Part shown: piece after piece, positions 1 through 64,000 of the stretch
Layout: each line of letters begins with the position of its first letter
Numbering within the stretch: position 1 is the first letter of the stretch
IMG/VR virus record: IMGVR_UViG_3300043446_005562
Coordinates: 1-64,000 of that record
Length of the DNA stretch: 64,000 nucleotides
Direction: 5' to 3' (one strand)
The notes under the pieces: model-generated
What the model was told of the DNA's origin: nothing
Seen by the model: only the letters and a program-made list of their open reading frames with translations
Database searches by the model: none
Program-made: the position numbers and the translations under genes

Positions 1-201
1 CCGGTACTCTTTCCAATCGTATACGGTAAAGACCTCTCCGGTTCGGGTCTCGCAGGTCCAGTCGAAATTGACCTTGTCCTCACCCGTATTATCCGAGTAC
101 TGGGGCGCGCCCAGCATTTCAATGAGGTCGTTTACTGAACACACAAAGACGGTATCGTGAAAGGAAGTGCCGCTTGCTGATTTACTTGATAGTGTTGCCA
201 T
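1..201 (-). CDS. conserved phage hypothetical protein, 3' end cut by window edge
   Basis: Hand translation from ATG at 201: MATLSSKSASGTSFHDTVF...DKVNFDWTC...VFTVYDWKEYR. Open to position 1; early promoter at 227-259. Confidence 0.75.
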   Translation of the reverse strand, partial: MATLSSKSASGTSFHDTVFVCSVNDLIEMLGAPQYSDNTGEDKVNFDWTCETRTGEVFTVYDWKEYR

Positions 202-288
202 GGTCTGATTGTTTTAAGGTTATGGAGTAAATATAAGTATTTTATTTGACACGGAAAAATTTTTATGTCAAAAGTTATTAACAATTGG

Positions 289-582
289 CTAGGCCTTGCG
301 AACCTCAACCCTTTCGATTCGGGTTAGGCTGCCGATCGGCGACCACATGGCCTCCTCAAACGAAGAGTATTTTGACCTGTCCCAGAGCCAGACCCGGCCG
401 TCGCGTTTACAGATTTCTCGAGCAGCGCGCTCGGTCAGGCTAGCCTCGGAAAGCCGGCCTTCAAATAGAGCATGCGCATATACTGTCTTAAAGGTTGCGC
501 TTACGCAGACGGGTCTCTCTGTCTCTCCTGCTCGAGAGGTAAGGAGCCAGACCTGTCTGCTTTTTCGGGTTGGACTAGGCAT
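289..582 (-). CDS. hypothetical protein (97 aa)
   Basis: ATG start, same strand as neighbours. Confidence 0.6.
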   Translation of the reverse strand: MPSPTRKSRQVWLLTSRAGETERPVCVSATFKTVYAHALFEGRLSEASLTERAAREICKRDGRVWLWDRSKYSSFEEAMWSPIGSLTRIERVEVRKA

Positions 583-685
583 TTAACTTATCTTTTTTCT
601 GGATTTAACACGCAGTAGATGCAGAAGCCTATACAGATTAGGGATATTATCGCGCACATAGATATAATTGATTACTGGATTTATA

Positions 686-937
686 TTACCCAAGTTCTTC
701 GCTTAACCTCTTAAGGTCCGCGCATTTCTCGTACTGTTCCTTCTTCTCAAAGTGGGAGATCATGGTCCAGATAGCCTGCTTCTTCTCGTCGATTGGGGCA
801 CCGTCGTGTACAACATCCCGGAATTCTCCGGCCAAGGCTTCGTAAAGCCTGTCCATGAATCCGTCGTAGTCGGTCTCTCGAAGCCGGATAAGCTCCAGCA
901 GAATATCATGGTAGTTGCGATTCTTTTTAGTTGACAT
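686..937 (-). CDS. small protein with C-terminal UvrB/UvrC (UVR)-like motif
   Basis: FEKKEQYEKCADLKR resembles the UVR motif. Confidence 0.65.
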   Translation of the reverse strand: MSTKKNRNYHDILLELIRLRETDYDGFMDRLYEALAGEFRDVVHDGAPIDEKKQAIWTMISHFEKKEQYEKCADLKRLSEELG

Positions 938-1004
938 ATCTTTATTTATACTTTTTATTCTGATTCACCCAGCGTGAATGGTATCCTCTTTATAATATAA
1001 TACT

Positions 1005-1037
1005 AAAAAAGGGGTTTCGGATTACCAAGACCCCTTT
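1005..1037 (-). terminator. intrinsic terminator
   Basis: AAAGGGGT/ACCCCTTT stem with T-run on minus strand, after gene 1056-1382. Confidence 0.6.
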
Positions 1038-1055
1038 AATAATGGATTGCATCCG

Positions 1056-1382
1056 CTATATGAATTGGGTTAGGAATCCCGTCGGCCAGCCCGCTTCGTC
1101 CATCTCAAAGTCCATGTCGATCTGAATCATGTCCGAATAGATGCTTATTTTCTGCCACCCATCCATTAGGCGGAAGCAGTTTGAGATCAATTGATCTACC
1201 GATTCGTCGGGTACAAACTCATCGTCCAGCCTGACGGATCCATCGTCCAACGTTTGGATGTCAACGTTTAGGTACTCTCGCATTATGTCTATTGCATCTT
1301 CAGCTTTAAGCTCGGCTAGATAAGCATCGACCTGGCCGAATGCTTCGGAGATTTCAATTCTGAATAATTCTGGATTTCTCAT
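1056..1382 (-). CDS. acidic hypothetical protein (108 aa)
   Basis: ATG start, followed by terminator. Confidence 0.75.
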   Translation of the reverse strand: MRNPELFRIEISEAFGQVDAYLAELKAEDAIDIMREYLNVDIQTLDDGSVRLDDEFVPDESVDQLISNCFRLMDGWQKISIYSDMIQIDMDFEMDEAGWPTGFLTQFI

Positions 1383-1562
1383 CTTTGTCTGGATTTAGGG
1401 TTTATAAAAGAACAGAATACAGGTCAACACGACCGCGATTGCTATTATCAACAGCGCGCCATTGATGAAGGCGTCTCGCTTAAGCGCTTTAACTTCTTTT
1501 TCTGAAAATTTCTTTTGCATAGTGTATAGAGTTAATTATTATTGATTGTACTATTATTTGGA

Positions 1563-1985
1563 TTAAACGTTCTCGACAAAGGCATAGTCTGCCCATGACT
1601 TGGCCCCTGCTGCACGGTAGTTGGCTTGGCTGTATAGATTAGTATTGCTCCAATCTTGATTTATGTCGCCCACCTTCATGGTTAAGAAGAGTTCAGTATC
1701 CATAAGGATTACCTTATTACCCTTACGCGCGAACACCGTCAGCCAGGAATCCGTGCCTTCGGCCTTGAATTGAATTGTTTGCAGAGCTCCCTTCTTGAAT
1801 CCGCGAAATACATCGATCGCGCGTTTCCATTCCGGCCCGCTTTGCCAATTGGCCTGCACGCCAAGATCGTCGACAACTGTCAAGAAGCCGGCCTGCACCT
1901 TAACGATTGCTCTGAACTCTCCTTTGCTAGAGCCGATGAAATCGACCTGATTGATTCCTTCTAAATTAATGATTTGGTTTTTCAT
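1563..1985 (-). CDS. hypothetical protein (140 aa)
   Basis: ATG directly behind early promoter at 2008. Confidence 0.8.
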   Translation of the reverse strand: MKNQIINLEGINQVDFIGSSKGEFRAIVKVQAGFLTVVDDLGVQANWQSGPEWKRAIDVFRGFKKGALQTIQFKAEGTDSWLTVFARKGNKVILMDTELFLTMKVGDINQDWSNTNLYSQANYRAAGAKSWADYAFVENV

Positions 1986-2060
1986 GGTTTGATTGATTTT
2001 GGTTTAAGTAAATATAATACTTTTTCTTGACACGGAAAAATTTATTTTAAAATATTTTCT

Positions 2061-2369
2061 TTAAATCCACTGTGAACCTAGATGGCTGCAGGTCGGGGAA
2101 TACTTCTCGAGCAGGCTGGCTCCAACCTGCAGCAGAAAGCCGGATGGGGTTATGCTCCTGATCGGGCTGTCCTTATCGATTACGACCGAGCCCAGCTGAT
2201 TGCCACGGCTGTCCAGGGTCAGGACGTAGCTGCCGTCTCGAACAAGCAGAAAATCCGAACAGAATCCCTGTAGCTGGGCGCTTGACGCAATTTGAGTCCA
2301 GCCAATTTCCTGACCGGACTCGTCTAGTATTTGGAGGCTAGTACCTCGCTGTATAACATTACCTATCAT
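2061..2369 (-). CDS. hypothetical protein (102 aa)
   Basis: ATGA overlap with upstream ORF. Confidence 0.7.
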   Translation of the reverse strand: MIGNVIQRGTSLQILDESGQEIGWTQIASSAQLQGFCSDFLLVRDGSYVLTLDSRGNQLGSVVIDKDSPIRSITPSGFLLQVGASLLEKYSPTCSHLGSQWI

Positions 2370-2584
2370 GCTCTTGTTTTTGAATTTTTAATACACTCGT
2401 TAAACTCTTCTTCCGACAGGTCTGGCGTATCTTCCGTAACAAGCTTTAGTAGGGTTGCGGCTTCTATCTGTGTTACTAGGGAGTCCCTATCCACCCGGCC
2501 CGCGAATGGATCGCCTTCGGAAAATAGAATCTCAACTGCGGTCTCGGCCCAGAAGCGGGCTTCAAATTGGGTTGTCATTATCAT
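2366..2584 (-). CDS. hypothetical protein (72 aa)
   Basis: ATGA overlaps on both sides, coupled to sigma gene. Confidence 0.7.
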   Translation of the reverse strand: MIMTTQFEARFWAETAVEILFSEGDPFAGRVDRDSLVTQIEAATLLKLVTEDTPDLSEEEFNECIKNSKTRA

Positions 2585-3300
2585 ACGCCTACCTCCTTTC
2601 TCATTTTAGCGCGGGCAACCTTTAGCGCGCGATTAACTTCGACTGGGGTTTTACCAACGGCTTCCGCAACCTCCTTGGTGGAGAGCCCGTCTCCAACGAG
2701 ACCGTAGAACAGCTCCACGATTTGACGTTCGGTTGGTTTAAGAACGTTAAGTACTCTACGGAGTATTCTGGTTTGGTCCTCACTTTCGAATGGGTCTTGG
2801 AAATCTTCTCTCAACAAGAGATCGCCGACCGTATCCTCACCGTCCTCGCCGATTGGGCGGTCCAATTGGATGTTACGCATGTTGATGCTTTCGCCTGCCA
2901 TCTTGCGTTTGTAAAGATCGTATTCCTGATTTACCGGAATTCGAACGGTACGACCGATCTCGCAAAGAGCAAGGTTTAATCTCTTACGTATCCAGAACTG
3001 GGCGTAGGTAATAAACTTCACGTCTTTATCTGGGGTAAAACGACGAGCGGCTTCGATAAGACCCGCATTACCCTCTTGAATTAGGTCATCGATGGAAAGA
3101 CCCATACCGATAAACTTATTCGCAAGCGTAACAACGAATTTTAGATTTGCTTGTACTAATTGCTGTAGCGCGCGATCGTCTCCCTTTTGGATACGTGCTG
3201 CTAATTGAAGCTCCTCAGCTTTGGTGAGAGGAACTGCTACTGATGCAATATCCTTGAAGTATTGCGGTAGGCTTTCTGATGTTTCGAATCTTTTCGACAT
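2581..3300 (-). CDS. RNA polymerase sigma-70 factor, RpoD-like, lacking region 1.1
   Basis: Region 1.2 (SLPQYFKDI), region 2 (LVQANLKFVV, DDLIQEGNAGLIEAARRF, FITYAQFWIR), region 4 HTH (LKPTERQIVELFYGL...STKEVAEAVG). Confidence 0.93.
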   Translation of the reverse strand: MSKRFETSESLPQYFKDIASVAVPLTKAEELQLAARIQKGDDRALQQLVQANLKFVVTLANKFIGMGLSIDDLIQEGNAGLIEAARRFTPDKDVKFITYAQFWIRKRLNLALCEIGRTVRIPVNQEYDLYKRKMAGESINMRNIQLDRPIGEDGEDTVGDLLLREDFQDPFESEDQTRILRRVLNVLKPTERQIVELFYGLVGDGLSTKEVAEAVGKTPVEVNRALKVARAKMRKEVGV

Positions 3301-3392
3301 GGTTGATTTGGTTTAGTTGATTATTATAATGTAAATATAAACAATATTTTTGACAAGTAAAAACTTTTTGTGAATTATTTTCAAAAAAGTTA

Positions 3393-3611
3393 TTAACGTT
3401 TTTTAGACCATTCGGCAATTACTTCACAACCATAAAATCCATGGGAGCCAAAGCCAAAGGAGTCTCCGGGTTTTGGCGAACAAAGCACAACCATTTGATT
3501 CCACCTAGATTTCTTTTCTTCGCTAAAGGATTCCTTTGCTTGGTCAAGATTGTCAAATAGATTGTAAGAGTCTCCATCCTCGGAGCAAGAAATTAAAAGA
3601 TACATTTTCAT
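3393..3611 (-). CDS. hypothetical protein (72 aa)
   Basis: Own early promoter; stop codon lies inside GTTATTAAC box. Confidence 0.7.
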   Translation of the reverse strand: MKMYLLISCSEDGDSYNLFDNLDQAKESFSEEKKSRWNQMVVLCSPKPGDSFGFGSHGFYGCEVIAEWSKKR

Positions 3612-3701
3612 AGTTTATTAGTTTAATTGATTAATATAAGTAAATATAACAATAATACTTGACAGTAAAAAACTTTTTGTGAATTATTTTCAAAAAAGTT
3701 A

Positions 3702-3941
3702 TTAACATACGAACCACTGTCCGCAGTTACGGCACTCAGAAGCATCGTCGACTCTAAAAGCCCTGATTATCCATGACCACTTGTCCGAGTTAGTTGGTTC
3801 CTGTGGGTCCGCATAGACCTCTCTTGCCTCGCAGTGAGGGCAACATAGACCCTGTGGATTTGGTTCTGAACTACCGGTTCTTTCGATTATTAATCGCTTC
3901 ATTTCCGGATTTTTGATTTCTGATAGGTTTGATGTCTGCAT
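3702..3941 (-). CDS. zinc-ribbon protein
   Basis: CPHC...CRNC; own promoter; stop inside box. Confidence 0.75.
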   Translation of the reverse strand: MQTSNLSEIKNPEMKRLIIERTGSSEPNPQGLCCPHCEAREVYADPQEPTNSDKWSWIIRAFRVDDASECRNCGQWFVC

Positions 3942-4002
3942 GATTGATTTGATTGGTTAGTAAGTAAATATAACAATAATTCTTGACACGAAAAAATTTA
4001 TT

Positions 4003-4353
4003 TTACAGAAAATTATTCAATTTGATTTTACGTTTCTCCGTGTACTTCATACGGCCGAAATTCTTGAAACGAAATAGGAAGTCCATTTCACGAAGCACGT
4101 CCCTACCGTAGGTCTTTGAGAGTCTGGTCTCGATAAGTTCAAGCTTCTTATTCCATTTATGAATTGACTGATTACCTTCAAGCATTGCTTTACGTAGAAC
4201 ATCAACACTAAAGCCAGGCCTCTCGCAGTACATCTCCTCTCTCCAGTCAGAGATGTTGTCTGCCATTGCATCAATTTGGCGAGTCAATTGATATACTTCC
4301 TTTACTTGTACATTGCTTGCGTAGAGAGTTGGTATCTTTTTTCTTTTTCCCAT
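4003..4353 (-). CDS. basic hypothetical protein (116 aa)
   Basis: Own early promoter at 4377. Confidence 0.75.
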   Translation of the reverse strand: MGKRKKIPTLYASNVQVKEVYQLTRQIDAMADNISDWREEMYCERPGFSVDVLRKAMLEGNQSIHKWNKKLELIETRLSKTYGRDVLREMDFLFRFKNFGRMKYTEKRKIKLNNFL

Positions 4354-4445
4354 AGTTTTAGTTTTTTTAGGTTTAAGTAAACATAAACAATTACTTTGAC
4401 ACGGAAAAATTTTTGTGAATTATTTTTCAAAAATTATTAACAGCG

Positions 4446-4469
4446 AAAAGGGGTCCTACCACGGACCCC
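4446..4469 (-). terminator. intrinsic terminator
   Basis: GGGGTCC/GGACCCC 7-bp stem plus T-run on minus strand. Confidence 0.7.
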
Positions 4470-4503
4470 AGTTCTATCAATCAACCAAGTAATATTTTAT
4501 TTT

Positions 4504-4785
4504 CTAATTTAGATGGATACCTGTCTCTCGCAACAGGTTCTCTAACTCTATCTCTGAGTCTGACATGCCCTGTTGACGCTTGACCTGCTTCATGCAGAAC
4601 TGCATTAACAGTTGAGTAAGCTCATGTGTGCTGCGCTCGTCCTGGGTTGCGGACAGGAGGGTTATTAATCCATTTCCGATTAGGATGAGCTCGGGGTCAG
4701 AGGTCTTTAATCCGCCCGCGATTAGGCTGTTGGCTAGGGTTTCGAGCTCGGCTCGGGTTTTCTCTCTTATCTCTTTTCTGTTCAT
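4504..4785 (-). CDS. hypothetical protein (93 aa)
   Basis: ATG, helical composition. Confidence 0.75.
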   Translation of the reverse strand: MNRKEIREKTRAELETLANSLIAGGLKTSDPELILIGNGLITLLSATQDERSTHELTQLLMQFCMKQVKRQQGMSDSEIELENLLRETGIHLN

Positions 4786-4814
4786 GATCGATTGGTTATT
4801 GGTTAGGATTTATA

Positions 4815-5009
4815 TTACTCTTTTCCGATCGTGATGGTCTTGTTCATTGCATAGATTCTTTCCCAGAACTCGTTGTAACCAAGCTCCTGCTCTGGATTAA
4901 CCGTGCTCTGGGCTCTCGCGCCGCCGCCATAGGTTAAGTCAATGGGTTCTCCGATTGATGGATCGAAACCTTGTAGTCTGTCGATTAGGGATTTAAAGAT
5001 TTTCTTCAT
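4815..5009 (-). CDS. hypothetical protein (64 aa)
   Basis: ATG with A-rich leader. Confidence 0.65.
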   Translation of the reverse strand: MKKIFKSLIDRLQGFDPSIGEPIDLTYGGGARAQSTVNPEQELGYNEFWERIYAMNKTITIGKE

Positions 5010-5103
5010 GGTCTATTTGGATTTAATTGGTTACTTGATTAGATGCCAGCCGGGCCCTGTGCTTGGGCCTGGTCCTGGACTTGATGGGCTGTTTGGGTCT
5101 GCT

Positions 5104-5316
5104 TCATTTGGCTTTAGGAATTAAACGAATTAGCGATTGAGTTAATAGACCCGGATCTTCGTCGTACCGGCCGCGAGACCAGCCGTCTACCAGACTCTTT
5201 AGGTCTTTGGAATTCTTGGTTGAGATGCCGGATTCCTCGGCGGACTTGATCGTCTCGGCCGGAATATCCATCCACGTTTTCATTTCTCGGAGCATTGATG
5301 CTAGGGTTGTTGTCAT
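5104..5316 (-). CDS. hypothetical protein (70 aa)
   Basis: Own early promoter at 5339. Confidence 0.7.
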   Translation of the reverse strand: MTTTLASMLREMKTWMDIPAETIKSAEESGISTKNSKDLKSLVDGWSRGRYDEDPGLLTQSLIRLIPKAK

Positions 5317-5369
5317 AGTTTTTGGTTTGATTGATTAGTTAAATATAAGCATTTTAATTGACACGGGAA

Positions 5370-5933
5370 AATAAAGTTATTAACAGTTACTAGGGAGTCC
5401 GGCTAGACCCTTCGCCGCCAAGAACTGGATGCGCTCGATCCGGGCCTGCAATTCCGGCAGGTCCTGTGCCATGCTGTGCAGTATCTTTAGATCGCGTTTG
5501 CTCATGCTTGGCGCGGCCATGGCCAGCGCAACGTCAACTGGATTACCAAGCCGCATGGCCTCGAGAACAGGAGCAGAGCCGGCTGGGGAGATTGATCCTG
5601 GAATCTGGCAGTTTGCGCCGAATTCAAAGCGCCAAAAGCCGGGTCTGTTCCAGCTGTCGATGAGGTTGGCGTCCAGCATCTGACGTACTCGGCTTATGTG
5701 CTTGCTTGTCGTACGGCTGTACTTGCCATTTGTCACGAGCCGCGGTCTGCGGCCGAGCTCCTTTGCAAAGAACTCTACTGTTGCAACATGGGTTTCGTAG
5801 CTTATAACCCTGTCCCCGACTAGGAACAGGTTCTGCGCGATCTTTAGGGTTGGTTTGAGTTTCATGGTTTAAATATAATATTTTTTGTTGAGACCTGACA
5901 ATAAAGTTATTAACAGTTACTAGGGAGTCCGGC
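5370..5933. repeat. perfect 34-bp direct repeat (5370-5403, 5900-5933) flanking one gene-plus-promoter cassette
   Basis: AATAAAGTTATTAACAGTTACTAGGGAGTCCGGC read at both positions. Confidence 0.95.
5380..5865 (-). CDS. hypothetical protein (161 aa)
   Basis: ISYETHVA...YSRTTSKHI motif common in phage early proteins; C-terminus encoded by the direct repeat. Confidence 0.75.
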   Translation of the reverse strand: MKLKPTLKIAQNLFLVGDRVISYETHVATVEFFAKELGRRPRLVTNGKYSRTTSKHISRVRQMLDANLIDSWNRPGFWRFEFGANCQIPGSISPAGSAPVLEAMRLGNPVDVALAMAAPSMSKRDLKILHSMAQDLPELQARIERIQFLAAKGLAGLPSNC

Positions 5934-5938
5934 CGAAT

Positions 5939-6460
5939 CTATACAGATTCAACCGGTGCGAATACTTCATTGACATTAAAATCTCCTGAACGGCTGCTGT
6001 TGAGCATGCGCTCCAGGCAGACAGGCCCGAGAGCGGTGTGGATCGATTCCGGATGGGTAAGCGGTAATCCGCAAGCGCAGCATCTGCCCTCGTGGAATAG
6101 ACCTACACGACCGCGTAGAATCTCTGGATTCTTGATCGCTGACACGACCCAGCCTAGGGCGCGAGCTAAGCGTGAATCCGGTCTGACATTGCGGCCGAGC
6201 TTGACGTGCATTGTCTCGGCAAAGAGAGTGCCGGCGAACTGCGAGCTTTGTCGGCCGTCGTTAAGCAGGGAAATATCAACGTAATAGATCGGCAGCTTGA
6301 TCTTGCGATCCTGCTTGTCGCGCAGCTGCTTGATCTTCACGGTCATGTGGGTGCCTGCCGCAAGGTTACGGAACGTAAGCACCGCACGGCCGGCTAACGC
6401 GAGCTTGGGTAGGGCAAGCGGGTTAAGGTTCGGGCGGGGAATGTTTCTGTGGTTTCTCAT
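5939..6460 (-). CDS. DUF6011-like zinc-binding protein (173 aa)
   Basis: HEGRCCACGLPLTHPESIHTALGPVC; start moved to ATG at 6460 behind promoter 6484. Confidence 0.7.
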   Translation of the reverse strand: MRNHRNIPRPNLNPLALPKLALAGRAVLTFRNLAAGTHMTVKIKQLRDKQDRKIKLPIYYVDISLLNDGRQSSQFAGTLFAETMHVKLGRNVRPDSRLARALGWVVSAIKNPEILRGRVGLFHEGRCCACGLPLTHPESIHTALGPVCLERMLNSSRSGDFNVNEVFAPVESV

Positions 6461-6666
6461 GGTAGATTGGTTTAATTGATTAAGTAAATATAACCAATTA
6501 CTTTCAAATAAAAAAATTTTTTGTGAATTATTTTTCAAAAGTTATTAACAAAGTTATGGACACTGGCGGACTGAAGTGCAGGTCGGAGTATACCCTCTGC
6601 GATCCGGTTGGGGATCGAACCTTAAAAACCGGGCGCTGGGCCCGGTCCTATGGATTATCCGGCTCG

Positions 6667-6810
6667 TTAGAACTCGAAGGCTGAGGTTGAGGAGTAGTTG
6701 CCGGTTACAAGGTTCGCGATTGCGAACAGGATTCCTGATACTGCGATTGCTGCGACGCATACGGTCCAGACTTGCATTACGCGTAGGGCGATGATTTGTG
6801 GTTTGCTCAT
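6667..6810 (-). CDS. small membrane protein (47 aa, not in ORF track)
   Basis: MSKPQIIALRVMQVWTVCVAAIAVSGILFAIANLVTGNYSSTSAFEF; own promoter at 6840. Confidence 0.65.
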   Translation of the reverse strand: MSKPQIIALRVMQVWTVCVAAIAVSGILFAIANLVTGNYSSTSAFEF

Positions 6811-6883
6811 GGTAGATTTGATTGATTGGTTAAACATAGGTAAATATAATAATTATCTTTGAGACCTGAAAACTTTTTGTGAA

Positions 6884-7054
6884 TTATTTTCCAAAAGTTA
6901 TTAACATTTTTGCGGACATGCTGAAGAGCGCGGCGAAGGTAAATGCCAGAATCGGCAAGGTTTCTAGAGGTTGGGGAGTTACGACTAGGGCGATAAGACC
7001 CGCAGCGCTCGCAAAGAACACTGTTGCTAGGGCAAGGATTTCTAGTTTTTTCAT
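6884..7054 (-). CDS. small two-helix membrane protein (56 aa, not in ORF track)
   Basis: MKKLEILALATVFFASAAGLIALVVTPQPLETLPILAFTFAALFSMSAKMLITFGK; own promoter at 7078. Confidence 0.65.
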   Translation of the reverse strand: MKKLEILALATVFFASAAGLIALVVTPQPLETLPILAFTFAALFSMSAKMLITFGK

Positions 7055-7138
7055 GGTGTATAAATTAATTGGTTAAAGCTAATATAACCAAAAAACCCCA
7101 GACTAAAAAATCTGGGGTCATTTATTTTTCAAAAGTTA

Positions 7139-7429
7139 TTAACATTTCTGGCCGCAGTCCCGGCAACGCCAAAGCGTGAGACCGCTTTCGTGACGAACGG
7201 CCGCGTACTGATTCTTGTGCTGACACTCCGCTTCCTGCTCCGCATAGAGCTTTAAGCAGGCCGGACAGCCGATCGTCTCGAGACCGGAGAGCCTGGCCCA
7301 GTTGTTGCTTAGAGCTGGCGTGCCGCACAGGATTCCGTGTCCGCTTTTGTAGATGTGGGCTGTGTTACTCCACACGTTGCCCTTGTTGCCGAAGATGGAG
7401 AAGTTGGGTTTAAGGTCTTTTACTTGCAT
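7139..7429 (-). CDS. Cys/His-rich zinc-finger protein
   Basis: H..CG, CPAC, C.H, CRDC; own promoter; stop inside box. Confidence 0.75.
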   Translation of the reverse strand: MQVKDLKPNFSIFGNKGNVWSNTAHIYKSGHGILCGTPALSNNWARLSGLETIGCPACLKLYAEQEAECQHKNQYAAVRHESGLTLWRCRDCGQKC

Positions 7430-7511
7430 ATCGATCTTTTAATTGGTTAAGTAAATATAACAAAAAAACCCCAAACAAAAAAATCTGGGGTCATTTTCTT
7501 TTAAACTTTTT

Positions 7512-7598
7512 CTAGAGGCAATGCATAAGCAAGCCGTAAAGGCCAATGCCTGCCAAAAAGTAGATCAGGTTATTCAACCACTTTGGATATCTGTCCAT
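7512..7598 (-). CDS. possible 28-aa membrane peptide
   Basis: MDRYPKWLNNLIYFLAGIGLYGLLMHCL after an A-rich leader. Confidence 0.4.
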   Translation of the reverse strand: MDRYPKWLNNLIYFLAGIGLYGLLMHCL

Positions 7599-7626
7599 GC
7601 TTCTCGTGTTAGGTGTTAATAATGTC

Positions 7627-7917
7627 TTATTCAAAGAGACCTTCGGTCAGCTGCATGAAGTAATCGAAATAGAAGCCGTAGCCCGCCGCTCTTAGAGCCT
7701 TGCTTATCTGATGGGCAATGTGGCCTCTTGGCTCAGTATCGAATATCTCGCCGTGCTTCAAGGAGATCTTCTTCATGCCCTGCTTAATGAGATCCTGAAC
7801 CTCAACCCCTGTCACGCGACGTTGGCTCATTATCTTTTTGGTTATCTTGTCTACTAGACTTTGGCAGGCTCTTTCTCCTGCGTCTGAAAACATCTCGTAA
7901 TAGGGTTTCTTTTCCAT
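7627..7917 (-). CDS. hypothetical protein (96 aa)
   Basis: ATG; TATAAT-like element upstream. Confidence 0.75.
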   Translation of the reverse strand: MEKKPYYEMFSDAGERACQSLVDKITKKIMSQRRVTGVEVQDLIKQGMKKISLKHGEIFDTEPRGHIAHQISKALRAAGYGFYFDYFMQLTEGLFE

Positions 7918-7957
7918 GGTCTAATGTGGTTTGGTTAATATTATATTACCATAGGGG

Positions 7958-8119
7958 CTAGGCCTCGGGTCCGATGAGGTCCCAGGCAGTTTCGCCGGTC
8001 GGCTGGCCCCTGAAGGTAATTTCGTAGTTGGGGTCCTGGCCGCTCTCGACGATATCGGCTAAGAGGGCCGGTAGGGTTGGGAATTCCTTTTGGTAGTAGG
8101 CGCAGTCTAATGAATACAT
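7958..8119 (-). CDS. hypothetical protein (53 aa, not in ORF track)
   Basis: MYSLDCAYYQKEFPTLPALLADIVESGQDPNYEITFRGQPTGETAWDLIGPEA; promoter at 8145. Confidence 0.7.
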   Translation of the reverse strand: MYSLDCAYYQKEFPTLPALLADIVESGQDPNYEITFRGQPTGETAWDLIGPEA

Positions 8120-8196
8120 ATAAAAAGATTTAATTGGTTAGGATACAAATATAACCAAAATACTTGACACGGAAAAATTTATTTTAACCAATTTCT

Positions 8197-8724
8197 CTAG
8201 CTGAATACAAGGACCCCATCGTCAGCTGCAAGCTCAAACGCCTTTAGAAAATCAAGGTAAATTTCCAGGAACCAGCCGTTATCCTCGCGTTCAGGATCGC
8301 CGACGTACGCCTCGGCCCTGTGCTTGTATTTAACAAAGTCTTGATAGAGACTCTTTGCAACGGGTCCGCCTATCGCGCCATCGCAGTCCGAATGGTTTAT
8401 TAGACCAAAGAACGGCGCGACCCGCCATTCGGTCTCGTTGTTCCATACCCCTTCGGGCCCGACTCCAAGCATGGTCTGGCTCAGCACCCTACGCCATTGG
8501 TTGTAGCCCGAGTAGGAGCCCGCCCTGAAGGAGAAGCTCTCGCTTTCCGCGGTTGCGTACCAGGTTCCGGGCCTCAAGCCCTTGAATGCCTGCTCATCGA
8601 ACGTTTCGATCGTTATTACCTCTTCGCCGCGTTCGGATAAGCCAAGCTCTTCAAGCCTCTTTTCGCGTGCGCCGAACTCGTGTTCCTCCTTTAGCTTGGA
8701 GTAGGCGTAGATATCTAGTCCCAT
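8197..8724 (-). CDS. conserved phage hypothetical protein (175 aa)
   Basis: MGLDIYAY...GSYSGYNQWRR...LINHSDCDG motifs. Confidence 0.8.
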   Translation of the reverse strand: MGLDIYAYSKLKEEHEFGAREKRLEELGLSERGEEVITIETFDEQAFKGLRPGTWYATAESESFSFRAGSYSGYNQWRRVLSQTMLGVGPEGVWNNETEWRVAPFFGLINHSDCDGAIGGPVAKSLYQDFVKYKHRAEAYVGDPEREDNGWFLEIYLDFLKAFELAADDGVLVFS

Positions 8725-8760
8725 AATAATCTCTTTGTTTCTTCTATTACTTATAATACC

Positions 8761-8795
8761 AAAAAAAGAAAGGGTCTACTCTCGCGGACCCTTTC
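8761..8795 (-). terminator. intrinsic terminator
   Basis: GAAAGGGTC/GACCCTTTC stem plus T7 on minus strand. Confidence 0.7.
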
Positions 8796-8819
8796 AATTG
8801 TGGAGCTTAATCGGTTGGA

Positions 8820-9059
8820 TTAGCCGATCAAGCTCATGTTCGTCTTGCGACCGCGTGTCATGTCGAAAGCCTTGTTTACGATACGATCGTTGCGGTATAA
8901 TCCGTTAAGTACTTCGCTCACGAAGTTAGGGGAGAAGCCCGTGCTCTCCGCAACTCGGGCTACATCGCCCATGCGTTTGCGAGAATTGATTACTGCGATC
9001 TTTGCCGTGATTGGCAACTTGCGATAGGTCATACCTATTTTGCTTTGATTCTTTGTCAT
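8820..9059 (-). CDS. Cro/XRE-like helix-turn-helix DNA-binding protein
   Basis: VARVAESTGFSPNFVSEVLNG. Confidence 0.7.
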   Translation of the reverse strand: MTKNQSKIGMTYRKLPITAKIAVINSRKRMGDVARVAESTGFSPNFVSEVLNGLYRNDRIVNKAFDMTRGRKTNMSLIG

Positions 9060-9126
9060 GTTACTTGAAGTTAAGTTTGTTATAAGGTTATATTACCCAT
9101 TGCTCTAACCGATTGGCCGGCCATCC

Positions 9127-9360
9127 TTAATCTTTTTTCTCCGGCTTGGCTGGATTGGGTTTAAGCAGCAGGCTCGAGAGCATGGATAATCCCCAGGCCT
9201 GGAGCACGGAGATTACAGGTAGTCCAAATATCTCAGGACAGAGCCAGTTCCAGAGCCACTTGACCGGGAAGGCCATTATTATTGATACGATACCAGCAAT
9301 CAGGATTGCGGCGAGAGCAACTCCTATCCGGGTTGCAATTTCTAAGTTGGGTCTTTTCAT
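9127..9360 (-). CDS. membrane protein (77 aa)
   Basis: Two hydrophobic segments; WLWNWL.PEIFGLP motif. Confidence 0.75.
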   Translation of the reverse strand: MKRPNLEIATRIGVALAAILIAGIVSIIMAFPVKWLWNWLCPEIFGLPVISVLQAWGLSMLSSLLLKPNPAKPEKKD

Positions 9361-9383
9361 CTTATTTGGGTTTAAAAATTTAT

Positions 9384-9671
9384 TCAGTTATTTTCCGGTA
9401 GGCTCCATTCGGACAAGAGCTCCTTCTGCCTGACCAGGCTCTCTGCCCATTCAAACTCTTCTCGAGCAACAGCCTCTTCTATGGCGGGGTCCAGCACCCG
9501 ATAGAAGCTTTGTAATAGGTACTCCTTGTATTCCGTTCCCCATTCTTCCCGACCGGCCAGCTGGATAAGATGCTGTTTAAATTCCCAGATTACCCGGTCT
9601 ATCCGAGCCCAGTCCCGGCCTGCCCGCTCGAGAGCAACGATAACCTTGTCTAACATTAAGTCTGCCTGCAT
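9384..9671 (-). CDS. small protein with UVR-like motif
   Basis: IEEAVAREEFEWAESLVRQ. Confidence 0.65.
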   Translation of the reverse strand: MQADLMLDKVIVALERAGRDWARIDRVIWEFKQHLIQLAGREEWGTEYKEYLLQSFYRVLDPAIEEAVAREEFEWAESLVRQKELLSEWSLPENN

Positions 9672-9748
9672 TTTCAGATTTATTTGGATTACAGAATACT
9701 ATACTCTACCGGTCAGATAGGTTTCAAGCAGCGGACCGGGCAGACTGC

Positions 9749-10012
9749 CAATAGACAACTAATAGACAACCCAAACAACCTCCCGCTCTCGAGCAGGCAG
9801 ACCAGACCTGTTACCTGGCAGGTCTATTGGATTACCCGATACGGCTGGCCAGGCTACTGCCAGGTACTGCCCCAGGGGTCAGCCCGGTAGGGTCCAGGTA
9901 CTGCCCCGGGTACAGCCCCAGGGTCACTCCAGGAGGCTGCCCAGGATGACTCCAGGAGCTATACCCAGGTGCCCCGGGGTCACCAAATAGTGACTCCTGG
10001 AGGTGCCCCGGG
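9749..10012. repeat. GC-rich degenerate ~11-12-bp tandem repeat tract at the strand switch
   Basis: CC(A/G/T)GG or CCGG cores at 9849, 9860, 9872, 9884, 9894, 9906, 9918, 9929, 9941, 9952, 9965, 9974, 9996, 10008; AATAGACAAC twice near 9749-9769. Confidence 0.8.
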
Positions 10013-10260
10013 TGCACTTTATGCTGCTATAAAAAAGTATACCGGGAGCAGAAACCATGACTTTTTCCTTTTTTTCCAAAATCCCCTAGCCTCGGGACCC
10101 ATCCCCGGACCAATGCGGCCGGTTCCACGGAGTGCCTGTGTGCGTTTCGAAAAGTCACCGGCCTCGGATTCAAGAATTTCTCCCCGGGCTGGAGAGGCCG
10201 CTGGAACCTTTTCCGGTTTTGCTGTATAATAGACTATATTAATTAAAAACACTACAGCTT

Positions 10261-10470
10261 ATGGAACTTACACCAGTAAAATCCTCTACTGTCGCCAAGG
10301 TAGGATACAATCCAGAAAAATCGGAATTGCTCGTTGAATTCTCTTCGGGCGCCCAATACAGGTATCTCGCCGTTGAGCAAGGGGTCTATGAATCCCTGCT
10401 CTCAGCAGAGTCCGTTGGTAAATTCCTTAACGCTAATATTAAAGAGCAGTATGAGTTCCAAAAGATCTAA
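10261..10470 (+). CDS. KTSC domain protein
   Basis: VKSSTVAKVGYNPEKSELLVEFSSGAQYRY...LLSAESVGKFLNANIK. Confidence 0.9.
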   Translation: MELTPVKSSTVAKVGYNPEKSELLVEFSSGAQYRYLAVEQGVYESLLSAESVGKFLNANIKEQYEFQKI

Positions 10471-10759
10471 TCAGGGGGTTCTACGATTCGGGTTGGGCCA
10501 TCTGGGTCTGACCCTTGTGTTTCGTCATAAATGGGATAGACCCGGCAGCATGTGGACCCAGGAGTTGGAGTACCGTACCAAGACGCTTGGGGTCTTTTTC
10601 AAAACCTGGGAATCAATCGGTACCTACCAGTCGGGTCGGGATCTCTTCTCGCCGGGTAATCTTGGCAGATCATGGATGTTTGGTCTTAACCTGATCGTTG
10701 CGAAGTGTTGGATTGAGGTTTCTTGGCGAGTAAAAATATTTAAAATAACGGACCCATGA
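10451..10759 (+). CDS. aromatic-rich hypothetical protein (102 aa)
   Basis: Start moved to ATG at 10451; ATGA overlap with next ORF. Confidence 0.55.
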   Translation: MSSKRSNQGVLRFGLGHLGLTLVFRHKWDRPGSMWTQELEYRTKTLGVFFKTWESIGTYQSGRDLFSPGNLGRSWMFGLNLIVAKCWIEVSWRVKIFKITDP

Positions 10760-10881
10760 TTGGCCTACTCAAACTCCTGAACCACGAGATCTGGCGTCAC
10801 TGCCGAAACTGTGGACTCCAATTCGATATTAGGGCCTCGGACCACTGCGACGGCTGCGGCCACGGTCCCCAGACCCCCTAG
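10756..10881 (+). CDS. 41-aa zinc-ribbon peptide (not in ORF track)
   Basis: MIGLLKLLNHEIWRHCRNCGLQFDIRASDHCDGCGHGPQTP. Confidence 0.55.
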   Translation: MIGLLKLLNHEIWRHCRNCGLQFDIRASDHCDGCGHGPQTP

Positions 10882-10940
10882 CCGGGCACCGGCCTAGTTA
10901 CCCCCGACGCGCCACCCCAAAAAAAAAAACCACGATAACA

Positions 10941-11162
10941 ATGAAAATCCAGAAAAATACCAAGGCTCCAACCGAGGCCCAGCTCATTGAGCTTGCAAAA
11001 CGCATGCTAGAGCTCTCCACCAAATTTCCCAACAACTACGACCTTGGCGAAAGGGTTCGCAGCCTTCACGAGCTTGCGGTTTCCAACCCCGATCTGCTGA
11101 TAAATAACCAGAAAGACCGCGACACAGATGAGTCGAATAAAACCATTCTTGGCCCACATTAA
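10941..11162 (+). CDS. hypothetical protein (73 aa)
   Basis: FPNNYDLGERVR motif seen in small phage proteins. Confidence 0.65.
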   Translation: MKIQKNTKAPTEAQLIELAKRMLELSTKFPNNYDLGERVRSLHELAVSNPDLLINNQKDRDTDESNKTILGPH

Positions 11163-11763
11163 CGAGAACGATAAGTTCAACCGCCTTAAACAACTGGGCC
11201 TCTCCCAAAACGACACCCCGCAGGAAACTTTCAGCCAGCTATCCGAGGTATTTCAAAATGATCCGCAGCTGAGCTCACTCTTCCAGCAGATCGATGCCCG
11301 CGTTGAAGAGCTCTTTGCTCCAATTCTGGCAAGAGCGGACGAGGAGTCGGATGAATGGCAGGAAATCATGGACGACATGGGCTGGAGCTGGGCCGAGGAT
11401 GCTGGGAACTACTGGATCTGGAACGCGATCTCTGGCTTTGGAGAAGGTGGCGGCATGTACGAATCAGAGGAACACCCAGAGCGTGAGCGCAATGTTGAAA
11501 GATTAAGAGGGCTAGGCCTTGCACCCAAAAAGGAATTCGATGAGCGTTGGGAAGAGATGATGGATGAATGGGGCTCGGATCCCGATATTGATAGGGCAAT
11601 CACAACGCTCAAGGCCAAGACCAACGAGATCATCGACAAGCACATTGACCTAGACGATTATGAGGACGAAGGTGAATGGAATGAGCGTGTTGATTGGATG
11701 TATCAAGCTAGCATTGACGATCTCGGCTTTTTTGAGTACATGGTTGCATCAGGCTCGCTATAA
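11128..11763 (+). CDS. acidic putative virion internal protein
   Basis: N-terminal MSRIKPFLAHINE leader; RLKQLGL and RLRGLGL motifs. Confidence 0.75.
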   Translation: MSRIKPFLAHINENDKFNRLKQLGLSQNDTPQETFSQLSEVFQNDPQLSSLFQQIDARVEELFAPILARADEESDEWQEIMDDMGWSWAEDAGNYWIWNAISGFGEGGGMYESEEHPERERNVERLRGLGLAPKKEFDERWEEMMDEWGSDPDIDRAITTLKAKTNEIIDKHIDLDDYEDEGEWNERVDWMYQASIDDLGFFEYMVASGSL

Positions 11764-11795
11764 TATAAATAATAAGACAAAAATATAAACAAAAA

Positions 11796-12581
11796 ATGAA
11801 ACACACAATCATTAAAGATTTTAAAGGCTGGAACCGCCTGTTTGAAGCTGAAACAGCCGGTACGGCTGGCTCAGCCGGGGTTGCCGGTACAACCGGTACA
11901 GCTGGTACTTCCGGTACTGCCGGTACCGCAGCCGCTGCTCCGCTAACCGCAATCACAGGTGCGGACGGAGCCCTAACCGCTGACGATATTAAAAAGGTGC
12001 AGGCTGTTGTCTACAATGCACCTCTCACCGACACCAAATCATGTGACGGTAAAGTTGGGCCAAACACCATTGCTAAAATCAAGGAGTTTAGAACCGCTAA
12101 CTCAATCACAGACGAAACGCTTGAGCCAACTCAAACCACAATCGGGCCAAAAACCCTTGCCAAAATTGCCGAAAAGATCGCGGCAGGCTTTACGCCCGGC
12201 GCAGCTGCAGGTTCAGCCGGCACTGCAGGTACCGCAGGCACTGTGTTTGATCAACGTAATCAAAACGACGACAAAATTGCAATGGGCATCTGCGATCAGA
12301 TCGTTGCAAAATTCAAGGAAACCGAGTTTTGGAAACCATTTAAGGGTACCTTTAACGATGATGAGTCTGCGGCCGGTATGGCCTACAACAACTGGTACAC
12401 GACCACGATCGTACCGTTGGTTAAGACGCTTAGAGCGGGCGACCCCAACATTGCAAAGCTGGAGGCGGCTGACAAATCGACCCGTGCAAAACTACAGGGC
12501 GGAACCGCAAACGATACTTCATCTTGGAGCATTGATACGCTAAACGGGCCGATGCAGTACACGGTCAACACCGACTTCTAA
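11796..12581 (+). CDS. putative virion protein with AGTAG low-complexity linkers and a peptidoglycan-binding-like segment
   Basis: MKHTIIKDFKGWNRLFE leader; CDGKVGPNT...IGPKTL. Confidence 0.75.
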   Translation: MKHTIIKDFKGWNRLFEAETAGTAGSAGVAGTTGTAGTSGTAGTAAAAPLTAITGADGALTADDIKKVQAVVYNAPLTDTKSCDGKVGPNTIAKIKEFRTANSITDETLEPTQTTIGPKTLAKIAEKIAAGFTPGAAAGSAGTAGTAGTVFDQRNQNDDKIAMGICDQIVAKFKETEFWKPFKGTFNDDESAAGMAYNNWYTTTIVPLVKTLRAGDPNIAKLEAADKSTRAKLQGGTANDTSSWSIDTLNGPMQYTVNTDF

Positions 12582-12605
12582 AAAACTCTTTTTTAAATCT
12601 CTAAC

Positions 12606-14390
12606 ATGAAGCACTCAATCATAAAGGATTTCAAGGGCTGGAACCGTTTAATCGAGTCAACCCAATACATGCGGGAGGCGGCTGATCCAAACACGCCAAT
12701 TGAAACTCTGTTACAGCAGACCGATCTTGAGGGTCTATACCAAAGAATTCTCACCAGCGATGATGCGAATACCAAGGCTCTACCCAACTACGCAGCCATC
12801 ATTGAATGGTGGCACCAGGGCGGACCGGACCTTAACCTATGGAAGACTATTTTCAAGGCGGGCGGCGAGGCCAAGCGTGACAAACAGAATTCAGCCAAGA
12901 GCATGTACTATTGGTTGGGAGGTTTTGCCAAACAAGGCACAGCGGCGACCAGCGCAAGCCAATACAATTACGTCAAGAACGTTGAGGACTTTTGTACTGC
13001 AATAAAGCAGTTTGCACCAAGCATCTCAGCATCAGTTGCAAAGTTCACAAAACCGGCCGAACAAAAACGCTATGAGGGCTGGAAGGATGCGGCTCAAAAG
13101 GCGGATGCAGTACTTGCCCTAATCGCTCAGGTGAAGGCCAAGGGTCTCAATCTAAGTCAACAGTCCGCTAGACTGCTCATACCTGCGGTTGCGGTAGACG
13201 GTTCATTTACAATCTCTCAGCAACGAGTACCTTTTGCAACCTATTTTAAGGAGGTTGACGATGCATTTAAGAAGGGTTCAGATGATGGTATTACAACTAA
13301 TTCTTATGCCTTTAGCTCAGGTAATTGGCAGATTGGCGGCAATACAACCCCACTACAGACGATTCAACAGAACGTCCAAACTTTGACCTCAGCAATGGGG
13401 GATCAGACAAAGTTAAGCCAATACTTTTCAGCAAATAACACCCTAGGCTTTGAGGAAAAGAAGACCATCGCGGACTACATTAATCAACGGGTTCAAAAAT
13501 ACGTTGACCGAAAAAATTCAAATCCAAAACCTGGTCAGGCACAAGTCGATGCGGCGACCGCTATTAAAACGGCGACCGATCTCTATATTGTGCCAGCCGG
13601 CACAAGCCTAACCCTGCCGCCTGAGACAATTCAGCCTAGTCCAGAACCAATTATTATTAACGGTTCATACCCAGAAAATCCAAATGGAGATTGGGCCTCT
13701 GCTGCAATGAACAAAGCAAAACAGTTCTTCGGCGACGATAAGATTCAAATAGAAGCACCCGCACTACAAGAGATGACAACTGGTATTAAAACCTATCTGG
13801 ATCAAATCAAGGCAGACGGCGCCCAAATCACAGGAGTTAAGATCTCCGGTATTTCAAGCACAAGCCGCGTACCAAGTTCCTACGATCCGGGCTCAAAGAC
13901 AGCCAATCCTGCTTCGGGTTATACTGAAGCGCATAACGTGCCCCTAGCTCAAGATCGATTGGCCTCAATTAAGGCTGCGATGAAACAGGTTTTTGCCCAA
14001 AATGGAGTTGCTGATAATCTAATAACTGAAGATACTGCTAGCGATGTTGTAAATGCAAACGCTGGCGATGCATGGACCGATGCAGATAAGACCAAATTCG
14101 CGAATCGCAAACAGCCGGGCCAAGAAGCCCTAATGAAGGAATATGAGGACAAATTCGGTAAATACAAGTACGCCTTTGCCAGATTTGAAATTACCTATAC
14201 CCTGCTAAAACCTGTACAAAAGACCTTTCAAGCGGACCCAATTCCTAACTCTAAGTGGAAAGTTTTCATTAGCTGGAGAGACGAAACCTGGCAACCTCCA
14301 AAAATTGACATACCGCACATCGGTATTGGACCTGGGCCAAGCAAACCGCCAAAGACCAAGGGCAATCCGATGCAGTGTCCAGTTTTTTAA
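12606..14390 (+). CDS. large putative virion protein (594 aa), possible OmpA-C-like segment
   Basis: Leader paralogous to preceding gene (MKHSIIKDFKGWNRLIE); ISGISSTSRVP...LAQDRLASIK. Confidence 0.7.
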   Translation: MKHSIIKDFKGWNRLIESTQYMREAADPNTPIETLLQQTDLEGLYQRILTSDDANTKALPNYAAIIEWWHQGGPDLNLWKTIFKAGGEAKRDKQNSAKSMYYWLGGFAKQGTAATSASQYNYVKNVEDFCTAIKQFAPSISASVAKFTKPAEQKRYEGWKDAAQKADAVLALIAQVKAKGLNLSQQSARLLIPAVAVDGSFTISQQRVPFATYFKEVDDAFKKGSDDGITTNSYAFSSGNWQIGGNTTPLQTIQQNVQTLTSAMGDQTKLSQYFSANNTLGFEEKKTIADYINQRVQKYVDRKNSNPKPGQAQVDAATAIKTATDLYIVPAGTSLTLPPETIQPSPEPIIINGSYPENPNGDWASAAMNKAKQFFGDDKIQIEAPALQEMTTGIKTYLDQIKADGAQITGVKISGISSTSRVPSSYDPGSKTANPASGYTEAHNVPLAQDRLASIKAAMKQVFAQNGVADNLITEDTASDVVNANAGDAWTDADKTKFANRKQPGQEALMKEYEDKFGKYKYAFARFEITYTLLKPVQKTFQADPIPNSKWKVFISWRDETWQPPKIDIPHIGIGPGPSKPPKTKGNPMQCPVF

Positions 14391-14944
14391 TTTATTTTTT
14401 GAGAAACCACACCGGTTCCATAGTAGTACCAGGTTGAAGTTTTTGAGTCGGTCATTAGGCCTATTCCGAAAGCAATGTGAGTAACCTCTGGGTCCATTAG
14501 GATTGATCTATGGCCTGGTGAATTCATCCAGCCCTTAAAGAACTCCTGCACAACCTGGTCCCTAGACCTGATTGGAAATCTTTTAAAATTTGCAACTAGC
14601 GAATCACTCATACCCTCGGCTGCGCAAACTTCGCGGCTTAATCGATATGAGAATTGATCATTAGATAGATTTGCAAATCTCTTAACCCGGTCACGGCCTC
14701 CATAAAAGGTTTGGGTTTCGCCAGGTTGAGGTTCGTATTCAGTATGATCTATTTTATTATGGGAAACCATGTAGCGAGTATGAAACTCGGCAGCGGAGTC
14801 CATTACAATCGAATACTGCAGGGGTTTTAAACCCAATTTCGCTCTTTCCTGATTGGTTAACCTGATCAGGACAGAATCTTCATGATTTTGCGCAACTGCG
14901 GTGCTTGCGAAGAGGATTGCGATGCTGAATACTAAGCTTTTCAT
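14387..14944 (-). CDS. CAP/SCP domain protein with signal peptide
   Basis: LTNQERAKLGLKPL, AAEFHTRYM, WMNSPGHRSILM; cleavable N-terminal signal. Confidence 0.88.
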   Translation of the reverse strand: MKSLVFSIAILFASTAVAQNHEDSVLIRLTNQERAKLGLKPLQYSIVMDSAAEFHTRYMVSHNKIDHTEYEPQPGETQTFYGGRDRVKRFANLSNDQFSYRLSREVCAAEGMSDSLVANFKRFPIRSRDQVVQEFFKGWMNSPGHRSILMDPEVTHIAFGIGLMTDSKTSTWYYYGTGVVSQKIN

Positions 14945-14996
14945 GTAATTAATATACTACCTATTTGGGCAGATTGACCTAAAATAAATAAAGTAT

Positions 14997-15659
14997 ATGA
15001 AAACTTTTAAAATCTGGTTAGTACTTCTAATCGTAATTATCCTGGGTACATCATTTTCGCTGGTTCAACTGCCGAAACCCCCGATCGTTATCCTAAAACA
15101 TGCCGGCTACGTATCTCACTATAATACAACCCTAAAATATCCGGTCGAGGTTGAGTGGTGGGCAACCAAATCTCGACTCGTATGTCCAGACACAAAGGTT
15201 CCACGAAAGGACGAGTTTGCACAGGATCCACTCTTACCCAATGAAACTGATTTAGCTGACGACTATAAAGGTTCAGGCTTTGATAGAGGCCACATGTGCC
15301 CGGCCGCCGACAACCAGTGTAATGCGGACTGGCAACGCGAGTGCTTTTATTTCTCAAATATGTCTCCACAGTATCATTCGCTAAATGCTGGAGTCTGGAA
15401 AACTCTTGAGGTTAGAACCAGAGAACTTGCCTCCCAACTAGACTCGGTTAGAGTTTGGTGCGGTAATGTGGGTAACGTTGCTAAAATTGGAGAGGTCGCA
15501 GTTCCTTCTAAATGTTGGAAAGTGATTTACATAAAGAAAACCAAAGTTTGGGAAGCCTATATCTTTGAGAACACAAAGGATCAAACAAAAAAGCTTGATC
15601 AGCTCGCGGTTAAGGTATCAGACGTTGAAAAATTAACCGGCTTTAAATTTAAACCATGA
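14997..15659 (+). CDS. DNA/RNA non-specific endonuclease (NucA/EndoG family) with N-terminal membrane/signal segment
   Basis: GFDRGHMCPAAD, FYFSNMSPQ, LNAGVWKTLE, VPSKCWKVI. Confidence 0.92.
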   Translation: MKTFKIWLVLLIVIILGTSFSLVQLPKPPIVILKHAGYVSHYNTTLKYPVEVEWWATKSRLVCPDTKVPRKDEFAQDPLLPNETDLADDYKGSGFDRGHMCPAADNQCNADWQRECFYFSNMSPQYHSLNAGVWKTLEVRTRELASQLDSVRVWCGNVGNVAKIGEVAVPSKCWKVIYIKKTKVWEAYIFENTKDQTKKLDQLAVKVSDVEKLTGFKFKP

Positions 15660-16063
15660 AACACCTAAAGCAGTTCTCACAATTCATAAGTGAATCACTA
15701 GATCACAATCAGCTCGTTGAGCTTGAAAAGTACGCGGACGGGCTGTTCAGCGAACTTGGCCTCGATGTAGTATTCACCAAACACTTTAAGGATAGAATCA
15801 ATGATGTTCGCAACGGCAAGCCAATAACCTATAACGAACTTAAAGTCCTCTTTCTAAAGGCATACCTAAATGCGGGCCAAAAAATATCCGAGCTTCCTGC
15901 TGAGACTGAAGCGGTACTAAAGGACTTAAGCTCAAATCTTAACGCCCCGTTCAAGATCCAGGGCGCACCCGATGATGCTGGCCACACCGAACACGACATG
16001 ATAATGAAGACTATTATGAAGAAATCGGGATTCATGTCGACCAACCCAGCGATCGTCGTTTAA
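15656..16063 (+). CDS. conserved T4-like phage protein, possible RelE/BECR-fold nuclease
   Basis: MKHLKQFSQFISE leader; DVVFTKHFKDRIND...IMKTIMKK. Confidence 0.6.
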   Translation: MKHLKQFSQFISESLDHNQLVELEKYADGLFSELGLDVVFTKHFKDRINDVRNGKPITYNELKVLFLKAYLNAGQKISELPAETEAVLKDLSSNLNAPFKIQGAPDDAGHTEHDMIMKTIMKKSGFMSTNPAIVV

Positions 16064-16086
16064 TTTTACGCCCACCCAATTCACAT

Positions 16087-16116
16087 AAAAAAAGCCAGAT
16101 TGATCTGGCTCCTTTT
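16087..16116. terminator. bidirectional terminator between convergent genes
   Basis: AGCCAGAT/ATCTGGCT stem with A-run and T-run flanks. Confidence 0.7.
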
Positions 16117-16135
16117 ATTATTGTCCATCGACGAA

Positions 16136-16702
16136 TTACATTTCGTTTTCAGTGTTTGCGCCCTTTTTCTGAAATCCAAAAGGCTTTGACTGCTTGGCAG
16201 CAGGTTTTTCTGCTTTTTTACCGAAAGGCATTCCTTTTGCAGCAGGTTTTTCTGCTTTTTTACCGAAAGGCATTTCTTTTGCAGCCGGCTTGGCTTTACC
16301 TCCTTTTTTAGGAGCCTCTTCCATCTCTTCCTCTTCTTCAGGCATTGCCTTCTTTTTACCAACCGGTTTTAGGTTAGCGAATTTTTTGTCAACCGCCTTA
16401 AGAGCTTCAATCTGAGCCTTTTTCTTTGCTTCATAAAGCTCATGTGGATCTAGGTGAATTTCCCTAGGCGGAGCGGCTAAATAATTATCAGGATCAGCTT
16501 TATGCTGTCTGTCGTAGTGAGAATATGAATCATCTTGATCAGCGTATTCGCCGCACTCTGTGCAATATCCATCAGTATCAATATCAGAATCACAGCATGG
16601 TGACTTCTCCATTGACATAGAGTCTTCCATGTCGCTTAAGTGATGATTATGCGAGTGATACTCATTAACGAAATCTGTAAATCTTTTTACTTGGTGTTTC
16701 AT
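16136..16702 (-). CDS. putative virion protein with CxxC motifs and a Lys/Pro/Ala-rich tail
   Basis: MKHQVKRFTDFVNE leader; CCDS..YCTECGE; KPAAKxMPFGKKAE repeats. Confidence 0.75.
   Translation of the reverse strand: MKHQVKRFTDFVNEYHSHNHHLSDMEDSMSMEKSPCCDSDIDTDGYCTECGEYADQDDSYSHYDRQHKADPDNYLAAPPREIHLDPHELYEAKKKAQIEALKAVDKKFANLKPVGKKKAMPEEEEEMEEAPKKGGKAKPAAKEMPFGKKAEKPAAKGMPFGKKAEKPAAKQSKPFGFQKKGANTENEM
16197..16284. repeat. 42-bp in-frame tandem repeat (two units plus partial)
   Basis: GCAGCAGGTTTTTCTGCTTTTTTACCGAAAGGCATT(C/T)CTTTT at 16197 and 16239. Confidence 0.9.
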
Positions 16703-16723
16703 TTTTAGTTTTTCTTTTTTTGA

Positions 16724-17164
16724 TTAGGGTTCGATATCTTCATCCCCTTCAGCATTCTCAACGTCAGCTGAAAGACCCAGCATTTCGTCATTGAATTTAT
16801 TGAAAGCGGATTCAGCATCCTTCATTGTTTTATTAAGTGCAATAAGTTCATCCTTTAGGGTTTGAACCTTTTGCTTGTCCTCATCCGATGTAGGATTCTT
16901 ACGAGAGTCCTCAGGCATTTCTAAAAATTCCTTCTGCTTTTCTTTGAATGCTTTAACCGCATCCTTGCGAGCCTGATCTAATTTTTTAAATTTACCAATT
17001 TCGGTTGAATCATCGATTTCCTCAACGCTCTTTGGTTCTGTCTCGTCCATTTCAGCTGGAGGAGCCGGTGCGGCAGAAGGGTCAGCGGCTGGGGCGTCTA
17101 TTGCTGGAACAGTCGCGTCAACCTTTTCAGATTCTTCAAGCCATTGATTATACCTGTAAATCAT
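16724..17164 (-). CDS. acidic coiled-coil protein, possible prohead core component
   Basis: MIYRYNQWLEE leader; ATAAATA upstream. Confidence 0.7.
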   Translation of the reverse strand: MIYRYNQWLEESEKVDATVPAIDAPAADPSAAPAPPAEMDETEPKSVEEIDDSTEIGKFKKLDQARKDAVKAFKEKQKEFLEMPEDSRKNPTSDEDKQKVQTLKDELIALNKTMKDAESAFNKFNDEMLGLSADVENAEGDEDIEP

Positions 17165-17221
17165 TTCTTAGTTAACTATTTTAGTTTATTTATCTGCGGC
17201 CCTTGAATAAATAACTCTATA

Positions 17222-17998
17222 ATGAAACTATTACAATTTAGTACGTGGTTGACTGAGAATTCCCGACCCCTAATCAAGTTAAGTGATTTGGACATTAACC
17301 GAAAGTATAAGCATGAAAGATACGAATATGAGCTCTTTCCAATGTTTAGAAGACTTAAGACCCGAATCAACGAACTTGATAAGATGCCGACTCTTGAGCA
17401 ATGGTTTGCGATGATGCAGAATTCGGATGCCCAGTTCTACACTCTTGTGCAGACTGCGCAGTTGGGTCAGCCAGACGTTAGGGAGCTCTTTAGGGACCTA
17501 ACCGGCCGACGTGCTGCAAAAATGGCAAAGTACAATCTGGAAGAGAGCGCCGATCAGGTTGCGGCATTTCAAAGCAAACTAGATCCTGCGTGGACCGTGA
17601 TTGTGCTGTGGCCGACTGACTCCGGCTATGCTGAACTCTCCAAAGTATTTGATCATCTGGGCATTGCATTCGGCGATCTGCTAAACCAGACAATATACGT
17701 CGATGGAGTTCAGCTTGAGGAGGCCAACCTAACACAGGATCACCTGCTTGCGATTGAGGCCCATGAAATTGCGCACGGCATTCTAGAGCACGCCTCATCC
17801 AATCGTGACTTTGCAGAATACGATGAACGTCAAGAACGTGAAGCTGACTGGTTAGGGATTAGAATTTTGGATGAACTCGGTCATCAGACCGCAGCCCAAA
17901 TCCTAGAAGATCGTTATCTGGATCACTATTCAGAAAGTTCAGAGGATCTGGTTGGGACTGAAAAATTAGAGTCTGCACTACAGAGATATTTTAAATAA
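17222..17998 (+). CDS. HExxH zinc metallopeptidase-like protein
   Basis: IEAHEIAHGILEH...EREADWLGIRIL; MKLLQFSTWLTE leader. Confidence 0.75.
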   Translation: MKLLQFSTWLTENSRPLIKLSDLDINRKYKHERYEYELFPMFRRLKTRINELDKMPTLEQWFAMMQNSDAQFYTLVQTAQLGQPDVRELFRDLTGRRAAKMAKYNLEESADQVAAFQSKLDPAWTVIVLWPTDSGYAELSKVFDHLGIAFGDLLNQTIYVDGVQLEEANLTQDHLLAIEAHEIAHGILEHASSNRDFAEYDERQEREADWLGIRILDELGHQTAAQILEDRYLDHYSESSEDLVGTEKLESALQRYFK

Positions 17999-18021
17999 AT
18001 AACAAAAAAATAAAAACAAAG

Positions 18022-18312
18022 ATGGCTAAAAAATACTTTTTCGGATGGGAGAACATTAAATGGTTGATTAAAGAACTTGGCGCAATGTACAGCGGCAAGG
18101 ACTCCTACTTCTCAAAAAAGAGAGTTGAATCCGGTATTGCATTCGTTGTTGCACAATGGGGCATGATCTTTTTTCTACTTAAAAAATATGAAGGCTTAAG
18201 CATGACCGATTTTTTAATCTGGGCGGGCGTTGAGTTTGCAGTGTCAGGTTATATGATTAACCAGATTCAAAAGGAAAAAGCCGCAACCTCACAAACTGAA
18301 GAGCAGGCTTAA
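18022..18312 (+). CDS. two-helix membrane protein, possible holin
   Basis: FSKKRVESGIAF plus two hydrophobic helices and basic C-terminus. Confidence 0.6.
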   Translation: MAKKYFFGWENIKWLIKELGAMYSGKDSYFSKKRVESGIAFVVAQWGMIFFLLKKYEGLSMTDFLIWAGVEFAVSGYMINQIQKEKAATSQTEEQA

Positions 18313-18328
18313 TCACTAAACTTTACAG

Positions 18329-19387
18329 ATGAAAACTTTTTCTCAATTCATAAATGAAAATTCTCAGCCTTCACATTACACTGATGTGATCTCTAAATTC
18401 GCGGATGGAATGCGTAGAGCAGGATATCACGCAGATATTTCGGTGGAACCTAATGGTTTAATTAAGATTGACTCTAATTGGGAACTTGATACAATGAAGA
18501 TTAGCGGACTTGGTCGAGTTGAGCCCAGCTCCTATTTTACGATGGTGCTGCAGCCCAACTTTACTAAACAGGCTCCAGAAAAGCTGACAAGACTGATTCA
18601 ATTGGGCTTAGGCACAGCTGCCTCTCTGCTTGAAGGATTTACAATAACGACCTCCTTACTCGTTGAAGTCTATGAGGTTGAGGGCTATGAATACGCTGAG
18701 GGTCCAGACACCGACTCTCATTCCCTAAAAGATTTGGGCATTGATCATTATTTTGAGAATGGAGACATTGAGGGAGCCGGTGAATCTTTCATGGAGTGGT
18801 GGGACGAAGCTGGCAATGAATACGCCTATATGCTCTACACCAGCGTTGCGGAAGATCTGGAAGAATACGTTGCAACTCATCAATCCGATGAAGACGATGA
18901 CGAAGAGGAAGAGGAGGAAGATGATGAAGACGATAATATGTTTGAATCATATCATGACAAGTTTAGACGGCTTCACCAATTAGGTCTTGCTGAACCTCAG
19001 ATTAACATTCAAACCCTGGATGGAGATGAAAGTTGGGCCGGCGATCAGGCCAGACAACTATCAATTGAAGCAAAAGAGTGGTCCGATTCAAAGGGCCGTC
19101 AAATTGTCAGAATCGAAGGTCAACTAGGTAGCGAAGTTGCAATGCTGTTAATTGAGTTAAGCGATGGCTCAATCATTCAACTTGATAACTTCTACCATAT
19201 TGGTCCTGGAAGTTCAGCTCGAGATTACTGCAGACTCTTCATTAAGTCAGAGCGTGGCGAATTTGATATTGATGTAAAGAAGGAAGGCCGCGAAGTATAC
19301 TCAGACGATGATCTGTGGATGTACATGCTTGAGCAAACTGGTTCAATCCTCAGATCCGTAATGACGATTGCTAAACCATATCTTTAA
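18329..19387 (+). CDS. two-module acidic putative virion internal protein
   Basis: MKTFSQFINE leader; poly-D/E linker; second leader-like NMFESYHDKFRRLHQLGL. Confidence 0.75.
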   Translation: MKTFSQFINENSQPSHYTDVISKFADGMRRAGYHADISVEPNGLIKIDSNWELDTMKISGLGRVEPSSYFTMVLQPNFTKQAPEKLTRLIQLGLGTAASLLEGFTITTSLLVEVYEVEGYEYAEGPDTDSHSLKDLGIDHYFENGDIEGAGESFMEWWDEAGNEYAYMLYTSVAEDLEEYVATHQSDEDDDEEEEEEDDEDDNMFESYHDKFRRLHQLGLAEPQINIQTLDGDESWAGDQARQLSIEAKEWSDSKGRQIVRIEGQLGSEVAMLLIELSDGSIIQLDNFYHIGPGSSARDYCRLFIKSERGEFDIDVKKEGREVYSDDDLWMYMLEQTGSILRSVMTIAKPYL

Positions 19388-19582
19388 TTAAACAGACGGA
19401 TTTCCCGTCATAGTTTCATAATATTCCCAAAGCTCTTGGCAGGTTTCATACTCCTCAAGATCCTCAAGCCATTTTATAACTATAAGTATTTCTGACCAAT
19501 AGGGAGAAGCAATTCCCCGTTTTTCTAAATCTTTACACTTCTTGCGCATCTCTGCGAATTCGCCGGCCTGATCCAATGGCAT
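19388..19582 (-). CDS. small protein with UVR-like motif
   Basis: WLEDLEEYETCQEL. Confidence 0.55.
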   Translation of the reverse strand: MPLDQAGEFAEMRKKCKDLEKRGIASPYWSEILIVIKWLEDLEEYETCQELWEYYETMTGNPSV

Positions 19583-20543
19583 TTAATTCCCCGTATTTTT
19601 GGCGAGGCTGTACCTCTATAGTATATTTAACGTCGAGGCCAATCGTTTGTCGTATGCACTCAATTAGATCCATTGTGTGTAGGCTCAATACTGAAGTATA
19701 ATCGTCATCTCGGTATCCGCCAAATAGCGCGCAAGATACGGGTAATGGTTTACCTAGAATTAGGTCCATTTCGCTGACCCAGCTCCAGAAAAAATTTGCG
19801 CATTTAACCCACCATTCAGTTGAACACTGATGTCCTAACTGATCGTCTTCGTGAGAGTCTGCGCCATGGCACCAGACAACATAGTCAATTTTACCAGATA
19901 GAATTGCGGGCTCAAGTTGAGTCTTGATAAAATTGACCAAATCTTGATAATATTCTTCGTTTGAAAATTTTGGATTAAAGTTGAAACCCGGCGGCACAGC
20001 TAAGTCCAGCTCAGGTTGAAAGGATCTGGTGTCTTCTATTGAATTACCGAAATGTCCGTCCAAATCTAAGTAACAGCCAACCTTGCCCAGTTCCCTCCAT
20101 ATTTTAACTGAGGCAATCGCCTGACCGCTAAACGTGCAAAAACCGCTACCTCCGCTTGGTCTTGCATGGTGAAAACCACTGGTTGGACTAAAGCTGATCT
20201 CAGCTGGATTTAGGATTGAGTTTTTAATTGCTGCATGCAAAGACGCGTTCGTATAGCGAACCGACTCCGCGAATTGATGATTCCAACTTAAACCGTTTGA
20301 CGAAGCTTTGGGCCCACCCTTAAAAAAGTCGTTGACGTATTTTTTAGTGTGTGCAACTAAAAAGTCAGAATTGCCAAAACGGTCAAAGACTTTAGTTATT
20401 TCAAAATGATCGAGTAAGCCCTTCTTGGCCAGATACTCGATCAAGAGCTTGGGCTTTAGAGGGGACTTACTGTAGTTTGAGTATGAGTCCTTCTCTAGCA
20501 CCTGCTTGGGATTGTAAAATGTCTTTATTTTTAAGCGTCTCAT
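19533..20543 (-). CDS. histone deacetylase family (Zn-dependent) deacetylase
   Basis: HTKKY, GFHHA, GFC, DLDGHFGN, GADSHEDDQLG, GGY all present; start set at ATG 20543. Confidence 0.9.
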   Translation of the reverse strand: MRRLKIKTFYNPKQVLEKDSYSNYSKSPLKPKLLIEYLAKKGLLDHFEITKVFDRFGNSDFLVAHTKKYVNDFFKGGPKASSNGLSWNHQFAESVRYTNASLHAAIKNSILNPAEISFSPTSGFHHARPSGGSGFCTFSGQAIASVKIWRELGKVGCYLDLDGHFGNSIEDTRSFQPELDLAVPPGFNFNPKFSNEEYYQDLVNFIKTQLEPAILSGKIDYVVWCHGADSHEDDQLGHQCSTEWWVKCANFFWSWVSEMDLILGKPLPVSCALFGGYRDDDYTSVLSLHTMDLIECIRQTIGLDVKYTIEVQPRQKYGELNAIGSGRRIRRDAQEV

Positions 20544-20559
20544 ACTCTTAATAATATAC

Positions 20560-20585
20560 AAAAAAAGTCGGCCAAATGGCCGACT
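20560..20585 (-). terminator. intrinsic terminator after hsp20 gene
   Basis: AGTCGGCC/GGCCGACT stem plus T-run on minus strand. Confidence 0.7.
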
Positions 20586-20612
20586 CTATGAGTAACCTGT
20601 TGGGAACAGTTT

Positions 20613-21029
20613 TTATTTTATTTTTAGGGTTTTTGGTTTGGCTTCCTCTGCGAAAGGTACGCAAATTTTCAGTAAACCGTTTTTCATCTCAGCCTCAGCG
20701 TTTTGCAGTGAAAATTTTGAGGCAATTTTATAACCCAAATTAAAGGATCGACGTGCAATCCCACGATGAATAAATTTGGTTTTCGGCTCTGAGCCTTCGT
20801 CTGGTTTTTCGTAAATTACTCTTAAAATATCGCCTTCGATTTGAATGTCGATATCGTCTTTGGCTAGACCAGTTCCAGCGATTTCAAGATGAAGACCCTT
20901 TGTGTCCTCATAAATATCGACAGGATGAGTGATTTTAGCTTCAACTACTGGGGCGAAGAATGAATCGCTGTTGAAGAAATTTTTGAATAAGAGATCAAAT
21001 GTCTCTAGATTTCTGGTTGTGTAAGTCAT
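20613..21029 (-). CDS. small heat shock protein (Hsp20/alpha-crystallin)
   Basis: PVDIYE, LEIAGTGLAKDDIDI, HRGIARRSF, AEMKNGLLKI. Confidence 0.93.
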   Translation of the reverse strand: MTYTTRNLETFDLLFKNFFNSDSFFAPVVEAKITHPVDIYEDTKGLHLEIAGTGLAKDDIDIQIEGDILRVIYEKPDEGSEPKTKFIHRGIARRSFNLGYKIASKFSLQNAEAEMKNGLLKICVPFAEEAKPKTLKIK

Positions 21030-21142
21030 AGTTCTTAAATCTATTTTTTTTGTGCTCCCGATTGGTGAGCGGTTTGGACCCTAAGGTTACTCAATAATTA
21101 ATACAACAAATTGTGTGCCAACCTTGATTTTATGACAAGATG

Positions 21143-21862
21143 TCACTTATTTAGAAAAATTGTGTCAAGATCGTGAAGCCAATCCCAAACATGAGATATT
21201 TCAACTGGGCCGGCCTGAACAGGCTGAACCGTACTATTTTTTGAAACAGCCTGTGTTATCTGCAAAGTAATTGCAGCTTGAGATAGGATGGTTGAAATTA
21301 TTTCGCTGAAAGTCCAGTTAATGACACACTCAAATTTTACAGAAGAGTCTTGAGAATCGACGATCTCCAACCAGTCATCTGCTAGAATAGGCAGATCACA
21401 CCAATTTTCAAAATTAATTTGAGAGAGTGGGTGCAACACGTCTGATTCCGGATCCTCTTCGTTAACTATCTCTAGGCCCATTAAAACTGGATAAATTGAC
21501 AGAAAATCGATCGCCTGATCATTTTGATTGATCTTTTTGAGATCTGCAATTTTAAGTAAAAAAACCTCCTTTGCCGCAATTTCTTGTTTGATAATTTTGG
21601 CCTGGTCAGCGATCATGAAAATTTCTTCAAGCTCAACCCCTCCCAGATTTTGCACAAAATAAAATTTCAAAGCCTCAGCATGAGGCTTTAACTGATCCAA
21701 TATTTCTCTAACTGTCATGCCCATTTCAATCTCAACTGCATAATTCATGAACCAAGTTATAGGTAAATTTGAGTCAGCCAGACTCTTTTCAATCCATTTT
21801 TCAGATTGGTCATCCCAGAATGAAATGTTAATGCCAGTTTTATTGATTGATACTTTTTGCAT
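21143..21862 (-). CDS. hypothetical protein (239 aa)
   Basis: Long ORF behind exact TATAAATA at 21868. Confidence 0.8.
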   Translation of the reverse strand: MQKVSINKTGINISFWDDQSEKWIEKSLADSNLPITWFMNYAVEIEMGMTVREILDQLKPHAEALKFYFVQNLGGVELEEIFMIADQAKIIKQEIAAKEVFLLKIADLKKINQNDQAIDFLSIYPVLMGLEIVNEEDPESDVLHPLSQINFENWCDLPILADDWLEIVDSQDSSVKFECVINWTFSEIISTILSQAAITLQITQAVSKNSTVQPVQAGPVEISHVWDWLHDLDTIFLNK

Positions 21863-21942
21863 ATAGTTATTTATAGTTTAGGTCTTTTACTTCATTTACT
21901 GGTAAGGATCTAACGAATAAATAACCAAAAGAATCTAATTTA

Positions 21943-23937
21943 ATGATTAATTCATTTATACAAATGGTTAACGAGTCAGCTGATCAAGCTCTTGGTCAAG
22001 ACGGGCTGGTTGACGAAATGGGCATAAAAAGACCAGAAAGACTTTCTGGAAGCCAAATGGGTCCAATAAGACAGTCTTCAGTAGACAGGGCTCGTCAATT
22101 ACAGGGTCAGCCGAGGCCCAAAACCTATTTTGAACTTGCAACCGAGCTGGTGCAGAAATTCAAAGAGATTAAATCAACCGATATCTCAATGTTTCAGACA
22201 AGCTCAAGCGAAAGAACCTACTATCCAAAATTTGACGCACAGGTCCGAGAACTTTTAAACAAGACCAGACAGGCTGCGCCGAGCGAAGATAAATTTATTG
22301 CGGATTTTGGTAAATGGAGAGATCTATTTAATTCATCAAGCGCTATTCACTTCAACATTGATTCACCATCCGCCTGGCAACGAAGCCATTTTCCAAATGA
22401 CGGAATTCCAAAAGGCTTGCGAGGCATTGGCTTGGGATATAAACTATATCGTGCTCTGCTTAGACACGTTGGCTATATTTCTTCAAATAGATCGGGAACA
22501 GATGAAAAGGACAAGGCTTGGGGTTCTCTACTTGATCAAAAATTAAATGCTGACGGCTCTGTTTCGGTTGATGATGCACACGCAATCATTGGCCCAGCGA
22601 ATTGGATGGCAATCGATAAGCAATTTCAAGAGAATAAAAAGATTGAGGTTGCGGAAAGTTTCATATCAAATCAAATTGGTCTGAACCGTACTCAGCCTGA
22701 CCGTTTTGACATTGATGATGAACTGCTTGCAATTTTACCAAACGACTTTTTAGTTAAATTAGATCCAGCCTATTTACAATCTCTAGTTAATGATGATCGC
22801 TTAACCGAAAGAAGATTCAACGAAATTGAAAATTCAAGAAGTGAAGCCGATCGCCGTGAAAGAGAGCGTCAAGCTCAAGCCGAGCGCGAGGCTCGTGAAC
22901 GTCGAACCAGGGAAGAGGCCGAGACACGTCGAAGACTTGCAACCAGAATTCAACAGTACGGTGCCGATCCGGATGCAGAGTGGAATGTTGGCGACTTTAT
23001 TGTTGTTAAGGCATACCTGTTTGATGCATCGTATTCAGGTCTTCCTATTCGTCAAGTAGTTACGCGAAGAAACGATGGCTCCTACGTTGCTGTCAAAATA
23101 TCTGAGGCAATTGCGATTGCACAAGGCACACTAAGATTTCAGGACGCTAGGGATACTAGAACAACTTCTCAAAAGGAGACCTGGGTAAAGGTTAATATTG
23201 AAGATATTCCGGATCTTTCTCGAGTTAATTTAGACCCGGCCGAAAGAGCCTTCATTGAGCTTCAAATGAATCCGGAAGCAGCCGAGCGCGCACGAACTCA
23301 ACGTGAGACGGCTGACCGCGAAAGACGCGAAGCTGAACGTCGTGAAAACGAAGAGCGCGCTAGAAATAGAGAAACATTCGGTGAGGTGCCTGAAAACGGT
23401 GATACTCTTAAGCGTTTACAGGCAGCCAGAAATAATGGTTCGAACGCGAATTCAGGTATTTTGAAGATGTTTAGAGACTCTTATTTCATCAATAGAATGC
23501 AGATTATTGTGCTGGGACCTCAACAGAGAGAGTCTCTACGAAATTCATTTGGAGTACCAGTATTCATTCCATGGACAGGGTCTTCAAGACGTCCAACTCC
23601 TGCTACTCTTGAAATGTTAAACACTGACCCACAATCGGTTAAATTGACCGATGCTGTGACCGGCTTTACAATCGATGCCCCGTTTACTGGATTGGGTCTA
23701 ACCGCATATCCGCTAAGCGAAGTAACAGTTGATGATAAATTAAGAGCGCGCGCGGGAACGCATTACTACATCGCAGGCCATAAGAATGCATTTGGTATTC
23801 TTGCAAAAAGCGATTACGGTACAGTTAATACCTCTTCTCAAAAATTTATTTACGTAAAAGCATACGGTTACGGAGAACGTAGCGTATCGGTTCGACTTGA
23901 TCTACTCAGAAAGCTCGGAGAGCCTACTGAAATCTAA
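21943..23937 (+). CDS. large putative virion protein with GNAT acetyltransferase-like domain and charged coiled coils
   Basis: IPKGLRGIGLGYKLYRALL (acetyl-CoA-binding motif A); MINSFIQMVNE leader; late promoter. Confidence 0.65.
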   Translation: MINSFIQMVNESADQALGQDGLVDEMGIKRPERLSGSQMGPIRQSSVDRARQLQGQPRPKTYFELATELVQKFKEIKSTDISMFQTSSSERTYYPKFDAQVRELLNKTRQAAPSEDKFIADFGKWRDLFNSSSAIHFNIDSPSAWQRSHFPNDGIPKGLRGIGLGYKLYRALLRHVGYISSNRSGTDEKDKAWGSLLDQKLNADGSVSVDDAHAIIGPANWMAIDKQFQENKKIEVAESFISNQIGLNRTQPDRFDIDDELLAILPNDFLVKLDPAYLQSLVNDDRLTERRFNEIENSRSEADRRERERQAQAEREARERRTREEAETRRRLATRIQQYGADPDAEWNVGDFIVVKAYLFDASYSGLPIRQVVTRRNDGSYVAVKISEAIAIAQGTLRFQDARDTRTTSQKETWVKVNIEDIPDLSRVNLDPAERAFIELQMNPEAAERARTQRETADRERREAERRENEERARNRETFGEVPENGDTLKRLQAARNNGSNANSGILKMFRDSYFINRMQIIVLGPQQRESLRNSFGVPVFIPWTGSSRRPTPATLEMLNTDPQSVKLTDAVTGFTIDAPFTGLGLTAYPLSEVTVDDKLRARAGTHYYIAGHKNAFGILAKSDYGTVNTSSQKFIYVKAYGYGERSVSVRLDLLRKLGEPTEI

Positions 23938-24702
23938 TTACTTGGCTGAGGTCTGCTCAGCGACTGGATGCATTTCATAAAATTTAGCAAGTCTCTCTCT
24001 AAATTTAAAATAGTATTCCTTCATTTCCGCTGATGTCATTGTGAAGTGTTGCGGCTTGTCGTCCACTTCATTTGAAATCCAAATCTGACAACGCGTTGTT
24101 TTTATCTGCATTCTATCCCAAACTGCAACAGAATAGGCTGCAACCTGGTGCTTATAATCTTCAATCCACTTTTCGTCCTTTGGCTTGCGAGCAGTTTTAA
24201 AATCAACAATCGCGTAGTCGTCTGTGATCAATTGAGAAACATTATCGACAGTGCCGGCATATCCGCCGTCCCTTGGCGTCCATAGAAAACGCTCTTGTGC
24301 AATAACCTTTTTAATCTCATCAAACGACCTGGATTTAATGAAATTATAGAATAGGGTTCCGCCTACTATTTTTGCTCTATTATCAAATTTTTCAATTTCA
24401 TCGTCCAGTCTTGATAGAGATAGAGTTTCCTCCAATCTGTCCTTTGCGCTTAATGATGCTGGCAAATTAAGATAAATTTCGCAAAGTCGATGCATCACAG
24501 TTCCACGATTAGCAGCGTCCTTGCCAATTTGATCTGCTTTCTGATGACCAACTCTGTCTCGCCAGGCATTCAAACCAGCCTTGTCTGATGTCTCTCCGAG
24601 GACAGTTGTCACACTAGGAAAGGTTCCAATTATATGAGTATCATTGCTGACCTGATAATACCTGAAGCCATTAATTTCAACTCTTTTTATTTTCTCGTTC
24701 AT
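23938..24702 (-). CDS. PD-(D/E)XK exonuclease (Cas4/MGME1-like phage family)
   Basis: FPSVTTVL, RGTVMHRLCE, GYAGTVD, IVDFKT, QVAAY. Confidence 0.9.
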   Translation of the reverse strand: MNEKIKRVEINGFRYYQVSNDTHIIGTFPSVTTVLGETSDKAGLNAWRDRVGHQKADQIGKDAANRGTVMHRLCEIYLNLPASLSAKDRLEETLSLSRLDDEIEKFDNRAKIVGGTLFYNFIKSRSFDEIKKVIAQERFLWTPRDGGYAGTVDNVSQLITDDYAIVDFKTARKPKDEKWIEDYKHQVAAYSVAVWDRMQIKTTRCQIWISNEVDDKPQHFTMTSAEMKEYYFKFRERLAKFYEMHPVAEQTSAK

Positions 24703-24757
24703 GTAGATAAATAATTAAACCTATTATATAGTACATAAAATATGATTAAAGTTTAGC

Positions 24758-25132
24758 ATGTTTAAGAAATTTGATGAATTTAATGAAACCTTGAATGAAG
24801 GTTTTTGGGACTGGCTGACCGGCAAATCCGAAAAGGGAGAAAAGAAGGAAAAGTCAACGAGCGCAAAAGAGGGTCCAATCGATTCACAAGTTGAAGCCTA
24901 CTACAAAACGCTGCAAGATTTTGCGGACTCAAATAAATCAATTGAGGTCCAAGCGGCCGGTAGTATGGAATATTCTAAGCTGGTTGAAGACATTCAGCTT
25001 GCGCTGGAATTTTTGGGTTATAAACTTACTAAATACGGAGTCGATGGTTATTTTGGACCAGAAACGGCCGAAGCAATCGTTAAATTTAATGAGGACACCC
25101 TAAAGAAAATACCCGATAGCCAACATGATTAA
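24758..25132 (+). CDS. peptidoglycan-binding domain protein
   Basis: IQLALEFLGY...GVDGYFGPETAEAI; MFKKFDEFNETLNE leader. Confidence 0.8.
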   Translation: MFKKFDEFNETLNEGFWDWLTGKSEKGEKKEKSTSAKEGPIDSQVEAYYKTLQDFADSNKSIEVQAAGSMEYSKLVEDIQLALEFLGYKLTKYGVDGYFGPETAEAIVKFNEDTLKKIPDSQHD

Positions 25133-26372
25133 AGGATTCGACCAATTTGCTGGAAAATTAAATGAGGCAGCCAACGGTAAATTGAATACTGATGATTTGG
25201 TTGCAATTCAACCGTTAGGCAAAAGCGGCGGCAATCATAAATTGAATGCGGAGGCCGCAAAAGCCTATGAAGAAATGAAAGCCGCTGCTGAAGCGGACGG
25301 AATTACCTGGGGAATAACTGATTCCTATCGAGATTATGAAGCCCAAGTTAGTGTTGCTGCACGTAAGGGTCTTTATAAAAATGGCGGACTTGCTGCAGTA
25401 CCCGGAACTTCAAATCACGGTTGGGGTAGCGCGCTAGATCTCAAATTAGATTCAGACGCCCAAGACTGGTTAAAGAAAAACGCTTCAAAATTTGGATTCT
25501 CAACCATTCCCAGAGAGCCTTGGCACTGGGAACACAAAGCAAGCGTAGATTCAGCAAAGGGCGGAAAGGAAGGAACCGATTCATCAGCTAAGGTTGGAGC
25601 AGTTTTAATAGACTCTGATTTAATTAAGCGGTTAATTTCCAAATTAAAGGAAAAGGGTTTTAGCCAAAAGGACCTTGATAAAAAATCCGACCTGCAACCG
25701 GGTAAGGGTGCAAAATTCAAAGGAGGCGGAGGCTTTCCAGCTGAGAACATGAAGGCTCTTGAAAAGGCAATGGACGATCACGGTATAACAAATGAGTACG
25801 CAAGAAAAGCAATTCTTGGAGTTATTTCAAAAGAGTCTCCAAACCTTGCGTCTGAGATAAGCTATTCAACAACAAGTCCTTCCAGAATTAGAGAAGTATT
25901 TCCAAGTAAGTTCGGCAGCATGTCGGACGAAGAGATCAATGATATTAAAAAGGACGATTCTAAATTTTGGGATATTGTTTACGGTGGAAAATACGGTAAT
26001 ACTGAGCCGGGCGATGGTTCAAAATACCGAGGCCGTGGTTTTAACGGTATAACTTTTAAATCAAATTACGAAAATTTACAGAGAATATACGAAAGAGAGG
26101 GTTCTAGACTTGGATCAATTGATATTGTTAAAAATCCTGAGCTACTTGAAAAACCTGAAGTTGCCGCAGAATTCGCGGTTCTGTTTTTTCTAGATTCATT
26201 CAAGCGCAAGGGTAAAAATCCAAACGATTATTCGGACCTTGAATCTGCCGTAACTGATTACGTTCAATCAAATGCAGGTTGGGGTACTTCCCTTGCGGGA
26301 GCAGTCACCTCATCCGGCCTGCAAAAGGCAATGGCATTCGCTCAAACTCTATCTAAAACTCAAACTGCTTAA
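25125..26372 (+). CDS. bifunctional cell-wall hydrolase: M15B (VanY-like) peptidase plus GH19-like lysozyme
   Basis: SYRDYEAQ, AVPGTSNHGWGSALD, EPWHWE; YGGKYGNTEPGDGSKYRGRGFNGIT. Confidence 0.88.
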   Translation: MIKGFDQFAGKLNEAANGKLNTDDLVAIQPLGKSGGNHKLNAEAAKAYEEMKAAAEADGITWGITDSYRDYEAQVSVAARKGLYKNGGLAAVPGTSNHGWGSALDLKLDSDAQDWLKKNASKFGFSTIPREPWHWEHKASVDSAKGGKEGTDSSAKVGAVLIDSDLIKRLISKLKEKGFSQKDLDKKSDLQPGKGAKFKGGGGFPAENMKALEKAMDDHGITNEYARKAILGVISKESPNLASEISYSTTSPSRIREVFPSKFGSMSDEEINDIKKDDSKFWDIVYGGKYGNTEPGDGSKYRGRGFNGITFKSNYENLQRIYEREGSRLGSIDIVKNPELLEKPEVAAEFAVLFFLDSFKRKGKNPNDYSDLESAVTDYVQSNAGWGTSLAGAVTSSGLQKAMAFAQTLSKTQTA

Positions 26373-26373
26373 T

Positions 26374-27288
26374 ATGAAATATTTAATAGAATATCGGCTA
26401 TTCGAATCAGCTGAGGCAATTCTTAAAGCCACTGCCGGTTTTGGCACTGATGAAGAGGCCCTAGTCAAAGCAATCATTGAAATTCAATCGGCTGACGAGC
26501 TTGCAAAAATTGACGCTGAACTTGCTGCAAACGGTTCGGCTGAATACAAAAGCGTGAAGGCGGCAGTTGATGGAGAGCTTGGAATATTCGATAGAGTTTA
26601 CAAGCAAATGATCTCTAAAAAATTTGAAGAGCTTGGACTAACTAGCTATTTGAAAGACGGAATAATTCCGGCGCAGGTTAAAAAATCTCAAGCTGAACCG
26701 GTTAAGAGCCAGTCGACCACCTCTGGTGAAACTAAAAAGCTTTCACAAGGTAAAGTTTCAATCAATTCAAATAAGAGTGCTCCCCTAATCGTTGTATTTG
26801 GAGGAATTGATGTTGGTGGTCGAACCAGCGGAGACTACATGTACGATTATTTCAAAGAGGATACTCTTGGCAAAACCACAACATTTGTTGCAAATTCTTC
26901 AAGGATAGATGGAGTTAAGGCATGGGACGAGATTTCTCAATTGGGTCTCTCGCCATCTAAAAAGATTCTTTACCTGTTCTCAGGTGGATATTTACCAGGT
27001 ATGAGTCTTTTGGCCAAGGTGCCCGCTGAGAATTGGGATAAAATTTATCTAGTTGATATCTGGATCGGTAACAATCAAAATACGCAAAAGATCTATACTG
27101 AACTTGCCGAAGCTCATCCCGATAAAGTCAAATACTATTACACAGGTGGAGAGAATGGAGCCGGCGGCTCAAATAATTTAACAGCTAAAAAAGAGATAAT
27201 TGCTGCAGTAAAAGATTCAAAGGCTGCAAGCTCTCACATGGGTGCAAATGATATTGCGGTAACTGATCTTAAATCTGATATTGCCTAA
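26374..27288 (+). CDS. annexin-like repeat fused to alpha/beta-hydrolase-like domain
   Basis: AILKATAGFGTDEEALVKAII...DGELG; LIVVFGG, YLFSGG, LVD, H; start moved to ATG 26374. Confidence 0.7.
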   Translation: MKYLIEYRLFESAEAILKATAGFGTDEEALVKAIIEIQSADELAKIDAELAANGSAEYKSVKAAVDGELGIFDRVYKQMISKKFEELGLTSYLKDGIIPAQVKKSQAEPVKSQSTTSGETKKLSQGKVSINSNKSAPLIVVFGGIDVGGRTSGDYMYDYFKEDTLGKTTTFVANSSRIDGVKAWDEISQLGLSPSKKILYLFSGGYLPGMSLLAKVPAENWDKIYLVDIWIGNNQNTQKIYTELAEAHPDKVKYYYTGGENGAGGSNNLTAKKEIIAAVKDSKAASSHMGANDIAVTDLKSDIA

Positions 27289-27929
27289 ACTTCTTTACCG
27301 GATTTATCTGATCCAAATTTGGATAGAAAAATATCAGCAGTTGTTTCAAGAACTTTATTGAAGGCTGTGTCCTTTGCTGCTCTAATCTCCTTAAAGTAGT
27401 CAACAAATCCTACCATATCGCTAATTCGATAAGTGTTCATCTTAACTCGATCAGACGAATTTCCATCGATTGAGTTGAAAGTTCCGTTGGAGTTGACCTT
27501 TAGTACAATACCGGTATGACCCTTGCCTGAAGAAATTCCACCCCTTGATTTGATGAAAATTTGACCTGGTTGAACTTGTGATGGATCAAACTTTGAAGAG
27601 TTCACGGTGATTTTGTTTTCGGGGTCAGCCTGTGACCAGTGAACCATGACCCCAGCCGTCTTGGGTAGAGGATTTGATATTCCAAGATTTGAACAAAGCT
27701 CATCAAATACTGAGTAGACAAATGCCATACACCAGGGATTACCTACGCCTAAGCCCAATTTACCAAGAAATTTCTTGACCATTGGCCCGGCATTATTACC
27801 TTCTTCTTTTTTACCAACATAGTCAGCAAGCACATGGCCGAATGTTTCTGCAGCCTTGGTAGCGCTATCTGGTTGTATTGCCAAGTCGGATTCGTTTAGG
27901 AATCCTTTAAAATCCTTGATGAATTTCAT
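27285..27929 (-). CDS. CHAP-domain amidase/peptidase
   Basis: GNPWCMAFV, GHTGIV, SIDGNS; MKFIKDFKGFLNE leader. Confidence 0.88.
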   Translation of the reverse strand: MKFIKDFKGFLNESDLAIQPDSATKAAETFGHVLADYVGKKEEGNNAGPMVKKFLGKLGLGVGNPWCMAFVYSVFDELCSNLGISNPLPKTAGVMVHWSQADPENKITVNSSKFDPSQVQPGQIFIKSRGGISSGKGHTGIVLKVNSNGTFNSIDGNSSDRVKMNTYRISDMVGFVDYFKEIRAAKDTAFNKVLETTADIFLSKFGSDKSGKEV

Positions 27930-27953
27930 AACCCAATTAACTCTTTTGGTTAT

Positions 27954-28181
27954 TTATTCTGGCCTTATCTCCAGGTCTCGATAGAACTGAAGACCAATGT
28001 CCCAAATCAAAAATCCAAACCCGATTACAAATAGATCAGTATGAACCCCCTGTTCAATGAACCAGCCATAGGGATTATGGCAAATTGTCAAGCTTGGAAT
28101 TGGTGTGACCTGTTTAAATTCTCCTTTTTTCCAAGTTTTGTGACAGTACGGTTTTACTACTAGTTTCATTCTTGCATTCAT
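27954..28181 (-). CDS. hypothetical protein (75 aa)
   Basis: ATG, coupled to thyA. Confidence 0.6.
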   Translation of the reverse strand: MNARMKLVVKPYCHKTWKKGEFKQVTPIPSLTICHNPYGWFIEQGVHTDLFVIGFGFLIWDIGLQFYRDLEIRPE

Positions 28182-28183
28182 AA

Positions 28184-29389
28184 TTAATTACTTAGTGGGG
28201 CTTTAATTGTTGGGTGTGATTGATAATCTCTAATCTCAAAATCAGATATCTCAATATGTTCTATTTGTTCAATTAAACCAACATCAGGGTTCCAAAACTC
28301 ATCGTTAATAACTAATTTCGGTAACTTGAAAGGCTCTCTGGTTCTATACGGTATTTTATAACTAGCGTAGTACTCAGATAGCCCTCCGCCAAATGGCATT
28401 AGCTCGCTAACTGCAGTCGAATACGCATCTTCGCCCATTGCTTCCTTTAACAATTGGGCTCTTTCGTCAGGTGAATAGTATCTTCCTAACTGTTCTTCTA
28501 CTGCGTCTGCGTGGTTCAAATAGAGATGAGTGTCTCCAAGATTGCCAATCAATTGATCAGGAACCATATTAACTGCTTTGGCAATGATTTCAAGTAGTAA
28601 ACCATAAGAAGCAATGTTAAATGGTAAACCTAAGAATGTATCTACTGAACGTTGATTCCACATTAAAGAGATTGCTCTGGTTGGGATATTAAGTTTATCA
28701 CACTCTTTCATAAATTCTTTCATTTTAGTCTTTCCATCTCCGTAGTCTAAAAAGAAAAGAGGCCTATTAGTTAATTCAACTAATTTAACATACCTTTCAT
28801 TTTCACTCAACTCTCTTGTATAAACTTGAAATCCATAATGACAAGGTGGGAGTACCATTTGGTCTAATTCACCTACATTCCAAGCTGAAACCATTAGTCG
28901 TCTTGAGTCTGGATTTGTTTTAAGGTCGTTGATTAGGTTTTGGATTTGGTCTATTGGGTTGGTTAAATAATCTGATGGGTAAGTTGACCAACTTCTCCAT
29001 TGCTTACCATAAATTGGTCCTAGATCACCCCATTCCTCAGCAAACGCTTTATCCATTTTAATCCATTGGATAAATTCTGCTTGTGGCATTCCTTTATAAT
29101 CTGCATTTTGTAGGTAATTCTTATAAGCATCACCATTCCAAATATTACAACCATTATCAACTAAATACTTGATATTAGTATCACCTCTTAAGAACCATAG
29201 TAGCTCAATTACGATTGACTTCCAGTGCATTTTCTTTGTTGTAAGCAAAGGAAACCCATCTTTCATGTTGTGACGGATCGTATATCCAAATATTGACCGT
29301 GTGCCGGTTCCTGTGCGATCCTTTTTTACCACTCCATACTCATTAATTGCATGAAGTAGGTCAATGTACTGCTTATCGAGAGTGTTCAT
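28184..29389 (-). CDS. thyA: thymidylate synthase with two insertions
   Basis: DRTGTGT, FPLLTTK, ELLWFLRG, LGPIYGKQW, LPPCH, QRSVD..LGLPFNIASY. Confidence 0.97.
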   Translation of the reverse strand: MNTLDKQYIDLLHAINEYGVVKKDRTGTGTRSIFGYTIRHNMKDGFPLLTTKKMHWKSIVIELLWFLRGDTNIKYLVDNGCNIWNGDAYKNYLQNADYKGMPQAEFIQWIKMDKAFAEEWGDLGPIYGKQWRSWSTYPSDYLTNPIDQIQNLINDLKTNPDSRRLMVSAWNVGELDQMVLPPCHYGFQVYTRELSENERYVKLVELTNRPLFFLDYGDGKTKMKEFMKECDKLNIPTRAISLMWNQRSVDTFLGLPFNIASYGLLLEIIAKAVNMVPDQLIGNLGDTHLYLNHADAVEEQLGRYYSPDERAQLLKEAMGEDAYSTAVSELMPFGGGLSEYYASYKIPYRTREPFKLPKLVINDEFWNPDVGLIEQIEHIEISDFEIRDYQSHPTIKAPLSN

Positions 29390-29531
29390 TTATTAAACTT
29401 TTTAATCTTTTTATTTCTTCAATTACATCATCGCCAAGTTCAATCTTTGACATCAGCGTTAGGTCAACGATTTGTCCTTCGTAAATGTTGATAAGTTCTT
29501 GTTGAACTTTTATTAAGTCAGAGTCATTCAT
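29373..29531 (-). CDS. hypothetical protein (52 aa, not in ORF track)
   Basis: MNDSDLIKVQQELINIYEGQIVDLTLMSKIELGDDVIEEIKRLKSLINEHSR fills gap with overlaps. Confidence 0.6.
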   Translation of the reverse strand: MNDSDLIKVQQELINIYEGQIVDLTLMSKIELGDDVIEEIKRLKSLINEHSR

Positions 29532-29904
29532 CTTCGTTTATTTTGTTTAATAATTGATTGTCCGTTATTGCTCCAGCCGTCATTAGCAATTTAAGTAGAG
29601 CTTCTAGATCCGTAAAGTGCAAGCTTATTTGATCCTTACTATGGGATCGCTCAATCGTAATGTCCCAACCTTCGCCGTTGGCCCATTCGGTAACCTCGTA
29701 GAAATCACCTTTTTTACTCCAAGTATCATCTGTGTTTACGCATAGAGCCCATGACTTTCTCTGATTATTTTCAATTTTGTATTCTCCCAAAAATGAAGGT
29801 TTGAAATTATCGCAAATCGGATCATTGCTGGTCTTTAAATGATCGGCCTCGCGCTGAAGCCTTTCAATTTCTTTAGATATTTGTGTTAGTCTGTCCATCT
29901 TCAT
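29524..29904 (-). CDS. hypothetical protein (126 aa)
   Basis: FYEVTEWANGEGWDITI motif; tight packing. Confidence 0.75.
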   Translation of the reverse strand: MKMDRLTQISKEIERLQREADHLKTSNDPICDNFKPSFLGEYKIENNQRKSWALCVNTDDTWSKKGDFYEVTEWANGEGWDITIERSHSKDQISLHFTDLEALLKLLMTAGAITDNQLLNKINEDE

Positions 29905-30106
29905 TATATTTTACGTAAAATTCTCGATTTGGGTCGCATGATCCATCTATTGAGTACCAATCCTTTTCAATAGCTGATTTGATCCATTGCGCATCGCGTT
30001 CAGTCTCAGCATAGGCAATCGTCCCAGTCTGTGATCTCTCGCCGCTATCCGGATCAATGTCAACAAATATTACTTTCCAGTTTAAATTATTCATTTTATG
30101 AGTCAT
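29873..30106 (-). CDS. hypothetical protein (77 aa)
   Basis: ATGA overlap with upstream ORF. Confidence 0.65.
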   Translation of the reverse strand: MTHKMNNLNWKVIFVDIDPDSGERSQTGTIAYAETERDAQWIKSAIEKDWYSIDGSCDPNREFYVKYNEDGQTNTNI

Positions 30107-30246
30107 GGCGTTTTATCGTGAATGATGTGTTGATTGAACCATTTTGAAAATCCCCAGTTAGGAAATTTTCTTTTGCAGAATTCGCCAAATGCCATAAACG
30201 AATAGGCAATGACTGCTGCTGAAAAATAGGTAATTAAGGCTTTCAT
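30103..30246 (-). CDS. small membrane protein (47 aa, not in ORF track)
   Basis: MKALITYFSAAVIAYSFMAFGEFCKRKFPNWGFSKWFNQHIIHDKTP. Confidence 0.55.
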   Translation of the reverse strand: MKALITYFSAAVIAYSFMAFGEFCKRKFPNWGFSKWFNQHIIHDKTP

Positions 30247-30249
30247 TTT

Positions 30250-30609
30250 TTAAAATTTAATTTCCCTGAATGAACCTGAGTCAGACCAAAATTCAAATGT
30301 GTCGCCTGCTTTGGGTTGAGGCCTGTCGTATTCAGCTCGGGCTTTTGCTAATTTCAAATCAATTGCAGCTTTATCAAATTGCAATTTTAAATTCTTCCAT
30401 TCCGAATCTAGCGATTCTAGCACCGAATCTGTAAAGTTTTTGCTCAAGCCGCTGGGCTCTATCAAAATCCACTTATTTGAGTTTATGACGCTCCATTTGG
30501 TTGATGTAGTCACACCATACAAAAAGAGTAATCTGGACTCTTCAATTTCGTGATGTTCTTTAATTAGATGGTTGAACACCAGATTCCCCAAGTCTATCAA
30601 GTCCTTCAT
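30250..30609 (-). CDS. hypothetical protein (119 aa)
   Basis: Start set at ATG 30609. Confidence 0.65.
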   Translation of the reverse strand: MKDLIDLGNLVFNHLIKEHHEIEESRLLFLYGVTTSTKWSVINSNKWILIEPSGLSKNFTDSVLESLDSEWKNLKLQFDKAAIDLKLAKARAEYDRPQPKAGDTFEFWSDSGSFREIKF

Positions 30610-31201
30610 TGTGTTTTTGTATTGTTTGTTTAACCCATTCAAAATTAACCGGTGTGTAATCTGTTAAGCACGCGCATACCGAATAGGCATTCTTGATTGG
30701 GTGCAAAACTTGATGTGAGTGGCCATATAGGTGGTATGATCCGTGAAATTTGCCGTTAAACTCCAAGATTGGATAGTGAAACAACACAACTCGACGGAAT
30801 CCTATTTTCTGTTCAGGATCAGGAAAGAAAATCTCTTCGTAATCTTTGAACTCTACGATCTTTGCAACTTCACTTAGTTCCCTGAACCAGTGAGAGTCAA
30901 TATGAGTATCGTGGTTGCCCTTTAGCCAAACGATATTTCCTTTTAATTGGCTGAATATCCATTTAAGGTAACTTAATTTTATTCGATGCATTGAGGCATC
31001 CCCCAGGAAAAAAACAGTATCATCCTCTTGCACAACTGAATTCCAGCGAGAAATTATCTCATTATCATGTTCTTCAATTGATTGGAAATTATGAAAGCCT
31101 TCTTCAAAACGCAGCACGTTATTGTGATCGAAATGCGGATCACTTATGAACCAGGTTTTTGCTGGATCGTAAATTTTGTTTTGTGGAATTTGAACACTCA
31201 C
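30560..31201 (-). CDS. calcineurin-like metallophosphoesterase
   Basis: FISDPHFDH, FFLGD, KGNHD, LFHYP, GHSH; GTG start. Confidence 0.92.
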   Translation of the reverse strand: MSVQIPQNKIYDPAKTWFISDPHFDHNNVLRFEEGFHNFQSIEEHDNEIISRWNSVVQEDDTVFFLGDASMHRIKLSYLKWIFSQLKGNIVWLKGNHDTHIDSHWFRELSEVAKIVEFKDYEEIFFPDPEQKIGFRRVVLFHYPILEFNGKFHGSYHLYGHSHQVLHPIKNAYSVCACLTDYTPVNFEWVKQTIQKHNEGLDRLGESGVQPSN

Positions 31202-32265
31202 GTTAGTAATTTTGTACTAACATACCCAAAAGCGGTTTCAGCGTCACTCATTACTTTGGATCTTTGTTGAAAGGCTAGATCAGTTTGGGCTTTATCGTAT
31301 TTGGAAGAAGACGTGTGTTTGTCTATTTTCGTCTTGTATATTTTAACCACTTCCTGTAAGAATTCGGTTGAGTTACGATATTTTGACCTAGCTAGATCGA
31401 ATGTTCCGTTCTGCTCCAAGGTTCTGGCAAATCCCAAGATTCCATTACAAATCTGTTCAAGACTTAAGCTGGTCACGTCAATGCCGGGGTGCTGTTCGAG
31501 ATATTGATCGAGCTGTACTGCCTTCTTCTCACCACGAGTAAATTCATCCGTGAATTCCGCAAGTTGAGCCAGAAATCGGTTGAAATCCCGAGTAACAACA
31601 CGCTCCTCAACGTCTTTACGAAATGCCGGGCTTACAAGTTCGCCGGCTTTTATTTTTGCTACGACTCCGCGGTCGGTCACTGAAACGCCCAGCGCATTAC
31701 CGAATGCCTGATACAGAAATCCTACCACGAAACCTTTAATACCTCTAATTGGCGTATAACGAGCCTTTGCCCAATCCGCCGAGTAGGTGAACGTTGGAAT
31801 GACGTCGACCTGCACCGGCCCAGTTTTTAAATTTATGACCAATTTGAGATTGCCTTCAGAGATGGCATCAGTTTCTTCTTTGTCTAGGTCCGGGCGATTG
31901 GCCTCGGCTGCCCACTGTAAAAAAAGACTATTGTACTTTTTAAGAGTATCGATCTCAACTCGACGACCCTGTGGCTCGTCAAGCGGATACATTACCAAAA
32001 TATCAACATCACCATAAGTTTTTTCAGGAGCCTCCTCAAGGTCCTTTTTGAAATAGACACCAGATCCGCCTGGACCAATCACCTTGACTGGTGCAAATCC
32101 GTGTGCTGAGCTCCAACGATTGAATTCTGCAAAAATTGACTCAAGGGTCTCTATTGCCTCCTGTAAAACAGCTGGCGTTATTTTAGTGCCCTGTGTCTTG
32201 GTTGTTGCCCAGCCTCCCATCTCATTGATATCGGTAAAATCAGTAAATGATTTAATGTTCTTCAA
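31198..32265 (-). CDS. DNA polymerase beta-superfamily nucleotidyltransferase
   Basis: GGSG...YGDVDILV (GS + DxD) and QVDVIP third Asp; MKNIKSFTDFTDINE leader; TTG start. Confidence 0.75.
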   Translation of the reverse strand: MKNIKSFTDFTDINEMGGWATTKTQGTKITPAVLQEAIETLESIFAEFNRWSSAHGFAPVKVIGPGGSGVYFKKDLEEAPEKTYGDVDILVMYPLDEPQGRRVEIDTLKKYNSLFLQWAAEANRPDLDKEETDAISEGNLKLVINLKTGPVQVDVIPTFTYSADWAKARYTPIRGIKGFVVGFLYQAFGNALGVSVTDRGVVAKIKAGELVSPAFRKDVEERVVTRDFNRFLAQLAEFTDEFTRGEKKAVQLDQYLEQHPGIDVTSLSLEQICNGILGFARTLEQNGTFDLARSKYRNSTEFLQEVVKIYKTKIDKHTSSSKYDKAQTDLAFQQRSKVMSDAETAFGYVSTKLLT

Positions 32266-32289
32266 AATTAAAAATCGTCTTTAGAGTAT

Positions 32290-33093
32290 TTATCGCTGAA
32301 CTTCAGGTACCCAATGCGTGGTCCGACCGTCCAATGTCTCTTCACGAATAACGGTATTTCCCTTGGAATCAAGCGGTTGAGCATACACTTCAAACTCAAA
32401 TACAAACTCTCCAAGGCCTCCGCCGACTCTTTGATAATTGCGAATGCTCGCTCCGCCCTGGTCGTATGAGGTCTGCATGATCTTTTTGATCCAGCCAAAG
32501 AGCACAGTCGACTCAACCGGGTCAATGTCCTTAACTAGCCGGTGGGGTGAAATTCCAGATCGATAGAGCACTTCGCACTTGATGTAATTGCCTATGCCTG
32601 CGCACACTCTCTGATCCATCAGCACCTCTGTAATGGTTTTGTTTGGGTACTTATTGATTCTCTGATTAAATTCAATAGGGGTGAAATCTGCATCATTCAG
32701 AGGATCTCGACCAAGGCTCTTAATCTTCTTATCGAGCTCAGCCCGGTCATGAGAAAATTTAATGGTGCCGAACCTACGCTGATCCACAAAATACAGGGCC
32801 CTGGAGTTCTCGATACCTATTCCAAAATGAGAATGCGTACCGCTTTCTTCTGACCAGTATCCGCTCATGCCCAAAGTTATCCACATGGTTGCACCAGTTT
32901 CAAACTCAAGCCACATGAACTTGCCACGAACTCCACCGTCTATTACCCGGCTCGGCAAAATCACCTGGTCCAGCCCAATTGGGCGCTTCTTGAGAAACCT
33001 GCCGCTAAATACCTGTAATTGGGTTACTCTGGATTCGCCGATCTCTTTTCTAAGATCCTCGTACACACGTCTGACTTCCGGTCCTTCTGGCAT
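32290..33093 (-). CDS. nei: Fpg/Nei DNA glycosylase/AP lyase, zincless-finger type
   Basis: N-terminal PEGPEV, RGKFMW, LGMSG, DQRRFG, H2TH GIGNY; no four-Cys finger; GRTTHW. Confidence 0.9.
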   Translation of the reverse strand: MPEGPEVRRVYEDLRKEIGESRVTQLQVFSGRFLKKRPIGLDQVILPSRVIDGGVRGKFMWLEFETGATMWITLGMSGYWSEESGTHSHFGIGIENSRALYFVDQRRFGTIKFSHDRAELDKKIKSLGRDPLNDADFTPIEFNQRINKYPNKTITEVLMDQRVCAGIGNYIKCEVLYRSGISPHRLVKDIDPVESTVLFGWIKKIMQTSYDQGGASIRNYQRVGGGLGEFVFEFEVYAQPLDSKGNTVIREETLDGRTTHWVPEVQR

Positions 33094-33130
33094 AAGATAA
33101 ATAATTTAAGAAAAAAATACCAAATACTAT

Positions 33131-33586
33131 ATGAAAAGGCATGTTCAAGGTTTTGAGTCATTTGAGAGAATCTATGAATACACTCTAAACGAGAAGAAAA
33201 AGATTGACCAAGACGGCGATGGTGATACTGACTTCGTTGATGCAAAAATTGCTCAATACACAAAGGGTGGTATCAAAAAGGACAAGGCAATCGCTAAGGC
33301 AAAAATGTTTGCAAAAAAGAACAATATCAAGGATTCAGCCAAGGCCGTAAAAGAGGGTTTCTGGAACAGATGGACCAAACCTACAGTCGACGATGCGGCT
33401 CACGATTCGCTACGTGGCCAGGGTCATAGTCACCGCGGCAAAGAGGATTCAGAGGAATACATCATGTTTGACGGCCAACGTTTTAGCCAAGATCAAATTG
33501 AATACGCAGATCTTCATGACACTGGCCGAATTCCAAGAATCGAAGGCGGCAAGCTGATCATTGCAAATCCTAACTGGAGTCTGTAA
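33131..33586 (+). CDS. putative head/core protein
   Basis: MKRHVQGFESFERIYE..LNE leader; DQDGDGDTDF Ca-loop-like motif; late promoter. Confidence 0.7.
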   Translation: MKRHVQGFESFERIYEYTLNEKKKIDQDGDGDTDFVDAKIAQYTKGGIKKDKAIAKAKMFAKKNNIKDSAKAVKEGFWNRWTKPTVDDAAHDSLRGQGHSHRGKEDSEEYIMFDGQRFSQDQIEYADLHDTGRIPRIEGGKLIIANPNWSL

Positions 33587-33589
33587 CCA

Positions 33590-34069
33590 ATGTTTAAATA
33601 TCTTTCCAATATACTATCAACAATAACGCCGGGGCAGCGCTTGATTGCGCTGTGCGTGCTCCTGCTCTCAATCGTAATCATTACGCTTGGCCCAAATTTA
33701 ATTGATGCAACGACTAAAGATACTGAAGAACTAACAACAAAAATTAATTTGCAAAGAGTTGAGATCAAGGACCTCTCCGACCAGATTAAAAAGTTGAATG
33801 ATCAACTGGTTTCAAACGAGAGCGAGTGCACCAATCGCTTGATTGACAAAGAGCGCCGAATTTTGACCGTGATAGACGAACTAGAAAGGGATCTTGCGCC
33901 GAAGCCAACCGTTAGACATCAGGCGAACTATCGTATGATTCAGGATTCAACTATGGCCATGATGATGCCTCCTCCACCAGAGCAGGCACAGCCCCAAGAT
34001 AATTCTAGGGCAATCAAGAAGTTGAAAAACCTCAAGCTTGATTTGATTAAAGACGTAAAGAAGCCTTAA
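33590..34069 (+). CDS. membrane-anchored coiled-coil protein, possible spanin-like
   Basis: N-terminal TM helix followed by long coiled coil. Confidence 0.65.
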   Translation: MFKYLSNILSTITPGQRLIALCVLLLSIVIITLGPNLIDATTKDTEELTTKINLQRVEIKDLSDQIKKLNDQLVSNESECTNRLIDKERRILTVIDELERDLAPKPTVRHQANYRMIQDSTMAMMMPPPPEQAQPQDNSRAIKKLKNLKLDLIKDVKKP

Positions 34070-34118
34070 AACTGGTTTAGTTTCTTAAGTAGAATAGGCT
34101 AAATCAAAACTTAAAAAC

Positions 34119-34316
34119 ATGTATTATTTAGCAAAATTACGCTTTGAGTCAGAGGACGACAACGGCAAAACCAAAAAGATTAGAGAACAGTACTTGGTAC
34201 AGGCATCTTCGGTAGGAGAAGCTGAGCAAAAGCTAATGGATCGATTTGGTCAAGGCATTTCGCCTTGCCAGTTAGAAGCAGTTCAAGAATCAAAAATCTT
34301 AGGCCTTATTGACTAA
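34119..34316 (+). CDS. DUF4494-like protein (Bacteroidota-type)
   Basis: YYLAKLRFE...GKTKKIREQYLVQASSVGEAE. Confidence 0.75.
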   Translation: MYYLAKLRFESEDDNGKTKKIREQYLVQASSVGEAEQKLMDRFGQGISPCQLEAVQESKILGLID

Positions 34317-34331
34317 AAGTTGACCGAGACT

Positions 34332-34364
34332 AAAAAAGAAAAGGAGCTTAGCGCTCCTTTTTTT
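34332..34364. terminator. bidirectional terminator
   Basis: AAAAGGAGC/GCTCCTTTT between convergent genes. Confidence 0.75.
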
Positions 34365-34584
34365 ATGTGAAATAGATTGGAAATTTCTCGACTAGACTCT
34401 TGAGTATAATTGAATCCTTTTCGCCTTTACTGAACATATCGTGTGCGTGTTCAAACATTTGAATGCTGGTTTCGTTACCTATGATTGCATCAATTTTTCG
34501 ATTGACAACTGCTGATGCACCGTTTTTTAATATCGATTGGGCCAGATCAGTTGGTTCAGGAATATAGTACTTGTTGAAACTCAT
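34363..34584 (-). CDS. hypothetical protein (73 aa)
   Basis: MSFNKYYIPE; AGTATAAT upstream. Confidence 0.75.
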   Translation of the reverse strand: MSFNKYYIPEPTDLAQSILKNGASAVVNRKIDAIIGNETSIQMFEHAHDMFSKGEKDSIILKSLVEKFPIYFT

Positions 34585-34607
34585 AATAATATTATACTTT
34601 ACTAAAC

Positions 34608-34639
34608 AAAAAAAGGTTAGCTTTTTAGGGCTAACCTTT
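34608..34639 (-). terminator. intrinsic terminator closing the putative ncRNA
   Basis: AAAGGTTAGC/GCTAACCTTT 10-bp stem plus T-run on minus strand. Confidence 0.8.
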
Positions 34640-35020
34640 GGTATCGTGGGGAAAACGTATGGAAGGATTAGGGTTCACCTTCAATTTGATGCTAAGCTTG
34701 CGTGTTTAAGCGACAACCTTCATACCCTCCTGTCAGAGGCGACTCAAAGCAAGTTGGATCCGCTTGAATCACTATCGTGTTTACCACAACAGTATGAGTG
34801 CTTTATCCCACCTAGCGAAGGATTATTCAGCCATTTAACGGGATTCTTGTATACCCGTATGCCGATCGCAAAATACCATTATATGTATATCAAAACCATA
34901 GATTCCAGTGGTTAGCTGGTTCAAGTTGACCGTTTGGTCTGCCGTTTACAGTCGGCCCTTGCGGAGCATCCTCCTAATCTACACCATTACCTGTTTTGCA
35001 AGCAGGTTGTTCTGGCACAT
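34640..35020 (-). ncRNA. candidate large structured non-coding RNA (~380 nt), family unknown
   Basis: No credible ORF; at least 10 hairpins and long-range helices seen by eye; ends at a strong terminator. Confidence 0.55.
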
Positions 35021-35022
35021 AC

Positions 35023-35301
35023 TCAGCTGAAGCTCATGACTTCTTCAACTGTTTCCCCTCGTAATTTTAAAGAACTTATGTTACTATTATACCAATACAA
35101 TTGAGAAGGTTTTGGTACAAATCCACTTTTTTTCAAAAATTTTTCAAATGAATCGTAAGGATAGTTTACTGTTGTAGAGCTGTCAACCTTTGCAATCTTG
35201 ATATAGGTTGACATTAACGGCGTCAAAAAAAATCCAGCAACCCTGTGCTCGATTCCGTCTTTTATTAAAATAAGTTCTTCTAATTGTACAGAATCTTGCA
35301 T
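35023..35301 (-). CDS. hypothetical protein (92 aa)
   Basis: ATG, tight packing. Confidence 0.7.
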   Translation of the reverse strand: MQDSVQLEELILIKDGIEHRVAGFFLTPLMSTYIKIAKVDSSTTVNYPYDSFEKFLKKSGFVPKPSQLYWYNSNISSLKLRGETVEEVMSFS

Positions 35302-35304
35302 CTT

Positions 35305-35523
35305 TTACTGTTTTTTATAACGCCAACGAAAGAAGATAGAGAGTCCAAAGAAAAATGCCGCTATAAAATACAACACGACATTCGCTCGCAACAAACTCCC
35401 AGTTACTTGGATTAGCCAGTACTGGACCACGTCGAACCCGAACGGATTGAAGAACAGCGCTATCATCATGCACCAAGTCGCTAGGTTGCCCAGCAAAATT
35501 TTTCTCCAAGTATCTACTATCAC
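35305..35523 (-). CDS. membrane protein (72 aa)
   Basis: LATWCMMIALFFNPFGFD plus second TM helix; GTG start. Confidence 0.65.
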   Translation of the reverse strand: MIVDTWRKILLGNLATWCMMIALFFNPFGFDVVQYWLIQVTGSLLRANVVLYFIAAFFFGLSIFFRWRYKKQ

Positions 35524-35610
35524 CGTCCATAGGATTTTGTTTTTTCATGAGTCTTAATCTAATTTAAGAGTCAAGGAAATTTTTGAAACTTCAAGATTTA
35601 TTTATTAGGC

Positions 35611-35877
35611 CTACCACTTCGCTTCTTGACCAATATCCGGTAATGCGCAATGAAATGCCTGCAGTCTAGTTTTAGCCTCTAGAAAACAGCCACAAATTTT
35701 ACACTGAATAAATGTTGGATTGAAGTGCTCACACTCCCTACACAGGTTCATGCGACGAGTCTTTTCAATATCGGACACAAACACCTTGTTCATGATCCTT
35801 GATAGAACGGTGGGTCGAGTCTGTTGTTGATTTGAACCGCAGCCGCAATCTTCAGTAGTCTGAGTGGTTTCTGACAT
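35611..35877 (-). CDS. Cys-rich DUF6171-like protein
   Basis: RMNLCRECEHF...CKICGCFLEAKTRL...CALP. Confidence 0.75.
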   Translation of the reverse strand: MSETTQTTEDCGCGSNQQQTRPTVLSRIMNKVFVSDIEKTRRMNLCRECEHFNPTFIQCKICGCFLEAKTRLQAFHCALPDIGQEAKW

Positions 35878-35878
35878 T

Positions 35879-36853
35879 TTAAACTAGAGTATTTTCAAAA
35901 GCTCTTTTATCATCAAATTCCAGGTAGTTTTCAAGTAGACTATTGGAATTTTGACGATACTTAAGTACAGCTAGATCCTTGGCCTTTGCCTCGACCTCGA
36001 TGTCAAAAGTGAGTCCATAAGTATTTATTTGCTCATAGACATAATCGGCATGGGACCTAGCAATAACACTTGGATCCTCGAAAGTTTTTCGACAGCTTGA
36101 GTAATGAGTGAGAGGAGTTCGACCGTGCCAAGTGGTTGAGGCAAGGCGCAGAGCAGCCTCCTCGGTAAGATCGCCGGTATTGAAGCGATGATGATGAAAG
36201 TCAAAGGTAATGGGTGTACCGATTTTAAGATAGACCATTGAATAGAGATCGGCCACCGAGTACTGGGCAGCCTTGTCATCGTTTTCGACAACTAGCCTGG
36301 CACGTGTACTGTGCTTAAGCAGATTGAAATTTTCGCAGAACCTGGCCGCAGCAGCTTCCTTGTCGCCATAGGATCCACCTAGATGAATATTGATTGGAAA
36401 TTGATAGTCAATCGGCAAGCCCATTAGGGTCATGATTTCTGCATGCTGATCAAGATCCTTGACTGTTTTGCGAACAACCGCTGGATTTGGAGAACACAAA
36501 ACATCGAACTGGCCCGGGTGCATTGAGATACGCATGTTGTGTTTTAGCACAAACTCGCCAATCGCCTGCATGTCCTGTAAAATAAAGTCAAAGTTGGGCA
36601 GCTCGGTGATTTCGTATTCGGACATCCACGGAAAAATATCGCTGGACATGCGATACACCATAATGTTGTTTGCAAGATTCCACTCAAGTATCTTGAGAAT
36701 GTCACGTACGTTTTGATGGGCAAGCTCGCCGCAGTAGGCTGGGCCCTTTTCTTGAAAGGTACGCTTGATCATACCACGATTGGCAGTGATGCGTTGGTCG
36801 GCTAGAGACAGATTAATACAGCAATAGCCAAGTCTGACGTTAGAATTTTGCAT
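35879..36853 (-). CDS. uvsE: UV-damage endonuclease (UvsE/UvdE)
   Basis: RLGYCCIN, RMSSDIFP, SMHPGQF, LVVENDD, FDFHHH, HAD, EAKAKD; start at ATG 36853. Confidence 0.95.
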   Translation of the reverse strand: MQNSNVRLGYCCINLSLADQRITANRGMIKRTFQEKGPAYCGELAHQNVRDILKILEWNLANNIMVYRMSSDIFPWMSEYEITELPNFDFILQDMQAIGEFVLKHNMRISMHPGQFDVLCSPNPAVVRKTVKDLDQHAEIMTLMGLPIDYQFPINIHLGGSYGDKEAAAARFCENFNLLKHSTRARLVVENDDKAAQYSVADLYSMVYLKIGTPITFDFHHHRFNTGDLTEEAALRLASTTWHGRTPLTHYSSCRKTFEDPSVIARSHADYVYEQINTYGLTFDIEVEAKAKDLAVLKYRQNSNSLLENYLEFDDKRAFENTLV

Positions 36854-36866
36854 AGGTTTAATATAC

Positions 36867-36891
36867 AAAAAAGAGGACGCTAAGGTCCTCT
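36867..36891 (-). terminator. intrinsic terminator
   Basis: AGAGGAC/GTCCTCT stem plus T-run on minus strand. Confidence 0.65.
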
Positions 36892-36896
36892 CTAGC

Positions 36897-37109
36897 TTAT
36901 TTTATTATCCAGTGCCAGAATTTCTTGTGCAGAGCTGGAATAGCTGTGCCCATTAAAGGAACCAAAATCATGGTAAAAACCAGAGTTCTGAGTAATGGAT
37001 GAAAGTTCTGAATCAATGGAAATAGCGTTATGAACATGATGTTTATGACAGGATATACGAATAGCCAGCTAATCAACATCATTTTCCAAATTTTTGGACG
37101 TTTTTGCAT
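36897..37109 (-). CDS. two-helix membrane protein (70 aa)
   Basis: PKIWKMMLISWLFVYP...LRTLVFTMILVPLM. Confidence 0.7.
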   Translation of the reverse strand: MQKRPKIWKMMLISWLFVYPVINIMFITLFPLIQNFHPLLRTLVFTMILVPLMGTAIPALHKKFWHWIIK

Positions 37110-37111
37110 TG

Positions 37112-37741
37112 TCAAAAGGTTATTTTTGTGTAATCAACGGTTACTGATCTCATTACTCTAATCACGTCAATTGCGTCCTGTAGAGCATCGTGAGTTACCT
37201 CACCTTCGACTCCAGCGCGTTTCATGCACTCGGCTAAATTAGGCAAGCCCTTATCGTTGGCCCAATCCATACACAGAATTGCTGGATCAATCATGCGCTG
37301 TCTGATTTGAATAGACGACGACCAGCCGGTTAGCTTCTGTAAGAACAGCTTGTCAAAGGTTGCAAAGTTTTTACCAGCAACGGTGATTCTAACTTGGCCA
37401 GTTTTTGACTCTGGGTCTCCCAAGCCGTGGGCCTGTAACCACATGCCCAAAGACTTTGCGACAAGACCCTCGGGCAAAATATTGTACTTTTTGCGAAGCT
37501 CAGCGCGTTCTTCTTTATTGGCGCGCTCCAACTCGCCAAGCTGAGCAAGAATATCCTTGTTCATGACTAGCGCAAATGGACTGCCTGTGTACTGTGGGTG
37601 TTCAACAAGGCATTTGAATCTAGGCAGATCATTAATCGGCACAAGATTTTCAGTATCCTCAATGACTGCCCCAATCTGAATGGTTTGGCAGGTTTCCGGA
37701 TCTAGCCCAGTTGTTTCAATGTCTATTGATACGTATTTCAT
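37112..37741 (-). CDS. DEDDh 3'-5' exonuclease
   Basis: IDIETTGLD, GKNFATFD, MID, HDALQDA. Confidence 0.92.
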   Translation of the reverse strand: MKYVSIDIETTGLDPETCQTIQIGAVIEDTENLVPINDLPRFKCLVEHPQYTGSPFALVMNKDILAQLGELERANKEERAELRKKYNILPEGLVAKSLGMWLQAHGLGDPESKTGQVRITVAGKNFATFDKLFLQKLTGWSSSIQIRQRMIDPAILCMDWANDKGLPNLAECMKRAGVEGEVTHDALQDAIDVIRVMRSVTVDYTKITF

Positions 37742-37754
37742 ACTTAATATTATA

Positions 37755-39179
37755 CTAATGTTTTACAGTAATGGTCTCAATCTGCAAATCGCCGAGGTGT
37801 TGACCGTTGTGCTTGTAGACAAAGACTTCGTACTTTTCGCTGGCCGGCACTGTGTATTCAAATGTGAATAGAGGTCGACCGTTCTTTAGTGGACGACAGC
37901 ACCCCTTTTCGCAAGATTCGCCCTGGACCTTGTGATCGCTACCAAAGAAAGTCATGTAGCCAGCAAAGCCCTCTGACGTAAGCATTGGCCAATCCTTGTC
38001 GGCATTGACATAGACCTCATAAACTCCTCTTGGTACCTTTGTGAATGATACAGTAATTTCAATTATTGCCTTATTGACAGTCGGCGCTGACTTGGCAGGC
38101 CTAATCGTTACGGCATCAGTTATTTGATCGTTTACTCGTATTGGGCGAGTTGACTGTCCAACCACTTGAGCTTTATGAAATTTTGCAAGCTGATGATTCT
38201 CACAAGGTCTGACCTCAGTGTCGTCGTAATCATAGTCCATTTCATACAGAATATCAATGATCTGTTCTGGCGTGTACTCAACTTTAGCGCCGTTTTCATC
38301 AAAGAAAACATAGGGCCACGGTGCAGATTTCAACTCTTCAAGAGTAACCTGCTGTCCATTTCTGGAATTGGTCCATTGCTGCCAGATTCTGTCAATATTG
38401 GAATGGTGCATCCAAAAGATGGGGTCAAAACCGGCGGTCGGCACCCAACCCATCAGTCCAGTGTTTGTGACTGTGCCGGTAATTGGATTATTAAAATGTA
38501 AATTACCCGTTACGTCGTTGCCCGCTCCTATGTAGTCGTGCATTGCACCGTGAGGAGCCGCATTGATTTGCAGATTGAATGATCGATAATCCGTGCACTC
38601 AAATAGTTTACCAAGGTATAGCGCTCTCTCAATTTCGCCAGAGATTGGATAGCCTCGATTCAAAGAGTCGAACCGACAGGCCTCATACAGGCTTGAATGA
38701 GGATCTCTAAAAGTTGCCTCTAGTCGTTTATGATCTTTCAGCCCACCCGTATAACCCCAATATGGTAACGCAAAATCTTTGTAACCGGAAAGGGTTCTGA
38801 CAATTTTTTCAAAATGATGAATGTAGAGTCGGTGCCAAACTAGAAAATGAATCTTCTCCTGTCCGCCTGGCGTGTGAGTGCAATTGTCCCAAGCCTCCTT
38901 TAAATCAGCTGGAGTTTGATAGGCATCGCATAGCGGATTGGGTTGAATTGTGTCCGGTATCCAATGAATCGCGCCCTGATAGTACCAACTTACGGGATCA
39001 ATGCAATTTTTGTTACGCATTATTCGTAATGCTTTTTCCATTGCCTGAATGTGGGGCACCGCCTCTGGCGAGTGCATTTCGTGTCGAACGTATCTCTTGT
39101 TATTAGAGGTCGGCCATTGACACGAGTGTAGGGCTGCAATTAGTACAACAATCCCAAATTTAATTAACGAATTTTTCAT
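37755..39179 (-). CDS. tyrosinase / polyphenol oxidase (type-3 copper), predicted lipoprotein
   Basis: CuA NCTH...HFLVWHRLY; CuB PHGAMHDYIG...FDPIFWMHHSNIDRIW; signal MKNSLIKFGIVVLIAALHS-C; start at ATG 39179. Confidence 0.9.
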   Translation of the reverse strand: MKNSLIKFGIVVLIAALHSCQWPTSNNKRYVRHEMHSPEAVPHIQAMEKALRIMRNKNCIDPVSWYYQGAIHWIPDTIQPNPLCDAYQTPADLKEAWDNCTHTPGGQEKIHFLVWHRLYIHHFEKIVRTLSGYKDFALPYWGYTGGLKDHKRLEATFRDPHSSLYEACRFDSLNRGYPISGEIERALYLGKLFECTDYRSFNLQINAAPHGAMHDYIGAGNDVTGNLHFNNPITGTVTNTGLMGWVPTAGFDPIFWMHHSNIDRIWQQWTNSRNGQQVTLEELKSAPWPYVFFDENGAKVEYTPEQIIDILYEMDYDYDDTEVRPCENHQLAKFHKAQVVGQSTRPIRVNDQITDAVTIRPAKSAPTVNKAIIEITVSFTKVPRGVYEVYVNADKDWPMLTSEGFAGYMTFFGSDHKVQGESCEKGCCRPLKNGRPLFTFEYTVPASEKYEVFVYKHNGQHLGDLQIETITVKH

Positions 39180-39192
39180 ACTGTGATATTTT

Positions 39193-39606
39193 TTAAAAAG
39201 GTAGATCATCATTGCTCCAGTCGAAATTGGTCTCGGCTTGAGGTTTTGTTTTTGTGTCAAGATCACCGAATGCGTCATCGTCAAAGTCGCCAGCATCAGC
39301 CGTTACGTTGATGTTTGAGTTCTTTTTCTGACCGCTGATTCGCCAAGCTTCAAGCGTCGTGAAGTACTTTACCGAACCTAATTTGTCGGTCCAGTCACGG
39401 CCCTTTATGTCAAATGAAACGGTTACGGTGTCGCCAACTGAGTAAGATTCCAACATATCACATTTTTCTTGCACAAGTTGGAATAGAATTTTTTGTGGGT
39501 ACTTATCTCCCACCTCAATTACGAATTCACGTTTACGGAATCCCTTATTGAAAGTTTGCGATGGAAAAATCTCAATGATGATTCCGGTTAAATCAAATTT
39601 GCTCAT
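39193..39606 (-). CDS. DUF3127 OB-fold protein (SSB-like, Bacteroidota-type)
   Basis: GFRKREFVIE..KYPQ.I.FQL, VSFDIKGRDW, YFTTLEAWRI, C-terminal DDLPF. Confidence 0.88.
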   Translation of the reverse strand: MSKFDLTGIIIEIFPSQTFNKGFRKREFVIEVGDKYPQKILFQLVQEKCDMLESYSVGDTVTVSFDIKGRDWTDKLGSVKYFTTLEAWRISGQKKNSNINVTADAGDFDDDAFGDLDTKTKPQAETNFDWSNDDLPF

Positions 39607-39607
39607 G

Positions 39608-40090
39608 TTAAAAGTCTGGATTTGTTATTTTTATGTCGTAGTTTTGAAAGTTTGCGAAATCAAGTTCGTCTGCCTCTATGCGACGCTCGACCGAGTCACC
39701 TGGCATGTTACGGTCCAGCATACGCTGGCGTCGAATGGACTGATCAATATCCAAGAACATCACGAAACTTGAACGGCGATCCTCTTCCGAAAGATGGCTC
39801 AAGCCCTTTGGGGTCATGATGAAAACGTCGTCGTTATAGAACTGCTTAACTGTGGTTCCATAAATCCAGCCGTTGAAGTTGACCCATTCATAAAAATCTC
39901 CACTGTCTATCATGTCCTGAGCAGAGGCCGGCGTAATAAAAATGTAGTCGTGCCCGTCAACCTCACCCGGTCTTGGCGGTCTGGTTGTATAGCTTACGGC
40001 GTACTTGTAACCCCTTTTTTCTAGGGTTTTGCGCATGTGATCCTTGCCGCTTGCGCCTCGGCCAACTAAGATGATTCTGCTCTTTTTCAT
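39608..40090 (-). CDS. gmk: guanylate kinase-like nucleotide kinase
   Basis: GRGASGKD P-loop, SYTTRPPRPGEVDGHDYIF, YGT. Confidence 0.88.
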   Translation of the reverse strand: MKKSRIILVGRGASGKDHMRKTLEKRGYKYAVSYTTRPPRPGEVDGHDYIFITPASAQDMIDSGDFYEWVNFNGWIYGTTVKQFYNDDVFIMTPKGLSHLSEEDRRSSFVMFLDIDQSIRRQRMLDRNMPGDSVERRIEADELDFANFQNYDIKITNPDF

Positions 40091-41383
40091 TTAAAATTCG
40101 CGATGTGTTTCATATACTGTTTTTATAACTGGAAATCTGAGTGAATGATTTCCGTGTTGATCTGTTGTCTCTTCAAAGAATTGCACGGTAATTGTTTTAC
40201 CTAGAATATCATTTGGGTTTTGAAAATAGTGTCGACGCTGTTCAAGCGAAAAGCCTGAACCCACTCTAACCTGATTGCCCCTGTGCTGCACAAAAACGGC
40301 CTTTAGCATTTCCTCCTCCTCTTCGCGCTCGTTTACGATAACCCTGTGAGTTCCCATCTCCAAGCCAGTCACCTCATACTCGGCATCGTGCATTTTTTTG
40401 ACCTTGAGTAGATTCTTTGAGCGCTTGCCCTCATAACCCACATCCTTACGAATCATGATGCCTTCATAGCCCATTTCGGTTGCATCAGCCGCGACCTTTT
40501 CAAAATGCTCGCGATCGACTAATTTGAACTGTGGCAACGGCTCAGCAAACTGTAGGCCAGATTCAATTAAGAAACCGTTTAGCATTATCAGTCTAGCCGA
40601 AAGAGTTATCTCACTTGAGCCAGCGGTAAATTCGTCAAGCTCTAATAGATCAAACACATAGTACTTTGGGGTTTCGATTGTGTGATCCTTTTTGCCGATC
40701 TCCTTGATTATTCCCTGGAAATCTTCAAGGCCGGACTCTCGCATGATACAAACCTCGCCGTCTAAAACCTTGGATCGAAGCCCTAATTTCATGAGATCCT
40801 GACGTAAGTTATCTAGGGTTAAGAATTCCTTGCCCTGTCTAGAAAAGAACTTGATCTGACCTGCCTCATCAATTACTGTGATGCAGCGAACTCCATCCAG
40901 CTTGCGGCTTGCCCACCACATACCCGAATCAAAGTCCACCTTCTTCTCGGCAGATTCAAACTTTTCAGCTAGGGCAACTTCAAATGTTGGTACCGTGCCC
41001 GGCAGAACTGAATTGATTAGTGTAGAAGTTGCTCTAGTTTTTATGTTGCGATCTATCACATCATAGATGATGTCTGCAAATTCCTGATATTTTAAGATAA
41101 AACCATTAACTGCCTGTATTGCAGTGTGGCCAGTCACACGACGTTCATTCAGATCATCGAGCATTTCAAACAGATCTAAATAATTATCAGAAATTAGATC
41201 GGATCTCTTTTTAAGATTGGCTGAAGTAACGTGGTACTGCTTAAACGGCGTGTACGTGTACTTAAATATTTTTCGTAGAAACGGAGAATCGTATTTTAAT
41301 AAAATCTCTTTTTTGGCATTCGTCGAAGACGTTGCCTTCATCTCTTCAATGAATTCTCTAAGTTTAATAAAATCAGTTTGCAT
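40091..41383 (-). CDS. ATP-dependent DNA ligase
   Basis: SRKLDGVRC, LDGEV, VFD, EGIMIR, LLKVK, RFP. Confidence 0.95.
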   Translation of the reverse strand: MQTDFIKLREFIEEMKATSSTNAKKEILLKYDSPFLRKIFKYTYTPFKQYHVTSANLKKRSDLISDNYLDLFEMLDDLNERRVTGHTAIQAVNGFILKYQEFADIIYDVIDRNIKTRATSTLINSVLPGTVPTFEVALAEKFESAEKKVDFDSGMWWASRKLDGVRCITVIDEAGQIKFFSRQGKEFLTLDNLRQDLMKLGLRSKVLDGEVCIMRESGLEDFQGIIKEIGKKDHTIETPKYYVFDLLELDEFTAGSSEITLSARLIMLNGFLIESGLQFAEPLPQFKLVDREHFEKVAADATEMGYEGIMIRKDVGYEGKRSKNLLKVKKMHDAEYEVTGLEMGTHRVIVNEREEEEEMLKAVFVQHRGNQVRVGSGFSLEQRRHYFQNPNDILGKTITVQFFEETTDQHGNHSLRFPVIKTVYETHREF

Positions 41384-41406
41384 AGAATTATTATACTATC
41401 TAAAAT

Positions 41407-41436
41407 AAAAAAAGTCGACACAGGGCCGACTTTTTT
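41407..41436 (-). terminator. intrinsic terminator
   Basis: AAAAGTCG/CGACTTTT stem. Confidence 0.7.
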
Positions 41437-41455
41437 ATAAAAAATATGGTATTAA

Positions 41456-43162
41456 TTATCTAGCTTTCAAGAAATCCGCAAACGATGTGATTACGGCCTG
41501 TTCCTTAACCGGTTGAGCTTCTGCTGCTGGAACTGCGCCCTTTTCCAAATTATTCTTTATTGTTTGAACGCTGTTCGCTAATGGACCAACTCCACCAATA
41601 CCTCCAAGATAACCGTCAACCAACACTGCAAGATCACCGCTTAATTCGGAACTAACACAATAATCATATAGCGTACCTTCCTCGCCGTAATTTTTATTCC
41701 AGATAGCATTTAGCTTTTGCCAAACGTCTGGGGTTAAACTAAGCATTGCAAATGCAATCTTAAGTTCTCCGTCCCCGCCGGTATAGCCTTTAGCCTCTTT
41801 GTGCAATTCATCACACATTTCAGTTAATTTTTTATCGTCCATTTGACCAGAAGCACCCGCTGATAACGGTTCTCCACCTTTCATTGCTGCAACTGCGTCT
41901 GGGATTGCGTCGACCGCTAAACTAGCACCGCCGACAATTAGAGCAGCAGTTTTTGGATCAAGCTGAGATAAACCTTGTTTAACTGCTTGTGGCGCAACTC
42001 TTGCAACCTCTTTTAGGGATTGAAAGAATGTTGATGAATCTTTTGCCATTTCAGCTGCCATACGTTCTCCGTTTAGGCTCATTGCGCCGCCTTTTGTTGC
42101 AGTCAAGAATCTTTCAATTGATGAGAAATTTTTGACGCCCTTTAGTACATTAACCTCTTCTGCGCTTAATGAAATTGCAGTTCCTAGGTTTTTTAATTTA
42201 CTAGCGGATTGGATTACTTCACCGGTTTTTGCTGCCTGATAGGTAAGTTTAGCTGCAGTTAATGCCTCTTCGCCGGCTGTAACCGCAGTATTTAGATTTC
42301 TAACTTCCGCTCCAGCTCTGCCTAATGTTGCGATATTTTTAAAGGCTGATCCGACCCTAGCTGTTGAAGCGACCGCTGTTGGCGCTGCTCCGCCTGCAGT
42401 AAATGCAGTCAATGCATAAGTACCAGCCATGATTGTTAGGTCAACTAATAAACTCTGCATTGCATCAACCCCTAGCGCGGTTGAAATATCGCTTTGTGTT
42501 AATTCAGCTCCAAACAGGCCTCGTGCAAATACGTCAGGCGAACCTGTGAATTCTCCGTCCACCATATTGAGTAAAGAGGTTCCGAATCTCTCTTGGTATC
42601 TAGCTCCAATCGCCAACAGTACCTCTTTTGCTGGGGCTTTTTTGTCGTAACAATACGCGTATATTGCACCAGCAACAGATGCCATTTTTTCTTCGTCTGT
42701 TCCAAAATCAATTCCCAAGAAAGTTTTATCGGCTGATTTGTTAAGTTGCGTTGTGATGTAGTCTAGATCTAATCCTTCAATTAATTTAGCAGTTGAGTCA
42801 AAATCGATCCAGATTCCAATTTTACTATCTGGAGTATTGGTCTTATTGATGACTACCTTGTAATCAGTCTCTCCAATTTTTACTGAAAATTTAGCTTGAG
42901 TTTTTGAAGCATCCCCCGCTAGAATGTTAGCCTGAGAATCAATTGCATCAAATGCCTCCTTTGGAGTTTTACTAATAATGACGTTTTTTAAGGCCTTAAC
43001 CTCTTCTGAGTCGGTCGGCAAAATCGAAATTGTTGAACCCTCAGGTTTTGCGCCGACGCTCGTTGATGCAGGTTTTGCTGCATCCTTTTCGATTAATGAA
43101 TAGTAGCCCAAAGATTTATTTTCATTAAGTAGAGCGTAATTCGTTATATTGATATTTCTCAT
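41456..43162 (-). CDS. large putative virion protein with two annexin-like repeats and a hydrophobic central segment
   Basis: FGTDEEKM...YQERFGTSLLNMVDGEF; LHKEAKGYTGGDGE...YGEEGTLYDYCVSSELSGDL. Confidence 0.65.
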   Translation of the reverse strand: MRNINITNYALLNENKSLGYYSLIEKDAAKPASTSVGAKPEGSTISILPTDSEEVKALKNVIISKTPKEAFDAIDSQANILAGDASKTQAKFSVKIGETDYKVVINKTNTPDSKIGIWIDFDSTAKLIEGLDLDYITTQLNKSADKTFLGIDFGTDEEKMASVAGAIYAYCYDKKAPAKEVLLAIGARYQERFGTSLLNMVDGEFTGSPDVFARGLFGAELTQSDISTALGVDAMQSLLVDLTIMAGTYALTAFTAGGAAPTAVASTARVGSAFKNIATLGRAGAEVRNLNTAVTAGEEALTAAKLTYQAAKTGEVIQSASKLKNLGTAISLSAEEVNVLKGVKNFSSIERFLTATKGGAMSLNGERMAAEMAKDSSTFFQSLKEVARVAPQAVKQGLSQLDPKTAALIVGGASLAVDAIPDAVAAMKGGEPLSAGASGQMDDKKLTEMCDELHKEAKGYTGGDGELKIAFAMLSLTPDVWQKLNAIWNKNYGEEGTLYDYCVSSELSGDLAVLVDGYLGGIGGVGPLANSVQTIKNNLEKGAVPAAEAQPVKEQAVITSFADFLKAR

Positions 43163-43190
43163 TATTTTATTGAGATTTTTTTAAGTGTTT

Positions 43191-44342
43191 TTATTTTCCA
43201 GTAGTAACAGTTCCGCCAGTCGGTGCGGCTAAAGGAGCAGCTGTTGTTGTATTAGTCGTCTCACCAGGTGCAGATTGAGTCACGGTAGCAGAGGTTGCTC
43301 CTTCTGGCTTGTTAATGTAGATGAAGCCGCCTTGACCGGAAGTTCCGCCTGTTCCGCCTGTTCCACCGGTACCGCTTGTGCCTGAACTACCGGACGTACC
43401 TTTGCCTGAAAGATCCCAAAGCTGTTTTAGTCGATCTAGGGTAATTCCTACTTTTTTACAGAATTTTGCAAGATAGGTAGTATCTGCTTCAGTCACAGCA
43501 TTGTGTTCTGCATCCTTACCGTCAAAGAACATTCCAAAGGCAACCGCTGTATTTGCACCGAAATCGCCGTCTGCTGCTCCAAGCTTATCCTGAACCTTTT
43601 TTGCAGGATCACCGTATCTGTCAACGAATACTTTTTCTTTAAGAATTAACTGTGCAAATTTTACCTCTCTGGCCTTGGTGCCTCTATTGACCTTGGTACC
43701 ACTAACTGTACCATTGGTCATGGAAAGAAGTTTTTCCTGTAGAAATTGAAGTATTGCATCCGGGCTGTCCAACTTGACATCATTCCAATCCCATGGATAG
43801 GTACCGCTGGTACCACTTTGACCACCTGAGCCTGAATTGTCCTGAACTTTAACCTCCTCACTCTTGTCCTTTACTGGCTGTGTGCCCATTTTTTGAGCGT
43901 CCTTTACGTCATAAAGTTTAAGCTTGCCGTCTTTGCTTGTTAATATCGGTTGGGCTTTAGTCGTATCAAAGTCCTTTGCATTCCTAACTGATAAAATTCC
44001 CTTGAATATGTGTTGCCCGGTTAATTTTCTTTCGCGGTCTTTTGTTACCGCAATGAATACGATATTTTGACCGACAGCGTTCATTACTGTGCTACTTGCC
44101 GCAAGCTGATTGGCTGCTTCTTGCTTGGCTAGATTTTCGTCTTCGGTTTCCATTTTCATTACAAAATGAAATGCTGCGATTTCTCCAGAGTTAGTGTCAG
44201 GCTTATCGGTATCAACTTTAAATTTTTGGTCTGGTGTTAGAAATGAGAACAGAGCCTCATTTATTGGCATTGTGCCCTTTTCTCCAGTAGTTTTTCCGTA
44301 ACTTTCATTAACGAAGTCATCAAATGATTTGAAACTTTTCAT
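43191..44342 (-). CDS. putative virion protein with GTSG linkers and PG-binding-like segment
   Basis: MKSFKSFDDFVNE leader; VKFAQLIL...ADGDFGANT. Confidence 0.7.
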   Translation of the reverse strand: MKSFKSFDDFVNESYGKTTGEKGTMPINEALFSFLTPDQKFKVDTDKPDTNSGEIAAFHFVMKMETEDENLAKQEAANQLAASSTVMNAVGQNIVFIAVTKDRERKLTGQHIFKGILSVRNAKDFDTTKAQPILTSKDGKLKLYDVKDAQKMGTQPVKDKSEEVKVQDNSGSGGQSGTSGTYPWDWNDVKLDSPDAILQFLQEKLLSMTNGTVSGTKVNRGTKAREVKFAQLILKEKVFVDRYGDPAKKVQDKLGAADGDFGANTAVAFGMFFDGKDAEHNAVTEADTTYLAKFCKKVGITLDRLKQLWDLSGKGTSGSSGTSGTGGTGGTGGTSGQGGFIYINKPEGATSATVTQSAPGETTNTTTAAPLAAPTGGTVTTGK

Positions 44343-44449
44343 CTATATAGATTTGTTTTTTGTGTATACCTTTTCATTCGGTAAGATTATTTATTAGGGT
44401 AAAGCCATCACTTTATTATTGGGCCACTCTCTAATAAATAATAAAGTAA

Positions 44450-45574
44450 ATGAAATATCTATTTGAATTTGCTCAGTATTCGTCAACTGGTTCGACCGAG
44501 TCCTCATTTGGTGTGCTTGGTGATTTGGGCAAAGACTCAAAGTTTGGCGAGCAGACCGGCTATTTCAAGAGCCTAATGCAGGAGGCCCAGGCCAGGGGAA
44601 TGGATGCGTTTGTCTTTACCGAATTTAGCCCAACCGGCGTGACTGCCTGGCAACTAAACGGCGATGATTGGGCCGAGTCTACTCGAGCAATACCTGGAGT
44701 ATTTTACGATCGAAGTTTCCGAAAAAAGAATGGAGCTGGCAAAACCTCAAATACTCGGGCCCTGTGCTCGCTTGGCTCAACTCCAATCAATTCACCGGAT
44801 TTTAGAAAACTTGCGCTCGACAAACACCTGATGTACGAGAATCTTAAGAATCACGAAATTGACGGCATGGGCTTGCCACATACTCAAAAGTTTAGTGAGG
44901 ACTCGACCATTGGCTTTTTAGAAAAGTGGCCGACTGCCATTTTAAAACCCAGGTTTGGGTCAGGCGGTCAAGGCATCATAAAGATCGCAAAGACCGGCAC
45001 CGATTATTCTCTTAACTACAAGGATCATTCATTAAGCTGTCAGGCTCATGAATTGAAAAACAAGATCAATGAGATTCGTCAAAAGATGAATTCCGATAAG
45101 CGACTCTATATTATTCAGGAGTGCATTGACCTGCCCAAATACAATAACGGGGTTTTTGACGTTAGGGTGATTTATCAGAAAGGCAAGGGTGGCAGCCCGC
45201 TTAGAACGGGCATGGCGGTCAGGCTCGCAGCACCAAATAAAGTAACAGCAAATCTGCACCAAGGCGGCAGCAGAGAAACTCTTGGCACAGTATTGGGCGA
45301 GCTGTTCAATCAGGACATGAACGGCCAGATAGCTGAGTCGATTCGCAAATACTCAAAACAGATATTTGAAATTCTAGACGATCGAGTTGGTCCAATTGGC
45401 GAAGTCGGTATTGACTTTTTGATTGATCAAACTGGCAAGGTGCACCTTATTGAGGTTAATTCCGTGCCCGGCCGAAATCTATTTCATATTTTGCCGGACA
45501 TTCGCCAGACCGCAATAAAGAGACCTGTTGAATACGCACAACACCTACTTGAAAAACAAAAAAAGTCGCACTAG
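44450..45574 (+). CDS. ATP-grasp ligase, YheC/YheD-like
   Basis: DKHLMY, ILKPRFGSGGQGI, IIQECI, FDVRV, NLHQGG, GIDFLID, IEVNSVPG. Confidence 0.88.
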   Translation: MKYLFEFAQYSSTGSTESSFGVLGDLGKDSKFGEQTGYFKSLMQEAQARGMDAFVFTEFSPTGVTAWQLNGDDWAESTRAIPGVFYDRSFRKKNGAGKTSNTRALCSLGSTPINSPDFRKLALDKHLMYENLKNHEIDGMGLPHTQKFSEDSTIGFLEKWPTAILKPRFGSGGQGIIKIAKTGTDYSLNYKDHSLSCQAHELKNKINEIRQKMNSDKRLYIIQECIDLPKYNNGVFDVRVIYQKGKGGSPLRTGMAVRLAAPNKVTANLHQGGSRETLGTVLGELFNQDMNGQIAESIRKYSKQIFEILDDRVGPIGEVGIDFLIDQTGKVHLIEVNSVPGRNLFHILPDIRQTAIKRPVEYAQHLLEKQKKSH

Positions 45575-45588
45575 GCGACTTTTCTTTT
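45558..45588. terminator. bidirectional terminator
   Basis: AAAAGTCGC/GCGACTTTT between convergent genes. Confidence 0.7.
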
Positions 45589-45604
45589 GATTATTAGTTA
45601 ATAA

Positions 45605-46165
45605 TTAGGGATTTGCCTCTTTCTCTTCTTCAGCCTTTAATTTAGCAATCTGATCGTCTAACACCTTCATTTCCATAATTGGTCCGTTCAAGGCAACCGC
45701 GATTCTAAATAGACGCTGTGCTGCATCCAAACCTGAAGCCTTATGGCGATTTAGCATTAGCGCACAAGCTTCAATCGCTGAGGCCTGTAGTGCAGGAGCT
45801 GGTGGATTTTCAATTTTCATTTTTGCAACCTGTTCTTCGCGAGCAACGGTCGCGGCAAAGCCAAGATAACAATTCATTAGCATGAATGCCTCATTTGGAC
45901 CGGTGAATTCAAATTTGTTGTTGCACTGATTTTTAACCCATTTAAGGTCGCTCAGATCCAAATCAACTTGCCAGTAACCTGTGCGTTTATTGATCAATTT
46001 TTGAACTTCGCTTAATTCTGCAGTTGGTTCGGGAATGTTTTCTTCTTGTGGAAATTCCGGACCGGCTTCCATTACCTCCTGGTCAGGAGCCTGTTCCATT
46101 TCAATAGTTACTGAGTCGGCTGCTTCCATTAAAGCATCTGTAACAAGTGTGTTTTGTTCTGTCAT
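45605..46165 (-). CDS. hypothetical protein (186 aa)
   Basis: ATG, acidic N-terminus. Confidence 0.75.
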   Translation of the reverse strand: MTEQNTLVTDALMEAADSVTIEMEQAPDQEVMEAGPEFPQEENIPEPTAELSEVQKLINKRTGYWQVDLDLSDLKWVKNQCNNKFEFTGPNEAFMLMNCYLGFAATVAREEQVAKMKIENPPAPALQASAIEACALMLNRHKASGLDAAQRLFRIAVALNGPIMEMKVLDDQIAKLKAEEEKEANP

Positions 46166-46213
46166 GTGTATAAGAATTGTTTAGTAAATTCTACTCAAAA
46201 ATCTGAGCAAGTT

Positions 46214-46693
46214 TTAACGAAGTCTATCTAAAATTATTCGTTGAGATGCTGCAACATTTGCATAGGCCTGATCAATATCAACAAAACCGGCCCAATCCAA
46301 CTCTTCCTCTTGTAGATTCTGCTTTGGCACTCGAAGTCCATCGAGACCAATTTCCGCTGGATCAGATATTCTACACACAAGATAATGAATGTTATTTCTG
46401 AACTTTTTACCGCTCCAAACCTCAGCAGTTTGAATTGCCGGCTCTACCTGATCGGGTCTAATTTTTAATCCGGTCTCTTCAAAAGTTTCCCGGAAAGCGG
46501 CCGCCTCCGGCGATTCGCCCTCTTCCATTTTACCCTTGGGAATTCCCATTACGGGCTTGACCCAGCTTGAATTGGTTGGATGAACCAGCAAAATCATTTT
46601 TTTACCAGTGTCGACTTGAGTATAGACAATTGCAATGCCAGCTGAATCGCTTCTCTTTTTTGGAGCCGCGAAATTTTCAAAATCTTTAATCAT
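46214..46693 (-). CDS. Nudix hydrolase
   Basis: GKMEEGESPEAAAFRETFEETG Nudix box. Confidence 0.93.
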   Translation of the reverse strand: MIKDFENFAAPKKRSDSAGIAIVYTQVDTGKKMILLVHPTNSSWVKPVMGIPKGKMEEGESPEAAAFRETFEETGLKIRPDQVEPAIQTAEVWSGKKFRNNIHYLVCRISDPAEIGLDGLRVPKQNLQEEELDWAGFVDIDQAYANVAASQRIILDRLR

Positions 46694-46883
46694 TAGAGTT
46701 TGAACTATTAAGTGATTGACGGTATTTCGCCTTTTTGATTTCGTCTCGACGCTGCACGCTAGGTTTTTTAAATTCTCGACGTTCGCGTAATTCAGAAAGA
46801 GTCTTGGTCTTGTCGAATTTCTTCTTTAGGACCTTTAGCGCCCTATCAATTGAACCAATTTCCTTAACGTTGACTATTAGCAT
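46686..46883 (-). CDS. rpsU: 30S ribosomal protein bS21
   Basis: MLIVNVKEIGSIDRALKVLKKKFDKTKTLSELRERREFKKPSVQRR..IKKAKY; Bacteroidota-like. Confidence 0.93.
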   Translation of the reverse strand: MLIVNVKEIGSIDRALKVLKKKFDKTKTLSELRERREFKKPSVQRRDEIKKAKYRQSLNSSNSND

Positions 46884-46886
46884 AAT

Positions 46887-47618
46887 TTATAAAATGTATG
46901 GACACTTTTTCAAAACTTCTTCTCTATTAATATACTCATTTAGATAGGTTTTGAGCATGTTATTTTGGACTTTGTGCTTGTACCATGCAGGCAACTTTCC
47001 AAGATAGGATTCATGAATTTTAAAATAGAGATTTACAAGTTCAGGTCGGTTTAACCTAAAGTTTTCCATTGCAAGCAGCACAGGTGCTTCCTCATCCAGA
47101 CCCAATCTAAATCTCATGAATTCTGAATCCAGCTTTGAGTGTAGAGTCTCGGTCAAATTGACCAATTGTTCGCGATAAGGTAGTCTGGTTAGATCTAAAT
47201 ACACGGGCTTACCGTCTATGATTTGACGAGCTCCAAATATTTGACCGTTGTGGGCCGCAATCTGCACCTGATTTTCAAATTTTGGTTTGGTAAAATACAG
47301 GGAACCCTTTTGAATTGGCGTAACGTTTAAGTGCCTGAAGGTCGGATAGGTTTTTATCTCAGACATTGGCGATACCACCGTGATAGGTGTTTTAAGTTTT
47401 CTTGCTCCAAATTTGCCAGTTGTGGAATTTGGAATGAATGCTGAGCCGGCAAGTCTATTGAAAACTTGATACGTTGAAAATTGATTTGGAATAATAGTTA
47501 ACAGTATCTCAGAATCCTGATCTCCATACAGATCCGGCATGTCATGATTTTCGCCGATCAGGCCAATTTTTTTAGAGTAGGTATCGTATACCTGAAAATC
47601 GTCAAACCTTTTTAGCAT
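46887..47618 (-). CDS. hypothetical protein, possibly a degenerate ATP-grasp fold
   Basis: AFIPNSTT...LKTPI and a spacing of later motifs reminiscent of ATP-grasp, but catalytic residues are not evident. Confidence 0.5.
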   Translation of the reverse strand: MLKRFDDFQVYDTYSKKIGLIGENHDMPDLYGDQDSEILLTIIPNQFSTYQVFNRLAGSAFIPNSTTGKFGARKLKTPITVVSPMSEIKTYPTFRHLNVTPIQKGSLYFTKPKFENQVQIAAHNGQIFGARQIIDGKPVYLDLTRLPYREQLVNLTETLHSKLDSEFMRFRLGLDEEAPVLLAMENFRLNRPELVNLYFKIHESYLGKLPAWYKHKVQNNMLKTYLNEYINREEVLKKCPYIL

Positions 47619-49960
47619 TAGCGTAGTGTTGATAATTTTCCTATTCTAAAAAATGACTCTTTAATTATATCGGTTGTCTGCAATTCATTTGGCAATTGAT
47701 TGGTTTCCCAAAGATGCAAAGTTTCGGTCTTTAATTGAGTCTTGTCGTCAGCTTTAATTTTGCCAGCCTTTTCAAGATCTTCAAGCACCTTGTCTATTCT
47801 AGACTGACTAGATTCGTTTGGCGAATAGGTTTTTAGATCATCGTCCCATATATCTGAAAAATAGGCTTTAACTCGTGGGCTCTGCTCAGATAATGGGTGT
47901 TGAGCATCAATGTTTGCATCTTGGCCTAGCTGCTTGAGAATTCCCTTTGTGTATTCGTTTAAGCCAGACTCTTCCCATTCCTTTTCCGTTCTTAAATCAG
48001 TTTGTCTGCGGTGTGGATCAATACCCTTTGGCATTTTTATCACGCAGCCAGTCGCTGCTTCAGCAACAGTCGCCTCACCAATACATGGATTTATTGATTT
48101 GGTTTTTTCAACTAATTTTGCCTTGGCCTCTTTTCCAGCATTCACCTGTTTCATTAATTCAGAGTAGCCTTCTGGGTTTGAGGTTTTGAATTTTTCAAGA
48201 TCATCGGGTGTAATATCAAGGCTTGTCTCTTCGTCTTTTTCAAAAACTATCTTGTTTAAAATTTGCTTGGTCTCCTTGATATTCAGAGAGACTGCACTCA
48301 TTGTGCCAGCCGCAGTTGCTTTAACCTTGTCCAAAGCTTCGTCTGGCGTACCGTTTACGAGGTACTTGGCACAATCACTACCTTTCAAAAAGGCTTTGAT
48401 TATGAAAACAATAAAGGCGCGACCGCTAATTCCACGATACGCCATTTTTCCCGTGAATTTGGCAAGATCCGCCTGTATTTTACCTAAATTTTGAGTGCTC
48501 TTTATTAAGAGCTCAGGGGATTCCTTGAATATTGCGGCAGTTTTAGCAACATTTGGAGATATTAACTTGCTAACAGCCGGATTCGTGATTACTTCATCCA
48601 TTAATTTGGAAACCGCTGCACTATCACCGGCTTTGATTGCATCGGCTAGTGCCTTATCTCCAAGTTTTGAACCTGATTTTCCAAGTTCAGCAATTAATTC
48701 TGGAGATTTTAGCAATTCATTTAGGCTCTTACCTGTTATTTGGCCTTCTTTTGCTAAAATATTACCAACAAGCTTTTCGGTCATTGCACCTTGAATGTAC
48801 ATTTTCTGGATTGAATCGGACGCGCCGTTTTTCATAATTGCTTTGAACCCATCTGACGTAATTATCTCAGCCTGCATTGCTTTATTGAAGCCTGGAATGT
48901 CTGCGAATTTTGCACCAATTTTTTCAGCATCTGCTGTTGCAATGCCGGCCGCCTTTGCTGCATCAGTTGATGCAATTGCAGCCTTTTCGCCGCTTGCAAC
49001 AAGCTTGGCGTCCTCTTTCATCAAGAGCTCTCCAGCCTCAGTTGCGCCTTTACCAAAGCTTGTCATTTTTAGAGCAAGCTCATCGATCCATTTAATAAGA
49101 CCGGTTGGTTTTGGGATGAGACCAAATGATACTTTATTGATTGCAAATCCAATAAATTCAGCAATTCCCTTGATTACCTTAAGAGCAGCGGTCGCAATAA
49201 ATTCGCCAATACCCTTTAAGGCTTTACCCATCGTTTCAATGATTCCGCCTGATGCCTTTGCTCCGGCTTCAATCTCCAGTGCGCCAGTTTTAAAAGCCAT
49301 GGTCTCAGCTTTGATTGCAGCACTTTCTCCCTTCCAGATAACGGCGAATAACTTTTCGCTAATTTTAGCAAAAGGCTTAATGATTCCCTTTAGGGCTCCA
49401 CCGATTACTTGACCTGTACCTGGAATTGCAACGACTAGATTAAGGCAGCCCATTAGATAATTTCCACGATAAAAAGAGATTGCAGCATTTAATAAATTGG
49501 CAACAGTATCAACTGGAATACCTGCCCAAGAAAAAGGAATAAGACCAATAATATCAAGCACAAATTGTAGGATTCCAATCGCAGATCCGCCCTCAGTCAT
49601 CATCGAGACAAAGTTCTTAACTGCATCTAGCAAACCCTCATTTATTGACTGTAGATTGTTAAGCGTATCAAGATAAGCTCCCTCCAGAGTCAAGAACACT
49701 GGATTATAACCGTGCTTGATTAAGTAATTTTCAGTTGCATTGATTTCATCAATTGTATCAAATGATTCTAGCAGTCCAAGTTGATGATCTAGGATCGCTG
49801 CTGCCTCCTGTTGGGTTGCAGGCTCATATTGGGTTAAGGTTAGAGAATCAAGATTTTGCCACATTTCGGCCGGAACGGCCATAATGGTTTCGCGTATTGA
49901 AGCTAGTTGAGAATCTTTGTCATAATTAAAGAATTCTTCAGCAGAAGATACATATTTCAT
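47618..49960 (-). CDS. large putative virion protein with pre-toxin TG (PT-TG)-like domain
   Basis: LDIIGLIPFSWAGIPVDTVANLLNAAISFYRGNYLMGCLNLVVAIPG; late promoter. Confidence 0.65.
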   Translation of the reverse strand: MKYVSSAEEFFNYDKDSQLASIRETIMAVPAEMWQNLDSLTLTQYEPATQQEAAAILDHQLGLLESFDTIDEINATENYLIKHGYNPVFLTLEGAYLDTLNNLQSINEGLLDAVKNFVSMMTEGGSAIGILQFVLDIIGLIPFSWAGIPVDTVANLLNAAISFYRGNYLMGCLNLVVAIPGTGQVIGGALKGIIKPFAKISEKLFAVIWKGESAAIKAETMAFKTGALEIEAGAKASGGIIETMGKALKGIGEFIATAALKVIKGIAEFIGFAINKVSFGLIPKPTGLIKWIDELALKMTSFGKGATEAGELLMKEDAKLVASGEKAAIASTDAAKAAGIATADAEKIGAKFADIPGFNKAMQAEIITSDGFKAIMKNGASDSIQKMYIQGAMTEKLVGNILAKEGQITGKSLNELLKSPELIAELGKSGSKLGDKALADAIKAGDSAAVSKLMDEVITNPAVSKLISPNVAKTAAIFKESPELLIKSTQNLGKIQADLAKFTGKMAYRGISGRAFIVFIIKAFLKGSDCAKYLVNGTPDEALDKVKATAAGTMSAVSLNIKETKQILNKIVFEKDEETSLDITPDDLEKFKTSNPEGYSELMKQVNAGKEAKAKLVEKTKSINPCIGEATVAEAATGCVIKMPKGIDPHRRQTDLRTEKEWEESGLNEYTKGILKQLGQDANIDAQHPLSEQSPRVKAYFSDIWDDDLKTYSPNESSQSRIDKVLEDLEKAGKIKADDKTQLKTETLHLWETNQLPNELQTTDIIKESFFRIGKLSTLR

Positions 49961-49986
49961 TAAAACTAGTCACTTTTTGTTATTTA

Positions 49987-51048
49987 TTAGAGGTGACTAG
50001 CTATTTGGGTCAGGATTTTAAAGTAGTCTGAGCTCGAACAGTCAGACAAAAACTTGCTGATTTCAAAAAAGTCTTCTACTGTATCGAATGACATGGCCGG
50101 ATGAAATCTCGGATCTCGATATGAAACTGGAATTGTACCAAAGATGACAGATTCATAAACTCTCGCTGGTGTGAACTTCTGTTCAAGATAAAGATCCTTG
50201 CTCACATTTACTGATACTTGAGCAAGTTGCATACTTTGCCAAATGGTGGCCCTGTCTGCTCGTGAGCACAAGGCAACACGCTTCATACCAGCAAGCCACG
50301 ATTCAAGAGCGGGGTCCTGCTTTGCAGCAAGTAACATTGAGAATGGAGTGCCATCAAATTTTGAAGTTTCATCAACTGCTGAAATAATGTCCCTAATTAT
50401 CGGATTCTTTGAATGACCCTCTTTGTAATTAACAAATGAAAGATTGCCGTAATACACTAGATAATTTGGCACCTTGTTTGCGGATTTTTCATGAACCGCC
50501 AGACATTCATTAATGAATTGCTGACTGCAGCCTGGCATCGTAATTGATGGAATTTGTCTGGTGATTCCCAACTTGGAGATTGTATCTACGAAGGTTTGAG
50601 GTAGAGAAAGATCCGTATCTAGAATAACAATATCGGCCGGGTTATAACCGGTTTGAAGTGCAAGCTCAATAATTCTTTCAAAGTAGGCTGCGTCCTTTAA
50701 TTTTTTTTGCAGAGTTGAAAGATTTCTAAATCTGGCTTTTAAAAATATTTTTGAGTAGCGCTTATTTCTAATATTTTCAATTACTTGACCTGAGCCTATT
50801 TGATATTCATCAATCAAGCTGTCTGAAAATTTGGTGAAGACCTTTCCTAACGGATCCCTTGGAAAGACTGGTTTAGAGGTTGAGTCGCCTATTGGATTAA
50901 CATAATTCAAAAAGTCAAACTTTTCAACTCCATACATTTTTGAAAGTTCATCAATCAGACCCAATTGATAAAATGTGTGGCCTGGAATATCATCATTGAA
51001 TAATCCTAATTGGCCAAAGTAGGCGTAGAGTGCTTTGTTCGTTTCCAT
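49987..51048 (-). CDS. GT-B glycosyltransferase resembling T4 DNA beta-glucosyltransferase
   Basis: ILDTDLSLP, LVYYGNLSF and FTPARVYESV align by eye with recalled T4 BGT YLFTDIRLP, VIYGGSFR and ITLRVWETM; similar length (353 aa). Confidence 0.6.
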   Translation of the reverse strand: METNKALYAYFGQLGLFNDDIPGHTFYQLGLIDELSKMYGVEKFDFLNYVNPIGDSTSKPVFPRDPLGKVFTKFSDSLIDEYQIGSGQVIENIRNKRYSKIFLKARFRNLSTLQKKLKDAAYFERIIELALQTGYNPADIVILDTDLSLPQTFVDTISKLGITRQIPSITMPGCSQQFINECLAVHEKSANKVPNYLVYYGNLSFVNYKEGHSKNPIIRDIISAVDETSKFDGTPFSMLLAAKQDPALESWLAGMKRVALCSRADRATIWQSMQLAQVSVNVSKDLYLEQKFTPARVYESVIFGTIPVSYRDPRFHPAMSFDTVEDFFEISKFLSDCSSSDYFKILTQIASHL

Positions 51049-51425
51049 AATACGTATTTTACTAGGACTCCATCATTTGGTTCTATATCAAGTCGATTAT
51101 TGTAGAAAATATCCCAAGAGTCTGCCGCGTATTGACCAATTCCATAGAGCTCACGCGGGTGAGTCCACGGTCTTTCAAGCCACTCGGTGCTAAACCTAAT
51201 TAGGGATTTAGCTCGACGATTATAGAAACCCAGAGGTCTCAGTATTTCAGACAATTGAGCCGAGTCCGCCTGTGACATTGCTTGCGCGCTAGGATACTTG
51301 GTGAAAAGCTCATCCCTAATTCGATCCACTTGAACTCTTCTGGTGCAATTCAATAAAATACAACAGACCTGAGATTTCCAAGGATCCTTATGATAGATTT
51401 CTTGAAGTAATTGAAATGGACTCAT
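51006..51425 (-). CDS. MBD4-like HhH-GPD DNA glycosylase (T/U:G mismatch type)
   Basis: DPWK..VCCILLN.T, KYPSA, LRPLGFYNRRAK, ELYGIGQYAADSWDIF with catalytic Asp retained. Confidence 0.88.
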   Translation of the reverse strand: MSPFQLLQEIYHKDPWKSQVCCILLNCTRRVQVDRIRDELFTKYPSAQAMSQADSAQLSEILRPLGFYNRRAKSLIRFSTEWLERPWTHPRELYGIGQYAADSWDIFYNNRLDIEPNDGVLVKYVLWKRTKHSTPTLAN

Positions 51426-52226
51426 TTACACGTTTTTAAAACCGGCAAAGTGAGTAATAAAATGTTTGTTCGTGGCAGCGCTGCGATTAACAAAGATTCT
51501 GTCAAAATTATTCTCCATAATTGACATTACTTCATTAAATTTAGCTAGTCGATTTTCAAGCAACCAGCTATAGTGAAAATGATACTCGACAATGAATAGT
51601 TTAATGTGACTCCAATCAGTAATTGACTTAATCATTTCATATTCCATGCCCTCAATGTCCATCTTTACACAGTTAACCTTTTTAAGCACGTCATTGATAT
51701 TTTCAGCTGGGACATGTACGACTTTACGGCCCTTCACTGGATGAACTGAGTGTTTACCTGAATCCTGTGATAAAAAGAATTCAACCTCAGATTCGTGGCC
51801 AGGTACAATTGCCTTTTCAATAATTTCACAACGATCCTGCACACCATTCATTTCCAAATTCTGTTGAGCAAATTCAACATTATTATGGAAAGGTTCATAG
51901 GAGTACACCTTCTTGATTCGTGGAAATTGGGTCAATAGTCTAGTTGCAAAAATACCGATGTGTGCACCAGCGTCTAACCAAGTATCCTCCTGATTGAGAT
52001 CTTCTAGGGTCAGCGGATTGCCGTCCTGTGCATAATGCGGTAAAAATAGGGGTTTAAAATACTCTCCACCGGTTGGCTTCATCGAGATATTTTGAGACAC
52101 GTTAAATTTTATTTCGTCTTCTGAGCGAACTAAAAATTGATATTCGTGGTATTTAGTTTTCTTTTCAAAAACTTGAAGGGTTCCTGCTTCACGAGCTTCC
52201 TCAATCGAGCATAATACGTCTGCCAT
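51426..52226 (-). CDS. FkbM-family SAM-dependent methyltransferase
   Basis: WLDAGAHIG, YEP, KMDIEGME, VEYH. Confidence 0.9.
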   Translation of the reverse strand: MADVLCSIEEAREAGTLQVFEKKTKYHEYQFLVRSEDEIKFNVSQNISMKPTGGEYFKPLFLPHYAQDGNPLTLEDLNQEDTWLDAGAHIGIFATRLLTQFPRIKKVYSYEPFHNNVEFAQQNLEMNGVQDRCEIIEKAIVPGHESEVEFFLSQDSGKHSVHPVKGRKVVHVPAENINDVLKKVNCVKMDIEGMEYEMIKSITDWSHIKLFIVEYHFHYSWLLENRLAKFNEVMSIMENNFDRIFVNRSAATNKHFITHFAGFKNV

Positions 52227-52259
52227 TATCTAAGTAGTGTTTAGACTATTATACTACAA

Positions 52260-52556
52260 TTACTTATCTTGGTCTAGATTGAATGGAGTATCTTTGATTG
52301 AAAGTTTGCTCTGGTCGTCTTTGTTTACTCCAGATATTTGATAATCAGAATCTTTTGGCTTCTCTAATTTTTCAATATCTGTTGCTTTTACTCTGAGCAT
52401 ACGGTTGTCTGAAGTCATTATTTGATAGACACCGTTGGTTGGATCGGTTCCGACAATTCTACCGGTACGGCCATCATTAAGGACGATTCGATTACCGGCT
52501 TTGTACTTAGATGAGGTTGGAGAGACTAGTGTAATGTCCTCAGCCTCATTTAGGCT
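52260..52556 (-). CDS. start-less 98-aa reading frame continuing gene 52550-54088 in the -1 frame (SH3/KOW-like)
   Basis: SLNEAEDITLVSPTSSKYKAGNRIVLNDGRTGRIVGTDPTNGVYQIMTSDNRMLRVKATDIEKLE...; begins at an A9 run. Confidence 0.55.
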   Translation of the reverse strand, partial: SLNEAEDITLVSPTSSKYKAGNRIVLNDGRTGRIVGTDPTNGVYQIMTSDNRMLRVKATDIEKLEKPKDSDYQISGVNKDDQSKLSIKDTPFNLDQDK

Positions 52557-54088
52557 TTTTTTTTGGACTGGTCCAATGAAATGTAATGATTACGTAGAGA
52601 GTTTACGTTTTTCTCAATTGAGATTTTTAAATCATTTAATTGAGTTTGATATTCTTCAGAAAGAGATTGATCCTTTAGGGCTTCTTCAATTTGACTAATT
52701 GATTTTTCCAATTTAGTTAGATCGCTTTCAACAAGTTTTTTCTCTTCATCGATTTGACGCAATTGCTTTTCGCGCTCTTCCAATTCAATCTCATAAAGAT
52801 CGCTAACGTCATAGTTGAAATTTTCCATAACGTAATTATGGAATGTTAAACCTTCCATTTTCTTAATGATTCTGCTTTGGCCGTACTTCTCAAAAACATA
52901 AAGAGTTTCGCCCATTGTAAAAACGATTGAATCAGCGTTTAATCTTTCGTTAACTAATTTCTTAGCAAATTCTAAATTAACTATCATGTCTAATCCTCTG
53001 AATAGAGTTGTTAATTTAGAACGAGTTTCCAACTGTTCCATTAAGAAGATTTCAGATAATTCAATTTTAGTTAAATCTTCAACAACTGAACCGTTTATCT
53101 TTAGGTAAAGAGTATTGTCTTCGTTTACTGCAAATACAACCTCTAGCCCACGACCACGTGATACGATTTCGTTTTCACGATCTTGGAAGTTTAGACCAGC
53201 AAAGGCTTCGCAAACTTCAAAAAATTCTGGATACTCTTCAAGCTCTTGTGCAGTTACTTGAACTGGATCTTGATCTTCTTCTAATTTTATGAATTTATTA
53301 TCAACAAAAACGATTGCAGCGGATTCAGATATTTTACAGAAAGGAGCGATCATTGACTTAACTTTAGCATCTCCATTACCGATTCCAATATTGAATTTAC
53401 CAGCAACCTTTGCCTCAAACATGCTCAAAGAATTAATTAATCGATTGATGATTGGCATTGCTGGCTTATTACGCATTTTCATCTTTACAGTATCAGCTGT
53501 AAAAGTATTCTCAAGAAGACAATTTTCCAATTCTGCGATTGCTTCACGGTATAAAATTGCACCAGTTTGTCTCATTTCAAAAATAGCATTGATTACCTCT
53601 AATTTTGAACGATTTTCATTAACATAATCAGTTACTTCTTGAATTGTAGCAGCAACAGTTGAATCATACGAGTATGGAGTCAACGCCTCTAGTAGATGGC
53701 CGATTGCTCTAAATTCAGGTTGAGCAGCTATGCGCTGTTCAACTAGAGAAATTGAGTATTTAAAAGTAGGATCCTTGTAGATTTTTGACTCTTTAAGGGC
53801 TTTGATTTTTAAAGATATGCCAGCCTCTCTTGCCATGTTCTGCAAACGCTGGGTTGGTTTTTCTGCTAATTTCTTGAATTTAGCAACAATCTCTTTAAGA
53901 TTTTCATTTAAAGTAGCTGTTGCAAGCTCAGATAGGGTAGACAGAGTATTCTCTAGGATTTGATCAGATGGAACTCCTAGTAATACTGAATTATTTATGG
54001 ATTCAAGCATAACTTTTACAGCAACGCTATCTTTAACGCTTGGATTGGATTTTAACTCTAGTGTTAATTCTTGTATGAGACTGTTCAT
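52550..54088 (-). CDS. acidic coiled-coil structural protein, possible prohead scaffold
   Basis: Many (L/I/V)xE sites; late promoter at 54111. Confidence 0.7.
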   Translation of the reverse strand: MNSLIQELTLELKSNPSVKDSVAVKVMLESINNSVLLGVPSDQILENTLSTLSELATATLNENLKEIVAKFKKLAEKPTQRLQNMAREAGISLKIKALKESKIYKDPTFKYSISLVEQRIAAQPEFRAIGHLLEALTPYSYDSTVAATIQEVTDYVNENRSKLEVINAIFEMRQTGAILYREAIAELENCLLENTFTADTVKMKMRNKPAMPIINRLINSLSMFEAKVAGKFNIGIGNGDAKVKSMIAPFCKISESAAIVFVDNKFIKLEEDQDPVQVTAQELEEYPEFFEVCEAFAGLNFQDRENEIVSRGRGLEVVFAVNEDNTLYLKINGSVVEDLTKIELSEIFLMEQLETRSKLTTLFRGLDMIVNLEFAKKLVNERLNADSIVFTMGETLYVFEKYGQSRIIKKMEGLTFHNYVMENFNYDVSDLYEIELEEREKQLRQIDEEKKLVESDLTKLEKSISQIEEALKDQSLSEEYQTQLNDLKISIEKNVNSLRNHYISLDQSKKKA

Positions 54089-54175
54089 TGAACCGGGTGT
54101 CTTTTTTTGTTATTTATTTGGCACGTTCGCTAACTTTATTTATCTGTGAACGCCGATTGTTATTTTGGTATTGGG

Positions 54176-56119
54176 TTAAACCCCGAAAGCTGAGCCTGAA
54201 TTTATATTAGCAGCATCTTCCCTTTTTGTTTGAGTGGCCCGTACATTACCACGAAGTTGTGATCTCAATTGGGTATTTGCCTCGGTCAGGGCTGCAACTT
54301 GTGAATTAAGTTGAGCAATTAGCACCTCGTTACTGATTGCCGTGGCTGCGTCCTCGCCTGCTGAAATTACACTGGCATACTCGGTTGATGAAACCCATTG
54401 CCCGGTGTAGAGTAGACTCTCTGTACCGTCTGTTTTTGACACTAGCGTAATTGTAAACGTATTATCAGTTGAATCCAATATCATTTTAGCCTTTTCTTTG
54501 GGAATTCTAAATGCAATTTGGCCGTTACTAGGTCGGGTCAAATTTGAATCAGTTAGTGCGGCAAATACTAGATCAACGTTATCGCTAAAATTAAGATTGA
54601 ATTGTGAATTGTTGTTCAGATCAAGGGCTTTGTAGGTTGCATCAGTTTTGGTTGAACTTGCTTCGTAAACCGTAAACATGATCACATTGTCTACTGGATC
54701 AATTGGCACAGTTAGTCTGCCCTGACCGTAAATAACCGCATCTCCGCCTGCACTGGCTTGGGATAGTACGTTTTTTTGGCTTAGTCTAATTAGGGGCTGT
54801 TTGATTGGCAGGTACTCGGGTACCTTGACTTGAATGGTTGTGCTTGTGCCGGCCGAGCTTGCTAGATTTGAGGTGCTGGCTATCACCTGTGCTGATTTTG
54901 GAGAAAAGATTGAGCTTGTCTCAAAGTTTTTCTGAACTATTTTATTGTAGACTTTCATTGATTGCGGAGCCTCAGCAAAAGAAATTTTTGCTAAAGTCTT
55001 ACCGTACTTATTGGGATTAATCACGCTCAAAGAACCTGTCCGAATAACTTGGTCTCCGTTCTTTCGATTTATAAGACGTAGCGTATAGTCAATCGACATT
55101 GAAACGGCAAAGCCTGCCTCTTTTAGAATTGGACGATACGTCAATACTTCGTCGAAGTTATTCTCTTGATACACAATCATGTTGCCGGACGGCACCAGGG
55201 TTGAGCCAATTTGTTCATAAATTTGTAATTGGTGAGATATTATCCAGTCCTGATCAGGTCCGCTGTCGTTTAGGGTATCGATTAGGGAATCCGGGAATCC
55301 GCCGTTCCAGGTTCCAAAGAATTCTAGATAATCGCCATCCGCTGCCTCAGCTAAATGGCAGCCAAGTCCATCAAATTTATTGATTTGAGAAACTGCCCCT
55401 TCGTAATAGTTGACGATTTGATAGCGGTCGTACGTCACGTTATTTGGAGCATTGTACTCTTCATAATTTGCCTCCGCTAAAAATACTGAGATTGGCGCGC
55501 CTTTGATAAAACCTAGTCCTCCAGTAATTGCCCATTCAAATGAAGCGCTGCCGAACTGTGAAAAATCTTCGTCAAGCCAAGGAATTGATGGAATCAAAAT
55601 ATCAACGTATCTATCGTATATTGTATTCGCTAAGAATAGGGGTCTAGTGTTATATGTGAATATGTCTTGGGCGGTTTGGGCATCCAACAAAACATTGGCA
55701 AGCTGAATTTGACTTAGATTGTTTAGTTTATGCTTGACTCCGATTATTATGTTTTGAACTTCTGTAAAATTAAAACCTGAAGCAAAATGTACCCTAACCG
55801 TGTCCATTACTAAATTTGAACTTAGGTTAGCATCAAGTTCAGTTTCAGTAATATTTACGTCATATTGGGAATAAATTGGAATTAGTGTAGTATCATTGTA
55901 AATTGCTTTAGATCCACCGACCGAGATTACGCTGAGGTTTCTGGAATTATGAGTTTCATCAGCATAACCATCTGTGTTATAAATCTGAAGAGTGTCTATG
56001 TTTTTGTTATCAACTAGATAGTACGAAGACGACAGCAATGGCGGATTGATTTCGCCAAGTGGAGTTGCTCTGTATTCTAAAACGCAATAGTCGGATAAAT
56101 TTACAAAACTTGAATTCAT
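54176..56119 (-). CDS. putative structural protein (647 aa)
   Basis: Beta-rich long ORF in structural cluster. Confidence 0.7.
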   Translation of the reverse strand: MNSSFVNLSDYCVLEYRATPLGEINPPLLSSSYYLVDNKNIDTLQIYNTDGYADETHNSRNLSVISVGGSKAIYNDTTLIPIYSQYDVNITETELDANLSSNLVMDTVRVHFASGFNFTEVQNIIIGVKHKLNNLSQIQLANVLLDAQTAQDIFTYNTRPLFLANTIYDRYVDILIPSIPWLDEDFSQFGSASFEWAITGGLGFIKGAPISVFLAEANYEEYNAPNNVTYDRYQIVNYYEGAVSQINKFDGLGCHLAEAADGDYLEFFGTWNGGFPDSLIDTLNDSGPDQDWIISHQLQIYEQIGSTLVPSGNMIVYQENNFDEVLTYRPILKEAGFAVSMSIDYTLRLINRKNGDQVIRTGSLSVINPNKYGKTLAKISFAEAPQSMKVYNKIVQKNFETSSIFSPKSAQVIASTSNLASSAGTSTTIQVKVPEYLPIKQPLIRLSQKNVLSQASAGGDAVIYGQGRLTVPIDPVDNVIMFTVYEASSTKTDATYKALDLNNNSQFNLNFSDNVDLVFAALTDSNLTRPSNGQIAFRIPKEKAKMILDSTDNTFTITLVSKTDGTESLLYTGQWVSSTEYASVISAGEDAATAISNEVLIAQLNSQVAALTEANTQLRSQLRGNVRATQTKREDAANINSGSAFGV

Positions 56120-56120
56120 T

Positions 56121-56945
56121 TTATCGATTGTTTAATTTAATTGTCAACCATCTAGGCGAGTAATAGACTCCAACTCCAACCATTGGTGATAGGATTACCG
56201 GACTTTGCATCACTGCACCATAGCCACCAAATAGAGCTAGTCCCAAATAGCCGCTTGGCTTTTTATTTAATTCATGTTCAATTTGAGTTATTCCGCTTAA
56301 ATCAATTTTTGCTGGAAAAGCGGTTTTTGTTGTAATATTTGCAATTTTCGTCTTGGGATCGCGTGCAATTCCAAGTTCTATTCCCATGCCGACGGTCGTC
56401 GTTAAGTCAATGTTACCGGTTTGGATTTTATTGTCCCGAATCTTTGCAAAAACTGATCCCGCAATTTTATAATAATTTAAAGTATCATAGTGCTTGGCAA
56501 TATCAATTAAAATAGTTGAATCATTTATAATACGGCTGCCCTTATCTGCTGATGAATTTTTAAGACCGCTAATTTCTCGATCCTTGAATTCGATTTTTGT
56601 GTTTAAATAGGCGATCATTTCGCCGTCCTTTGAATGATCTTTAACTAGATCCTTAAATTTGGAGTTAAGTTCACGATACTCAGAGTTGAGCATGTCCTTG
56701 TCAGCAGAGAGTAATTTTATTTCAGATAGAGTGTTACCCTGTTTGTCTTGCCAGTATTCCATTGAATCTTTCATGACTTCAACGTTACCGGCGGTTACAA
56801 TTGCTTTTTGTTTCAATAGGGCATTTTCTCTAGCCAAATCATCGGCTTTGCTGCACTGTCTTAATGATAATAAAACAAATAGTGCAATTGCGACAAGCGC
56901 AATGTACTTTAAATTAGAATTAACCAATGACACCAGATTCTTCAT
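56121..56945 (-). CDS. membrane-anchored coiled-coil protein, possible inner-membrane spanin
   Basis: N-terminal TM, coiled coil, C-terminal GLALFGGYG..VGVGVYY. Confidence 0.6.
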   Translation of the reverse strand: MKNLVSLVNSNLKYIALVAIALFVLLSLRQCSKADDLARENALLKQKAIVTAGNVEVMKDSMEYWQDKQGNTLSEIKLLSADKDMLNSEYRELNSKFKDLVKDHSKDGEMIAYLNTKIEFKDREISGLKNSSADKGSRIINDSTILIDIAKHYDTLNYYKIAGSVFAKIRDNKIQTGNIDLTTTVGMGIELGIARDPKTKIANITTKTAFPAKIDLSGITQIEHELNKKPSGYLGLALFGGYGAVMQSPVILSPMVGVGVYYSPRWLTIKLNNR

Positions 56946-57165
56946 TTAGTTCTTGTATAATTTTATAAAAGTCTGGAGACTGTCCAGTCTCTGACTTTAT
57001 TTTATCTATTAGGAGAGTCTCAGCTTCTCTAAGTTTGACAAGTTCCAGTTCAACTTGATTTTTCTGCAAAGTCAACAATCTGGTCTGCTCTTCAATTATG
57101 GATAGAGATTTACGGATTCTATTGTAATCCGAGATGATCTTTTTTATTTCTTCAAGGTGTCTCAT
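56920..57165 (-). CDS. coiled-coil protein (81 aa)
   Basis: ATG, heptad pattern. Confidence 0.7.
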   Translation of the reverse strand: MRHLEEIKKIISDYNRIRKSLSIIEEQTRLLTLQKNQVELELVKLREAETLLIDKIKSETGQSPDFYKIIQELNEESGVIG

Positions 57166-57167
57166 TT

Positions 57168-59246
57168 TTATATGCTTTTGATTTTTATACCCTGGCTCAC
57201 TAGTACATCGTATATTGCGTGTAGATAAAAGTCCGATAGACTTGTCTCAGATTTAGGCTCCTCTTCCTTGTCTTTCTTGGAGTCCTCTGACTTTTGAGAC
57301 TGCTCGGTTTTACTAATATTTGTCGTATTATTTGAAACATTTGAGGTGTTTGAAACAGATGATTCGGCGGGTCGATTGACCGTGCTGGTTATTGCCTTAT
57401 TGATTTGAGTTGAGGTTTCCTGGCTGGTATTTTGAATTGTTTGACTTACCCCCTTTAGACTCTCAACCACTGGATTTGGTGGATTAAGAACTTGGCTTGC
57501 CTGATAAGGCCTGATCTGTTTATTCGATTCAAGTCTCGACAGATCCATACGTTTAGACTCTTCGGTTGTGCTGGCAACATCTTCTGCCGGATTTTCGGAC
57601 TCTGATTTTTGGTCGGCTGCTCCCAATAAGGTCGAGGCCGCGCTCTTTCCAAGGGTGGTTTGAGTCTCTTTTGTTTTTGAATCACTAACCGATTTTCTAT
57701 CAACCATTAGCGAATTAATCTCCTTTTGAAAGTCCTTTTGCGTGACATTTGAAGCTGAGGTAGTATTGGTTGTCTCAGCCAATATTGTTGAAATAATTTG
57801 TGGTAAATTACCGGGATTTTTTACATACTGTTGAGCAAATTCTTGCTGCTTTCCCTGATCTAAAGTTAAAAATAACTTTCTTAACTTATAGCTATTTTTC
57901 ATGCCTGGCACCTTTAAGTCCGCATAAAATTTTGCAGTAATAGCGTCCGGCGAAAGGCTATATGTTTGTTGTATTATTGAACCTGTTGTAATGTTTGAGA
58001 GAGAATTAGTAATTGAACTAATTAAATTGTTTGCAGTATTAGTAACTGTCTCCAATTGAGTTGAATTGGAATTGGTCGTGGACTGAGCTGCCTCCTCTTG
58101 GGTCTTTGTTGGAGTTTCCGCAGATTTGGTACCAGTTTCATCAGCCGTCTCTTGCGCTTTTTCGACCGGGGCCGCGCCGGGTACAGTCGGTTGATTTGTT
58201 TTTACCTCAGCTTTTGCAGTCGAAGAGACTGGAGCCTGAGCCTGTTTAGACAGCAGGTCTTTGCTAGTGGCCGGTTCGCCAGTGGAGGCAGATCCTCCAC
58301 CCGCTATACTGGTCAACAGACTACTTGGTTTTAGTGAGTCTTCAACGCCAGGCGATTCAAATGAAAATTTTTCAAAAAAGTATTTAATGAAAATCGGTAT
58401 ATTAAAGTACTTTGCTTTGAATCTAGTGTAAATTGCAGAATTGTCGAGACCCGTCTTATCAACGGTTCCCCTATCTAAAATCTTTCTTACTATTTTTTCA
58501 ATAGTGCCGTTTGGGCCAATGAGCTTTGATACTTTCGCAATGGTCGCCCCATTTTTTTCGTATATTCCATTGGGCTCTTTTTCTTTTTTATAGAGTTCCA
58601 TCAACTCTCCAATGAGTTGAGAATACATTGAATTAAAATCAGATCTTAAAATTTCATCGGTAACTTCGGTTTCCTTGGTATGAGCAATATTCCATTTTGC
58701 AAAAGAGGTCGATAGGAGAGTTTTAAGTCGTGGTTTTATTCCAGGATAGGCTGCTATTAGTTTTAGCATATCCGTGCCTAACTCATTAAACTGATCCTTT
58801 GATATTACGCTGGACCCGCCTTGACGAAATGTGTCATTAACTAACTTGAAGTATCCAGATAGATTTGTATCGTCAACTTTTCTAACCGAATAGGGTTTTT
58901 TGGCGTCCTGCCATTTTATTAAATTCGCCTGGCCGATATCAAGCAGAATTGGACGATCCTTTGTATCAACTAACCAAAAACCTCCATTTTTTCTATCAAA
59001 AAATAATTCTACTAATTTGATCCATGGAGCGGCCTCTTCTGGAGTCTCACCCAAGAATGGAAAAATGAATTGGTCTAGTTCAGAATATGCGGAGTCATAG
59101 GCATCAGCCGCTGTTTTAAAACCGGAATTGATTCCAGGATCAGCTTCTGTGTTGAATCGTTCAAGCCCGACTACCTTTTCACTTCCAGGATTTCTGGAGT
59201 CTTTAATTTCTTGAAAATAGGTATCGTATAGTATGTATTCTGCCAA
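57168..59246 (-). CDS. large low-complexity structural protein (baseplate hub / tape-measure-like position)
   Basis: S/T/Q-rich C-terminal half; follows gp26/gp51-like pair; TTG start. Confidence 0.6.
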   Translation of the reverse strand: MAEYILYDTYFQEIKDSRNPGSEKVVGLERFNTEADPGINSGFKTAADAYDSAYSELDQFIFPFLGETPEEAAPWIKLVELFFDRKNGGFWLVDTKDRPILLDIGQANLIKWQDAKKPYSVRKVDDTNLSGYFKLVNDTFRQGGSSVISKDQFNELGTDMLKLIAAYPGIKPRLKTLLSTSFAKWNIAHTKETEVTDEILRSDFNSMYSQLIGELMELYKKEKEPNGIYEKNGATIAKVSKLIGPNGTIEKIVRKILDRGTVDKTGLDNSAIYTRFKAKYFNIPIFIKYFFEKFSFESPGVEDSLKPSSLLTSIAGGGSASTGEPATSKDLLSKQAQAPVSSTAKAEVKTNQPTVPGAAPVEKAQETADETGTKSAETPTKTQEEAAQSTTNSNSTQLETVTNTANNLISSITNSLSNITTGSIIQQTYSLSPDAITAKFYADLKVPGMKNSYKLRKLFLTLDQGKQQEFAQQYVKNPGNLPQIISTILAETTNTTSASNVTQKDFQKEINSLMVDRKSVSDSKTKETQTTLGKSAASTLLGAADQKSESENPAEDVASTTEESKRMDLSRLESNKQIRPYQASQVLNPPNPVVESLKGVSQTIQNTSQETSTQINKAITSTVNRPAESSVSNTSNVSNNTTNISKTEQSQKSEDSKKDKEEEPKSETSLSDFYLHAIYDVLVSQGIKIKSI

Positions 59247-59291
59247 GACCTTTAACTTTTTTGTTATTTATTAAGAAGATTGCACGGTCGA

Positions 59292-59465
59292 TTACTTTGG
59301 ACCGCTCGGCTCAATCTCAAAAGTTTCATTCTGATTCGAGCCAGTCTCTTCAATCAGAAATTTAAGATATTGACTGTATTCATAATACGGCAGCTCATAG
59401 AGAGTCGTAAATGATTGGTTAAGCTTCACGGCAAGAATTCGGTTAATCTCAAATAAGTTCGTCAA
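59292..59465 (-). CDS. T4 gp51-like baseplate hub assembly protein (57 aa, not in ORF track)
   Basis: MTNLFEINRILAVKLNQSFTTLYELPYYEYSQYLKFLIEE...; overlaps end of gp26-like gene. Confidence 0.55.
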   Translation of the reverse strand: MTNLFEINRILAVKLNQSFTTLYELPYYEYSQYLKFLIEETGSNQNETFEIEPSGPK

Positions 59466-60459
59466 GTCCGCCTGAAATAAGGAAAAGATCTTTGACCGTG
59501 AAGCCGGACTGCGAAAAAAGAGGCGATGATACCTTATTTCCGCATTTTGGGCATTGAGTATTAACCATTGATGATCGAGCGTCTTCGATCATTTCTGTGA
59601 ATTTCTTAATGAATGTGAATTTGTTGATATGCCAACCGAATGAACCCTTAGCCAACTCGTTGTACTCCTGTAAATTTAGAGTAGACCAATCTTGAACAAG
59701 ATACGGCGCAACTCCAATAAAGGCTCTATCTGGATTTTTGCCAGTTTTCTTGACGTCTGTGATCCTTGCACGAAGTCGCTCAATTGCACCGATCGTTGGC
59801 ATATAGAGATAGAATGTCTCATTTAATTTTTTGGAATTGATTTCAAAGCACTTGTACTGTGGCGAATAATATTTCATTACCTCTTCAGGTAAATCAATAA
59901 AGCTTAACATCGGGCTCTTGATTTTAACATCATCTGCCCATTTGGTATCGTCTTCGCAGCCAGTTGTACATTCGAATCTTACGTATAGCGAATTTTGATC
60001 AGCTGGAAAGGTCAATTCCTGAATCATGAAGATTAGCGAAAGACGATCTAATTCGGAAATATCTCGCCAAGACAACCAGGATTGGCCGCCCTTGATTTTG
60101 AAACGGCAGCATTTTTCAATTATGTAATTCAGTTTATCATCAACGTCCAACATATCAGCGTCATCGATTGTAGACCACTGTCTAATTTCAGAAACGGTTG
60201 CCGATTTAATTGTGATTTCCGAATTTTCCGGATAGAATAGCCCCTTTGATGGAAGATTCTCCAGAGGTACGTTCTTCCAAAAGAGATCGTTTGGACCGCC
60301 GACCGTTGATTCAAGCATTGGTGTTCGGGCCTGGCCTAGTGAAGTAGGCTGAGTTTCTGCGGGGTTCGGCTGCTTGATGTCCGAATTTAATCCGTACGTT
60401 TTGTCCTGCTTTTCCAAAAAAGCCGACGCTTCGTCCAGAAGATCATCCTTCTCTGTCAT
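59449..60459 (-). CDS. T4 gp26-like baseplate hub assembly protein
   Basis: LPSKGLFY, ITIKSATVSE, DRLSLIFMIQELT, CPKCG, C-terminal KDLF. Confidence 0.7.
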   Translation of the reverse strand: MTEKDDLLDEASAFLEKQDKTYGLNSDIKQPNPAETQPTSLGQARTPMLESTVGGPNDLFWKNVPLENLPSKGLFYPENSEITIKSATVSEIRQWSTIDDADMLDVDDKLNYIIEKCCRFKIKGGQSWLSWRDISELDRLSLIFMIQELTFPADQNSLYVRFECTTGCEDDTKWADDVKIKSPMLSFIDLPEEVMKYYSPQYKCFEINSKKLNETFYLYMPTIGAIERLRARITDVKKTGKNPDRAFIGVAPYLVQDWSTLNLQEYNELAKGSFGWHINKFTFIKKFTEMIEDARSSMVNTQCPKCGNKVSSPLFSQSGFTVKDLFLISGGLDELI

Positions 60460-60482
60460 TTGTACTAGATTTGTTTAAGTAA

Positions 60483-60935
60483 TTATATCACGAATTCCAG
60501 GAAGGTTTTCGCTACATGGGATCTAGATTCGTTTAGGCGATCTAGGGTTTCAGGATACACTTCAATTACCTTTGAAGTTTTTGGATCCCGAATAAAGGCT
60601 CTGATTGTTTTGGTTGCCTTGTCTATTTTTAAGGATTCAAATTTGCCAATTACAATTTGTGGATTTTTATCCTTATTTGAGAATGTTGAATTTACCTTTA
60701 CTCCGCTAATTCTAGAGCCCTTTTTGAATTGTTGGCTCATTGCCTTAATTTCATTTTCAAACTCGTCAGTTTCAACTTGAGCCGGTCTAGATAGGTCGGA
60801 TAGTGGTAACAATTTAATTGCAATCCCGTTACTAAATGGGGACTTTGACGCAACAAAATTAAAATCGGCCTTGCCGTAAAACGGTAGGCCCTGCATTGCT
60901 TGCTGTCTCTGTCCAAATGTTAGTACTGGTGTCAT
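60483..60935 (-). CDS. hypothetical late protein (150 aa)
   Basis: ATG, tight packing. Confidence 0.75.
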   Translation of the reverse strand: MTPVLTFGQRQQAMQGLPFYGKADFNFVASKSPFSNGIAIKLLPLSDLSRPAQVETDEFENEIKAMSQQFKKGSRISGVKVNSTFSNKDKNPQIVIGKFESLKIDKATKTIRAFIRDPKTSKVIEVYPETLDRLNESRSHVAKTFLEFVI

Positions 60936-60936
60936 A

Positions 60937-61254
60937 TTAAACTATACCCGGCGTATTTGTTGTACCCAATAGAGTTACGTTACCTGTAACCTGAATTTTT
61001 GCAATTCTTGCATAAAAGGTTGAACCCTTAAGTAGATGAACGGTTGCACCGGAACCTGATGTTCCCTGTTCAACTGTCCATATTGTAACGTCTTGTGCAG
61101 CGCTTGGATTGTGAACTCCAAAATAGTTAGGAGTCCAGGTTCCAAGAGAACCTGTCGCGGAGCCAAATCCAGATCCATCGGTGAAGGTTGGAGTGTAATC
61201 AGTTGAGGTGTCGCTACTTGTGTGAGTCTTTAAGTATCTTGCGGTTGGTGTCAT
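60937..61254 (-). CDS. Thr/Gly-rich putative structural protein
   Basis: ATG, beta-rich composition. Confidence 0.7.
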   Translation of the reverse strand: MTPTARYLKTHTSSDTSTDYTPTFTDGSGFGSATGSLGTWTPNYFGVHNPSAAQDVTIWTVEQGTSGSGATVHLLKGSTFYARIAKIQVTGNVTLLGTTNTPGIV

Positions 61255-61269
61255 TTGTGTTTATGTTTT

Positions 61270-61986
61270 TTAACAAGCACAGTCGCTTGGATCAGTATTG
61301 CTTTTTGTATAGATCACCAATCCTGTAACTTTAATGCTAAACTTAGAGTTTGGATTGTATATCTCTAGCTTATTTATTAAACTGTCAGCGCCACGAGTTT
61401 CTGGATTCGCGAAGTGAGCAAAAAATTGGTGTAGAGGAACTTCAAAGGTTTCAAATAGCCGATTGGTGAATTTTATCTTGCATTCATAATCAGCCGGTAA
61501 AATATCATCCCCGTTTTTATCCTTGGTTGGATACTTGACGTAGAGAATACAGCCTCTAACGTAATTACGGTCGTTTGCGATTACGTAATAGATTGGAGTA
61601 TTTGAAGGATCTAGCGTATAATCAATGTATTCTTCAATTCCTTCGCTAGTTAATGGATAATTAGACGGAGCTCCTGGATAACTGCTTGGGGTAACGTTGT
61701 AAACTGAGTCAGAGGTGTCCGTTGTATTGTCGTCGGTGTGATTGTCAAAAACAACTAGAGTTTCGCCGGCACAAACTTCAAAATCGATCGACAGGCTACT
61801 GTCTACTGGATAGATGAAATTTTCAAGTTCGCAAAAGCTTGCCTCTTTTTTTGAGCCGTTAAAGATGCTGAAACAACGATCAAGTAGCTTGAGAATCTTT
61901 TTCTTTGGATCGGTTGCACATAGATTTGCAAAAGCTGCACTCGTTCTTTTGGCTAATGGATCATCATTAAATTTAATGTACGACAT
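61270..61986 (-). CDS. putative structural protein (238 aa)
   Basis: Long ORF in structural cluster. Confidence 0.75.
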   Translation of the reverse strand: MSYIKFNDDPLAKRTSAAFANLCATDPKKKILKLLDRCFSIFNGSKKEASFCELENFIYPVDSSLSIDFEVCAGETLVVFDNHTDDNTTDTSDSVYNVTPSSYPGAPSNYPLTSEGIEEYIDYTLDPSNTPIYYVIANDRNYVRGCILYVKYPTKDKNGDDILPADYECKIKFTNRLFETFEVPLHQFFAHFANPETRGADSLINKLEIYNPNSKFSIKVTGLVIYTKSNTDPSDCAC

Positions 61987-62001
61987 TCATACTAGACTTT
62001 T

Positions 62002-62709
62002 TTAACGATCAAACGGTTTCTTTAAAGTATTGGTTCCGGCAAGCGGAAGGCCTCTAGCAATAATATCATCAATTGATCTAGTCTTATCTATTCGAGGGTT
62101 TGGAGTAGTTGTTTCAGAAGTCGGTACTGGTTCTTCTTCAATTTGGGAGTCAGCTGGTTCCACCTCGTTGGCCGGGTGTTCATACGGAACCTCAACCGGT
62201 TCAGTCTTGGCCTCAACCTGCTCGGCTTGAGGCTCATCAGCCTTGGAAAGGGTCGATTCAGCCTCTACTGCAATCTCGCTGGGTTTAATGTAGTCAACTA
62301 AAGATTTAATAAAGCCAAGCGCAACAACTGGTAAAATTGCACCGCTGACTATTGAGAGCATTCTCTTTTGATAGATTAACTCCTCATCAACTAGCCCAAA
62401 CAATTCAATCCAGCCCTGAAAATCATGCAGGTGAGTGAATGCATAGTAAGTATTACCCATGGCCTGCATTGCGGTTAAGATTATGAAAAGTCCCCAAACA
62501 ATGCCCTTGTTCATTTTTTCAAGGGTTATGAGAGACGCAAGAGATGCGGCTGCTCCAACTTCAAATGCAATCGCTAGACTTATGGCCAACCAGGTTGGAT
62601 TGGACAACATAAAGAAGTCAATTACGTGAATTGTTGAAATTACTGAAACTAGTAGATAAAGGGTAACAAATGTACCGATTATGAAATAGCCAGTTGCCTT
62701 TTTTCCCAT
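62002..62709 (-). CDS. multi-pass membrane protein with acidic tail
   Basis: Four hydrophobic helices; AIAFEVGAAASL. Confidence 0.75.
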   Translation of the reverse strand: MGKKATGYFIIGTFVTLYLLVSVISTIHVIDFFMLSNPTWLAISLAIAFEVGAAASLASLITLEKMNKGIVWGLFIILTAMQAMGNTYYAFTHLHDFQGWIELFGLVDEELIYQKRMLSIVSGAILPVVALGFIKSLVDYIKPSEIAVEAESTLSKADEPQAEQVEAKTEPVEVPYEHPANEVEPADSQIEEEPVPTSETTTPNPRIDKTRSIDDIIARGLPLAGTNTLKKPFDR

Positions 62710-63002
62710 TATTTACTTGATTCTAATTTTTTGATCTCGTTATCGATTTCAGTTTGACGATTTACATCAAGAATCTTACGATCGGTCGATTGAATCATAC
62801 GCTTCTCGGCCTTTAGTCCCTCAATCTCAAGAAACTTGTTAAGCTCTTTGGTTGTGCATAGCGAATCCAGGTGAGAATTTGTAATTTTTTCCTGTTTTTC
62901 AATTTTAGAGATTCGGCTTGAATTGCCGCATTGTTGTACGAATAGGATCAATAACAGACCCAATACAATCTTGTTGAAATGCTTATTTAAGAAATTCATC
63001 AT
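62709..63002 (-). CDS. membrane-anchored protein (97 aa)
   Basis: TM helix ending in QQC; late promoter. Confidence 0.7.
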   Translation of the reverse strand: MMNFLNKHFNKIVLGLLLILFVQQCGNSSRISKIEKQEKITNSHLDSLCTTKELNKFLEIEGLKAEKRMIQSTDRKILDVNRQTEIDNEIKKLESSK

Positions 63003-63028
63003 TTTTAAAAAGACTTTTTGTTATTTAT

Positions 63029-63535
63029 TTATTTTCGGTTAAAGAAGTTAGTGATAGCCTCTCCGATCTCACGATAGTGTAGTGCACCCTGAGTGATCCA
63101 ATAAATTAAAAAGGCTGCTGCTGTTAACCAAGTAAGAACATAAAAATAGTCCCTAAATTTAGCAGATGGTCGATACTTGATTTGAATGAGATAGGCGTAA
63201 TAGTCTTCGGTTTTGATTCGCTCGGTCTTGGCCTCAATCAATTCACCAAGCTCAGCCTTTTCAAAAATTGGTTTTCTTAGACCCAGTGACTCAAAAACTC
63301 GGCTTCTTTCCAACTCTAAAGCATCAGCTCCGGCCATTAGGGTCTCGGGCTCTAAATTGAGAATGTAATAGGCTCGGGATCTCATATCGAGTCTCATGCT
63401 AAGCTGTTTTAGAGAACCGTCATTTTTTAATTTTTTGACCTGCGATTTATAAAATCTGTGATTAACAATATTTCTTACGCACCTGACTAGGGTCTCGTAA
63501 AACGTAATGGGATTAAGTAGATTAAGTATTTCCAT
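63029..63535 (-). CDS. protein with C-terminal TM helix (168 aa)
   Basis: LRMDMRSRAYYILNL-like segment; C-terminal hydrophobic helix. Confidence 0.75.
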   Translation of the reverse strand: MEILNLLNPITFYETLVRCVRNIVNHRFYKSQVKKLKNDGSLKQLSMRLDMRSRAYYILNLEPETLMAGADALELERSRVFESLGLRKPIFEKAELGELIEAKTERIKTEDYYAYLIQIKYRPSAKFRDYFYVLTWLTAAAFLIYWITQGALHYREIGEAITNFFNRK

Positions 63536-63537
63536 AA

Positions 63538-64000
63538 TTAAAAGTATTGTTCTAAATTATCTTTCATTTGCGGATTTTTCTCCAGCACCCGGTCCCTAAC
63601 CATTTTTCTGGCTTTGCGAATTTTGGTCTTGACTGTATTGAGATTCATGCTGTATTTTTCAGCAATTTCATTGCCTTTCATTGAATGAATCTCCTTGTCA
63701 ATTAGGATGGACTTTTCAATGCACTCAGGTAAATCAGCCATCTCCATTTGAGTCATTGTGTAGAGAGAATCAAGATAGAGTTCCTTTTCAAAATTAAAGG
63801 CTGAATCATCCTCAATCGCAGGCGGTGTCAACATATTATCCAAACGAACTGCCCATTGTTTTTGAAGCTTATGTTTGTGTAGTAGAGATTCGTTCTTGGC
63901 AATCGTATAGATCCAGGTCGTGAATCTAAAGTTGTCGTTGTACGATGAGATTCCCTTGAATATTTTAAAAAGAGTGTTGTGTAGCACCTCGTCAGTCTCG
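63538..64000 (-). CDS. ECF-like sigma-70 factor, 5' end outside window
   Basis: EVLHNTLFKIF...FRFTTWIYTIAKN (region 2); MKGNEIAEKYSMNLNTVKTKIRKAR (region 4 HTH). Confidence 0.85.
   Translation of the reverse strand, partial: ETDEVLHNTLFKIFKGISSYNDNFRFTTWIYTIAKNESLLHKHKLQKQWAVRLDNMLTPPAIEDDSAFNFEKELYLDSLYTMTQMEMADLPECIEKSILIDKEIHSMKGNEIAEKYSMNLNTVKTKIRKARKMVRDRVLEKNPQMKDNLEQYF

What the first reader, a model, noticed from the sequence alone, without database searches (positions are those of the whole stretch)
37755..39179. Phage-encoded lipoprotein tyrosinase
Seen: complete CuA and CuB histidine sets with a lipobox signal, at the end of the ligase-gmk-DUF3127 operon and 0.9 kb from uvsE. Known: tyrosinases make melanin and quinones from phenolics. 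Inference: the infected cell could be pigmented or cross-linked at its envelope, giving a UV or oxidant shield for progeny, receptor masking, or access to humic phenolics. This is unusual cargo for a phage.
Basis: partly seen in the sequence, partly recalled or inferred. Interest (0 to 1): 0.62.

Follow-up and report, generated by a model that had tools for sequence, protein, structure and literature searches.

The report
Membrane-tethered latent tyrosinase in huge phages
A 252-kb phage, probably of Bacteroidota, carries an intact, strongly conserved copper phenol oxidase (tyrosinase) with a membrane anchor and a built-in lid; about 120 sequence clusters of the same enzyme sit in other uncultured phage contigs, none was found in sequenced phage isolates, and its role in infection is untested.

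Summary

The record is a phage: an IMG/VR virus record of 252.6 kb, CheckV 93%, with a terminase. The gene lies inside a ligase-gmk-SSB-like-tyrosinase-exonuclease unit that is syntenic in seven related phage contigs, with dN/dS about 0.04.

There was no PHROG match, no tblastn match in 50,697 GenBank phage records and no tyrosinase fold in BFVD. Yet about 120 protein clusters at 50-79% identity exist. Contexts were phage-like in 11 of 11 look-ups, in at least five different neighbourhoods, on contigs up to 476 kb (one of 816 kb).

Cellular relatives, from Bacteroidota and cyanobacteria, are rarer and more distant. The phage clade alone carries a Cys loop (C-x3-CC) just after the Phe412 plug, where cellular Bacteroidota have His/Met-rich loops.

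Best reading: an exported, membrane-anchored, self-metallating pro-tyrosinase that makes quinones or melanin at the envelope of the infected cell. A UV-shield role is plausible but untested.

The parts
37755..39179 (-). Tyrosinase gene (474 aa plus stop), P0001
39120..39179 (-). Signal peptide with a lipobox-like end (residues 1-20, L-H-S-C20)
   Evidence: One search gives the sequence; nearest relatives have LSGC, FSSC and VHSC at the same place; 59 of 123 phage-clade rows are lipobox-like and 58 have an N-terminal hydrophobic anchor; helix over residues 2-19.
38214..39095 (-). Catalytic type-3 copper domain (about residues 29-322)
38832..38966 (-). CuA site: H72, C100-T-H102 (thioether-type motif) and H116
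   Evidence: invariant in 137 rows; they align with HcTyr1 His43, Cys-x-His78 and His87. There is a 5-residue insertion between HA2 and HA3, and H111 aligns with a Tyr.
38403..38552 (-). CuB site: H210, H214 and H259; H258 is the '7th histidine'; G211 and D215 are the activity-controller positions
   Evidence: The review PMC11608171 describes the activity-controller positions.
37758..38168 (-). C-terminal beta-sandwich lid domain (about residues 338-474)
   Evidence: solved latent two-domain tyrosinases and PPOs (8b74, 6hqi, 7xio, 6els, 4z11) align over model residues 25-474.
37896..37949 (-). Plug and copper loop: F411-F412-G413, then C423-x3-C427-C428
   Evidence: F412 aligns with the HcTyr1 placeholder Phe397. 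FF is invariant, and C-x(2-4)-CC occurs in 121 of 123 phage-clade rows and 0 of 14 cellular rows; the loop 418-426 has low pLDDT.
40091..41383 (-). ATP-dependent DNA ligase, first gene of the unit
   Evidence: terminator-like hairpin at 41436-41408 and a TATAAT-like box upstream.
39608..40090 (-). Guanylate kinase
39193..39606 (-). DUF3127 / SSB-like protein with an acidic DDLPF tail
   Evidence: PF11325. (phrog_4932, annotated as SSB). (sequence).
37112..37741 (-). RNase_T-like 3'-5' exonuclease, 13 nt downstream of the tyrosinase stop
36897..37115 (-). Small ORF with two predicted membrane helices, last gene before the terminator; not conserved in relatives
36870..36893 (-). Terminator-like hairpin with a T run that closes the unit
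35879..36868 (-). UV damage endonuclease UvdE, in the next transcription unit
   Evidence: PF03851 at 198 bits..

Best explanation
The gene encodes a functional type-3 copper phenol oxidase (tyrosinase or catechol oxidase) that the phage makes during infection. It is transcribed with replication and repair genes.

Shown here: the fold, all copper ligands, the two-domain architecture, residence in a phage genome and purifying selection.

Inferred chain of events:
1. The pre-protein is exported by Sec. It is held at the periplasmic face of a membrane by lipidation of Cys20; many relatives use an uncleaved N-terminal helix instead.
2. It folds as a latent pro-enzyme. The C-terminal lid puts Phe412 into the active-site mouth.
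3. The flexible Cys423/427/428 loop next to the plug captures Cu(I) and hands it to the six histidines. Fungal pro-tyrosinases have a comparable CXXC loop described as doing this. No host chaperone or caddie would then be needed. Cys100 can form the thioether to His102.
4. Displacement or clipping of the lid opens the site.
5. The enzyme uses O2 to turn tyrosine, catechols or exposed Tyr side chains into o-quinones. These polymerise to melanin-like material or cross-link envelope components.

Most likely benefit: protecting the long-lived infected cell of a huge phage, and the DNA replicating in it, against light and oxidants.
For: Enzyme identity:
- PF00264 scores 91 bits.
- H72, H102, H116, H210, H214, H259, C100, H258, E124 and D263 are invariant in 137 rows.
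- The ligands map onto the crystallographic ligands of HcTyr1 (PMC11609597).
- The AF2 model has pLDDT 89.7 and pTM 0.89.

Latency and copper loading:
- F412 aligns with the HcTyr1 placeholder Phe397.
- The Cys loop lies 11-16 residues after the plug on a low-confidence loop.
- In abPPO4 the plug Phe454 is followed by CXXC at 462-465 on a disordered loop, described as responsible for copper incorporation (PMC4157443).
- Cellular Bacteroidota homologs have His/Met-rich loops at the same place.

Export:
- Signal peptide and lipobox-like Cys.
- Membrane targeting in 117 of 123 phage-clade rows.
- Invariant extra cysteines C59 and C84.

Phage ownership and function:
- Virus record of 252.6 kb, CheckV 93%, with Terminase_6N at 66171-66761.
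- Synteny in L002-L006, L016 and L018, where the tyrosinase is 61-71% identical and its neighbours 62-83%.
- dN/dS of 0.04-0.05 at unsaturated dS.
- GC content like the neighbours.

Repair theme: Fpg, UvdE, ligase and exonuclease lie nearby. UvdE or UvrC-like genes lie near the tyrosinase in two other lineages.
Against: - No activity, copper content, localisation or expression data exist.
- The lipobox has His at -2, which is non-canonical.
- The syntenic sub-lineage L002-L006 has no Cys at all, so lipidation is not essential to the function.
- The residues after Cys20 are not acidic. Surface exposure is therefore not expected in Bacteroidota; this rests on my own knowledge of their lipoprotein export signal.
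- How the lid would be opened is unknown.
- Linkage to UV-repair genes is not conserved across lineages. UvdE is in any case mostly a jumbo-phage gene: 88 of 50,697 records, nearly all from phages over 180 kb. Co-occurrence is therefore weak evidence.
- The model's coordinates could not be read, so the Phe412-to-copper-site distance was not measured.
Confidence: 0.5

Rival explanations
1. Same enzyme, different benefit: quinone tanning of periplasmic or outer-membrane proteins. This would mask receptors or stiffen the envelope, giving superinfection exclusion, protection from grazers, or control of lysis timing, rather than light protection.
For: The enzyme is tethered close to the membrane: only about 8 residues separate Cys20 from the first strand. 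Membrane targeting is conserved even where the anchor type changes. In one lineage the neighbours are cell-wall genes (PG_binding_1, Glyco_hydro_19, NAGPA in L046).
Against: No receptor or exclusion genes are consistently linked. Neighbourhoods differ between lineages. Nothing here tells protein substrates from small phenols.
Confidence: 0.17
2. Same enzyme, acting on environmental or host small molecules. It would remove inhibitory phenolics (humic or plant-derived) that enter the periplasm, or modify phenolic host pigments, so that host metabolism keeps running during a long infection.
For: The nearest cellular homologs are in soil and freshwater Bacteroidota such as Mucilaginibacter and Telluribacter humicola. 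Bacterial lid-bearing tyrosinases such as HcTyr1/2 accept many phenolics and are discussed in wetland phenol turnover (PMC11609597).
Against: No phenolic uptake or catabolic genes were seen next to the gene in any lineage. Quinone products are themselves toxic.
Confidence: 0.15
3. It is not an oxidase in vivo. The lid stays closed and the protein acts as an O2- or copper-binding protein, like a haemocyanin unit or a copper store or sensor.
For: The highest sequence scores are to mollusc haemocyanin functional units, which share the core-plus-beta-sandwich plan. The plug residues FF are invariant.
Confidence: 0.05
4. It is a passenger or an artefact: a bacterial gene on a mis-binned or chimeric contig, or a recently captured gene with no role for the phage.
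For: Cellular Bacteroidota homologs exist at 45-51% identity. IMG/VR labels two tyrosinase-bearing records as 'provirus'.
Against: The same gene order occurs in seven independent related phage contigs, with divergence like that of the neighbours. dN/dS is about 0.04. The record has a terminase and CheckV 93%. Eleven of 11 context look-ups were phage-like. No cellular genome sampled holds a copy above 51% identity, and only 5 further genomes of the 400 Bacteroidota sampled have any hit at E<=1e-10.
Confidence: 0.02

Closest known systems
Hahella sp. CCB MM4 tyrosinase HcTyr1 (PDB 8B74), a bacterial tyrosinase with a lid domain
   Different: Identity is only about 24%. The phage protein has a 5-residue insertion between HA2 and HA3 and a longer HB2-HB3 segment. 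It also has a membrane anchor and the C-x3-CC loop after the plug; HcTyr1 has no Cys there. HcTyr1 is cellular.
Verrucomicrobium spinosum pre-pro-tyrosinase vsTyr (PDB 8BBQ/8BBR)
   Different: vsTyr uses a Tat signal and is soluble. The phage protein has a Sec-type signal with a lipobox-like Cys, or a membrane helix in relatives. vsTyr has Asn at both activity-controller positions; the phage protein has Gly211 and Asp215.
Fungal pro-tyrosinases abPPO4 and Aspergillus oryzae MelB (PDB 4OUA, 5M6B, 3W6Q/3W6W)
   Same: A latent enzyme with a Phe plug (Phe454, Phe513) followed a few residues later by a Cys motif (CXXC) on a disordered loop. That loop is described as responsible for incorporating copper into the active site (PMC4157443; PMC10526336). 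The phage protein has the same arrangement: F412, then C423/C427/C428 on a low-confidence loop.
Cellular Bacteroidota homologs (Mucilaginibacter, Telluribacter, Hymenobacter, Owenweeksia) and cyanobacterial homologs
   Same: Same length and two-domain plan, the same invariant ligands and FF plug, and lipobox N-termini in the Bacteroidota. They are the nearest cellular relatives at 40-51% identity.
   Different: They fall outside the 123-row phage/metagenome clade (support 86-89). At the loop after the plug the Bacteroidota carry His/Met-rich sequence and the cyanobacteria nothing, instead of C-x3-CC. They are rare: only 5 further genomes of the 400 Bacteroidota sampled had a hit. The direction of transfer is unresolved.
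Streptomyces MelC2 tyrosinase with the MelC1 caddie
   Same: Same type-3 copper chemistry. A plug residue (the caddie's Tyr98) and copper delivery come from an accessory module (PMC6312201; PMC11608171).
   Different: In Streptomyces the plug and copper delivery are supplied by a separate protein; here they are fused. NCBIfam MelC2 scores 39 bits against a cut-off of 450. No caddie gene lies next to the phage gene.

Membership tests
Tyrosinase / type-3 copper protein (Pfam PF00264) | Profile score above the curated cut-off | tested here: met
   91.3 bits against 22.6.
Tyrosinase / type-3 copper protein (Pfam PF00264) | Six copper-ligand histidines (HA1-3, HB1-3) in place | tested here: met
   H72, H102, H116, H210, H214 and H259 are invariant in 137 rows. 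They are mapped on the HcTyr1 ligands (PMC11609597).
Tyrosinase / type-3 copper protein (Pfam PF00264) | Helical-bundle core fold of solved tyrosinases | tested here: met
Tyrosinase / type-3 copper protein (Pfam PF00264) | Binds two copper ions and oxidises phenols or catechols with O2 | not testable with these tools
   Needs purified protein, metal analysis and L-tyrosine / L-DOPA assays.
Latent (pro-)tyrosinases with a C-terminal lid (HcTyr1, vsTyr, plant PPO, fungal pro-tyrosinase) | C-terminal beta-sandwich domain packed over the active site | tested here: met
Latent (pro-)tyrosinases with a C-terminal lid (HcTyr1, vsTyr, plant PPO, fungal pro-tyrosinase) | Placeholder residue from the lid in the substrate pocket | tested here: met
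   F412 aligns with the crystallographic placeholder Phe397 of HcTyr1. F411 and F412 are invariant in 137 rows. The distance in the model was not measured, because coordinates could not be read.
Latent (pro-)tyrosinases with a C-terminal lid (HcTyr1, vsTyr, plant PPO, fungal pro-tyrosinase) | Cys-His thioether at HA2 | tested here: inconclusive
   The C100-T-H102 motif is invariant and matches C-x-H of vsTyr and HcTyr1 (PMC10526336). The covalent bond itself needs mass spectrometry or a crystal.
Latent (pro-)tyrosinases with a C-terminal lid (HcTyr1, vsTyr, plant PPO, fungal pro-tyrosinase) | Activation by removal or displacement of the lid | not testable with these tools
   Needs enzyme assays of the full-length and truncated forms.
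Streptomyces-type MelC2 tyrosinase with MelC1 caddie | Equivalog score, and an adjacent caddie gene | tested here: not met
   NF047834 scores 39.3 bits against a cut-off of 450. The neighbours are DUF3127 and an exonuclease.
Bacterial lipoprotein (signal peptidase II substrate) | Positive n-region, hydrophobic h-region, and a lipobox [LVI][ASTVI][GAS]C | tested here: inconclusive
   The n-region, h-region and Cys20 are present, but -2 is His (LHSC). The nearest relatives have LSGC and FSSC at the same site. The lipobox consensus is from my own knowledge. No SignalP or LipoP tool was at hand.
Mollusc haemocyanin functional unit | String of several functional units forming an O2 carrier | tested here: not met
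Phage auxiliary (host-like) metabolic gene | Lies inside a bona fide phage genome between phage genes | tested here: met
   Virus record of 252,618 bp, CheckV 93%. Terminase_6N at 66171-66761. The flanking ligase, gmk, SSB-like and exonuclease genes hit PHROGs. Syntenic in seven related contigs.
Phage auxiliary (host-like) metabolic gene | Maintained by selection in the phage lineage | tested here: met
   dN/dS is 0.04-0.05 at dS 0.8-1.05 between L002-L006 orthologs. All catalytic residues are invariant.
Phage auxiliary (host-like) metabolic gene | Expressed during infection | not testable with these tools

The most novel reading that the evidence does not exclude
The tyrosinase is a signature auxiliary gene of a broad set of huge Bacteroidota phages. 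These phages would melanise or quinone-tan the envelope of the infected cell, a viral counterpart of melanisation. The phage lineage would have replaced the host-type His/Met copper loop with its own Cys 'copper grappler', making the enzyme independent of host copper handling.
Probability: 0.3. Interest if true: 0.75.

Novelty: new variant of a known kind. Interest (0 to 1): 0.6.

Why it matters
Five full-text searches found no description of a phage-encoded tyrosinase. The PHROG, GenBank-phage and BFVD collections hold none either. Yet the enzyme is widespread and under strong selection in uncultured huge phages.

If active, it would add oxidative phenol chemistry (pigment, quinone cross-linking, phenol turnover) to what infected cells do in lakes and soils. 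It would also give a concrete, assayable marker for an ecological strategy of huge phages.

The phage clade also offers a compact, self-contained, membrane-tethered pro-tyrosinase. Its natural swap of a Cys loop for a His/Met loop lends itself to studying how type-3 copper sites get their metal.

Tried and rejected
- PHROGs gave no family for the protein.
- tblastn against 50,697 GenBank phage records gave no match. Megablast of 20 kb of the window gave none either.
- BFVD fold search returned only weak beta-sandwich (C1q-like) matches to the lid, TM 0.18 or less.
- NCBIfam gave only sub-threshold MelC2 and BagH matches.
- A PDB sequence search with the lid domain alone found nothing.
- Terminase_6C was not found in any of the five records. 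Terminase_6N was found instead. Phage_sheath_1 gave only sub-threshold hits in two other records.
- I looked for a phage-borne MopE-type copper-binding partner, prompted by a neighbour in L054. None was found in G000, G404, G405 or G406, and the control genomes did not ring either, so this says little.
There is therefore no expression or sample information, and read laying was not used.
- The claim that the phage clade is nested inside cellular Bacteroidota diversity is dropped. The free trees suggested it. In the AU test the tree with the cellular Bacteroidota rows held together was better by 25.6 lnL and was not rejected (p 0.85).
- The 'careful' IQ-TREE run did not finish, so the quick PMSF tree was used.
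- UvdE co-occurrence as evidence for a UV role is judged weak, because UvdE is mostly a jumbo-phage gene.
- The large representative-protein search was not used. The word search had already given 458 relatives, and that library has no context or names.
- No alternative genetic code was needed.

Full report
**1. What is there.** The minus-strand ORF 37755..39179 encodes 474 residues. A longer frame reaches back to 39296. It runs through the 3' end of the upstream DUF3127 gene, so the ATG at 39179, 13 nt after that gene's stop, is the economical start. Pfam Tyrosinase (PF00264) scores 91.3 bits against a cut-off of 22.6. NCBIfam gives only far sub-threshold MelC2 and BagH matches, and PHROGs give nothing.

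**2. Active site.** A 45-sequence alignment (A1) and a 137-row alignment show these residues invariant: H72, C100, H102, H116, E124, H210, G211, H214, H258, H259, D263, C59 and C84. A profile built on A1 aligns to HcTyr1 (PDB 8B74), whose crystallographic ligands are His43/78/87 and His211/215/238 (PMC11609597).
- GAIH72 aligns with His43.
- C100-T-H102 aligns with Cys-Gln-His78.
- W-H116-R aligns with His87.
- There is a 5-residue insertion between HA2 and HA3. H111 aligns with a Tyr, so it is not a ligand.
- CuB is H210, H214 and H259. H259 is the second His of the HH pair, as in HcTyr1 and vsTyr. H258 is the non-ligand '7th histidine' (PMC10526336).
- C-x-H at HA2 is the motif that forms the Cys-His thioether in vsTyr and in fungal and plant enzymes. 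A review notes that all characterised bacterial tyrosinases with a C-terminal domain have this bridge (PMC11608171).
- The activity-controller positions carry Gly211 and Asp215. The same review reports these residue types for tyrosinases rather than for strict catechol oxidases. This is indicative only.

|---|---|
| HcTyr1 8b74 (rmsd 3.8 A, 365 residues) | 31.0 |
| Tomato PPO 6hqi | 28.5 |
| Ralstonia TYR 7xio | 28.4 |
| Latent apple tyrosinase 6els | 27.8 |
| Latent aurone synthase 4z11-14 | about 26 |

In the profile alignment the lid placeholder Phe397 of HcTyr1 falls on F412 of an invariant F411-F412-G motif. The protein is therefore built as a pro-enzyme with its pocket plugged.

**4. A phage-specific loop.** Eleven to sixteen residues after the plug lie C423, C427 and C428, on the low-confidence loop. 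C-x(2-4)-CC is present in 121 of the 123 rows of the phage/metagenome clade and in 0 of 14 cellular rows. Cellular Bacteroidota carry His/Met-rich sequence at that place, and cyanobacteria carry neither. In mushroom abPPO4 the plug Phe454 is followed by CXXC (462-465) on a disordered loop. That motif is described as responsible for copper incorporation (PMC4157443). By analogy, which is an inference, the phage loop loads copper. That would make the enzyme independent of a caddie or a host chaperone.

**5. Export and anchoring.** The N-terminus has a positive start, a hydrophobic helix (residues 2-19 in the model) and L-H-S-C20. His at -2 is not canonical. The three nearest relatives have LSGC, FSSC and VHSC at the same position. 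Across the phage clade 59 rows are lipobox-like and 58 have an N-terminal hydrophobic anchor without Cys. The anchor-only rows include the syntenic L002-L006 sub-lineage. Cellular Bacteroidota homologs have clear lipoboxes, and cyanobacterial ones have ordinary signal peptides. So membrane-proximal, extracytoplasmic placement is the conserved feature, and lipidation is one way of achieving it.

**6. It belongs to a phage.**
- The window is bases 1-64000 of an IMG/VR virus record of 252,618 bp, CheckV 93%.
- A Terminase_6N gene lies at 66171-66761.
- An ORF at 239361-239591 has a type IX secretion C-terminal domain. That secretion system belongs to Bacteroidota (my own knowledge), which points to a Bacteroidota host.
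- The flanking genes are a ligase, guanylate kinase, a DUF3127/SSB-like protein, an RNase_T-like exonuclease and UvdE.
- Terminator-like hairpins at 41436-41408 and 36893-36870 bracket ligase through a small two-helix ORF. The tyrosinase is therefore internal to a six-gene unit. UvdE, 887 bp away, begins the next one.
- Seven related contigs (IMG/VR L002-L006 and L016; ENA 127-kb L018) keep the order ligase-gmk-DUF3127-tyrosinase-exonuclease-UvdE. The tyrosinase is 61-71% identical, and its neighbours 62-83%.
- Between orthologs with unsaturated synonymous divergence, dN/dS is 0.04-0.05.
- GC content (44.8%) matches the neighbours.

**7. Distribution.** The word-indexed search found 458 relatives. 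The best 120 clusters are 51-79% identical and of the same length. IMG/VR holds 16 loci, among them near-complete records of 299, 281 and 476 kb. Eleven context look-ups all showed phage-like neighbourhoods: dense small unnamed ORFs with scattered phage-type genes. At least five arrangements were seen:
- the syntenic one (L018);
- HU / ClpP / RNase P protein / GGACT (L038, L042, L045);
- ThyA / GIY-YIG / dNMP kinase on a 347-kb contig (L040);
- SAM synthetase / ankyrin (L043, L044, L046);
- others (L053, L054, L055).

Cellular homologs come from Telluribacter, Mucilaginibacter, Hymenobacter and Owenweeksia at 40-51% identity, and from cyanobacteria at 35-40%. In an even sample of 400 Bacteroidota species genomes, only five further genomes had a hit at E<=1e-10. 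All five were at 40% identity or less.

In both trees every cellular row lies outside one clade that holds all phage and metagenome rows (support 89 and 86). Whether that clade arose from within Bacteroidota diversity is open. The AU test does not reject a monophyletic cellular Bacteroidota group, and the constrained tree was in fact better.

**8. Function.** The enzyme identity and the pro-enzyme design are well supported. The biological role is not.

The phage is rich in repair genes: Fpg at 32290-33093, UvdE, ligase and an exonuclease. UvdE is present in three of four near-complete tyrosinase phages. UvdE or a UvrC-like gene lies within 1-5 kb of the tyrosinase in two other lineages.

Against that, the linkage is not general, and UvdE is largely a jumbo-phage gene (88 of 50,697 records). 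Envelope tanning, phenol detoxification or pigment modification fit the anatomy equally well. I rank light and oxidant protection of the long-lived infected cell first, but only modestly.

**9. Literature and limits.** Five full-text searches found no report of a phage tyrosinase; the library is incomplete. Expression could not be examined. The model's coordinates were not readable, so plug-to-copper distances rest on alignment. No signal-peptide predictor was available.

Noticed in passing
L045 (JGI 3300071516, Ga0620986_00085), locus 10001-11464 and flanks: A tyrosinase homolog (P0196) lies on an 816,658-bp contig. Its neighbourhood looks phage-like (HU, ClpP, RNase P protein, transaldolase, many small unnamed ORFs) and has the same gene order as L038 and L042. 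If it is one phage genome it would be exceptionally large. A concatemer, a chimera or a host flank was not excluded.
   Followed up: no
window 46686-46883 (-): A small ORF is 63% identical to an ORF in L018 that carries Pfam Ribosomal_S21, so the phage appears to encode ribosomal protein S21.
   Followed up: partly
window 39193-39606 (-): The DUF3127 protein directly upstream hits PHROG families annotated as single-strand DNA-binding protein. It ends in an acidic DDLPF tail like the SSB C-terminal tip, so it is probably the phage SSB.
   Followed up: partly
window 28184-41383 (-): There is a dense DNA repair and nucleotide block: an unusually long 401-aa thymidylate synthase that matches in two stretches, Fpg/Nei glycosylase (32290-33093), UvdE, an exonuclease, guanylate kinase and a ligase.
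   Followed up: partly
window 36897-37115 (-): A 72-aa ORF with two predicted membrane helices closes the tyrosinase operon just before the terminator. It has no family match and is not conserved in the syntenic relatives.
   Followed up: partly
G000:C1:239361-239591 (outside the window): A 643-aa frame ends in a Por_Secre_tail (type IX secretion) domain. Similar domains occur in G405 and G406. This points to a Bacteroidota host and to phage proteins routed through the host's T9SS.
   Followed up: partly
L054 850-1761 and L055 4809-6080: In two unrelated tyrosinase-bearing phage contigs a UV-repair gene lies near the tyrosinase: UvdE 5 kb upstream in L054, and a UvrC-like GIY-YIG nuclease 1 kb upstream in L055. 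In L054 a neighbour combines Cu-binding_MopE with Por_Secre_tail domains.
   Followed up: partly
window 41456-43162 (-) and 43191-44342 (-): Two large ORFs directly upstream of the operon have no PHROG match. One (568 aa) is Ala-rich. The other (383 aa) has long Gly/Ser/Thr runs at its C-terminus.
   Followed up: no
LR756502.1 628094-629002 (GenBank uncultured phage, 642,428 bp): The best GenBank-phage match to this phage's UvdE (52% identity) is in a 642-kb uncultured phage. That phage gave no tblastn match to the tyrosinase.
   Followed up: no
L025 (JAURFW010000092.1, 2,131 bp): A 2.1-kb contig binned into a Bacteroidota MAG carries a partial homolog at 57% identity, which is phage-clade level. 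This is either a mis-binned phage fragment or a hint about the host.
   Followed up: no

What the first reader, a model, noticed from the sequence alone, without database searches (positions are those of the whole stretch)
49987..52255. Candidate new DNA hypermodification operon: FkbM methyltransferase, MBD4-like glycosylase, BGT-like glycosyltransferase
Seen: three tightly coupled genes (TAA-ATG abutment, then a 43-nt overlap) behind their own AGTATAAT promoter, the class used by replication genes. The third resembles T4 beta-glucosyltransferase by eye, including the TD-x-x-LP catalytic-Asp region. The glycosylase keeps the MBD4 catalytic Asp. Known: BGT glucosylates hydroxymethylcytosine, FkbM enzymes O-methylate sugars and hydroxyls, and MBD4 excises T/U/hmU opposite G. 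Inference: the phage installs a sugar on a base, methylates it to defeat glucosyl-specific nucleases, and uses the glycosylase to repair deaminated modified C or edit mis-modified sites. The enzyme making the acceptor base is not in this window.
Basis: partly seen in the sequence, partly recalled or inferred. Interest (0 to 1): 0.85.

Follow-up and report, generated by a model that had tools for sequence, protein, structure and literature searches.

The report
Phage sugar-transferase, methylase, DNA-glycosylase operon
A 252-kb freshwater phage carries a conserved gene trio (a methyltransferase, an MBD4-type DNA repair glycosylase and a new kind of sugar-transferase) that most likely decorates a base in the phage's DNA with a sugar. 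The base it acts on was not found, and DNA modification is inferred, not shown.

Summary
Three coupled minus-strand genes lie at 49987-52226 behind a conserved TAGTATAAT element.

- **Methyltransferase:** a bona fide FkbM-family member.
- **Glycosylase:** a close homolog of the MBD4 glycosylase domain (E 1e-29), with the catalytic Asp (D118) kept.
- **Glycosyltransferase (GT):** matches no Pfam or PDB sequence. Its confident AlphaFold model is a GT-B fold whose best PDB neighbour is T4 beta-glucosyltransferase (BGT; E 2e-6), with near-ties to lipid and glycan GTs.

- **For a DNA role:** the GT belongs to a tiny family (59 representatives in 1.84 billion proteins). Nearly every locus of its distant members that has context lies in a DNA-metabolism neighbourhood, preceded by a P-loop kinase-like gene. 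Most also have a UDG-superfamily gene before the GT, and four lineages have a T4 gp42-like ThyA homolog (Asp at both diagnostic positions) beside or within 2 kb of it.
- **Core pair:** in the window's clade, MT and GT are stable partners (54 of 58 unique loci). The glycosylase is facultative (26 of 58, at least 11 gains or losses) and occurs elsewhere without them, once next to UvdE.
- **Against:** no acceptor-making enzyme was found in 73.5 kb of this genome. The window's ThyA is a canonical thymidylate synthase.
- **Unverified:** the TD-x-x-LP match to BGT Asp100 was not confirmed by any alignment.

Sugar O-methylation is inference only.

The parts
52248..52255 (-). AGTATAAT (-10-like) element, 21 nt upstream of the MT start codon; putative promoter of the operon
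   Evidence: Sequence. The octamer occurs 6 times against 2.07 expected. It is conserved at the same distance upstream of MT in diverged relatives, and also precedes the ligase and exonuclease genes. Function as a promoter is inferred.
51426..52226 (-). FkbM-family SAM-dependent methyltransferase (266 aa); presumed O-methyltransferase that tailors the GT product
   Evidence: PF05050 E 1.3e-11 and phrog_8156. Family invariants are D85-x-G-x-H, E111, D155SGKH159, K188-M-D-x-E-G-x-E195 and E214-x-H216, with no invariant Cys. The AF2 model has pLDDT 92.3 and matches only generic class I MTases. The gene is present in 54 of 58 unique GT loci.
51006..51425 (-). Stand-alone MBD4-type HhH-GPD DNA glycosylase (139 aa); facultative member of the cluster
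   Evidence: E 1.2e-29 to the MBD4 glycosylase domain and PF00730. Q8, Y99 and the catalytic D118 are invariant in 29 homologs, while the Arg-finger position is Cys27 and varies. Present in 26 of 58 unique loci.
49987..51048 (-). GT-B fold glycosyltransferase of a new, very small family (353 aa); probable DNA-base glycosyltransferase
   Evidence: AF2 pLDDT 92.3. Foldseek top PDB hit is T4 BGT, E 2e-6. hhalign against a BGT family profile gives E 5e-4 over the C-domain only. The family has 59 representatives in 1.84e9 proteins. Distant homologs sit in dCMP-modification and replication modules.
52260..52418 (-). Small conserved ORF (52 aa) immediately upstream; syntenic but of unknown function and probably outside the operon
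   Evidence: Homologs lie upstream of MT in many of the related loci, mainly the closer ones.
47618..49960 (-). 780-aa Ala/Gly-rich protein of unknown function, 26 nt downstream of the GT with no terminator; probably co-transcribed
   Evidence: It is syntenic in all related loci with enough context. No family match, and the Atlas score was below noise.
46887..47618 (-). 243-aa protein of unknown function whose start overlaps the stop of the 780-aa gene; likely the same transcription unit
   Evidence: synteny in the closer relatives.

Best explanation
This is a tailoring module for a glycosylated base in the DNA of a roughly 252-kb T4-like jumbo phage. Terminase and gp15-like genes lie nearby; the closest cultured relatives infect Flavobacterium.

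**Proposed roles**
- The 353-aa GT-B enzyme transfers a sugar from a nucleotide-sugar to a hydroxyl-bearing pyrimidine in phage DNA, most likely a 5-hydroxymethyl- or 5-hydroxy-cytosine.
- The FkbM methyltransferase, its near-constant partner, then O-methylates the attached sugar, or possibly a competing hydroxyl.
- The MBD4-type glycosylase, present in about half of the clade, is an active mismatch glycosylase. It removes U, T or 5-hmU opposite G, that is, deaminated (modified) cytosines. It helps but is dispensable.
- The genes are expressed from a conserved TAGTATAAT element shared with the ligase and exonuclease genes.

**Shown here:** gene structure, family and fold assignments, conservation of catalytic residues, synteny and its variation, and the genomic contexts of distant homologs.

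**Inferred:** DNA as the acceptor, the identity of the base, the sugar, the methylation target, and the timing of expression.
For: **1. Distant homologs point to DNA.**
- GT homologs at 23-34% identity (E 1e-19 to 1e-60 against the family profile) were found in 10 distinct loci outside the clade. Nearly all with context lie in DNA-replication or nucleotide-metabolism neighbourhoods.
- Every locus with upstream context has a P-loop kinase-like gene before the GT. Eight also have a UDG-superfamily gene (the L091 fragment shows only the UDG gene).
- In four lineages (L092/L096, L094/L101, L099, L201/L202) a ThyA homolog lies beside the GT or within 2 kb. Each has Asp at both the E. coli L143 and N177 positions. 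This is the T4 gp42 signature of dCMP-modifying enzymes (criteria in PMC13326640).
- T4 b-gt lies next to gene 42, and the Lactobacillus phage ATCCB BGT homolog lies next to a ThyA homolog.

**2. The acceptor-binding half is conserved.** 13 of the 22 residues invariant across both subfamilies lie in the N-terminal half, which in GT-B enzymes binds the acceptor. They include H24, K104, R106, N109, S111, D119, D144 and D146.

**3. Structure.** The best PDB neighbour of the confident model is T4 BGT. That E-value is in the range reported for experimentally validated phage DNA GT-B enzymes (bioRxiv 10.1101/2023.12.21.572611).

**4. Profile alignment to BGT.** A profile-profile alignment to a 7-member BGT family gives E 5e-4. 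It pairs G201/K209/G211/K214/R296/E299 with BGT G188/R191/G193/R195/R269/E272.

**5. A DNA glycosylase sits in the cluster.** It lies between MT and GT on both sides of the deepest split of the GT tree.

**6. Shared upstream element.** The same octamer precedes the ligase and DEDD exonuclease genes.

**7. MT and GT co-occur** in 54 of 58 unique loci, with only 3 changes on the tree.

**8. No palindrome avoidance.** No 4-mer palindrome is under-represented in the window. This is compatible with protected DNA but is weak evidence.
Against: - No enzyme that could make a hydroxylated acceptor base was found in 73.5 kb of this genome. The window's ThyA is a canonical TS, and profile searches found no second ThyA, kinase-like or UDG-like gene.
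- A gp42-like ThyA found in two relatives (L212, L204) belongs to a type present in only 5 IMG/VR contigs. None of these appears in the lists of GT-bearing contigs (those lists show 80 of 93).
- The cluster sits among genes of unknown function, about 12 kb from the packaging and tail genes.
- FkbM enzymes are typical of glycan and natural-product pathways. No paper in the searched library links FkbM to phage DNA modification.
- Structural near-ties include ManT, PimA, WaaC and OGT.
- Sequence similarity to BGT is marginal and confined to the nucleotide-sugar-binding half.
- The glycosylase is lost repeatedly and is found in repair contexts elsewhere. The window also encodes Fpg/Nei, UvdE and ligase, so the glycosylase may simply be one more repair gene.
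Confidence: 0.45

Rival explanations
1. Glycan or protein glycosylation. The GT and the FkbM O-methyltransferase build an O-methylated sugar on a virion protein, a host surface polysaccharide or a lipid-linked acceptor. This would resemble mycobacterial methylmannose polysaccharide synthesis or capsid glycosylation in some phages. The MBD4-like gene would be an unrelated repair gene that happens to be inserted there.
For: - FkbM family membership.
- Foldseek near-ties to ManT 7qsg, PimA, WaaC and OGT.
- The cluster lies among uncharacterised genes near the terminase and tail genes, and a second GT (GT9-like) lies at 72.5-73.5 kb.
- No acceptor-base enzyme was found.
- The glycosylase is facultative and found elsewhere in repair contexts.
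- Most phage GT-containing contigs are not next to base-modification genes (10.1101/2023.12.21.572611).
Against: - Nearly all distant GT homologs with context lie in DNA-metabolism modules, and four lineages carry gp42-like ThyA homologs.
- The N-terminal (acceptor) half holds most of the family invariants.
- No NDP-sugar synthesis, flippase or polysaccharide genes lie within 10 kb on either side.
- The upstream element is shared with the ligase and exonuclease genes.
Confidence: 0.27
2. Two independent functions share one transcription unit. The GT does modify DNA. The glycosylase is a general base-excision repair enzyme for U:G and T:G mismatches in a UV-exposed aquatic phage, with no special link to the modification. 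The MT acts on something else (a small molecule, RNA or protein).
For: - The window carries a broad repair set: Fpg/Nei, UvdE, ligase, DEDD exonuclease and NUDIX.
- An MBD4-like homolog lies directly after UvdE in marine phage contigs.
- Glycosylase presence changes at least 11 times on the GT tree.
- The MT fold search gives no substrate information.
Against: - MT and GT co-occur in 54 of 58 unique loci with only 3 changes, which argues for a functional pair.
- A glycosylase-fold gene (UDG superfamily) also directly precedes the GT in most distant homolog loci. This recurrence with an unrelated fold is hard to ascribe to chance.
Confidence: 0.18
3. Anti-host weapon. The glycosylase excises unmodified pyrimidines from host DNA, or from superinfecting phage DNA, while the phage's own DNA is shielded by the glycosyl (and methyl) group. 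This would be analogous to T4 nucleases that attack cytosine-containing DNA.
For: A glycosylase-fold gene adjoins the GT in two subfamilies, using different folds. The Arg-finger position that reads the opposite G in MBD4 is Cys27 here and varies across the family (the residue's role is from memory of the MBD4 literature).
Against: - The base pocket and catalytic residues are those of MBD4 (Q8, Y99, D118), an enzyme restricted to mismatches.
- The gene is lost often without loss of the GT.
- It occurs in phages that lack the GT.
Confidence: 0.06

Closest known systems
T4 beta-glucosyltransferase (BGT; Pfam PF09198, CAZy GT63) with gene 42 dCMP hydroxymethylase
   Same: - GT-B fold, and the best PDB neighbour.
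- The C-domain motifs align: G188/R191/G193/R195/R269/E272 against G201/K209/G211/K214/R296/E299.
- A forced global alignment puts H24 on E22.
- Distant homologs of the window GT sit next to gp42-like ThyA genes, as b-gt sits next to gene 42.
   Different: - No Pfam match, and hhalign probability is 31% at best.
- The N-domain is not alignable, and Lys replaces the phosphate-binding Arg residues.
- About 44 extra residues lie between strand 2 and the LKARFRN strand.
- No hydroxymethylase is nearby in this genome.
- The partners are an FkbM MTase and an MBD4-like glycosylase, which T4 lacks.
Phage 5mYOX/C5-MTase-associated GT-B DNA glycosyltransferases (subclass III: GT53, GT66, GT94; bioRxiv 10.1101/2023.12.21.572611)
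   Same: These are metagenomic phage GT-B enzymes whose only link to BGT is a Foldseek E-value of 1e-5 to 1e-7, yet they were shown to glycosylate 5hmC in DNA. The window GT has the same level of similarity.
   Different: No C5-MTase or 5mYOX/TET is near the window GT. Homology to those enzymes was not tested because their sequences were not at hand. No methyltransferase acting on the sugar is described in that paper (no mention of FkbM or O-methyl).
RB69 / DLP3 5-hydroxycytosine arabinosylation clusters (PMC13326640)
   Same: A ThyA homolog with N177D and L143D/E substitutions supplies the acceptor for DNA glycosyltransferases. The ThyA homologs next to distant GT relatives carry the same two substitutions.
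   Different: The window's own ThyA is canonical. No NDP-arabinose genes are present, and the GT family is different.
Mammalian MBD4 glycosylase domain (PDB 4ew4, 1ngn, 4e9e)
   Same: E 1e-29 over the whole domain, with the catalytic Asp and pocket residues kept. MBD4 excises T, U and 5-hmU opposite G (from my own knowledge of the literature).
   Different: The phage protein has no methyl-CpG-binding domain and is only 139 aa. The Arg-finger position is Cys27. It is phage-encoded and widespread in aquatic phage contigs.
Mycobacterial methylmannose polysaccharide pathway (ManT GT-B plus O-methyltransferases)
   Same: A GT-B enzyme is paired with SAM O-methyltransferase(s) to make O-methylated sugars. 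ManT 7qsg is the third-best structural hit. The pathway logic is from my own knowledge.
   Different: The acceptor there is a free oligosaccharide, the genomic context is cellular, and no DNA enzymes are involved.

Membership tests
T4 beta-glucosyltransferase family (PF09198 / GT63) | GT-B two-Rossmann-domain fold | tested here: met
   AF2 model with pLDDT 92.3 and pTM 0.91. Foldseek top hit is 1nzd, E 2e-6, probability 1.0.
T4 beta-glucosyltransferase family (PF09198 / GT63) | Significant sequence or profile match to the family | tested here: not met
   No Pfam hit for the protein, nor for PF09198 among 29 family members. hhalign against T4 BGT gives probability below 1%. Against a 7-sequence BGT profile it gives E 5e-4 and probability 31%, over the C-domain only.
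T4 beta-glucosyltransferase family (PF09198 / GT63) | Catalytic Asp100 (FTDIRLP) equivalent | tested here: inconclusive
   DTDLSLP (D144 and D146 invariant) resembles the motif as a string. The global profile alignment instead places BGT 98-104 on residues 78-88, which are not conserved. By strand count, D146 follows the fifth strand and not the fourth. A structural superposition was not available.
T4 beta-glucosyltransferase family (PF09198 / GT63) | UDP-binding residues R191, R195, R269, E272 | tested here: inconclusive
   They align with K209, K214, R296 and E299 in a marginal alignment. K214, R296 and E299 are invariant in the family.
T4 beta-glucosyltransferase family (PF09198 / GT63) | Glycosylation of 5-hmC in duplex DNA | not testable with these tools
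   Needs an enzyme assay.
Phage pre-replicative cytosine hypermodification pathway (gp42-like ThyA + dNMP kinase + DNA GT) | ThyA homolog with Asp at the E. coli L143 and N177 positions in the same genome | tested here: not met
   The window ThyA keeps Leu and Asn. There is no second ThyA in 73.5 kb; the remaining 179 kb of the contig were not read. The feature is met for distant GT homologs.
FkbM methyltransferase family (PF05050) | Profile match above the gathering threshold, with SAM-binding motif I and the KxDxEGxE motif | tested here: met
   45.4 bits against 22.7. Invariants are W83-x-D85-x-G87-x-H89, E111 and K188-M-D190-x-E192-G-x-E195.
FkbM methyltransferase family (PF05050) | O-methylation of a hydroxyl (sugar or other) | not testable with these tools
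   The fold search returns only generic class I MTases. There is no invariant Cys, so a C5-pyrimidine methylase mechanism is unlikely.
MBD4-type HhH-GPD mismatch glycosylase | Full-length similarity to the MBD4 glycosylase domain, with the HhH motif and catalytic Asp | tested here: met
   E 1.2e-29 over residues 2-133. D118 aligns with the Asp that is mutated to Asn in 4evv. D118 is invariant in 29 homologs.
MBD4-type HhH-GPD mismatch glycosylase | Arg finger (human R468) that fills the gap and reads the opposite G | tested here: not met
   The aligned residue is Cys27, and the position varies (C/R/Q/L) in the family. The residue numbering and role are from memory of the MBD4 literature.
MBD4-type HhH-GPD mismatch glycosylase | N-terminal methyl-CpG-binding domain | tested here: not met
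   The protein is 139 aa and consists of the glycosylase domain only.
Phage or cellular glycan-synthesis cluster | Neighbouring NDP-sugar synthesis, flippase, polymerase or further GT genes | tested here: not met
   None within 10 kb on either side in the window or in relatives. A GT9-like gene lies about 21 kb away.

The most novel reading that the evidence does not exclude
A previously unseen DNA hypermodification: an O-methylated glycosyl group on a pyrimidine, made by a new DNA-GT family together with an FkbM methyltransferase. In this family a DNA-glycosylase-fold protein would be a dedicated partner of the GT rather than a passenger repair gene. It might proofread or remove deaminated or unmodified pyrimidines so that only the modified base persists. 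That partnership would have arisen twice from unrelated folds: UDG superfamily in the distant subfamily and HhH-GPD/MBD4 in the window's clade.
Probability: 0.2. Interest if true: 0.8.

Novelty: new variant of a known kind. Interest (0 to 1): 0.62.

Why it matters
Glycosylated bases are the classic phage answer to restriction enzymes. Hosts answer in turn with enzymes that recognise the sugar, including type IV nucleases and DNA glycosylases; both are discussed in PMC13216743 and PMC12191111, which turned up but which I did not read.

A GT family that no library names, tied by context to cytosine-modification pathways and here paired with a sugar-type O-methyltransferase, would do two things if confirmed:
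- add a new enzyme family to the DNA-modification toolbox;
- possibly add a new chemical class, a methylated sugar on DNA.

The repeated placement of a glycosylase-fold gene directly before the GT, with two unrelated folds, points to a link between base excision and hypermodification. I found no description of such a link in the library searches I ran.

The enzymes could also be useful reagents for labelling or protecting modified cytosines.

Tried and rejected
**Searches that found nothing**
- DNA and protein searches of the GT region against 50,697 deposited phage genomes gave no match.
- Sequence and profile searches of the GT against the PDB gave nothing.
- hhalign of the GT family against the single T4 BGT sequence was not significant.
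- The fold search of the MT model returned only generic class I methyltransferases, with no substrate information.
- Atlas searches for the flanking 780-aa and 512-aa proteins scored below the noise level.

**Arguments I dropped**
- Isoelectric point as an argument against DNA binding. The window GT has pI 6.25 and T4 BGT 9.05, but the BGT family itself has a median of 6.6.
- CpG depletion as a sign of 5mC deamination. The ratio is 0.95, so there is no signal.
- The window ThyA as a hydroxymethylase. It is a canonical TS.
- The MT as a C5-pyrimidine methylase. It has no invariant Cys.

**The hunt for the acceptor enzyme**
- I read 9.5 kb past the window end and 8.4 kb before the window start in a relative.
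- I scanned IMG/VR with two gp42-like ThyA profiles.
- No such gene was found on any contig seen to carry the GT. The lists show 80 of 93 GT contigs, and 179 kb of this genome remain unread.

**A misassignment corrected**
- I first took the GND Asp (D102) for the MBD4 catalytic residue. I corrected it to D118 using the D-to-N mutant entry 4evv.
Full report
**What is there**

The window is the first 64 kb of IMG/VR contig IMGVR_UViG_3300043446_005562, which is 252,618 bp long.
- The closest cultured relatives by single proteins are Flavobacterium phages. Large metagenomic phage records (LR7565xx, 462-735 kb) also match.
- Just past the window lie PhoH, T4-type large and small terminase genes and a gp15-like tail gene. 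This is therefore a T4-like jumbo myovirus.

| Gene | Coordinates | Length |
|---|---|---|
| MT | 51426-52226 | 266 aa |
| Glycosylase | 51006-51425 | 139 aa |
| GT | 49987-51048 | 353 aa |

The MT stop and the glycosylase ATG abut. The glycosylase and GT genes overlap by 43 nt.

AGTATAAT lies 21 nt before the MT ATG.
- The octamer is over-represented in the window: 6 against 2.07 expected.
- It is kept upstream of MT in relatives whose surrounding sequence has diverged.
- It directly precedes the DNA ligase and DEDD exonuclease genes.
- Only 26 nt and no terminator separate the GT from the next gene. The unit probably runs on through the 780-aa and 243-aa genes.

**The three proteins**

*Methyltransferase.*
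- It is a clear FkbM family member (PF05050, 45.4 bits against a cut-off of 22.7).
- Its family invariants are the SAM motif and the K-M-D-x-E-G-x-E motif. There is no invariant cysteine, so a C5-pyrimidine methylase mechanism is unlikely.
- Its confident model matches only generic class I methyltransferases.

*Glycosylase.*
- It matches the MBD4 glycosylase domain over its whole length (E 1.2e-29).
- The catalytic Asp is D118. It aligns with the residue that is Asn in the mutant entry 4evv.
- Q8, Y99 and D118 are invariant in 29 homologs. The position of the MBD4 arginine finger is Cys27 here and varies across the family (residue roles are from memory of the MBD4 literature).

*Glycosyltransferase.*
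- It has no Pfam, PHROG or PDB sequence match.
- With a 50-sequence alignment, AlphaFold gives pLDDT 92.3 and pTM 0.91.
- Foldseek ranks T4 BGT first (1nzd, E 2e-6). ManT, PimA, SenB, WaaC and OGT follow within two orders of magnitude.
- Against a BGT family profile that I built from seven phage sequences, hhalign gives E 5e-4 and probability 31%, over the nucleotide-sugar-binding half only. It pairs G201/K209/G211/K214/R296/E299 with BGT G188/R191/G193/R195/R269/E272.
No alignment pairs them. A forced global alignment puts the BGT motif on unconserved residues 78-88, though it does put H24 on BGT E22. The equivalence stays open.

**How the cluster behaves in relatives**

The GT family is very small: 59 representatives among 1.84 billion proteins. 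All members are unannotated.

In 80 IMG/VR loci of the window's clade the order is: 512-aa gene, small ORF, MT, [glycosylase], GT, 780-aa gene. On a tree of 58 unique GT sequences:
- MT is present in 54, with 3 changes;
- the glycosylase is present in 26, with at least 11 changes (7 forced by well-supported branches), on both sides of the deepest split.

Two loci have the glycosylase and GT without MT. Two have the GT alone.

Homologs of the glycosylase are common in aquatic phage contigs that lack MT and GT.
- One lies directly after UvdE, next to peptide deformylase and MazG genes.
- Another overlaps the end of a gp23 capsid gene.

MT and GT are therefore the core. The glycosylase is an ancient but dispensable companion.

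**The evidence that bears on the acceptor**

Distant GT homologs (23-34% identity, with all 22 family invariants kept) were traced to 10 distinct loci.
- A P-loop kinase-like gene precedes the GT wherever upstream sequence is available. The L091 fragment shows only the gene immediately upstream.
- A UDG-superfamily gene (motifs G-x-A-P-G and H-P-S-Y, nearest to family 4 UDGs) accompanies it in eight loci.
- The surrounding genes are primase, dUTPase, DNA polymerase A or B, dCMP deaminase and RecA.
- In four lineages a ThyA homolog adjoins the GT or lies within 2 kb.
- All of these ThyA homologs have Asp at both the E. coli L143 and N177 positions, as does T4 gp42. According to PMC13326640, these two substitutions mark enzymes that take dCMP and make something other than a methyl group (5-hydroxymethyl- or 5-hydroxy-dCMP).
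- The arrangement mirrors gene 42 next to b-gt in T4, and the ThyA homolog next to the BGT homolog in Lactobacillus phage ATCCB.
- Thirteen of the 22 family invariants lie in the N-terminal half, which binds the acceptor in GT-B enzymes. The window GT most likely shares the acceptor class of its distant relatives.

**What speaks against a DNA role**

No source of a hydroxylated base was found.
- The window's ThyA homolog (28184-29389) scores 3e-90 on the TS profile. It keeps Leu and Asn at the two diagnostic positions and the C-terminal KAP motif. T4 also has a canonical TS besides gp42, so this is neutral.
- Profile searches of 73.5 kb of the contig found no second ThyA, kinase-like or UDG-like gene. 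No Tet/JBP or C5-MTase domain was seen either.
- Two relatives (L212 and L204) do carry a gp42-like ThyA between ClpB-like and ClpP genes. That type occurs in only five IMG/VR contigs, none of them in the lists of GT-bearing contigs (the lists show 80 of 93).
- About 179 kb of this genome were not read.

Other points against:
- The neighbouring genes have no known function.
- FkbM enzymes are at home in glycan chemistry.
- The phage has a broad repair set (Fpg/Nei, UvdE, ligase, exonuclease, NUDIX) into which an MBD4-like enzyme fits without any link to modification.

**Conclusion**

The best reading, at a confidence of about 0.45, is a DNA-base glycosylation module. A new BGT-like GT family is paired with an O-methyltransferase that tailors the product, and a facultative MBD4-type glycosylase deals with deaminated (modified) cytosines.

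The main rival, at about 0.27, is glycan or protein glycosylation with a passenger repair gene.

The most interesting unexplained point is that a glycosylase-fold gene stands directly before the GT in both subfamilies, but with unrelated folds: UDG superfamily in one and HhH-GPD in the other.

Nothing here shows a modified nucleoside. That requires mass spectrometry or enzyme assays.

Noticed in passing
L092/L096, L094/L101, L095, L097, L098, L099, L198, L201 (GT homolog loci): A conserved cassette of a P-loop kinase-like gene (310-400 aa, no Pfam family), a UDG-superfamily gene (GxAPG ... HPSY, lacking the family 4 Glu) and the GT homolog. It lies inside replication modules, often with a gp42-like ThyA homolog and a dCMP deaminase. 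It looks like an undescribed cytosine-hypermodification cassette in its own right.
   Followed up: partly
window 37755-39296 (-): A 513-aa ORF with a tyrosinase central domain (PF00264, E 1.8e-25). This is unusual for a phage. It lies in the unit downstream of the ligase, guanylate-kinase-like and DUF3127 genes.
   Followed up: no
window 28184-29389 (-): The thymidylate synthase is canonical at its catalytic and specificity residues but is 401 aa long, with two large insertions (roughly residues 194-240 and 305-376). Flavobacterium phage 'immuto' has the same long form (55% identity).
   Followed up: partly
window 41390-41397, 37749-37756, 34591-34598 (all -): AGTATAAT lies only 6-7 nt before the ATG of the ligase gene, the DEDD exonuclease gene and a short ORF. 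Two of these follow a terminator-like hairpin with a T-run. If the octamer is a -10 element, these mRNAs would be leaderless or nearly so. The MT operon has a 21-nt spacing.
   Followed up: partly
window 2581-3300 (-) and 63538 to beyond 64000 (-; full gene in L183:9372-9998): Two phage-encoded sigma-70-family factors. They may be what reads the TAGTATAAT class or a late class of promoters.
   Followed up: no
window 32290-33093, 35879-36868, 40091-41383, 37112-37741, 46214-46693: A dense repair set: Fpg/Nei glycosylase, UvdE UV endonuclease, ATP-dependent ligase, DEDD exonuclease and NUDIX hydrolase. With the MBD4-like enzyme, the phage could carry out much of base-excision repair itself.
   Followed up: partly
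window 19533-20561 (-), 14387-14944 (-), 14997-15659 (+), 44450-45574 (+): A histone-deacetylase-family protein, a CAP/SCP-domain protein, a non-specific DNA/RNA endonuclease (Endonuclease_NS) and a YheC/D-type ATP-grasp enzyme. These are unusual accessory genes of unknown role.
   Followed up: no
L183:74-1048 (contig 72.5-73.5 kb): A second glycosyltransferase, GT9 (heptosyltransferase-like, PF01075, E 6.5e-8), lies next to a gp15-like tail gene. It is relevant to the rival reading that this phage glycosylates something other than DNA.
   Followed up: no
L212:3627-4529 and L204:5121-6014: Two relatives of the window phage (contigs of 256 kb and 139 kb) carry a gp42-like ThyA homolog (Asp/Asp signature). 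In L212, where the flanking genes were scanned, it lies between a ClpB-like AAA ATPase and ClpP. The window has no counterpart at the syntenic place. This type is in only 5 IMG/VR contigs.
   Followed up: partly
L001:11351-11539 and L090:9047-9229: Relatives encode a ribosomal protein S21 homolog just upstream of the NUDIX gene. It was not looked for in the window.
   Followed up: no
L004:3415-3735: In one sublineage an unrelated 106-aa ORF occupies the place of the glycosylase between MT and GT (no similarity).
   Followed up: partly
L199:2865-3527: An intermediate GT homolog lies near a GmrSD_N-like (DUF262) gene and a Lar restriction-alleviation gene, that is, a restriction/anti-restriction context.
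   Followed up: no

What the first reader, a model, noticed from the sequence alone, without database searches (positions are those of the whole stretch)
52260..52570. A9 run at the end of a scaffold-like gene opens a 98-aa extension in the -1 frame
Seen: the gene ends TCC AAA AAA AAA GCC TAA. One extra A, or a -1 slip on A-AAA-AAA, gives ...KKK-SLNEAEDITL... and a clean SH3/KOW-like domain with no start codon of its own. An AGCCT/AGGCT hairpin overlaps the end of the run, and the junction creates an LNE protease-type site. Known: A9 runs cause transcriptional slippage, and XXXYYYZ heptamers cause -1 frameshifting. Inference: two isoforms at a set ratio, the long one releasing a small domain on head maturation. 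A homopolymer assembly error is the alternative.
Basis: partly seen in the sequence, partly recalled or inferred. Interest (0 to 1): 0.6.

Follow-up and report, generated by a model that had tools for sequence, protein, structure and literature searches.

The report
Conserved A9 slippage site, jumbo phage
A run of nine A's at the end of a late gene in a freshwater T4-like jumbo phage is a real recoding signal, conserved across distant relatives, that lets one gene make a 512-residue protein and a 609-residue version carrying an extra small beta-barrel domain; the mechanism is a known kind, but this protein family is new to it.

Summary
The minus-strand gene 52550-54088 (512 aa) ends TCC AAA AAA AAA GCC TAA. 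The -1 frame then runs 98 codons with no usable start and folds as an SH3/Tudor/KOW-like barrel.

It is not an assembly error. All 31 related viral contigs (50-82% aa identity) keep the run, an early stop in both other frames, and a coding extension. So do four sampled lineages of deeper branches (22-51% identity). There the run sits in the same or another phase, and once inside the barrel domain.

Only the run's Lys codons are frozen as AAA. Other invariant Lys codons mix AAA and AAG. No flanking RNA structure is conserved.

Natural A10 alleles give an in-frame 609-aa protein, and many distant relatives carry the barrel in frame. The two parts therefore form one polypeptide.

For one relative, the DNA co-assembly shows A9 and the cDNA co-assembly from the same lakes shows A10.

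Best reading: programmed slippage, probably by RNA polymerase, with ribosomal -1 shifting not excluded. The scaffold, protease-release and hairpin ideas are unsupported. This is a new member of a known kind, of moderate interest.

The parts
52550..54088 (-). Main ORF, 512 aa (P0001). It has a helical N-terminal half (~1-230), beta-rich middle domains (~240-412) and a C-terminal helical hairpin (429-511). It ends S-K-K-K-A-stop.
   Evidence: exactly 512 codons in all 31 related viral contigs
52556..52564 (-). A9 slippage site (T9 on the plus strand). In the zero frame it reads AAA AAA AAA, which also forms the heptamer A_AAA_AAA.
   Evidence: Relatives carry A9 in 28 of 31 contigs and A8G (A_AAA_AAG) in 3. 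The three run Lys codons are AAA in 12/12, 12/12 and 11/12 lineages, while the nine other invariant Lys codons all mix AAA and AAG.
52550..52552 (-). Zero-frame stop TAA, one codon after the run. It ends the short isoform.
   Evidence: a stop within 1-5 codons of the run in all split relatives
52546..52548 (-). TGA stop in the third frame (AAG CCT AAA TGA). Transcripts with -1 or +2 A also give a short product.
   Evidence: the third frame stops within 1-6 codons in all 20 sequences examined
52260..52556 (-). The -1 frame extension: 98 codons (P0002) plus stop TAA at 52260-52262. Joined after KKK it gives a 609-aa product.
   Evidence: Third-position excess of substitutions (1622/1068/2482 by codon position). 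Natural in-frame 609-aa relatives exist.
52362..52499 (-). Core of the small five-stranded beta-barrel (extension residues ~20-65), SH3/Tudor/KOW-like.
54136..54144 (-). GATAAATAA motif 47 nt upstream of the start. It resembles a late promoter (compare the T4 late TATAAATA).
   Evidence: Conserved upstream of the gene in all relatives shown. The genome has 20 copies against ~6 expected. Eighteen lie within 90 nt upstream of same-strand ORFs, including the tail sheath and head protease genes.
54110..54117 (-). Second ATAAATAA copy, 22-29 nt upstream of the ATG.

Best explanation
The A9 run is a programmed recoding site in a late gene of a T4-like jumbo myovirus. Its host is SD-less and probably belongs to the Bacteroidota.

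Copying the template faithfully gives the 512-aa protein, which stops one codon after the run. A fraction of molecules gain one A (A10). The frame then runs on through 98 more codons to give a 609-aa isoform. Its extra C-terminal part is a short acidic linker plus an SH3/Tudor/KOW-like barrel.

The extra base is most likely added by RNA polymerase slipping on the 9-bp A:T hybrid. Both other frames stop within a few codons. Every other slippage product (A8, A11, A12) therefore still gives a short-form-like protein, the same logic as Thermus dnaX.

Shown:
- The signal and the extension are conserved, and the extension is under coding constraint.
- The two parts form one polypeptide in natural in-frame relatives.
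- A cDNA assembly of a close relative carries A10 where DNA assemblies carry A9.

Inferred:
- The step is transcriptional.
- The isoform ratio matters.
- The protein is virion-associated.

The confidence given (0.6) is for the full statement including the transcriptional step. That the run is a conserved recoding site making two isoforms I hold at about 0.9.
For: 1. Conservation in close relatives. All 31 related viral contigs (50-82% aa identity) have a 512-codon zero frame. It ends KKK, one codon, stop, and an 87-102 aa extension follows in the -1 frame.
2. Conservation in deeper lineages. Branches at 28-33% identity (L049-L051) have A9 plus an SH3-like -1 extension. L057 (51% identity) has A9 shifted by one phase. 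In L059 (22%) the A9G run lies inside the barrel domain, so the gene caller splits a domain.
3. Run length is kept at 9 (8 in one clade) whatever the phase. A run of 7 would suffice for a ribosomal heptamer.
4. Synonymous freezing is specific to the run.
5. No conserved RNA structure lies downstream or upstream. There are no SD-like stimulators, and genes of this phage lack SD (5 of 192).
6. Both non-extension frames stop within 1-6 codons in all 20 sequences.
7. A10 alleles arose at least 5 times but only on tips or in one very shallow clade, while A9 spans the whole tree.
8. DNA against cDNA in one strain. The DNA co-assembly IMG 3300010885 (L006) and two other DNA assemblies (L002, L025) have A9. 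The contig from the metatranscriptome co-assembly of the same lakes, IMG 3300013295 (L061), has A10 and otherwise differs by only 2 substitutions in 3,194 nt. Sample types come from bioRxiv 10.1101/324970.
9. One river RNA library has a contig with A11, and another contig breaks exactly at the run. A DNA run has A9 and a second RNA run has A9.
10. Bacterial RNA polymerase slips efficiently on runs of 9 A or T, giving mRNAs with one or more extra A (Atkins et al. 2016, PMC5009743).
Against: - No raw-read pileup was possible. All runs were available only as contigs, which drop minority variants.
- The window's own RNA evidence is one A9 contig and one low-depth A11 contig (depth 2.6 of 5). A10 was not seen for the window's own strain.
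- The cDNA A10 contig is a single observation in a relative. It could come from reverse-transcriptase or PCR slippage, from DNA carry-over of an A10 genomic variant, or from assembly.
- Every version of the site also contains a valid -1 heptamer (A_AAA_AAA, A_AAA_AAG or A_AAA_AAC). One clade has the classic A_AAA_AAG with only 8 A's, which fits ribosomal shifting better.
- No peptide data exist.
Confidence: 0.6

Rival explanations
1. Ribosomal slippage. The mRNA is a faithful A9 copy. A fraction of ribosomes shift -1 on A_AAA_AAA (tandem tRNA-Lys re-pairing), or slide on the iterated AAA codons, and so read into the extension.
For: A canonical X_XXY_YYZ heptamer sits in the zero frame in every split relative. 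The L028-L030 clade has A_AAA_AAG with only 8 A's, and L059 has A_AAA_AAG followed directly by TGA. A_AAA_AAG is the most shift-prone heptamer in E. coli (PMC5009743). Ribosomes slide on iterated AAA codons (PMC4363877, abstract). Phage frameshift sites such as lambda G/GT give a small set proportion of shifted product (30:1; PMC5009743).
Against: The run length of 9 is kept even when its phase relative to the zero frame changes (L057, L059), although 7 would do. No downstream or upstream stimulator is conserved. A cDNA assembly shows A10 where DNA shows A9, and an RNA-library contig shows A11. Recurrent A10 alleles would invert the isoform ratio under pure ribosomal shifting. Both mechanisms may operate together.
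Confidence: 0.27
2. DNA-level phase variation. The run is a contingency tract, and replication slippage toggles genomes between A9 (short protein only) and A10 (long protein only). Isoforms would then differ between virions, not within one infection.
For: A9 and A10 alleles both exist in DNA assemblies. One A10 population was found in many samples (index lists 39 blocks). Near-identical A9/A10 pairs exist (P0005/P0006; P0020 and P0023 against P0019/P0022).
Against: A9 is the state in every 512-aa-clade contig examined apart from the recent A10 alleles, and in the four deeper lineages whose DNA was read. A10 never persists beyond very short branches. Yet the extension shows coding constraint comparable to the main gene, so it must be expressed from A9 genomes. 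Early stops kept in both other frames make sense for slippage within one infection.
Confidence: 0.05
3. Artefact or two genes. Either the true sequence is A10 and A9 is a homopolymer assembly error, or the extension is a separate small gene with its own start.
For: Homopolymers are error-prone. Some gene callers list short genes after the stop.
Against: A9 appears in dozens of independent assemblies, in an independent DNA run and in an RNA run. No start codon is conserved, and the most conserved residues (1-12) precede any candidate start. In L028-L030 the extension has no ATG or GTG at all, and the -1 frame is closed 6 nt upstream. In L059 the split falls inside a folded domain. In-frame relatives exist.
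Confidence: 0.02

Closest known systems
Thermus thermophilus dnaX (tau/gamma) transcriptional slippage on a run of nine
   Same: A bare 9-nt A/T homopolymer inside a coding region with no structure needed. Stops lie close by in both alternative frames, so all out-of-register transcripts give the short product. Two isoforms share an N-terminus (PMC5009743).
   Different: There the template frame encodes the long product and slippage gives the short one. Here the template encodes the short product and +1 A gives the long one. The protein family is different, this is a phage late gene, and mRNA heterogeneity is only hinted at by assemblies here.
E. coli dnaX -1 ribosomal frameshift at A_AAA_AAG
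   Same: A lysine-codon heptamer. One clade of this family carries exactly A_AAA_AAG, and L059 has A_AAA_AAG followed by a stop.
   Different: dnaX uses an upstream SD-like element and a downstream stem-loop. None is conserved here, and the host appears not to use SD.
Phage structural proteins with a C-terminal domain added by frameshifting (T7 gene 10A/10B, T3 coat, Ig-like domains of Lactobacillus phage A2 and Listeria phages)
   Same: A minority isoform of a late phage protein gains a small folded C-terminal domain from another frame. In relatives the same domain can be in frame or out of frame (PMC5009743).
   Different: The domain is an SH3/Tudor/KOW-like barrel, not Ig-like. The carrier is an uncharacterised 512-aa protein, not a known coat or tail protein. 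The site is a long homopolymer, and the split is ancient and held under selection rather than sporadic.
Shigella spa13/mxiE and Citrobacter tssM transcriptional frameshifting
   Same: RNA polymerase slippage on an A/T run gives a proportion of product with a functional C-terminal extension, or two length variants (PMC5009743; PMC4256274).
   Different: Those are bacterial secretion-system genes. No relation in sequence or function.
Lambda gpG/gpGT tail assembly chaperone frameshift
   Same: A conserved phage recoding event that sets a fixed ratio of short and extended products.
   Different: The site is different (G_GGA_AAG). The position in the tail module is known, whereas this gene is not next to a tape-measure gene and is far larger.

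Membership tests
Programmed transcriptional slippage site (Thermus dnaX type) | Homopolymeric A/T run of about 9 within the coding region, with length conserved | tested here: met
   A9 in the window and in 28 of 31 close relatives, plus four deeper lineages in two different phases. A8G in one clade.
Programmed transcriptional slippage site (Thermus dnaX type) | Stops close by in the alternative frames, so only one register gives the long product | tested here: met
   Both non-extension frames stop within 1-6 codons in all 20 sequences.
Programmed transcriptional slippage site (Thermus dnaX type) | mRNA population heterogeneous in run length while the DNA is homogeneous | tested here: inconclusive
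   cDNA co-assembly contig has A10 against A9 in DNA assemblies of the same strain of a relative. One RNA-library contig has A11 and another has A9. Only contigs were available, with no read counts.
Programmed -1 ribosomal frameshift cassette | X_XXY_YYZ heptamer in the zero frame | tested here: met
   A_AAA_AAA in the window; A_AAA_AAG or A_AAA_AAC in some relatives.
Programmed -1 ribosomal frameshift cassette | Conserved stimulator (downstream stem-loop or pseudoknot, or upstream SD-like element) | tested here: not met
   RNAalifold predicts 0 conserved pairs downstream and upstream. The window hairpin scores z -0.92. There is no SD-like element, and SD is generally absent from this genome.
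Programmed -1 ribosomal frameshift cassette | Trans-frame peptide made from unedited mRNA | not testable with these tools
   Needs proteomics plus mRNA sequencing.
T4-type prohead scaffold/core protein cleaved by the gp21-like protease | Similarity to known scaffold or core proteins | tested here: not met
   No Pfam, PHROG, PDB-sequence or PDB-fold match. Only the generic helical hairpin matches.
T4-type prohead scaffold/core protein cleaved by the gp21-like protease | Position in the head module next to the protease and major capsid genes | tested here: not met
   The protease (660-aa ORF, 161268-163250) and gp23-like capsid gene (159538-161250) are more than 100 kb away. The protease ORF's own ~430-aa tail occupies the scaffold position.
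T4-type prohead scaffold/core protein cleaved by the gp21-like protease | Conserved (L/I)xE cleavage motif at the processing point | tested here: inconclusive
   L/I-x-E follows KKK in all close relatives and in L049-L051. Family-wide, [LIVM]xE occurs in 61 of 97 against a 49% background. Cleavage itself is untested.
SH3 / Tudor / KOW small beta-barrel domains | Five-stranded barrel fold | tested here: met
   Model core pLDDT above 90. Best matches are PHF1/PHF19 Tudor and NusG/Spt5 KOW (TM 0.7 by target, Z 7.0-7.7, rmsd 1.2-1.5 A over ~50 residues). The scores are borderline.
SH3 / Tudor / KOW small beta-barrel domains | Membership of a curated sequence family | tested here: not met
   No Pfam family reaches its cut-off. 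The best are KOWx_SPT5 at E 0.1 and Tudor_5 at E 0.005 in single members.

The most novel reading that the evidence does not exclude
This would be the first conserved, selected use of RNA-polymerase slippage in a tailed-phage late gene. A whole family of jumbo-phage proteins (357 representative clusters) shares a core and coiled coil followed by a variable C-terminal module. In several lineages of the family an A9 run acts as a tunable valve that sets how many copies carry the module. Lineages move between split (A9), fused (A10 or in frame) and differently placed sites. The core may be a capsid-targeting or scaffold-like carrier, and the barrel or larger modules may be cargo released by the T4-type prohead protease at the conserved LxE just after the run.
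Probability: 0.15. Interest if true: 0.75.

Novelty: new member of a known kind. Interest (0 to 1): 0.58.

Why it matters
Gene callers miss this event. In public annotations the extension is left unannotated or called as small fragments (44-60 aa) or as one separate 209-aa gene, and in one clade the call splits a folded domain.

The site is a clean natural case for telling transcriptional from ribosomal slippage, for three reasons:
- The host group ignores Shine-Dalgarno signals.
- The signal is a bare homopolymer.
- Natural A8G, A9, A10 and in-frame variants already exist as controls.

It also marks an uncharacterised, widespread late protein family of T4-like jumbo phages. The family reaches Lak megaphages by sequence and Tenacibaculum phages by fold only. 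Its C-terminal module appears to be dosed, which gives a handle for finding out what the family does.

Tried and rejected
Function of the 512-aa protein:
- Pfam, PHROGs, a PDB sequence profile, Foldseek against PDB, VIA wide, the ESM Atlas fold search and the Atlas feature search all gave nothing beyond a generic helical hairpin.
- BFVD gave only uncharacterised phage proteins, plus weak fold matches to Tenacibaculum phages PTm1 and pT24. Two profile searches of the PTm1 genome found no sequence homologue, and PTm1's annotation is mostly hypothetical.
- Neighbouring genes have no family or PDB hits.
- blastn and tblastn against the phage collection with the window's gene found nothing.

Genome identity:
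- An NCLDV origin was considered because of the tyrosinase, UvdE and ATP-dependent ligase genes. It was rejected: no NCLDV capsid was found (though that search had no positive control), while T4-type capsid, portal, protease, terminase and sheath genes are present.

Ideas about the site that failed:
- Family-wide enrichment of a protease motif at the junction.
- Two other A8 runs near gene ends (168458 and 181343) show no extension in another frame.

Limits of the data:
- The sample type of the JGI 3300032285 A10 contig could not be established.
- No alternative genetic code was used.
Full report
WHAT IS THERE

The gene lies on the minus strand at 52550-54088. It encodes 512 residues (P0001) and ends TCC AAA AAA AAA GCC TAA. 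The A9 run is window 52556-52564. The -1 frame is open from 52589 to 52260. After the run it encodes 98 residues (P0002, beginning SLNEAEDITLV), ending at TAA 52260-52262. A one-base gain in the run, or a -1 shift on A_AAA_AAA, gives KKK-SLNE... and a 609-residue product. The extension has no ATG, GTG or TTG before residue 47.

THE GENOME

The window is the first 64 kb of a 252,618-bp IMG/VR virus record, estimated 93% complete, with 41% G+C.
- It is a T4-like jumbo myovirus. It carries a gp23-type major capsid gene, a gp20-type portal and an S77 prohead protease.
- Its terminase, sheath, baseplate and head-completion proteins are about 30% identical to those of Tenacibaculum phage PTm1.
- It has 19 tRNA genes, none for lysine.
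- Only 5 of 192 ORFs of 150 aa or more have an SD-like core upstream. This points to a host that does not use Shine-Dalgarno pairing, as in Bacteroidia (PMC10798248).
- An NCLDV origin was considered because of the tyrosinase, UvdE and ATP-dependent ligase genes. It was dropped (and the T4-type genes above).

NOT AN ERROR, NOT TWO GENES

A scan of viral contigs found 31 loci encoding relatives at 50-82% identity.
- In every locus the zero frame is exactly 512 codons and ends KKK, one codon, stop. The -1 frame then runs 87-102 codons, and the protein sequence it encodes is conserved across relatives.
- Twenty-eight loci have A9. Three (L028-L030, 50% identity) have TCT AAA AAA AAG GCC TAA, which is A_AAA_AAG. 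In those three the -1 frame is closed by TAA six bases upstream and the extension holds no ATG or GTG. An independent start is therefore impossible there.
- Substitutions in the extension fall 1622/1068/2482 on codon positions 1/2/3 of the -1 frame. The main gene shows the same pattern (8811/4727/14450).
- An independent DNA run and an RNA run both hold contigs with A9 across the site.

SELECTION ON THE RUN ITSELF

Among 12 representative lineages only 18 of 512 third positions are invariant. The nine invariant lysine codons outside the run all mix AAA and AAG. The three codons in the run are AAA in 12, 12 and 11 lineages. The run is also the only A/T homopolymer of 9 or more inside an ORF of 100 aa or more in the genome. 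The other two are an intergenic A11 and the T-tract of a bidirectional terminator.

DEPTH OF CONSERVATION

The family is large: 357 representative clusters at E below 0.001. Four deeper lineages keep the arrangement:
- Lineages at 28-33% identity (L049, L050, L051) also have A9, a zero-frame stop 2-4 codons later, and a -1 extension of 85-93 residues with the same barrel motif.
- L057 (51% identity) has GCA AAA AAA AAC TTT TAA. The run is still 9 but shifted by one phase.
- L059 (22% identity, on the Lak-megaphage side of the family) has GGA AAA AAA AAG TGA. There the run sits between the first and second strands of the barrel domain, so the annotated stop cuts a domain in two.

Many other members carry the barrel, or much longer C-terminal regions (up to 1,820 aa), in frame directly after the coiled coil. 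The two parts are therefore one polypeptide, and the split has been kept or re-made in several places.

A10 ALLELES

Thirteen of about 100 clusters from the word search are 609 aa. Their DNA has A10 and is otherwise collinear. On a tree of 97 family proteins the split/fused label needs at least 5-6 changes. All A10 forms in the 512-aa clade sit on tips or in one very shallow clade (branches of 0.02 or less), while A9 spans the tree. A10 therefore arises often and does not last. This argues that the short form must remain the main product.

WHICH STEP SLIPS

No RNA structure is conserved within ~95 nt downstream or 65 nt upstream of the run. There is no SD-like element. Both non-extension frames stop within 1-6 codons in all 20 sequences. 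This is the layout of Thermus dnaX, where RNA polymerase slips on a run of nine and all out-of-register mRNAs give the short product (PMC5009743).

Two pieces of direct evidence bear on the question.
- L061 is a 3,194-nt contig from IMG 3300013295. It carries A10 and differs from L006 (IMG 3300010885), L025 and L002, all A9, by only two substitutions. The source paper states that 3300010885 is the metagenome co-assembly and 3300013295 the metatranscriptome co-assembly of the same Quebec lakes (bioRxiv 10.1101/324970).
- In a river RNA library, one contig ends exactly at the end of the run and another carries two extra bases (A11, depth 2.6 of 5). A second RNA library has A9.

These fit a ladder of transcript lengths, but they are assemblies, not counts. 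Reverse-transcriptase or PCR slippage and DNA carry-over cannot be excluded. Every version of the site is also a valid -1 heptamer, and the A8G clade fits ribosomal shifting better. I put transcriptional slippage at about 0.6 and ribosomal shifting or sliding at about 0.27. Both may act together.

WHAT THE PROTEIN IS

This remains unknown. The model (pLDDT 78) has a helical N-terminal half, beta-rich middle domains and a C-terminal helical hairpin. Nothing in Pfam, PHROGs, PDB or the Atlas matches beyond that hairpin. BFVD returns only uncharacterised phage proteins.

The gene is probably late. A GATAAATAA motif (compare the T4 late TATAAATA) is conserved upstream in all relatives. It occurs 20 times in the genome against about 6 expected. 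Eighteen copies lie within 90 nt upstream of same-strand ORFs, including the sheath and head protease genes. In L059 the neighbours are gp15-like (weak) and gp2-like.

The scaffold idea is not supported. The head protease is a 660-aa ORF whose roughly 430-aa tail sits immediately upstream of the capsid gene, more than 100 kb from this locus. An L/I-x-E motif follows the run in close relatives and a T4-type protease is present. Across the family, however, the motif is barely above background. The extension's barrel resembles Tudor, KOW and SH3-like domains at borderline scores and joins no Pfam family. What it binds is unknown.

VERDICT

This is a real and anciently conserved recoding site. It makes a major 512-aa and a minor 609-aa isoform of an uncharacterised late protein. 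The kind of mechanism is known, so it is a new member of a known kind. It has unusually good natural controls and a hint from cDNA that the polymerase, not the ribosome, does the slipping.

Noticed in passing
window 54136-54144 and 54110-54117 (minus strand); genome-wide in G000: A GATAAATAA motif occurs 20 times against ~6 expected. Eighteen copies lie within 90 nt upstream of same-strand ORFs, including the tail sheath (two copies) and the head protease ORF. It is probably the late promoter of this phage group and is conserved upstream of the gene in all relatives.
   Followed up: partly
window 10800-10945: A G+C-rich stretch ends in an A11 run (10919-10929), just upstream of a possible ATG. 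A GATAAATAA motif sits at 11099, before ORF 11128-11763. This is the longest homopolymer in the genome and it is intergenic.
   Followed up: no
window 37755-39296 (minus strand): A 513-aa ORF has a tyrosinase central domain (Pfam E 2e-25), which is unusual in a phage. It sits among UvdE (35879-36868), an ATP-dependent DNA ligase (40091-41383) and a YheC/D-type ATP-grasp gene (44450-45574). The ORF overlaps the next ORF (39193-39606) by ~100 nt.
   Followed up: no
G000 161268-163250 (outside the window; L060 1869-3851): A 660-aa ORF has a head maturation protease in residues ~29-233 and a ~430-aa tail, directly upstream of the gp23-like capsid gene. This is a likely protease-scaffold fusion.
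   Followed up: partly
G000 211168-228787: A cluster of 19 tRNA genes with none for lysine. SD-like cores lie upstream of only 5 of 192 ORFs, which points to an SD-independent (Bacteroidota-like) host.
   Followed up: partly
G000 178980-179015: A bidirectional intrinsic terminator: an A-tract, a GGAGGAC/GTCCTCC stem, then T9. It accounts for the only other T9 in the genome.
   Followed up: yes
L059 3040-3110: In a 22%-identical relative the A9G run lies inside the barrel domain. Public gene calls start a separate 209-aa gene at a GTG right after the run, which is a mis-annotation caused by the recoding site.
   Followed up: yes
window 50701-50708; G000 165955, 168458, 181343: Four A8 runs lie inside ORFs, two of them close to gene ends. 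No extension in another frame was seen at the two that were checked.
   Followed up: partly
L062 998-1007 (JGI 3300032285): Another short contig has A10 in a ~70%-identical relative. Its sample type (DNA or RNA) could not be established.
   Followed up: partly
window 51006-51425 and 51426-52226 (minus strand): Downstream neighbours are an FkbM-type methyltransferase and a small HhH-GPD-like ORF. This order is conserved with the slippage gene even in relatives at 28-33% identity.
   Followed up: no
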